32,000 nucleotides of DNA from Candidatus Saccharimonadota bacterium (GTDB taxonomy: Bacteria > Bacteroidota > Bacteroidia > Cytophagales > Amoebophilaceae), in NCBI RefSeq assembly GCF_003351905.1, contig NZ_CP022339.1:240001-272000 (forward strand), given 5' to 3'. Position numbers and translations under genes: made by a program. Positions 1 to 32,000 of the stretch are shown piece after piece. Position 1 is the stretch's first letter; each line of letters opens with the position of its first letter. The notes beneath the pieces were generated by a model that was not told the origin of the DNA, did no database searches, and saw only the letters and a program-made list of their open reading frames with translations.

Positions 1-108
1 GACCGGGTTTCTATCGCAGCCGAACAAGATCGACTTGCTTGGAAAAGTATGGTAGCATACGAAATCAATGAAAGAGAAAGAGAAAGAAAAAGAATTTTAA
101 CAAGATAA
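1..108 (+). CDS. 3' end (35 codons plus TAA) of a paralog of the coiled-coil tra-cluster gene at 14068..15003; the 5' part lies outside the window
   Basis: Frame 1 reads DRVSIAAEQDRLAWKSMVAYEINERERERKRILTR*. This aligns with the C-terminus of 14068..15003 (...VIAAEQDRLAWKSMVTYEIDERERKRNQNR*). Confidence 0.7.
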   Translation, partial: DRVSIAAEQDRLAWKSMVAYEINERERERKRILTR

Positions 109-112
109 AGTT

Positions 113-1750
113 ATGCGTAAGATAGATGCACTGCCTATTGGATATTCAGATGTTGAAAGGGTTATCCGAACAGGCTATTATGTAGATAAAACCCGGTATG
201 CTCAAGAGCTCATAGAAAAACAAAATCCTGTATTTATAGCCCGGCCTCGAAGGTTTGGGAAGTCACTGTTTATCAATACACTGGCTACTATAGCTAGTGG
301 AGAAAAAGAAGTTTTTAAAGATTATCATATAGGTAAGCCAGCAAATGGGTATGAGTGGAGGAAATATCCCGTGATTAAACTGGACCACTCTAGATTGACT
401 AATGACACACCTGAAGCATTACAACTATCTTTAGAAGATTTACTTATACGGATTGCTTCAATATACCAGTTGAAGCTTACTGGACAGGTTCTTAAAACAA
501 AGCTCTCTAATTTGGTTGAAGATATGACTAAATTAGGCAATGATTATGAATCGAAAATAGTATTATTAATAGATGAATACGATGCACCTATTATCCATTT
601 AACCAAAGGTTCTGACCTAGAAAAGGCCAATATCAAAGTCATGAAAGATTTTTTTATGACCTTGAAGTCACTCAATGACTACTTTCAACTCACTTTTATT
701 ACTGGGGTAAGCAAGTTTAGTTTATCTGATGTCTTTTCAGGGGCCAATCATTTAAAAGACATTACCATTGATGCATCTGCTGATGCGATGTTTGGTTATA
801 CGCAGCAAGAAATTATAACCATATTCTCAAACAACTTAGAAGATATTGGTAAAAAATGGAGTATAAAAGAAAATAAAAAGATCACTCCATCAGAAGTAAT
901 GGGAGAGATTGCAACCTATTATAATGGATATAAGTTTTATGAAGATGGAGCAAGTGTATATAACCCCTGGTCTACGCTAAGATTTTTAGACTCTGGTAAA
1001 CTAGAAAACTACTGGTACGAATCCGGTAGCCCGAGTTTACTGATTAACCAGATGTTAGCAGATCCTGATAGGTTTGACCTTCAGGTAGATAACCTACAAA
1101 TAGAGGCCACTAGAGAAGATCTCATGTATACGGGCAGTAGGAGTGAGATTAGTTTAAAGTCTCTCATGTTTCAAACGGGGTATTTAACCATTGATCATTA
1201 TGATGGATCTACTGGTCTATATACGTTAAAATTTCCTAACAAAGAAATCGAAGCCTCTTTTCAGAAAAGCATACAATCCAGTTTGGAAAAGAGTGTAAAA
1301 GATTATTTTTTACAAGAACGGGATAAAATTAGAAAGGCACTAGCTGACAAAAAAATTGAAATGTTTATAGAGCATATCAATACAGCTTTTGCGACATTGC
1401 CTTATTATATAGATACAAAACAGGAAAAACAATACCACAGCAATTTACATATGTTGCTGCAAGGATTGCGATTTTTAGGTGGTAGGAAAATGCATATGCA
1501 TAGTGAATCAGCTTCTAGTCAAGGCAGATCAGATATTGTTTTAGAATTAGAAACGGCTATTTACATTATAGAGATAAAGTATAGATCCAGCGGAAAAATG
1601 GCCTTAGAACAAATCAAAGCCAACGGCTATTATAAACCTTATCTACTCAGACAAAAAGCCATTATACTACTGGGCATTAACTTCAATGAGGAAACCAGGA
1701 TGATAGATAACTGGGCATATGAAATACATGAAGCGCATATAAAACAATAA
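113..1750 (+). CDS. AAA-ATPase-like N-terminal domain plus C-terminal PD-(D/E)XK nuclease-like domain protein (DUF1703-type architecture), paralog 1
   Basis: 545-aa ORF. It has the hallmark ARPRRFGKSLF motif near the N-terminus, LLIDEYD (Walker-B-like), and C-terminal GRSDIVLE...IYIIEIKY (a D...E.K nuclease-like motif). Very similar to 15005..16642 and more distantly to 22467..24305. Confidence 0.85.
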   Translation: MRKIDALPIGYSDVERVIRTGYYVDKTRYAQELIEKQNPVFIARPRRFGKSLFINTLATIASGEKEVFKDYHIGKPANGYEWRKYPVIKLDHSRLTNDTPEALQLSLEDLLIRIASIYQLKLTGQVLKTKLSNLVEDMTKLGNDYESKIVLLIDEYDAPIIHLTKGSDLEKANIKVMKDFFMTLKSLNDYFQLTFITGVSKFSLSDVFSGANHLKDITIDASADAMFGYTQQEIITIFSNNLEDIGKKWSIKENKKITPSEVMGEIATYYNGYKFYEDGASVYNPWSTLRFLDSGKLENYWYESGSPSLLINQMLADPDRFDLQVDNLQIEATREDLMYTGSRSEISLKSLMFQTGYLTIDHYDGSTGLYTLKFPNKEIEASFQKSIQSSLEKSVKDYFLQERDKIRKALADKKIEMFIEHINTAFATLPYYIDTKQEKQYHSNLHMLLQGLRFLGGRKMHMHSESASSQGRSDIVLELETAIYIIEIKYRSSGKMALEQIKANGYYKPYLLRQKAIILLGINFNEETRMIDNWAYEIHEAHIKQ

Positions 1751-1849
1751 ATTTCTTATTGAATCTTATTCAAAGAACATAAGACTACTGCACAAAATAT
1801 AACTGTTTTCTCCCATACAGTTTATATAAAACCTTAGGCTACTTTTTGA

Positions 1850-1883
1850 AAAGTATAGCACACTATACTTTACTACGTAAAGT
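1850..1883. promoter_or_regulatory. Candidate MobV-type oriT (copy A): a 9-bp-stem hairpin with a GTGTG-containing loop on the bottom strand, plus an overlapping alternative hairpin
   Basis: AAAGTATAG-CACA-CTATACTTT (1850..1871) is a perfect 9-bp inverted repeat. The bottom strand reads AAAGTATAGTGTGCTATACTTT. An overlapping ACTTTAC-TAC-GTAAAGT hairpin lies at 1867..1883. The site is ~80 bp upstream of the MobV relaxase start and is conserved in copy B. Confidence 0.55.
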
Positions 1884-1953
1884 GTATCCACACAAACGCT
1901 CTATTCTCCGATTTCGTTAATCTATAATCAAGCAAAAGGGAAAGAAATTCCCC

Positions 1954-2301
1954 ATGATTTATATGCAGCAATATACGATAGAACCCATACAATATGCCGT
2001 ATTACACATCACTAAATATAAAGAAACAGGCAGCATAGGCACACATATAGACAGAAAAAATTTGACTCAAAATGTAGCACACTTTAAAAGCGATATAGAC
2101 CCAGCAATGCGTGAATTATTAGGCCACCATATTGATCATACACGCACGCATCTAAATGAAGAATTATCGCCTCTAAAAAAAGAAAACTTAACAAAAGACA
2201 TTCATAGCAGAATACAATCAGGATACAAAGGTAACAAAGAAATTAGAAAAGATGCCGTTAAAGCCTTAGGTATTATATGTAGTAGTCAAGATTTAATCTG
2301 A
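1954..2301 (+). pseudogene. MobV-family relaxase, 3'-truncated remnant (first ~108 codons only)
   Basis: The N-terminus is almost identical to the 649-aa relaxase at 16847..18796 (MIYMQQYTI.PIQYAVLHITKYKETG.IGTH.DRKN...). Homology ends at 2277, after which 8 unrelated codons run to a stop. Confidence 0.85.
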
Positions 2302-2556
2302 CAGTTGTTCAGTTGTTAACTTTGTACGGATATAAATTATAACTACTACAAACTTGTTAGGTTTAAACTTCATCGGACAGCAGAGGTGTAACAACCTCTA
2401 CGAATCACACAACTATTGACAGAAATTTGGTCGCTTCTTAAGTAATGGCTGGGTGTATCAGTTTGGCGGCTCAAGAGAAATTCTATTCAGTCCTTAATCT
2501 ATTATCATACATTAGTTGAATTTGAATACCAAAAGGATCTTCAATAATGCAATATG

Positions 2557-3906
2557 CGGAAGTGTTCGATGAACTGTGTCAATTCCTAAAAGAGTTATAA
2601 ATTAAATAATTAACGACTAAAGGTTTTTAGACATGGAAGAGCATATGAACAATGATTACGTTGGTTTAGTAGATTATAAAGATTTGGAGGAAAACATTTT
2701 GTCCTCTATCCGTTTAGGTAAGCCATTGACAGGCAAAGGTGGGGCATTAACCCCTCTGATAAAAAAGCTTCTAGAGGCGAGTCTAGAAGGTGAGATGGCC
2801 CATCATTTGTCTAGTGAGAGGATAGTAAATAATCGAAGGAATGGTAAAAGTTGTAAAACTTTTCGTACAAGCTCTGGTTCCTTTGACTTGGTAACCCCTA
2901 GAGATAGAACAGGTAGTTTCGATCCACAAATAGTTAAAAAGCGTCAAACAAATCTTCATCCTGAACTGGAAACCAAGATTTTAAGCATGTTTTCTAGTGG
3001 TATGAGCTATAAGTCTATAGCCGCTCATATTGAAGAAATCTATGATCATAAAGTATCAGCTGCTGAAATATCGGCTATTACAGATAGCTTATTGCCAGTA
3101 ATAAATGAATGGCGTAACCGTCCTCTTCAATCGGTCTACCCCATAGTTTTTATGGATGGTATGTTTTTTAAGGTTAAAGAAGATGGGAAATGTGTAAGTA
3201 AATGTCTGTATACCTTATTAGGCATAGATCAAGAGGGTAAAAAAGAAGTGTTAGGCTTCTATTTATCTGAAAGTGAGGGAGCTAATTTCTGGTTAGGTGT
3301 ACTCAACGAGCTTAAGGCAAGGGGTGTAGAAGATATCCTTATTGCCTGTGTTGATGGACTAAAAAGCTTCCCTGCAGCCATTAATAACGCTTTTCCCAAT
3401 GCACAGGTGCAGGTCTGTGTAGTACACCAGATACGCAATTCCATCAAGTATGTAGCTAGCAAAGATGTAAAACGTTTTTTAACTGATTTAAAGCAAGTAT
3501 ATCAAGCTTCAAATAAGGAAGTTGCAGAACATTATCTATTGGAATTAGAAGAAAAATGGGGAGAAAAGTATCCAATGGTTATCAAATCTTGGCAAAACAA
3601 CTGGGAGCATTTGTCTGGTTACTTTAAATATTCAGATCCTGTCAGAAGGCTAATTTATACGACCAATCCAATAGAAAGCCTCCATAGACAAATTAGACAG
3701 TTTACCAAAACAAAAGGGGCATTTACCAGTGTCAATGCTTTGTATAAATCAGTATATTGCGCTATCAAGAAGATGGAGGATAAATGGACTATGCCGCTCA
3801 GAAACTGGGCACTGACCATATCTCAGATAGACATCTTTTTTCCTGGAAGAGTCAAATCTGAGTTGACGTGAAGCCCGAAACTGACACAGTTAATTGAACA
3901 CTTCCG
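2557..3906 (+). mobile_element. IS256-family insertion sequence, apparently full length (~1.35 kb)
   Basis: Terminal inverted repeats: GGAAGTGTTCGATGAACTGTGTC (2558..2580) versus the reverse complement of 3883..3905, GGAAGTGTTCAATTAACTGTGTC (21/23 match). They enclose a single 412-aa Mutator/IS256-type transposase ORF. The same left end recurs at 24428. No flanking direct repeat is seen. Confidence 0.85.
2633..3871 (+). CDS. IS256-family (Mutator-type) DDE transposase
   Basis: The 412-aa ORF has a length and motif pattern typical of IS256 transposases (...IVFMDGMFFKV..., ...ACVDGLKSFPAAI..., ...TTNPIESLHRQIR...). It lies between the IS inverted repeats. Confidence 0.9.
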   Translation: MEEHMNNDYVGLVDYKDLEENILSSIRLGKPLTGKGGALTPLIKKLLEASLEGEMAHHLSSERIVNNRRNGKSCKTFRTSSGSFDLVTPRDRTGSFDPQIVKKRQTNLHPELETKILSMFSSGMSYKSIAAHIEEIYDHKVSAAEISAITDSLLPVINEWRNRPLQSVYPIVFMDGMFFKVKEDGKCVSKCLYTLLGIDQEGKKEVLGFYLSESEGANFWLGVLNELKARGVEDILIACVDGLKSFPAAINNAFPNAQVQVCVVHQIRNSIKYVASKDVKRFLTDLKQVYQASNKEVAEHYLLELEEKWGEKYPMVIKSWQNNWEHLSGYFKYSDPVRRLIYTTNPIESLHRQIRQFTKTKGAFTSVNALYKSVYCAIKKMEDKWTMPLRNWALTISQIDIFFPGRVKSELT

Positions 3907-3910
3907 TATT

Positions 3911-5761
3911 TTACGAACACCTACCTATTAAAACATCTATCTCTTGGTTTATTTTTTTAAAGTTTTGCTCAATATCGACATGTTCATAAATCTCTTTTAA
4001 ATCCTTTAGTTTTTGATTTTCAAATTTTTTATCAAAACTACTGACCTTCTTTAAATTATATTTAAAGAAGGCTTGATTGCTTTCCACTACCCTTCCAGCA
4101 AACGTTCCCACTTTAAAATCCATAAAATCTTGCGGGGAAAGAATAGATTTTTCCTGTAGATGGGTACCCTCTCCAGCTGTTTCTGTACGACCACTTTGGT
4201 AATGACTAGTTGAGGTAGAAGAAGAAACCACTTTTTTTTCTTTTTTTCCCATCAGATGACTCGCCCAGTCAGCAGAAACCCCTTCTACATTGCCAATAAT
4301 CTTATTGACAAAGGTATCCTGTATACGTTTAGCGCCTATGCTACCGTAGGTATGTTCTAACTGTGCATTAGATTATAGGCAAGCCACTGTGCTGATGCCA
4401 TATTTTCTAGCAGTAGCCGGTAGCTCTGCTAACTCTGGAATAAATAATGTAGGCAACTCATCTATGGCTACAAAACTTTTGATTCTATTATGACCATACA
4501 TAGCTTTAAAGCAAACCGTTAGCAATAGCGAGATAACTGGTGAGAAGGCAGATTTAGCAGATGGATGATTACCTATACATAGGATCGTTGGTTTTGCGCT
4601 ATCATTGATCGTTAAGTCTAAATCATCCCCGCTTAATACCCAAAATAAATCTTTATTTAAAAGTATTTGCAAATTCGTTTTAAAGGTAGCTATGACACCC
4701 ACCAACTGCCCAGCTGTTTTTTCTCCACCCTTAAAAGCATCCAAGATAGAACTAGCGTAACTAGCCGCTTCGTCATCTCTTTCAATCAATTGAAGTATGC
4801 TAGCAATAGGTTTGGTAGCCAGCACCAATACATGCGGTAAGGTACAGCACCTAGGTCTTCTATTGGCCAAAAAAACAATCATCCCTTTTAGCAATGCTTT
4901 GGTACTTAGGTTCCAAAAATCATCTTTTTTATCTGGAGCCAGGTTATGTAATAGTACACTAGTGTATTCCTCCAGGTAAGCCCTGTTTAGAATATATCTT
5001 GGCGCAATAGGGTTGATACGTATACTGAGTCTCAAGGAAGTAAAATTGATGCTATGGAATTGAAATTTAGTAGGATCACAGAACTGTAAGAAACAATTAA
5101 AAGCGAACTTGGTAAGACAGTAGTTAGGATCAGGTGTAGTCGGCCTTCCTTCAAAGTCATAATCATAGATGATGCCAGCATAACCCTTTTTTATTAATGC
5201 GTATACAATAGGCTCCAATATATAGCGTGTTTTGCCACTACCTTGGTTGCCTAAAATGTATATGCCCCTTTGTGGATTATTAATGGGCAATTGTCCATTA
5301 TATGCAGGTAATGTGATACTTTTATCTCTGTTTTGCGTCTTAGTAGGATTGATCAGTTGGAACTGACCCTCATCATTACCAAATGGAATCAGAAAGGTAA
5401 TTAATGCAAATAGCAAGGGATATAACCAGATATGAAAATTTCCTTTTACCCAAAAAATAGGGTAATAGATTAAATAACAACAGACAAGCACTGTCCAACC
5501 TAATATTAACAAACTGTTAAAGTGGCATTTTTGTTTAAGTCTTTCAATCAACCTAATAATTTTATCGTATTGATAGTGGAGTAAGCATAGTACGTATAGG
5601 CTATTAACCATCCAGTTATGTTGCACAGCTATACAATAAGATAAGAATGTAGCCAATGCATCAGGTATAAGTTGTATATCATTTAAATAGAGTAGGTGTA
5701 GGTAAAAAAACAGCTGATAGCCTATCAAAAAAGCAAATACTATAGAAATATTTTGGTTCAT
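3911..5761 (-). pseudogene. Type IV coupling protein (VirD4/TraG/TraD-like ATPase) interrupted by one in-frame TAA at 4373..4375
   Basis: ORFs 4373..5761 and 3911..4252 are in the same frame, and the 117 nt between them has no further stop. There are N-terminal TM helices, Walker A GNQGSGKT and Walker B AIDELP. The read-through is KYGISTVACL*SNAQLEHTYGSIG, so the stop sits where the family has the Q of its Q-S-x-x-Q-L motif. Confidence 0.8.
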
Positions 5762-5821
5762 TCATAAAAATATGAAAAAATAATTTTAAATCTATTGCTT
5801 TTATTAAATTAATTTTGTATA

Positions 5822-6424
5822 ATGCATAAAATTTTTATAAATATGCATCATTTACGTAAAATATTTATGCTACTTTTAATGTTTTGTACTCCTTTACAAG
5901 GTAAAGAAAATTTAGAATATGGAACTAGTTATAGCATTACGCATATAAAAGAAGAGAAAGCGCCTTGTTTAAGGCATACAGAAGGTTGTAGATCTGTAGG
6001 GTTAGCTTGCAATAGAATGCCGCATCATCAGATATGGTATGGTATCTATTACCATAGGCATCTGAATGCATCGCTAGCCTTGCGCTTGAGTGGGGGGATT
6101 TCACTGGTTAAATTTAACTATAAAAACCATATGCGATGGGTCATTGCACCCTCGTTTTTATATACACTTTGTACTATAAATGCCGACCATTACATCAGTT
6201 TGTTTCTAGGGCCTATTGTAGAATATGGCCCTTATAAGGCTATTATTTTTGGATTACCAAATCGGAATGGGTGGGATATCAGAGCAGCCTTAGGAGCCCA
6301 TTATACTTTTTATTTCAATCAAAACTGGGCTATTGGCATAGGAATAGGCCCTTGCATTGGCTTGCTTAAAGATAAAGGAGCGAGCGGTCTATTGGCCAGT
6401 CTTTACTTACAATATAATCTATAA
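5822..6424 (+). CDS. Hypothetical exported protein, possibly a small outer-membrane beta-barrel
   Basis: 200-aa ORF with an N-terminal hydrophobic signal-like segment (IFMLLLMFCTPLQG). It shows alternating aromatic/glycine-rich strand-like segments and the C-terminal residues LYLQYNL. It is the first gene of the plus-strand tra cluster. The true start may be an internal ATG. Confidence 0.5.
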   Translation: MHKIFINMHHLRKIFMLLLMFCTPLQGKENLEYGTSYSITHIKEEKAPCLRHTEGCRSVGLACNRMPHHQIWYGIYYHRHLNASLALRLSGGISLVKFNYKNHMRWVIAPSFLYTLCTINADHYISLFLGPIVEYGPYKAIIFGLPNRNGWDIRAALGAHYTFYFNQNWAIGIGIGPCIGLLKDKGASGLLASLYLQYNL

Positions 6425-6544
6425 AGTAACTGATTGAGTTGTGTAAATAGTACATCAAACTTAATAAATAGCTATAAAAACTCGCCTTAATATAAAAATA
6501 ATAAACAAATCGTAATTGTCAAACATTTCAATAGGTATTCAACG

Positions 6545-7948
6545 ATGCATCCATTTATCTATTTATTCAAACTATTCTTAGTGATCATTTTGACCACTTT
6601 GCAAGCTTGTTTTTTCCATAGGGGAGCTCAACAAAACTTATCGAAGCAGATACCAAGTTATACTGTTTCACTTAGGTCAAATAACCAGAAAGGTTATTTT
6701 GAAGATCAAATGATTCCTATAGATATGTTGTTTGCATCTCAAGATGAAAATATAAAAAACAATGGTATGGGTTTTAGGATTAAAAAGATATCTATAGAAG
6801 GAATCTCAGGCCATTTAGAAACAGAAGATGGAGATCTATTAGGGGATGGATATGATTTTGTCTATAAGGATGATGGCTATCCATTATTTTTTATACCAGC
6901 AGTTGATGAAGATAGTGGCCATTGTACCATTACCTTAGACACCCTATTGATAGATAAGTATGGCAATGAGGCACCTGAATCTACCCATAAATTAGCAACC
7001 TACGGGTTATACATTTGTCACAAAAAAGCTATAAAAAAATCAATCCAAGAAGAAGAAATAAAATGTTCAGAAACTTTAAAGCCATTAAGTGAAGATCATT
7101 CTATTGTTATTAACAATAGTAAACTACGCACCACTACCGTTTCATTAGAAGACAATGGTTATCCATTTCAAGATCCTGGATTTTTTGCCCAGATTTCCTG
7201 CAATAAAAATATTTCTTTAACGGTAGGAGGGAAGCATTTAACAGGCGATGAAGAATGGATTCTAGATACTTGGTATTTTAAAGGCCTGGTAGCAGGTAGC
7301 TTGTATGATGTATCAACTAATCATAAGATTACTACACCATTAAAGTTACAAGTGGGTACTATTTATATAAGCTGCCGAGCAGCTATTGAAAATCTATCTG
7401 GTAGTCCAATAGTAGTTTTAGCTATCATCCATCCAGACGGTCGAAAAAAAGAGATACAAATAGATGTTTCTAGTATCATACTGCCCATATTAGAAGCCAA
7501 ACTAAATAAATATACAACATTACTTTCAGATTTAATTTACACTACAACAGACCCAGATATTAGGGATAAAACCATCAAAGCATCCAAGGAAATTATTGTT
7601 AAGATGGGATACCTACTAGGGAAAGAAGACGAAGAAGAAAAAACAAAAATAGAGTCAATCATTAAGGACTATGACACATTTTTAAAAGAAAACCAAGCTC
7701 GTTTTGAAAATGCTGTACGTGCCTCTGAAATATTATCCGTAGCAAACGCTGCCATAAGGGATAGCGTTGTTTTCGAAGAAAATAAATACATACCTGCTTG
7801 GCGTGAAGAGGACCAAAAAGAAATCACTGAGTTCCTTAATGAAGTGGAGGATAGTCCTGAATTATTTAGCCATTTATCGAAAACTATTGAAAAAATTAGG
7901 GAACAGTTAGAGACTATCGATCTCCATTTCTATAAAGATGATGAATAG
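6545..7948 (+). CDS. Hypothetical lipoprotein with an acidic, coiled-coil-like C-terminus
   Basis: 467-aa ORF with a signal peptide ending in a lipobox-like LTTLQAC. No family recognised. Confidence 0.6.
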   Translation: MHPFIYLFKLFLVIILTTLQACFFHRGAQQNLSKQIPSYTVSLRSNNQKGYFEDQMIPIDMLFASQDENIKNNGMGFRIKKISIEGISGHLETEDGDLLGDGYDFVYKDDGYPLFFIPAVDEDSGHCTITLDTLLIDKYGNEAPESTHKLATYGLYICHKKAIKKSIQEEEIKCSETLKPLSEDHSIVINNSKLRTTTVSLEDNGYPFQDPGFFAQISCNKNISLTVGGKHLTGDEEWILDTWYFKGLVAGSLYDVSTNHKITTPLKLQVGTIYISCRAAIENLSGSPIVVLAIIHPDGRKKEIQIDVSSIILPILEAKLNKYTTLLSDLIYTTTDPDIRDKTIKASKEIIVKMGYLLGKEDEEEKTKIESIIKDYDTFLKENQARFENAVRASEILSVANAAIRDSVVFEENKYIPAWREEDQKEITEFLNEVEDSPELFSHLSKTIEKIREQLETIDLHFYKDDE

Positions 7949-8041
7949 CTGTCTATATCAAGGAGGTTTGTCGTCTTGAAAAGGACTAAAAAAGATGTAA
8001 GCATCACTTACATATGATCAACTCTAAAACATTAATCATCT

Positions 8042-8275
8042 ATGGCATTACACGACAACTTAGAAGAATTAAAAGACTGGGCTAGTAGTATAACCAATAC
8101 CATATTTATTATTGCGGCCACCGTTACAGGCTTGATGGTAGCAGCTAAATTCATCAATAGCAGGGATAAAAAGGAAGCGATGAGTTATGCGATTTGGTGG
8201 ATAGTAGGCATTTTCTTTTTCTTTGTCTGCTCTTCTATCATTTCAGAGATTATGGATATGTTTGGTAATCAATGA
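8042..8275 (+). CDS. Small two-TM protein, TraE-like (VirB2-like position) of Bacteroidota conjugative elements
   Basis: 77 aa with two hydrophobic helices. It lies immediately upstream of, and overlaps by ATGA, the next small membrane gene and the VirB4 gene, as in the CTnDOT-type traE-traF-traG order. Confidence 0.55.
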   Translation: MALHDNLEELKDWASSITNTIFIIAATVTGLMVAAKFINSRDKKEAMSYAIWWIVGIFFFFVCSSIISEIMDMFGNQ

Positions 8276-8583
8276 TGATCGTTAATAAAAGCATAGAAAA
8301 AAGAGGGATGATAGGCCCTCTTTACACCCATGAAGCATTGCTACTGGTACTCTTTAGCATGATTACTCTCTTTGGGCTAATGGTTTTAAATAAAATCTTT
8401 AAGATCAGTAAGCTATGGATGCTAACTTGTCCTGCTTTATTTTTTCTGCTATTGATACTACTCAGATATATGAGAAAAAATAAAAACCCTACCTACTTGT
8501 TTTCTTGGATGGCTTTTCATTTCAAGCAACCTAAGTATATAAACGCAAAAAACAGCAAGCTGTGTTACAAGAAAAATATATAG
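8272..8583 (+). CDS. Small membrane protein, TraF-like (VirB3-like position)
   Basis: 103 aa with two TM helices. Its start overlaps the upstream stop (ATGA) and its end overlaps the VirB4-like gene. Confidence 0.5.
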   Translation: MMIVNKSIEKRGMIGPLYTHEALLLVLFSMITLFGLMVLNKIFKISKLWMLTCPALFFLLLILLRYMRKNKNPTYLFSWMAFHFKQPKYINAKNSKLCYKKNI

Positions 8584-10985
8584 AAAACTATATACCCATT
8601 GTTGAGTTTCAAGATGGGTGCATCATTTTGGAAGATGGAGCAGTGGCCATAGGCTATCAATTGAATCTATTTCCGGATGAAGGGGTAGGAGAGGAGGTTT
8701 ATAAAAATTGTATAGATAGCCTAGCACAAACCATTCGAAGATTTCCTATTGGAACCGTTATACAACAATTAGATAGCTATTCCAATAAAACATTTCATAC
8801 AAAGATCCAAAATGGCTACAACTTTTTTCATCAAAAGCAACTAGAACATTGTAATGGACATATTTTCTTAACCCATGTAACCTATCTATTCGTCATATGT
8901 AGGCCTACTACCCATAGCATAGAGCCGCATACCACTACTTTTTCTTGTGGAAAGGGTTACTTTAAACACCCACTGTCAGAACTAAAAAAAACAATAGATC
9001 AAGTAAAAAAATGCAGCCTAGAGTTAGAATCGGCCTTTCCAGATGGTTGCCAGTATAGACAGTTGACTGCGTCAAACAATCTTAGCTTGCTCTATGCCTA
9101 TTTAAACTTAGACTTTAGTGGCACCATAGATGGTTTAGAGCATGGCCTGACCAATCAAAAAGGATTTTTTAAAATTGGCAATAAGCAAGTAGCGATTGTA
9201 TCAATGCAAAGCCAATCGAATAAACCTGACTACACCAGTAAAAATGGGTTAGGCAATGGGGGAGGGGTAACCGTACCTTTTACTTGGGGGTTAAGCCACT
9301 ATATGAACTGCCCCCATATTGTTGTACAAGCGATTGCCATTCAAAATACAGAAGACTTTTTACAAAGCCGTTCCAAAGCATTAGAATGGAGCCAAGCGAC
9401 TAAGCGCAACAACCGAGAGATTCGTAATGTAAACCAAGATATGGAAGAACTGATTGCCTTTGAAGCAGCCATTAGAGCGCAAGAAGAAATCATCGTAACC
9501 CTTAACTATCTGGTTATCCTTTATGAAGTAGATCCCAAACAGCTCGCTGACAACATCGAAAAGGTTAAAAAAGTATTTAAAAAGCTAGATATGGCCCCTT
9601 TTGTAGAGGACTATGATACGACTAATCTATATTTTTCAGCGATACCTGGTAATGGCCATCAGCTTTATAGAGGGCAACCGATGGCACTTAAAACTGCACT
9701 AAGTTATTTCAATAAGATTACCCCTAGAAAGGGTGCGGATAATGGTATACTACTAGCCAGTAGACAACAAACGCCCATCTATTATGATCCATTTAATCTC
9801 AACTTAGACAACCAAAACGCTTTTGTCTTTGGCCCTTCTGGGTCTGGTAAATCTTTTTTTAATGGCAAAATGATCAAAGATCGATTTCAATCAGGTCATA
9901 TAGTCATTGTGATAGATAGTGGAGGTACCTACAGAAGGCTTTTTCAAATATTAGGCGGGAAGTATATAGAATACAATGCAGCAACACCGCTCCATTTAAA
10001 TCCATTTCTGATCAAACCTGAATCAAATGGCCTATTTAAACCAGATATCAACAAGATAACTTTTCTGGTACAACTGATTGGAAAAATCTGGAAGGGAGAT
10101 TTAAATACAAACCCTATGAGTGAAGTAGACAAAGCGCTACTAGCTGGATGGATTCCCGAATATTATGCCACTTTGCATAAGGAATCTGTACCGAGTCTAA
10201 CTGGGTTTTATGATTATCTCAAAAAACTAGTAGATCAGAAAGACCAACAGGTTAAAAAATTAACCGATGAGGGATTGTTTCTATTTCATGAGTTTTTCAT
10301 TGTACTGCATCCTTTTGCACATGGGATCTATAAAAAGCATTTTAATTCCTACGAGCAGGTCTATTTAGAAGATCACAAACTGATTTGTTTTGAGCTAGAA
10401 GCGATCAAAAATAATCCTAAACTCTATCCTCTAGTCGTACAAGTGCTATTTGAGTTTGCCTTTGAAATCGTCGCCCAATATCCTGACGTGACTAAATTTA
10501 TTGATATTGAAGAAGGATGGACCATGTTGGATGATTATGCCGAAGAAAACATTGAAGCCTTTTTTAGAAAAGGCAGAAAAACCAAAACTTCCATTCGGAT
10601 CATTACCCAAAACATAGATGAAATTAAAGCCTCTAAAATAGCTGGTGCCATGAAAAACAATGCCTCCACTTTTATATTGCTTTACAATGAAAAAAAATCC
10701 AGCAGGGAAGATATTGGGGACTTTATCGGAATGACCCCCTTTGAAATGGAAAAATATGAAAGCTTAAGACGAAAAAATGGTTCAGATGGTTATAGAGAGG
10801 TCTTTATAAAAGAAATGGGAGATTCTAATATATGGCTGCTCCAAACATCTCTTTGGGAACATGCATTACTCACCTCTAGGCCAGATGAAAGAAACGCTAT
10901 TACCAGACTCATTCAAGAGAAAGGAGATGCCCAATTGGGTATTGCCGAATGGGTAGATGGGCAACGAAAACTACAAGCTAAGTAG
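8562..10985 (+). CDS. traG: Conjugative transfer ATPase, VirB4 family (TraG in Bacteroides CTn nomenclature)
   Basis: 807 aa with Walker A FGPSGSGKSFF and Walker-B-like region KFIDIEEGW. Size and position after two small membrane genes fit. The annotated start is a GTG overlapping the upstream gene, so the start is uncertain. Confidence 0.9.
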   Translation: MLQEKYIENYIPIVEFQDGCIILEDGAVAIGYQLNLFPDEGVGEEVYKNCIDSLAQTIRRFPIGTVIQQLDSYSNKTFHTKIQNGYNFFHQKQLEHCNGHIFLTHVTYLFVICRPTTHSIEPHTTTFSCGKGYFKHPLSELKKTIDQVKKCSLELESAFPDGCQYRQLTASNNLSLLYAYLNLDFSGTIDGLEHGLTNQKGFFKIGNKQVAIVSMQSQSNKPDYTSKNGLGNGGGVTVPFTWGLSHYMNCPHIVVQAIAIQNTEDFLQSRSKALEWSQATKRNNREIRNVNQDMEELIAFEAAIRAQEEIIVTLNYLVILYEVDPKQLADNIEKVKKVFKKLDMAPFVEDYDTTNLYFSAIPGNGHQLYRGQPMALKTALSYFNKITPRKGADNGILLASRQQTPIYYDPFNLNLDNQNAFVFGPSGSGKSFFNGKMIKDRFQSGHIVIVIDSGGTYRRLFQILGGKYIEYNAATPLHLNPFLIKPESNGLFKPDINKITFLVQLIGKIWKGDLNTNPMSEVDKALLAGWIPEYYATLHKESVPSLTGFYDYLKKLVDQKDQQVKKLTDEGLFLFHEFFIVLHPFAHGIYKKHFNSYEQVYLEDHKLICFELEAIKNNPKLYPLVVQVLFEFAFEIVAQYPDVTKFIDIEEGWTMLDDYAEENIEAFFRKGRKTKTSIRIITQNIDEIKASKIAGAMKNNASTFILLYNEKKSSREDIGDFIGMTPFEMEKYESLRRKNGSDGYREVFIKEMGDSNIWLLQTSLWEHALLTSRPDERNAITRLIQEKGDAQLGIAEWVDGQRKLQAK

Positions 10986-10987
10986 CG

Positions 10988-11827
10988 ATGGAATATCTAT
11001 CTGTGCACTATGTTTCCAGTGAGGTTTGGAGTGTTATGCGGCAAGTTACCAAGACCACAACAGAAATTGCGTTGTTCTTACTGCCTACCTTTGTAAGCAT
11101 TGATTTTTGCGTGCGATACATCAAAGAGGGATTAAATGAAATCAGTAGTAAAGCGGCCATTATAGAAAATATTGCTAAAGGGATGGTATTGACGCTATTG
11201 CTCTGCCACTTCGAAGAGATCAATGAGTTATTAGATAGGATAACTAGCGCACTAATTGATCAATTGGGCTTGAATCAGGCCATGAAAACATATCTAGAAG
11301 CACAAAAAGAAAACCTAGAGAACAATCAAGCAGATGGGTTTTGGGGATCAGGTAACTATATCATTCAATCGATACTCAATAAAATCAAGAATGTTGTATT
11401 GGGATTTTTACAAATGTTTTCCAGAGGGGTAATGCACGCCATAAGGGGTTATTTACTCGTTTTTTCTACCCAAATAGGGCCACTAGCCATTGCCATGAGT
11501 GCCCTGCCAGGTAGGTATCAAAAAATAGCCGCTAATTGGTTTAGCTTGCATCTCTCTTTTTTTATGTGGGGGGTCACGATGGCACTAATAGACCTAAGCA
11601 TTATTCAGTTAAATATCAAAACGGTAGCGGGGTGCGATATGTTAAACTTAATAGGGGCGGTAGCATTAGTAGCCATGTATTTAATTGTGGGTACCATTAC
11701 AGGATTGTATATAGGAGAGATGATGGGTGGCACGATTTTTACCACTGTAACCAGTTTTGCCATACATCAAATCGTAGCAACTGGTAAACAAATCTATAAA
11801 CTTAAAAAAAAGAGATTAAATGGTTAA
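10988..11827 (+). CDS. traJ: Polytopic membrane protein, TraJ-like (VirB6-like)
   Basis: 279 aa with multiple TM segments. It starts 2 nt after the traG stop and overlaps the next gene by 8 nt. Its position matches traJ of Bacteroidota conjugative transposons. Confidence 0.65.
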   Translation: MEYLSVHYVSSEVWSVMRQVTKTTTEIALFLLPTFVSIDFCVRYIKEGLNEISSKAAIIENIAKGMVLTLLLCHFEEINELLDRITSALIDQLGLNQAMKTYLEAQKENLENNQADGFWGSGNYIIQSILNKIKNVVLGFLQMFSRGVMHAIRGYLLVFSTQIGPLAIAMSALPGRYQKIAANWFSLHLSFFMWGVTMALIDLSIIQLNIKTVAGCDMLNLIGAVALVAMYLIVGTITGLYIGEMMGGTIFTTVTSFAIHQIVATGKQIYKLKKKRLNG

Positions 11828-12479
11828 CGTAGATGCATTCAATAGTTATAAGCTCAGTAGGCTGATACAGCGTATACAATATTTATGCATAGGGGTTGTT
11901 GTTATTTTAACGGGCTTAACTTGTTTCTTTGCTGCCAAATGGATAAGTGCTATAAACAGTGACTTAACCTACTTTGTAACGCCAGAAGGTAGCTATTGTA
12001 GCCAAAAAAGAAAACAATTGATTCGAAGGGAACCCTTTGAAATAGAAAATTTTACGATTCAGTTTCTTAAAAATGCTTTTGAGCATAATGAATATACCTA
12101 TCAAGCTAACTTACTAGCCTGTCTACAGGTTATGGATAAAAAAAGTGGTCTGTTTCTAAAAAGCAAATACAATGAAGAGGAGGTCTTTCAGGTATATAAA
12201 AGCTATAACGGTATATCCACTTTGTCCGTTGAACAGATAGAAACCAACCTGATGGATTATCCATACGAAGTAGTAGCCTTTTACACGACTACTTTGCAGT
12301 TCTTGGGATTAGAAGGCAAAAAGCTTAGCGGATTAGATCATAAAAAATTACCCGGAGGGGTCTATTTTAAATTGAAAACAATCCACAGAAGTAAAGAAAA
12401 TCCATATGGATTGCTCATTACTGAATTTACTTTCGTTGACCCTAAAAATAAGCGTGAATATGTGCAAAATAATACGTAA
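11820..12479 (+). CDS. traK: TraK-like (VirB8-like) bitopic protein
   Basis: 219 aa with a single N-terminal TM (IGVVVILTGLTCFFAAKWI) followed by a globular domain. Position and size match traK. Confidence 0.6.
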   Translation: MVNVDAFNSYKLSRLIQRIQYLCIGVVVILTGLTCFFAAKWISAINSDLTYFVTPEGSYCSQKRKQLIRREPFEIENFTIQFLKNAFEHNEYTYQANLLACLQVMDKKSGLFLKSKYNEEEVFQVYKSYNGISTLSVEQIETNLMDYPYEVVAFYTTTLQFLGLEGKKLSGLDHKKLPGGVYFKLKTIHRSKENPYGLLITEFTFVDPKNKREYVQNNT

Positions 12480-13245
12480 CCTACTAATAGGTTGTCTTTT
12501 TTGTTTGAACGCTCAAGCAAAAATAACCAGTTATACTCCTTTAGAGGAGATACAAGTTGCGCATCGATTTTCCTCGATGCTATTGTTTGATGAGGCTATT
12601 AAAGAGGTCATTATGCCTAATAAAGATTATATCGCTAATGTCAACCAAAACATGGTCTTGTTGCGGGCTACCAAACCAGGTACGGCTGCTACTTCTATAG
12701 TGGTCACCTTTAAAAAGGGGAATAAGGTCTTTAATGGCCTATTGCGATCTACCCATAAACCGCAAGAAGTCTATGATTTTACAAGTAAAGAGGAAGAAGA
12801 GGCTAGCCCCCATCCTACATTAGACCATCAGGTATTACAAAAAATAAAACAGATTCAATCAATGGATCAAACCTATTTTAATATAGGCAAGCATACCAGG
12901 TATTATGACCTTATCCTTACCAATTTATTTCATGATGAGGAACATACCTACCTAAAAGTATATTTAGAGAACAAAACAGGTTTAACCTTTGAACTCTTTG
13001 AAACCAATTTCCAGCACTACAATAGTAAAAAAAGTAGAAAACTTGTTTTTCCTATATATGGCTTAGAAGATCGAGTCATACCGGCTTATAGCAGTAAAAT
13101 GTTTGTCTATGTTTTACCACGCTATACTACATCTACTAATGGTAACCTATTAGTCCACTTTGTGGAACAGTCTGGTAGTCGTTTGGTGAACTTATCTATA
13201 CCTGCGCGTCTACTTTTAGAAGCACCCTACTATGGTAAAGGGTAA
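12460..13245 (+). CDS. traN: TraN-like (DUF4138/VirB9-like) periplasmic protein
   Basis: The likely start is the internal ATG at 12460 (MCKIIRNLLIGCLFCLNAQA signal peptide). Beta-rich segments resemble TraN (MVLLRATKPGTAATSIVVTFKKGNKVFNGLL; HTYLKVYLENKTGLTFEL). It precedes traM, whereas the Bacteroides order is M then N. Confidence 0.55.
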   Translation: MCKIIRNLLIGCLFCLNAQAKITSYTPLEEIQVAHRFSSMLLFDEAIKEVIMPNKDYIANVNQNMVLLRATKPGTAATSIVVTFKKGNKVFNGLLRSTHKPQEVYDFTSKEEEEASPHPTLDHQVLQKIKQIQSMDQTYFNIGKHTRYYDLILTNLFHDEEHTYLKVYLENKTGLTFELFETNFQHYNSKKSRKLVFPIYGLEDRVIPAYSSKMFVYVLPRYTTSTNGNLLVHFVEQSGSRLVNLSIPARLLLEAPYYGKG

Positions 13246-14071
13246 ATATCTATTACTGGTTGTCATTGGTGCTATTGTAACCTTTGGAAAGATCTTTGTG
13301 GGCAAACGCAAAATAGAAAATTTTAACCCTGTAAATATGAGCGTGTCAGACTTTCAGGAAGTTAAAAAAAATGATACCAAAACATTACTGGATGCATATG
13401 ATGAAGAGCTATCTGGTAAAAAAGAATCGCTCCTAAAGAAAACTTCTAGAAAGGGGATCTCTTCACTAGCTGGCCTCTTTAACCTAAAACCTTTAGAAAA
13501 ACCTAAAAAACCTAAAAAAGAAAAAACTATGGTTGCGAAATTACCTAAAAAAACTAATATTAAAGCAGCACCAAGCCAGGGTTTTATTTCCTATCAAGAC
13601 AACCCAAAAGAAGAAATTTTGAATACCTTCTACCGTGCCCACTTAGAAGAAAATCAAAAAGTAACAGATGAAAGTGCTGTAATCCTTAAACTAGAAGAAA
13701 ACGGTATCATTGACGAAACGATGTTACCAGCGGGTACGGTTTTATACGGAAAAGCTAAATTTGCTAAAAATAGGATTTTAGTGGCCATTCATGTAGCCCA
13801 ATATCTAGATAGGACCTTCCCAGTCTCTTTAGTTTGTTACGATACTGATTTCCTACCTGGCCTCTTCTGCGAAGGTGTAAATCCTATTATTGAAACCAAC
13901 AGCCATAAAGTATTAGATATGATCATCGATCAAGCCGATTCGGGCTTAGCCAGTGAAGTCAGTAAAATGGCTACCCAATTCATTAAAGATGTAACCAAAA
14001 CCAAGTCCTTTAAACTGCATAAAGGTAGAGAGGTATATGTTTGTGCAGTAAAACAATTAAAAAATAAATGA
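13232..14071 (+). CDS. traM: TraM-like (VirB10-like) protein
   Basis: N-terminal TM, a K/P-rich linker (KPLEKPKKPKKEK) and a C-terminal block matching my recollection of the TraM C-terminal domain (VILKLEENGIIDETMLPAGTVLYGKAKFAKNRILVAIHV...PVSLVCYDTDFLPGL). Confidence 0.7.
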   Translation: MVKGKYLLLVVIGAIVTFGKIFVGKRKIENFNPVNMSVSDFQEVKKNDTKTLLDAYDEELSGKKESLLKKTSRKGISSLAGLFNLKPLEKPKKPKKEKTMVAKLPKKTNIKAAPSQGFISYQDNPKEEILNTFYRAHLEENQKVTDESAVILKLEENGIIDETMLPAGTVLYGKAKFAKNRILVAIHVAQYLDRTFPVSLVCYDTDFLPGLFCEGVNPIIETNSHKVLDMIIDQADSGLASEVSKMATQFIKDVTKTKSFKLHKGREVYVCAVKQLKNK

Positions 14072-15003
14072 AAAGATATTTATGGGTAGTGTTTCTATCA
14101 ACAGCTACTGTAGCTTATGCAGGAGATAAATGGGATAAAGCCAAAGAAACCCTTAAAGATGTGGTCAGCAGTACGTTAGATTATATACCATTTGGTAGTA
14201 CAGTCAAAAAACTATTTGGCAAGCAAGATAAACAAGTAGACCTTCTAAAAACGATTGCAAAAACAGAACAAAGCACCTTTGATAAAATCAGAGATACAGC
14301 CCGAACAGCTATGGAAACCAAAAGAGCCATAGAAAAGGCTGGTAAAGCGGTAAGAGATGCGGTTAACTTAGGTAAAAAACTCAAAAATATGAGCTTTAAA
14401 AAAATGATCTTAGGCCAAACAGAAGATCTATTGGGCATTAGTTTAAACCCTGCTCGGTATATACCGGAAACAAAATATACCCATAAACTTAAAAAGAACA
14501 TGAAATATAGCTGTGCAAGAGAAAAACAAACCATTCATTCAGTGAATAGATTTCTAAAGAATACAGGTAAATTAGTAGGCATCAAAGTAACAAATGGAAA
14601 ATATACCGATTTGAAAAAACTTAATGAAGAGATCGAAAAATCGATTCAATATGATCGTACGGTGGGGGAATATGCCCATACCAAACAGTTACTCCTAGCA
14701 GACGCTTACCAAAGGGAAGCCGATGAATTACTAGCCAATAATAAAGAAATTCAGTATTTATTAGATGATGATGCAGCGGGTCTTAAAGTCAATGAACGGC
14801 TAGCAGCTTATAATTTGCTGCAAAAAAATATCATTTCCTCAACAAAACTTAAAGAAAAAGCTGTAAAATTACGAGAGAAGGCTTCTACTTTAACTAAAAT
14901 TGACCAGCAAGTTATCGCAGCTGAGCAAGATCGGCTTGCTTGGAAAAGTATGGTAACATACGAAATTGATGAAAGAGAGAGAAAAAGAAATCAAAATAGA
15001 TAA
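14068..15003 (+). CDS. Exported coiled-coil protein, last gene of the tra operon; function unknown
   Basis: 311 aa with a signal peptide (MKRYLWVVFLSTATVAYAG) and a K/E-rich helical sequence. Its start overlaps the traM stop (ATGA). A paralogous 3' end is at 1..108. Confidence 0.6.
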   Translation: MKRYLWVVFLSTATVAYAGDKWDKAKETLKDVVSSTLDYIPFGSTVKKLFGKQDKQVDLLKTIAKTEQSTFDKIRDTARTAMETKRAIEKAGKAVRDAVNLGKKLKNMSFKKMILGQTEDLLGISLNPARYIPETKYTHKLKKNMKYSCAREKQTIHSVNRFLKNTGKLVGIKVTNGKYTDLKKLNEEIEKSIQYDRTVGEYAHTKQLLLADAYQREADELLANNKEIQYLLDDDAAGLKVNERLAAYNLLQKNIISSTKLKEKAVKLREKASTLTKIDQQVIAAEQDRLAWKSMVTYEIDERERKRNQNR

Positions 15004-15004
15004 A

Positions 15005-16642
15005 ATGATGCGTAAGATAGATGCACTCCCTATTGGCTATTCAGATGTTGAAAGGGTTATCCGAACAGGCTACTATGTAGATAAAACCCGATATGCACAA
15101 GAGCTAATAGAAAAAGAAAATCCTGTATTTATAGCTCGGCCTCGTAGATTTGGGAAATCGTTGTTTATTGATACACTCGCTAACATATGTAGCGGAGAGA
15201 ATGAAGTGTTTAAAGATTATCATATAGGTAGGCCAGAAAATGGATATGAGTGGAAGAAATATCCTATAATCAAAATAGATTTTTCAAGCATAAATCACAA
15301 TCCGAACTGTTTAGAAAACAGCTTAAAAGATGAGTTAACTAGAGTAGCTCGTTCATATGGTGTGGCTATTCAAACGCAAGATATACAAAGTGGACTAAAA
15401 GATTTAGTAGAAGTACTTTCAAAACTCAGTAATGGTTATGAATCCAGCATCGTGGTGCTTATAGATGAGTATGACGCTCCAATGGTCAATTTGAAGAAAG
15501 GATCCGATTTAGAAAAGGCCAATATCAAAGTCATGAAAGATTTTTTTATGACTTTAAAATCACTTAATAAACGTTTTAAGTTTACCTTTGTCACTGGCGT
15601 AAGCAAATTCAGTTTATCCGATGTATTTTCAGGAGCCAATCATTTAAAAGATATCACCATTGATGCATCTGCAGATGCGATGTTTGGTTATACCCAGCAA
15701 GAAGTTATAACGATATTCTCAACAAACTTAGAAGATATTGCTAAAAAATGGAGTACAAAAGAAAATAAAAAAATAACTCAATCAGAGGTAATGGGACAGA
15801 TTGCAACCTATTATAATGGATATAAGTTTTATGAAGATGGTTTAAGTGTATATAATCCCTGGTCTACGCTAAGATTTTTAGACACTGGTAAACTAGCAAA
15901 CTATTGGTATGAATCAGGAAGCCCAAGCCTACTGGTTAACCAGATGTTAGCAGATCCTGACAGGTTTGATATTCAGGTAGATAATCTTCAAATAGAAGCT
16001 ACCAGAGATGATCTCATGTATACAGAAAGTAGAAATGAGATTAGTTTAAAGTCTCTAATGTTTCAAACGGGGTATTTAACCATTCATAATTATGATGATT
16101 TTACTGGGCTATACATCCTAAAATTCCCTAACAAAGAAATAGAGGTCTCTTTTCAGAAAAGCATACAATCCAGTTTGGAAAAGAGTGTAAAAGATTATTT
16201 TTTACAAGAACGAGATAAAATTAGAAAGGCACTAGCTGACAAAAAAATTGAAACCTTTATAGAATACATTAATACAGCCTTTGCTACGCTTCCTTACTAT
16301 ATCGATAGTGGCCAGGAAAAACAATACCACAGCAATTTACATATGCTGCTGCAGGGCTTAGGATTTTTAGGTGGGAGAAAAATGCATATGCATAGTGAAT
16401 CAGTTTCTAGTCAAGGCAGATCAGATATCGTTTTAGAACTAGAAACAGCCATTTACATTATAGAAATCAAATATAAATCCAGTGGAAAAATGGCCTTACA
16501 ACAAATCAAATCAAACAGTTATTATAAACCTTATTTACTTAGACAAAAAGCCATTATACTACTAGGCATTAACTTCAATGAGGAAACCAGGATGATAGAT
16601 AACTGGGCATATGAAATCCATGAAGACCATATAAAACAATAA
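15005..16642 (+). CDS. AAA-ATPase-like plus PD-(D/E)XK nuclease-like protein, paralog 2
   Basis: Start chosen at ATGATG (15005) by alignment with paralog 1; the ORF track begins at 14966. Same ARPRRFGKSLF, LIDEYD and GRSDIVLE...IIEIKY motifs. Confidence 0.85.
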   Translation: MMRKIDALPIGYSDVERVIRTGYYVDKTRYAQELIEKENPVFIARPRRFGKSLFIDTLANICSGENEVFKDYHIGRPENGYEWKKYPIIKIDFSSINHNPNCLENSLKDELTRVARSYGVAIQTQDIQSGLKDLVEVLSKLSNGYESSIVVLIDEYDAPMVNLKKGSDLEKANIKVMKDFFMTLKSLNKRFKFTFVTGVSKFSLSDVFSGANHLKDITIDASADAMFGYTQQEVITIFSTNLEDIAKKWSTKENKKITQSEVMGQIATYYNGYKFYEDGLSVYNPWSTLRFLDTGKLANYWYESGSPSLLVNQMLADPDRFDIQVDNLQIEATRDDLMYTESRNEISLKSLMFQTGYLTIHNYDDFTGLYILKFPNKEIEVSFQKSIQSSLEKSVKDYFLQERDKIRKALADKKIETFIEYINTAFATLPYYIDSGQEKQYHSNLHMLLQGLGFLGGRKMHMHSESVSSQGRSDIVLELETAIYIIEIKYKSSGKMALQQIKSNSYYKPYLLRQKAIILLGINFNEETRMIDNWAYEIHEDHIKQ

Positions 16643-16741
16643 ATTTCTTATTGAATCTTATTCAAAGAACATAAGACTACTGCACAAAAAACAACTACTT
16701 TTTCCCATACAGTTTACATATAAATGTAGGCTACTTTTTCA

Positions 16742-16775
16742 AAAGTATAGCACACTATACTTTACTACGTAAAGT
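16742..16775. promoter_or_regulatory. Candidate MobV-type oriT (copy B), upstream of the intact relaxase
   Basis: Identical AAAGTATAG-CACA-CTATACTTT hairpin (16742..16763) and an overlapping ACTTTAC-TAC-GTAAAGT hairpin (16759..16775), ~85 bp upstream of 16847. Confidence 0.6.
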
Positions 16776-16846
16776 GTATCCACACGAACGCTCTATATCT
16801 TCAATTTCGTTAGTCTATAATCAAGCAAAAGGGAAAGAAATTTCCC

Positions 16847-18796
16847 ATGATTTATATGCAGCAATATACGATACAACCCATACAATATGCCGTACTACAC
16901 ATCACTAAATACAAAGAAACAGGCAGAATAGGCACACATCTAGACAGAAAAAATTTGACTCAAAATGTAGCACACTTTAAAAGCGATATAGACCCAGCAA
17001 TGCGTGAATTATTAGGCCCCCATATTGATCATACACGCACGCATCTAAATGAAGAATTATCGCCTTTAAAAAATGAAAGCTTAACAAAAGACATTCATAG
17101 CAGAATACAATCAGGATATAGAGGGAATAAGGAAATTAGAAAAGATGCCGTTAAAGCTTTAGGTATTATACTGACCGGAAGCCATGAACGGATGAAAGCA
17201 ATTGAGCAAGATGAAAAATTGTTTAATGATTGGAAAAGAGCAAATTACGGGTTTGCTTGTCGGGAATTTGGCTCAGAAAATATCATTCGCTTTACGCTAC
17301 ATAGGGATGAAAAAACACCTCATATACACTGCGTAGTAGTCCCGATCTGTAAAGACGGTAGATTAAGCGCCAAAAGCTTTATGAGCGGGTCTCATATGCT
17401 GATGGCGTATCAAGATAGGTATGCAAACGCGATGAATAGGTTTGGATTAAATAGAGGAATAGCTAAACATCTAACAGAGCGTAGCCATATACCGATCGGG
17501 CAATTTAGAAAAGAAACGCTTAAAAAGAAACAGGAAATAATGCTCTCTGTTACATCAGATATACCCAGGCCTAATCTACTAAACTTTAAACAAGTACACC
17601 AAAATATTGCTAATCAACTTTGTGCGTATGCTTATGAAGCTGAAAAACAGAAACTAAAAGCATTAGAAACAGAAAAAACCTATAGCAATATCATCAAAGA
17701 AAACATACGATCAGATTTAGATCGTGTCAAACGAGAGGTTAACTTAATACAACATGCTGCTTCTATGGGCTACCAGCTTAATAAAGCTAAAAGCTCAAGA
17801 TTATGGGCAGTAATGGATAAAGATGGAGACAAAATATTGATTAGGAATGGTCTCAATAACAATGGCTACTGGACCTATACCTCTCTAGTAGATGATAAAG
17901 ATAAAGGCACTATAATAGATTTTATGCTAAAACGTGGTTTTAGTTATAAGGAGATTCGTGGATTGAATAGTATCCATTTGGATGATACTGTGATCAAAAA
18001 TCAAAGTTCACTGGAAAATGATTTGAAAAATTTATCGGTACAAGAAAAACTAGCCAAAGCCTACTTTTGTAGTATTGTCTATAAAAAAGAAGATAATTAT
18101 TTAACCAGCCGTGGTATTGCACCATCAACCTATGGTCCTTATATCGGTATTTCTTTGCAAGTAGGTAGAAAAGCGGTATTTGGTCTCTATCAAGGATTAA
18201 ACAATCAAGGAAATGGAACGATGTGTAGCACTATTTCCTACCAGTTTTTTACAGACAATACTGGAAAAATAGAAAGTAGAAAATACTTTCAAAAAGGGCT
18301 TTCTAGAGGGTTAGCTGTATTAAAGCATCCCAATTTTCCTGTGAAAAAGATTGTGTTCACAGAGAGTCCTATAGATGCCCTAAGTCATAAACAGCTTTAT
18401 GCAGAGAAAGATAGTACGATGTATATCGCTACTTGTGGTACTATGTCTAATAGTATCATTAAAGAAATCAACAACCTATTGAAAGAAGCTAAACAGCATA
18501 GCCAAGAAGTAGTATTGGCTTTTGATATAGATCAAGCAGGTCAACGTATGCAAAAACTAATAGAAAATATTTCTAAACAAGAGGGTATACAACCTACTAA
18601 AATGTCTGTAACTTCAGGAAAAGACTGGAATGAACAACTGCAACAGAACTTAACTGGTCAGGCTATGAATTTCCTTTTACAACTGCAAAAGTCTATTGCT
18701 AGGGATATCCGATCCAACTGTTCGATTGATGAATATCAAAAATCAAGAAAAAAGGAAATAGCGTATATCGATAAATATGTCGGAATAGAACTCTGA
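16847..18796 (+). CDS. MobV-family (Mob/Pre) relaxase fused to a C-terminal Toprim primase-like domain
   Basis: N-terminal YAVLHITKYK...THLDRKN and the metal motif HRDEKTPHIHCVVVP (H-x-D-E-x-x-P-H-x-H) mark the relaxase. C-terminal VFTESPIDALSH (Toprim Glu) and LAFDIDQAGQ (DxD) mark the primase. A region resembling the DUF3991-type linker (GTIIDFMLKRGFSYKEI) lies before the Toprim domain. Confidence 0.85.
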   Translation: MIYMQQYTIQPIQYAVLHITKYKETGRIGTHLDRKNLTQNVAHFKSDIDPAMRELLGPHIDHTRTHLNEELSPLKNESLTKDIHSRIQSGYRGNKEIRKDAVKALGIILTGSHERMKAIEQDEKLFNDWKRANYGFACREFGSENIIRFTLHRDEKTPHIHCVVVPICKDGRLSAKSFMSGSHMLMAYQDRYANAMNRFGLNRGIAKHLTERSHIPIGQFRKETLKKKQEIMLSVTSDIPRPNLLNFKQVHQNIANQLCAYAYEAEKQKLKALETEKTYSNIIKENIRSDLDRVKREVNLIQHAASMGYQLNKAKSSRLWAVMDKDGDKILIRNGLNNNGYWTYTSLVDDKDKGTIIDFMLKRGFSYKEIRGLNSIHLDDTVIKNQSSLENDLKNLSVQEKLAKAYFCSIVYKKEDNYLTSRGIAPSTYGPYIGISLQVGRKAVFGLYQGLNNQGNGTMCSTISYQFFTDNTGKIESRKYFQKGLSRGLAVLKHPNFPVKKIVFTESPIDALSHKQLYAEKDSTMYIATCGTMSNSIIKEINNLLKEAKQHSQEVVLAFDIDQAGQRMQKLIENISKQEGIQPTKMSVTSGKDWNEQLQQNLTGQAMNFLLQLQKSIARDIRSNCSIDEYQKSRKKEIAYIDKYVGIEL

Positions 18797-18977
18797 TTTT
18801 TTATTTATTGAATATTATAGTAATTGATTTATCTGATTAGATTGTAATCTATGCATATAAGCAGACAAAAAAAAATATATCAAATTAGCCCCTTGGCTAC
18901 CAAAAGAAATATAGATACATTGACTTGATAGCCAATGGATTAATTTGATCAGACATCTCAGAGATCAAATAAAATGA

Positions 18978-19769
18978 TTAAGGTAGTGCACGGATACCGA
19001 TATTATTACATTGTTGAACAATATTCAGCATAAGCTGATCAAGATTATTAACTCCATTATGGACTTGTATAGCAGAATCTCTAGCCGTACAAGCAGATCT
19101 ATTAGCCTGATTAAAATCAGCTAGAGCACCTCTAATACCATTATTTTGAGCATAATAACCTTGAACATCATTCATATTATAATCAATATTAAGAATTGGT
19201 TCATTCATGCCGTTTATTATTTGAAGAATATGTTGGTGGCTATTATTAGCAGCTTGCATAGCATTTTCAGCTTGACCAGCAGCAGCTTGAGCTCGATCGA
19301 CAGCAGCTTCAGCCTGTTGTCTAATATTCCTTGCTTGATTCGAAGCATCTAAAATATTCTGATCATTAGGTTGAGCCTGCCCAGCTCGTATACGGGCCTT
19401 AGCAGCAATAGCAAACCTATCAATAGCACCAGCAAGACCATTCACTCTATCAAATATAAGGAGCGCCTTATCAAGATCAATTTGAGCAAGTCCGTGATGA
19501 TGATCAGCCCAATTATGTGCTCTTTCAGCACCATTAGCGATAGAATTAATGGCTGCTAATAATCCATCATTATAATCATTTAAAATTTGATCAGTCCCTA
19601 AATTAGCAGCATTGTAATCTTGTGTAAGGATATTATATCTTGGATTATATGGATCAGGTCCTGGTGGATCATCTGCATGCATTGCCATTAACGATACTGG
19701 TATAAAAATGTAAAACAAAGACTTTGATAATAGTAATGTTAACCTCTGCATGTTAATTCTATGTGACAT
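18978..19769 (-). CDS. Hypothetical secreted protein, A/Q/N-rich and helical
   Basis: 263 aa with an N-terminal hydrophobic signal-like segment (LFYIFIPVSLMAMHA). The sequence is low-complexity and helical (AEAAVDRAQAAAGQAENAMQAANN). No family recognised. Confidence 0.55.
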   Translation of the reverse strand: MSHRINMQRLTLLLSKSLFYIFIPVSLMAMHADDPPGPDPYNPRYNILTQDYNAANLGTDQILNDYNDGLLAAINSIANGAERAHNWADHHHGLAQIDLDKALLIFDRVNGLAGAIDRFAIAAKARIRAGQAQPNDQNILDASNQARNIRQQAEAAVDRAQAAAGQAENAMQAANNSHQHILQIINGMNEPILNIDYNMNDVQGYYAQNNGIRGALADFNQANRSACTARDSAIQVHNGVNNLDQLMLNIVQQCNNIGIRALP

Positions 19770-19807
19770 TGTAATTAGTGATTAAATATGAATAATTAAA
19801 TTGGTGC

Positions 19808-20467
19808 TTATAATACATCTCCACCTGCTCCTAATTTGAGCCTAGATTCTTTTTCTCTATCATCGTCTGTTTTAGACATCATACCTACCGCAGGTAAAGT
19901 ATCACCTCCTCCTAATTCCAATCTAGCCTTTTCTCTGTCATCAGCAGTTTTACGGGCCATATCTGCTGTACGTCTAGCATTAGCAGCATCCTGAATTGCA
20001 CGATCAGCAGCTTTCTGTTGACTAATAGCAACTCGCTCTGAAGTATCAGCTCTACGTTTTATGACATTGAGAGAATGCTGAAGTAGCTTATCGTTACATA
20101 AGGCATCACCTCCTCCTAATTCTAATCTAGCCTTTTCTCTGTCATCGGCAGTTTTACGGGCCATATCTGCTGTACGTCTAGCATTAGCAGCATCCTGAAT
20201 TGCACGATCAGCAGCTTTCTGTTGACTAATAGCAACTCGCTCTGAAGTATCAGCTCTACGTTTTATGACATTGAGAGAATGCTGAAGTAACCTGTCACAG
20301 TCTATAGAACCACTTTGTACAGCAGATGAAGAAGCCTTAACATCTTGTCTCTTTTCGGATGTTCCATCACCACCACTATCCATATAGCTTGGATTCCCTA
20401 TTTTGTTACATCCAGCTATTCCTATTGTATAACAGCATAATAGAACTTTAAAGTTATTCGCGTTCAT
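19808..20467 (-). CDS. Hypothetical lipoprotein with two identical ~62-aa repeats (period 68 aa)
   Basis: 219 aa with a signal peptide and a lipobox-like GIAGC. The block LLQHSLNVIKRRADTSERVAISQQKAADRAIQDAANARRTADMARKTADDREKARLELGGGD occurs twice, with a degenerate third DDREKESRLKLGAGGD at the C-terminus. Confidence 0.65.
   Translation of the reverse strand: MNANNFKVLLCCYTIGIAGCNKIGNPSYMDSGGDGTSEKRQDVKASSSAVQSGSIDCDRLLQHSLNVIKRRADTSERVAISQQKAADRAIQDAANARRTADMARKTADDREKARLELGGGDALCNDKLLQHSLNVIKRRADTSERVAISQQKAADRAIQDAANARRTADMARKTADDREKARLELGGGDTLPAVGMMSKTDDDREKESRLKLGAGGDVL
19901..20289 (-). repeat. Intragenic tandem duplication: 185-bp core repeated with a 204-bp period
   Basis: 19901..20085 and 20105..20289 differ at only 2 positions by my reading (c/t and a/g). 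Both differences are synonymous in the minus-strand frame. Confidence 0.85.
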
Positions 20468-20730
20468 TTTGATTTATGTTTATGTTCAAATTAAAGCTAG
20501 TTTTTATTACTATAGCAGCTTACAAAACTTATTACATAATTCTACAAAAAAATTACAAAATCTGCAAGTAATTACTATAGCCATACAACATATAAGTATT
20601 TTGCATACTAACAGCCCACTAAATTAGTTTCTAAATCAAATTTTCATATACCTATTTGCGACATAGATTATGTTACTGAATAAGTAACAAAAATAGCTTT
20701 TATAATGCGGTATTATTGGTTAATATTCGT

Positions 20731-20760
20731 ATGTTTCATAAACGATCGTTTGTGAAACAT
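20731..20760. promoter_or_regulatory. 30-bp near-perfect palindrome immediately upstream of the serine recombinase remnant: candidate recombinase binding/crossover site or operator
   Basis: ATGTTTCATAAACGA|TCGTTTGTGAAACAT has 14 of 15 positions complementary between arms. It ends 11 bp before the ATG at 20772. The half-site G-TTT-x-TGA-x-A pattern is reminiscent of hix/gix-type sites, from memory. Confidence 0.4.
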
Positions 20761-20771
20761 AATTACATAAT

Positions 20772-21107
20772 ATGCTTATAGGGTACGCACGTATATCTAA
20801 GTCAGATGGTAGCCAAACGCTAGACTTGCAAGTAGATGCTTTAAAAGAAGCAGGAATATCGGAAAACCATATCTACAAAGATGAAGCTTCTGGCAGCATA
20901 GATGATCGACAAGACTTAACCAATTGCCTCAAAACGCTTAGAGAAGGAGATACGTTAGTCGTATGGAAACTAGATCGACTAGGCCGAAACCTAAAACACC
21001 TCGTCAATCTAGTACAAGAACTACATGACAAAGGGGTGGGGTTAAAAGTATTAACCGGACAAGGGGCAAAGATTTATGATTTTTTCGTATATTGGGATCG
21101 AAAGTAG
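20772..21107 (+). pseudogene. Serine recombinase (resolvase/invertase family), catalytic domain only, 3'-truncated
   Basis: MLIGYARISKSDGSQTLDLQ...GDTLVVWKLDRLGRNLKHLV...GVGLKVLTGQGA matches the resolvase N-terminal catalytic domain, including the Y-A-R-x-S active-site serine context. Homology is lost at about 21075. The E-helix and HTH domains are missing. Confidence 0.8.
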
Positions 21108-21265
21108 GAACAAGATGGCGCATTAGTGTCACTTCATTAGCTCTATTAAGAATCATTTCTTTAGTTAAGTATGTAGCATTCATGCTTGATTGATTTTAGG
21201 ATTTGATTCGAAGAGGCCTAGTTTCTATTTTTCAGGTGTCGAGCCTCAAAAAAGTAAATTTTTTA

Positions 21266-21288
21266 GCCTTCTTCGGGGGGCTTTTTTT
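21266..21288 (+). terminator. Orphan intrinsic-terminator-like hairpin with a UUCG loop and T-run
   Basis: GCCTTC-TTCG-GGGGGC (6-bp stem including two G-U pairs) is followed by TTTTTTT. It lies in non-coding debris downstream of the recombinase remnant. Confidence 0.35.
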
Positions 21289-21444
21289 ATGCCCTTCGAA
21301 CGGATAATGTTTCCAAATAACTTTTATTGTTAAATAGGTATTGCTGTTTAATCGTCTTTATAAAATTTATAAACCGATTAATAATGAGTACTTTTTATAT
21401 TCCATGTATCTATTCTAAAAACCCCAAATGTTATATAATTAATA

Positions 21445-21615
21445 TTATGTTAAATACATACTTAACAGACAGTAGGGTATAAGCAGCTCTACTAATAAAA
21501 CGCCATAATTGCCAGTGGCTTCTAAAACACAGTGATCCAAGGATTGATCAAGTTGAGCCAAAGATTTATTGAAAATGAATTGGTTTTTTACTGTTAACGC
21601 TAATATTAAATACTT
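21445..21615 (-). pseudogene. IS110-family (DEDD) transposase N-terminal fragment
   Basis: The minus-strand translation ...TVKNQFIFNKSLAQLDQSLDHCVLEATGNYGVLLVELL... contains the E-A-T-G-x-Y motif (21505..21522) and the preceding F-x-N context typical of IS110-family N-termini. It spans only ~50 codons with stops on both sides. Confidence 0.4.
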
Positions 21616-21621
21616 TTATAA

Positions 21622-22332
21622 GTTGATTATCAACTTCATAATATATATAATCAACTACAAGAAGATGGGTTTAATGTAGGTAGAGATCGTGTGCTTAAGT
21701 ATATGGGTGTACTTGGTATATCGGCTATTTATCCACGTAAGAAGCCCTCTATTTCTTGTAAAGATGCGCAGCATAAGGTATATAGTTACTTGCTGGATAA
21801 ATATTGGATCAATTTTGGTAAAACAAAACGTGTGCATGTACCTAAATCGAATCAAGTTTGGAGTGGGGATATTACTTATATTCGAACCAGTAGTGGTTAT
21901 ATCTATCTTTCGGCTATTATAGATTGGCATAGTAAAGCCATATTGAGTTATAAGTTATCGAATACTATGGATACGATACTTGTAACAGATACATTAGAAA
22001 GGGCACTAAGTAAATATCCTGCACCAGCGTTCTTTAATAGTGATCAAGGTAGTCAGTATACTAGTCATAAGCATACAGATCTATTAAAAAATCATAATAT
22101 TCAAATCTCTATGAATGGAAGGGGTAGAAGTATTGATAATATTGTAATGGAAAGATTTTTTAGAACCCTAAAATATAATTACATCTTTATCAATGAGTTT
22201 AAAAATATTAAGGCATTAAAAGAGGGAATTAGCAGTTATATTACTAAATATAATTACCAAAGGTTTCATTCTACTATTAACTATCAAAAACCTATGAACG
22301 TGTATCTTAACCATTTAAAAATGATAGCCTAG
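21622..22332 (+). pseudogene. IS3-family transposase OrfB (rve integrase core), 5'-truncated; no orfA
   Basis: ...QLQEDGFNVGRDRVLKYMGVLGI..., VWSGDITYIRT...YLSAIIDWHSK..., FNSDQGSQYTS..., IDNIVMERFFRTLKYN..., YNYQRFHSTINYQKP are the canonical IS3 DDE-region blocks. The open frame begins only at 21622. Confidence 0.8.
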
Positions 22333-22466
22333 CAAATGGGAAAAAATAGGAAAGAAAAGTAAGAAAAAAATGTCCCAAAAAGAAAGTCCACTATAAAATA
22401 CTATAAAAACCATCTATCTTTCAGTGTGCAACAAGATTATATATTCCTAAATAAAAGGATCAGGAT

Positions 22467-24305
22467 ATGGATTATAAAAAAGAAGAGAAAAAACTAAAAA
22501 GAGCGGAGCAACGAGTAGATGCTACCGAAAGTGTACAAATCCCCATTGGGAAGGCCAGTGTTAAGCAAATGATAGAGGCTGGATTTTACGCAGATAAGAC
22601 TTCTTATATTACTAAACTTTTTAAAGATGAGGGAACTTATTACTTCTTTACAAGACCACGAAGATTTGGTAAATCTCTACTACTAGACACCATAGATCAA
22701 ATAGCAAAAGGAAATAAAGAATTGTTTAAAGGGTGCGCTATTTATAAAGATCAAACCTATAGGTGGAAAAAATATCCAGTTATTTGGTTGAACTTCTCAA
22801 AGTTGGCTAAGGATAATCCAGAAAAACTACAAAATAACTTGATAGATGTATTATATACGTTTGCTAAGAATCATAATATAAGTAGAAGTGAAATAGATCC
22901 CATTATAGGTGAGCCGACCGTAGAGGGTACACTGGAAAAGTTGATTAATGCATTAAAAAAACTAGGTAATGGTTATGAACCTACACCTATTATCTTAATT
23001 GACGAATATGATAGTCCATTAATCTCTTGCGAAAAAGAGAAGTATGAAGGAGTGCTTGCTGTCCTTAGTTCATTTTTTAAAGTTTTAAAAGGCAGTCAGA
23101 AGGACTGCAAATTTATCTTTGTCACCGGCGTAACTAAATTTCACCTATCTGGACTTACCTCAGGGGCAAACTCGGCTAATGACATATCATTGCATGAGGA
23201 TTATGCAGAGATGTTGGGCTATACAGACAAGGATATTGAAAAGTTATTCTTTAATGACAAACACACATATATTAATACAGTCATAATAAATCTAAGGGAA
23301 AATTGGTACAAAGGAGAAAGCTATACAGACGAACAATTAAAACAAGAGTTAAAAGATTATTATAACGGCTACTGTTTTAGTCGAAATAAGGGTATCAAGC
23401 GGATGTATAATCCAGACTCTATATTGAAATTTTTTCGAGATAAAGCATTTGGTAATTACTGGTCCAACTCTGGTAATCCTGCCATCTTACTACAACAAAT
23501 AAGAAATGATATCAATAGGTTTACAATCGCTTGGAATAAGTCCAGTCTTGCAATCAATAAGCTGGATTTTGAAAATTTAGCAGGCTCTCTTTCCAAGATA
23601 CCATTACTCCCTTTAATGTACCAAACAGGTTATCTTACCCTAGATCCTAATGGATTTAAAGAGGACATACGAGAAGATAAAAACGCAACGGACTACTATT
23701 TAAAGTTTCCCAATGAAGAGGTAAGATCTGCTTTAAAGTCAACCTTAATTAAGATTATGGACGAAGTCCAGGAGGAAACAGGTAAACAATATAGCACTTC
23801 GATTCTTAATACTTTAAGAAATAAAAAGTGGTCTGTCTTTCTTAACTATATTCGAAGTGATTGCTTAGCTAAAGCAGGCTATCGTTTTCTAGATAAAACA
23901 GAGAGGAGTTTTCAAAGGGCTTTATATTTATTTCTAAATGGTGTTTTTCATGCAACGCATGATATGCAGACTAGTGCTGAATCCGACAGTGGCATAGGCC
24001 GCACAGATATCGTTATGGAGGACCATAGAAACGACCAAAGAGCTGTCTATATCTTTGAGTTAAAAATAGATAGACCAGCGCTGGAGGCTTTAACACAAAT
24101 ACACAGTAAAGATTACAGTATTAAATATGGTTCATGTAGTGAAAAAATCCTGATAGGGATAACCTGTGATGCTGCAAAACTTAATATAACAGAGGCAATT
24201 GTTCAAGTACATCAAAAAGATGAGCAAGATAATTTTAGAGAAGTTGTTTATACACACTTTACAGTTGACCAGTCTGGTTATTTTAAAGAGGTAATAAACC
24301 AATAG
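22467..24305 (+). CDS. AAA-ATPase-like plus PD-(D/E)XK nuclease-like protein, divergent paralog 3
   Basis: 612 aa with TRPRRFGKSLL, LIDEYDSP and C-terminal GRTDIVME...VYIFELKI. Same architecture as 113..1750 and 15005..16642 but much more diverged. Confidence 0.8.
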   Translation: MDYKKEEKKLKRAEQRVDATESVQIPIGKASVKQMIEAGFYADKTSYITKLFKDEGTYYFFTRPRRFGKSLLLDTIDQIAKGNKELFKGCAIYKDQTYRWKKYPVIWLNFSKLAKDNPEKLQNNLIDVLYTFAKNHNISRSEIDPIIGEPTVEGTLEKLINALKKLGNGYEPTPIILIDEYDSPLISCEKEKYEGVLAVLSSFFKVLKGSQKDCKFIFVTGVTKFHLSGLTSGANSANDISLHEDYAEMLGYTDKDIEKLFFNDKHTYINTVIINLRENWYKGESYTDEQLKQELKDYYNGYCFSRNKGIKRMYNPDSILKFFRDKAFGNYWSNSGNPAILLQQIRNDINRFTIAWNKSSLAINKLDFENLAGSLSKIPLLPLMYQTGYLTLDPNGFKEDIREDKNATDYYLKFPNEEVRSALKSTLIKIMDEVQEETGKQYSTSILNTLRNKKWSVFLNYIRSDCLAKAGYRFLDKTERSFQRALYLFLNGVFHATHDMQTSAESDSGIGRTDIVMEDHRNDQRAVYIFELKIDRPALEALTQIHSKDYSIKYGSCSEKILIGITCDAAKLNITEAIVQVHQKDEQDNFREVVYTHFTVDQSGYFKEVINQ

Positions 24306-24427
24306 CCAATCATATTAAGAACGTCAATTCGGGATTAGATCATATTTTTAATATGCTAATCAGCATTAAAATAATTTAATGGATTAACGAGTAAATATGA
24401 ATAGAAAATATCTAGGAAGTAATTTGG

Positions 24428-25297
24428 GGAAGTGTTCGATTAACTGTGTCAAGTCTGCAAAAAGTTATAATTTAAATAATTAAACATTTAAGGTTTTAGA
24501 CATGGAAGAACATATGCAGAATGACTACGTTGGTTTAGTAGATTACAAATTTCTGGAGGCAAATATTTTGTCCTCTATCCGTTTAGGTAAACCTTTGACA
24601 GGTAAAGATGGAGCTTTAACCCCTCTGATCAAGAAACTTCTAGAGGCCAGTTTAGAAGGTGGAATGGCGCACCACTTATCTAATGCTTCAGCAGTACATA
24701 ACCGAAGGAATGGCAAAAGCTGTAAAACTTTGCGCACAAGTTCTGGTTCTTTTGATCTACTAACTCCTAGAGATAGAGTAGGTAGTTTCGATCCACAGAT
24801 AGTTAAAAAGCGCCAAACAAGTCTTCATCCTGAACTGGAAACCAAGATATTAAGGATGTTTTCTAGTGGTATGAGCTATAAGTCTATAGCCGCTCATATT
24901 GAAGAAATCTATGATCATAAAGTATCAGCTGCTGAAATATCGGCTATTACAGATAGCTTATTGCCAGTAATAAATGAATGGCGTAATCGTCCTCTTCAAT
25001 CGGTCTACCCCATAGTTTTTATGGATGGTATGTTTTTTAAGGTTAAAGAAGATGGGAAATGTGTAAGTAAATGCCTGTATACCCTATTAGGAATAGATCA
25101 AGAGGGTAAAAAAGAAATGCTAGGCTTCTATTTATCTGAAAGTGAGGGAGCTAATTTCTGGTTAGGTGTACTGAACGAGCTTAAGACAAGGGGTGTAGAA
25201 GATATCCTTATTGCCTGTGTTGATGGACTAAAAAGCTTTCCTGCAGCCATTAATAATGCTTTTCCCAATGCACAAGTTCAGGTCTGTGTAGTACACC
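24428..25297 (+). mobile_element. Second IS256-family copy: left end plus ~265 codons of transposase, then interrupted
   Basis: The left IR GGAAGTGTTCGATTAACTGTGTC is at 24428. DNA and protein are collinear with 2558..3427 of the intact copy. Similarity ends right after gtagtacacc (25297). Confidence 0.85.
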
Positions 25298-25392
25298 GCG
25301 TGCCAAGTATGGTACAAACAAAGGAGATGAAAGGAGCTCCTACCAATAAAACCTTTAAGTTGGATAGCCTGAGACAGATGCTAGCAGCGTAA
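24502..25392 (+). pseudogene. IS256-family transposase disrupted after ...QVQVCVVH
   Basis: It aligns with 2633..3871 up to VCVVH. The last ~31 codons (RVPSMVQTKEMKG...) are unrelated read-through into the inserted sequence. Confidence 0.85.

Positions 25393-32000: not shown

Follow-up and report, generated by a model that had tools for sequence, protein, structure and literature searches.

A probable MOBV-type oriT upstream of a MobV-Toprim relaxase in a Cardinium-like endosymbiont chromosome

A hairpin at positions 16742-16775 of the window (the whole 32,000-nt stretch of DNA analysed here) probably marks an oriT. Its sequence suggests a nic region that would be recognised by the adjacent MobV-Toprim relaxase and would serve an MPF_B-like element in the chromosome of a Cardinium-like endosymbiont, a reading to which we give a probability of roughly 0.8. 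What carries it can be observed directly: homology to the oriT of Firmicute plasmids, the architecture of the hairpins, covariation in their stems, a position and orientation kept across a family of loci, the identity of the relaxase and the linkage of the site to transfer genes. The result amounts to a precise prediction of oriT and nick for the conjugative elements of Cardinium-type symbionts, which manipulate the reproduction of their hosts and currently lack genetic tools; a functional oriT-relaxase pair would be the minimal part needed for delivering DNA to them or for tracing horizontal gene transfer.

The hairpin and its pMV158 counterpart

The hairpin is supported, from its sequence, as a homologue of the oriT core of pMV158 and other MOBV1 plasmids, formerly known as the Pre/RSA site of pUB110, pE194 and pT181-type plasmids. 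The plus strand at 16742-16775 (copy B) reads AAAGTATAGCACACTATACTTTACTACGTAAAGT. The minus-strand reading, shared by this site and a second one at 1850-1883 (copy A, also on the minus strand), is ACTTTACGTAGTAAAGTATAGTGTGCTATACTTT; it contains AAAGTATAGTGTGCTATACTTT, the bottom-strand hairpin that a preliminary description of this DNA had given correctly. Along the minus-strand stretch over copy B (GGATACACTTTACGTAGTAAAGTATAGTGTGCTATACTTTTG) the order is IR1 (ACTTTAC-GTA-GTAAAGT), an 8-nt spacer (ATAGTGTG), the predicted nick and the right arm of IR2 (CTATACTTT). A 22-mer of this core, with Y at its variable position and up to three mismatches allowed, occurs at two places in the window, both on the minus strand, and gave 0 chance matches in 100 dinucleotide-preserving shuffles. 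A PWM scores both copies at 33.5 bits, the next best position in the window reaching 7.6; the matrix was built from related sites, including the hits that it scores, so that values for the stronger sites are inflated and somewhat circular. The block 16741-16778 shows no change across copies A and B and the closest genome locus, that of the Cardinium symbiont of Nabis limbatus (L005), whose oriT site is identical, while the flanks vary.

Comparison with pMV158 was based on published oligonucleotide sequences. The pMV158 ORIT 42-mer is GCACACACTTTATGAATATAAAGTATAGTGTG/TTATACTTTA (PMC3105389), in agreement with the core given in the preliminary description, and the minus strand aligned to it reads GGATACACTTTACGTAGTAAAGTATAGTGTGCTATACTTTT: 33/42 positions match, and 13/13 are identical before the nick. 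Judged by the pMV158 nick region, GTATAGTGTG/T, the 10 nt before the nick are identical and a C stands for the T after it, in line with the earlier statement that the stem and GTGTG are preserved with one change past the nick. The same T-to-C change is found in natural Firmicute MOBV plasmids, such as B. cereus pE33L5 (GTGTG/C). In pMV158 itself IR1 is ACTTTATGAATATAAAGT and IR2 is TAAAGTATAGTGTG/TTATACTTTA (PMC3105389), and the two differences in IR1 (T to C, A to G) are compensatory. A blastn search of 16690-16850 against 72,556 plasmid records matched 648, which align only at query 53-88, that is, at the hairpin. These records come nearly all from Firmicutes (Enterococcus 407, Staphylococcus 48, Bacillus 38, Streptococcus 32, and others), 519 of them are predicted to be mobilizable, and the best identity, 36/37, is reached by records that include a Bacillus cereus MOBV plasmid. 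Alignment with MOBV oriTs thus bears out the similarity first proposed.

A stable hairpin about 100 nt downstream of a stop codon could also terminate transcription of the AAA-ATPase gene upstream, or could be an AT-rich palindrome that arose by chance. A terminator scan, however, did not call it; its stem is AT-rich and is followed by no T-run, and an Rfam search of the site gave no relevant match. Chance is opposed by the empty shuffles, and both explanations by the recurrence of the motif upstream of MobV genes in unrelated contexts, including plasmids of 3-5 kb. The comparative data effectively refute them. On the minus strand at 16744-16782 there are sigma-70-like -35/-10 hexamers, as often as chance would give; one has an extended -10 TG, and they are directed away from the relaxase gene.

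An overlapping second hairpin had been proposed from the outset, and it is real: IR1, with a 7-bp stem and a 3-nt loop, ends 8 nt before the predicted nick and is the counterpart of pMV158 IR1. IR2 (AAAGTATAG-TGTG-CTATACTTT; 16742-16763, minus strand) forms 9/9 pairs and spans the predicted nick, with an energy of -5.6 kcal/mol (z = -7.8). The left extension of IR3 (GATAC; 16776-16780, minus strand) makes 4/5 pairs with the GTGTG before the nick, one of them T.G, and is weaker than in pMV158, whose left arm is CACAC. Folded as single-stranded DNA, the minus strand is more stable than all of its shuffles (z = -3.97). Its most stable hairpin is IR2 and not IR3, unlike in pMV158, for which the IR1/IR3/IR2 design was described (PMC5863519); the IR3 hairpin is not the minimum-energy structure here, although relatives have a full IR3 with covariation. 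Because IR3 is weak and IR2 dominant, the “IR3 to IR1 switch” of MobM may not apply as described.

Where would such a site be cut? Homology with the ORIT 42-mer predicts a minus-strand nick that separates the complement of 16751 (G) from that of 16750 (C), the counterpart of pMV158 G3595/T3596, and one at 1859/1858 in copy A. The hairpin bound by an HUH relaxase lies 5' of its nick, and the nick is placed on the minus strand because only there does an unpaired conserved TAGTGnG lie 3' of the hairpin. The minimal single-stranded target of MobM is “IR1+8” (PMC3105389), and footprinting found that IR1/IR3 plus 8 nt are used and that IR2 is not extruded (PMC5863519), so that the older model in which MobM nicks within the hairpin loop, repeated in the preliminary description, is superseded. 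By analogy with MobM, an autorepressor that binds IR2 in double-stranded form (PMC5863519), IR2 is likely to be a double-stranded binding (operator) site.

Polarity and relatives in Bacteroidota

In pMV158 the oriT precedes mobM, and it is the coding strand of this gene that is nicked and transferred (PMC5863519). The homologue of the nicked strand is likewise the mob sense strand in 5/5 informative Firmicute plasmids (L001, L002, L003, L085 and L086). In the window the site is upstream of the relaxase gene, the end of the hairpin region being 71 nt, the end of the 22-mer 83 nt and the predicted nick 96 nt from the ATG at 16847, and the pMV158-like strand is antisense to that gene. Judged by homology, the site departs from the pMV158 arrangement, in which the mob coding strand is the one nicked; the preliminary description was right about the homology of the core and overlooked its antisense orientation. 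Its spacing of about 80-85 bp before each relaxase start fits copy B and lapses for copy A, which has no intact relaxase gene behind it.

The inversion extends to the relatives. Among 80 Bacteroidota loci that code for relatives of the relaxase, all turned so that the relaxase is on the plus strand, the core AAAGTnTAGTGnG/CTAnACyTT was found in 28 distinct loci (30 when two identical pairs are counted), and in every one of the 28 it is antisense. From the core to the beginning of the relaxase match is 78-394 nt, and scores are 14-34 bits where the 99th percentile of the null is 10; the consistency of position and strand across loci is free of the circularity of the PWM. Pairing was counted in each sequence from the nick, since MAFFT mis-registers IR1 in sequences with shorter loops. 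In this count the nick usually comes 7-9 nt after the end of a 5' hairpin whose stem covaries between loci, as in AAGGCGTAG/CTACGCCTT of C. hertigii. Covariation also links the last 5 nt ahead of the nick to the left arm of IR3 (GTGGG/CCCAC, GTAGG/CCTAC, GTGAG/CTCAC and ATAGG/CCTAT), as it does in Firmicutes (GTGCG/CGCAC and GTGTG/CACAC).

Could the relaxase instead cut the plus strand, its own sense strand, with a nick at some other point, perhaps near GTATCCAC on the 3' side of the IR1 complement? The mob coding strand is the one nicked in all characterised MOBV1 plasmids examined (PMC5863519), hairpins are equally possible on either strand, and the plus strand folds slightly better (-9.8 versus -8.4 kcal/mol). 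However, TAGTGnG in the place that HUH relaxases require is a feature of the minus strand alone; on the plus strand, what follows the hairpins on their 3' side differs from locus to locus and only covaries as an arm of IR3; and the PWM gives the minus strand 33.5 bits at the site and the plus strand 19.7. A plus-strand cut is thus very unlikely, and with a nick on the minus strand transfer would run towards lower coordinates. The nicked strand being antisense to the relaxase gene, that gene would be the last to reach the recipient.

A recurrent motif, AAGCCCTAATGAG/CTATGGCTT, lies about 147 nt upstream of the relaxase match, again antisense, in MobV loci of Bacteroides, Phocaeicola and Parabacteroides (L044, L045, L049, L051, L061, L074, L083 and similar ones). 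It may, tentatively, be a diverged homologue of the same nic region; its PWM score of about 4 bits is under the null 95th percentile. Modules of the Bacteroidota type also occur on small contigs assigned outside the phylum: Desulfovibrio sp. OH1186 (L030), a Stigonema MAG (L039), a Suipraeoptans MAG (L041) and a Peribacteria MAG (L017). The site and flanks of the Desulfovibrio contig are the same as those of a Prevotella contig (L029), and these cases suggest contamination or binning error, or else a broad spread of plasmids.

The polarity of oriT relative to the relaxase gene thus differs systematically between Firmicutes and Bacteroidota, which affects the genes that enter first and how tools for oriT prediction should search. 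In a literature search on oriT orientation and on MOBV with MPF_B, flipped polarity was not discussed; the texts on the Tn4555 and Tn5520 oriTs were outside its scope. A bolder generalisation, which we regard as possible but doubtful, is that Bacteroidota carry a phylum-wide, undescribed “flipped” MOBV relaxase-oriT module that sends its own gene last, and that in Amoebophilaceae and Cytophagales this module is Toprim-fused and resident in self-transmissible MPF_B elements and is not a mobilizable hitchhiker. If that were true, the near-identical nic core could allow Bacteroidota elements and the Firmicute plasmids of insects or guts to recognise one another's oriTs across phyla.

The relaxase, the tra genes and the fate of the element

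The gene downstream of copy B (16847-18796, plus strand) is, by its sequence, a genuine MobV relaxase, with a Mob_Pre domain at residues 59-220 and a Toprim primase domain at about 502-602. Mob_Pre (PF01076) matches at 104 bits against a cut-off of 25.5, and the MobM structure (PDB 4LVI) is matched at E=1.7e-13, or 7.4e-22 with a family profile. Motif I, HxxR, is H31-L-D-R34 and motif III is HRDEKTPHIH at 152-161, after the published definitions HxxR (with the catalytic His) and HxDExxPHxH (PMC3105389); H31, R34, H152, D154, E155, H159 and H161 do not vary in 16 diverse relatives. H31 is equated with the MobM nucleophile only by its position in the HxxR motif, because the HMMER alignments start past it, and the alignment from the family-profile search against PDB likewise stops short of the N-terminal histidine. 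The ORF is full-length at 649 aa and has all the catalytic motifs; the identical database protein has 646 aa, which places the annotated start at ATG 16856 and not at 16847.

Its relatives are Mob_Pre-Toprim fusions of Candidatus Cardinium, Amoebophilus and other Cytophagales. The fusion to a DnaG-like Toprim primase is kept in well over 60 relatives among the matches listed (Cardinium, Amoebophilus and other Bacteroidota), and it suggests a primase that is delivered with the T-strand. The relaxase domain is 29% identical to Firmicute MobV proteins, so that identical specificity is not guaranteed, and relaxases this far apart beside sites that are 36/37 identical point to deep conservation of the nic region and not to recent transfer of a whole module. 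The MOBV nic core appears to be conserved across phyla far more strongly than the relaxase that acts on it.

The site sits among transfer genes. A divergent Bacteroidota-type T4SS operon occupies 5822-15003 on the plus strand and includes, on the same strand, TraG/VirB4 (8562-10985; P-loop_TraG, 200 bits) and genes like TraK (11820-12479), TraN (12406-13245; DUF4138/TraN, 37 bits) and TraM (13232-14071; Transposon_TraM, 88 bits). P-loop_TraG, Transposon_TraM and DUF4138/TraN exceed their Pfam cut-offs; the NCBIfam models Bac_Flav_CT_G/K/M/N match, all of them under their curated cut-offs. Between the operon and the oriT lies a gene with AAA-ATPase_like and PDDEXK_9 domains (14966-16642, plus strand), one of three paralogues in the window (113-1750, 14966-16642 and 22467-24305), two of which belong to a duplicated unit; it could be a selfish, accessory or leading-region gene. 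The duplicated unit runs from the last part of the tra operon through the AAA-ATPase/PDDEXK gene and the oriT site to the relaxase, and its copy A begins at the left edge of the window. The order of tra genes, AAA-ATPase gene, site and relaxase recurs in the Cardinium symbiont of Nabis limbatus, and in six further loci a coupling protein (T4CP) gene lies within a few kb of the relaxase. Farther along the window uvrB indicates that the region is chromosomal. A 744-aa protein (26616-28850, minus strand) with two WH2 (actin-monomer-binding) motifs is a eukaryote-like feature consistent with an effector of an intracellular symbiont.

The description of two sites, each ahead of a relaxase gene, needs amending: the sites are identical, but the relaxase gene of copy A (1954-2301, plus strand) is truncated to a 115-aa fragment. 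Its homology to copy B ends at about 2279, and an IS256/Mutator-family transposase gene (2633-3871, plus strand) adjoins the truncation point. The Bacteroidota MobC-type T4CP gene (4373-5761, minus strand) is also probably truncated. Its ORF covers profile positions 190-489 of 655 and stops there, so that the T4SS cannot be credited with an intact coupling protein of the MPF_B kind; it is probably a pseudogene, a product of the rearrangement beside the IS256-type element. A short ORF downstream of it (3911-4252, minus strand) matched no family.

With its T4CP apparently truncated and the copy A relaxase disrupted, the element may no longer transfer. It is accordingly conceivable, though less probable than not, that the site is a genuine MobV oriT by descent that is now an inactive relic of a decaying element in a reduced endosymbiont genome, conserved only because duplication and divergence are recent. 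The T4CP ORF that ends at 489/655 next to the IS256-type element, the truncated copy A relaxase, tra genes that all score below the NCBIfam cut-offs and the general condition of Cardinium genomes, which are riddled with degraded transposases (PMC3486910), fit this picture. Against decay stand the full-length copy B relaxase with its complete set of catalytic motifs, intact tra ORFs with 87-93% protein identity to another, syntenic Cardinium genome, and a site that stays unchanged while its flanks vary.

The two sites lie in direct orientation, and 14,892 nt separate their predicted nicks. A round started at copy B and ended at copy A would free or pass on a 14.9-kb circle that holds the tra operon, the T4CP fragment and the IS and lacks the intact relaxase gene. 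The site might instead be mainly an operator or a site-specific recombination site of the “Pre/RSA” kind, used for autoregulation or for recombination between two identical direct copies. MobM does bind IR2 in duplex form and acts as a repressor at its own promoter (PMC5863519), and the Pfam family still bears the name “plasmid recombination enzyme”. Such activities would, however, be by-products of the same relaxase-oriT interaction and would leave transfer possible, and the T4SS and T4CP genes to which the module is linked in several genomes speak for conjugation. We consider an operator or recombination site as the main function unlikely.

How, then, would a nic region of this design work with its relaxase? 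By homology with MobM and pMV158, the minus strand of supercoiled or single-stranded DNA would extrude the IR1 hairpin, and the relaxase domain would bind this hairpin together with the next 8 nt, the spacer. H31 of the HxxR motif would then attack the minus-strand G/C phosphodiester at 16751/16750, which would leave the relaxase linked to the 5' end. The minus strand would be exported 5' to 3', with the AAA-ATPase gene first, the tra operon early and the relaxase gene last, and the covalently attached Toprim domain could prime synthesis of the complementary strand in the recipient. On double-stranded IR2 the relaxase may also act as a repressor of its own gene. Nick position and strand, the sequence in which genes enter, the part given to the primase and any present activity of the element are all predictions.

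Comparison with known transfer systems

The resemblance of an oriT across phyla is not new in principle. The title of a 1998 paper relates the oriT of Bacteroides Tn4555 to a Gram-positive plasmid family. One review classes the relaxases of Tn4555 and NBU elements as MobP (PMC5704250), and MobV relaxases are known in Bacteroides from Tn5520 (BmpH) and pBI143 (MobA). A 2018 BLAST survey of oriT_pMV158 found Bacillales, Lactobacillales and a few Enterobacterales, and no Bacteroidota. The present site is a very well preserved case of a known kind of oriT. Less expected is that several genomes of Amoebophilaceae and Cytophagales keep a MOBV relaxase stably linked to genes for a T4SS and a T4CP. 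In one survey 95% of MOBV relaxases were in mobilizable plasmids (PMC9185392), and since the family is regarded as typical of such plasmids, this linkage is of some interest. The combination of a MOBV oriT with a Bacteroidota T4SS, singled out early on as notable, is less singular than it seemed, given that title and the homologous sites ahead of MobV genes in 28 distinct Bacteroidota loci. Two more variant features are the fusion to Toprim and the flipped polarity.

With the oriTs of pMV158 and the MOBV1 plasmids the site shares the nick context AAAGTATAGTGTG/, the 7-bp IR1 stem, the 8-nt spacer, a 9-bp IR2 over the nick, the ACTTTA repeat and a location at most about 100 nt from the start codon of the relaxase; the proteins share the Mob_Pre fold family and the HxxR and HxDE..PHxH motifs. 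It differs from pMV158 in a G/C and not G/T dinucleotide, an IR1 loop of 3 nt and not 4, and a weakened IR3. The core is inverted relative to the relaxase gene and the relaxase is Toprim-fused. The host replicon is a Bacteroidota endosymbiont chromosome with T4SS genes of its own, whereas the MOBV1 systems are small mobilizable plasmids.

The small mobilizable elements of Bacteroides have in common with this locus their Bacteroidota hosts, MPF_B-mediated mobilisation and a Mob_Pre relaxase with the oriT directly upstream. Unlike it, they lack T4SS genes, their relaxases have no Toprim fusion, and their core is far more diverged from that of pMV158 (about 4 bits by the PWM, as against 33.5 for the window site).

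CTnDOT-type elements (MPF_B, with MobA, the MobB relaxase and the MobC T4CP) share the homologues of TraG/VirB4, TraK, TraM and TraN and a MobC-type coupling protein divergent from the tra operon. MOBB has been described as a Bacteroidetes-specific class (PMC3158045). The present element, in contrast to the CTnDOT type, has no MOBB or MOBP relaxase: its sole relaxase is the MOBV-Toprim protein at the far end of the tra operon, and its tra proteins are highly divergent, under the NCBIfam cut-offs. RSF1010 MobA, of the MOBQ family, joins an N-terminal HUH relaxase to a C-terminal primase that can ride the T-strand into the recipient. The layout of a relaxase-primase fusion is common to both proteins, but the family here is MOBV, with a histidine nucleophile, the primase is Toprim/DnaG-like, and the fusion is known here from its sequence.
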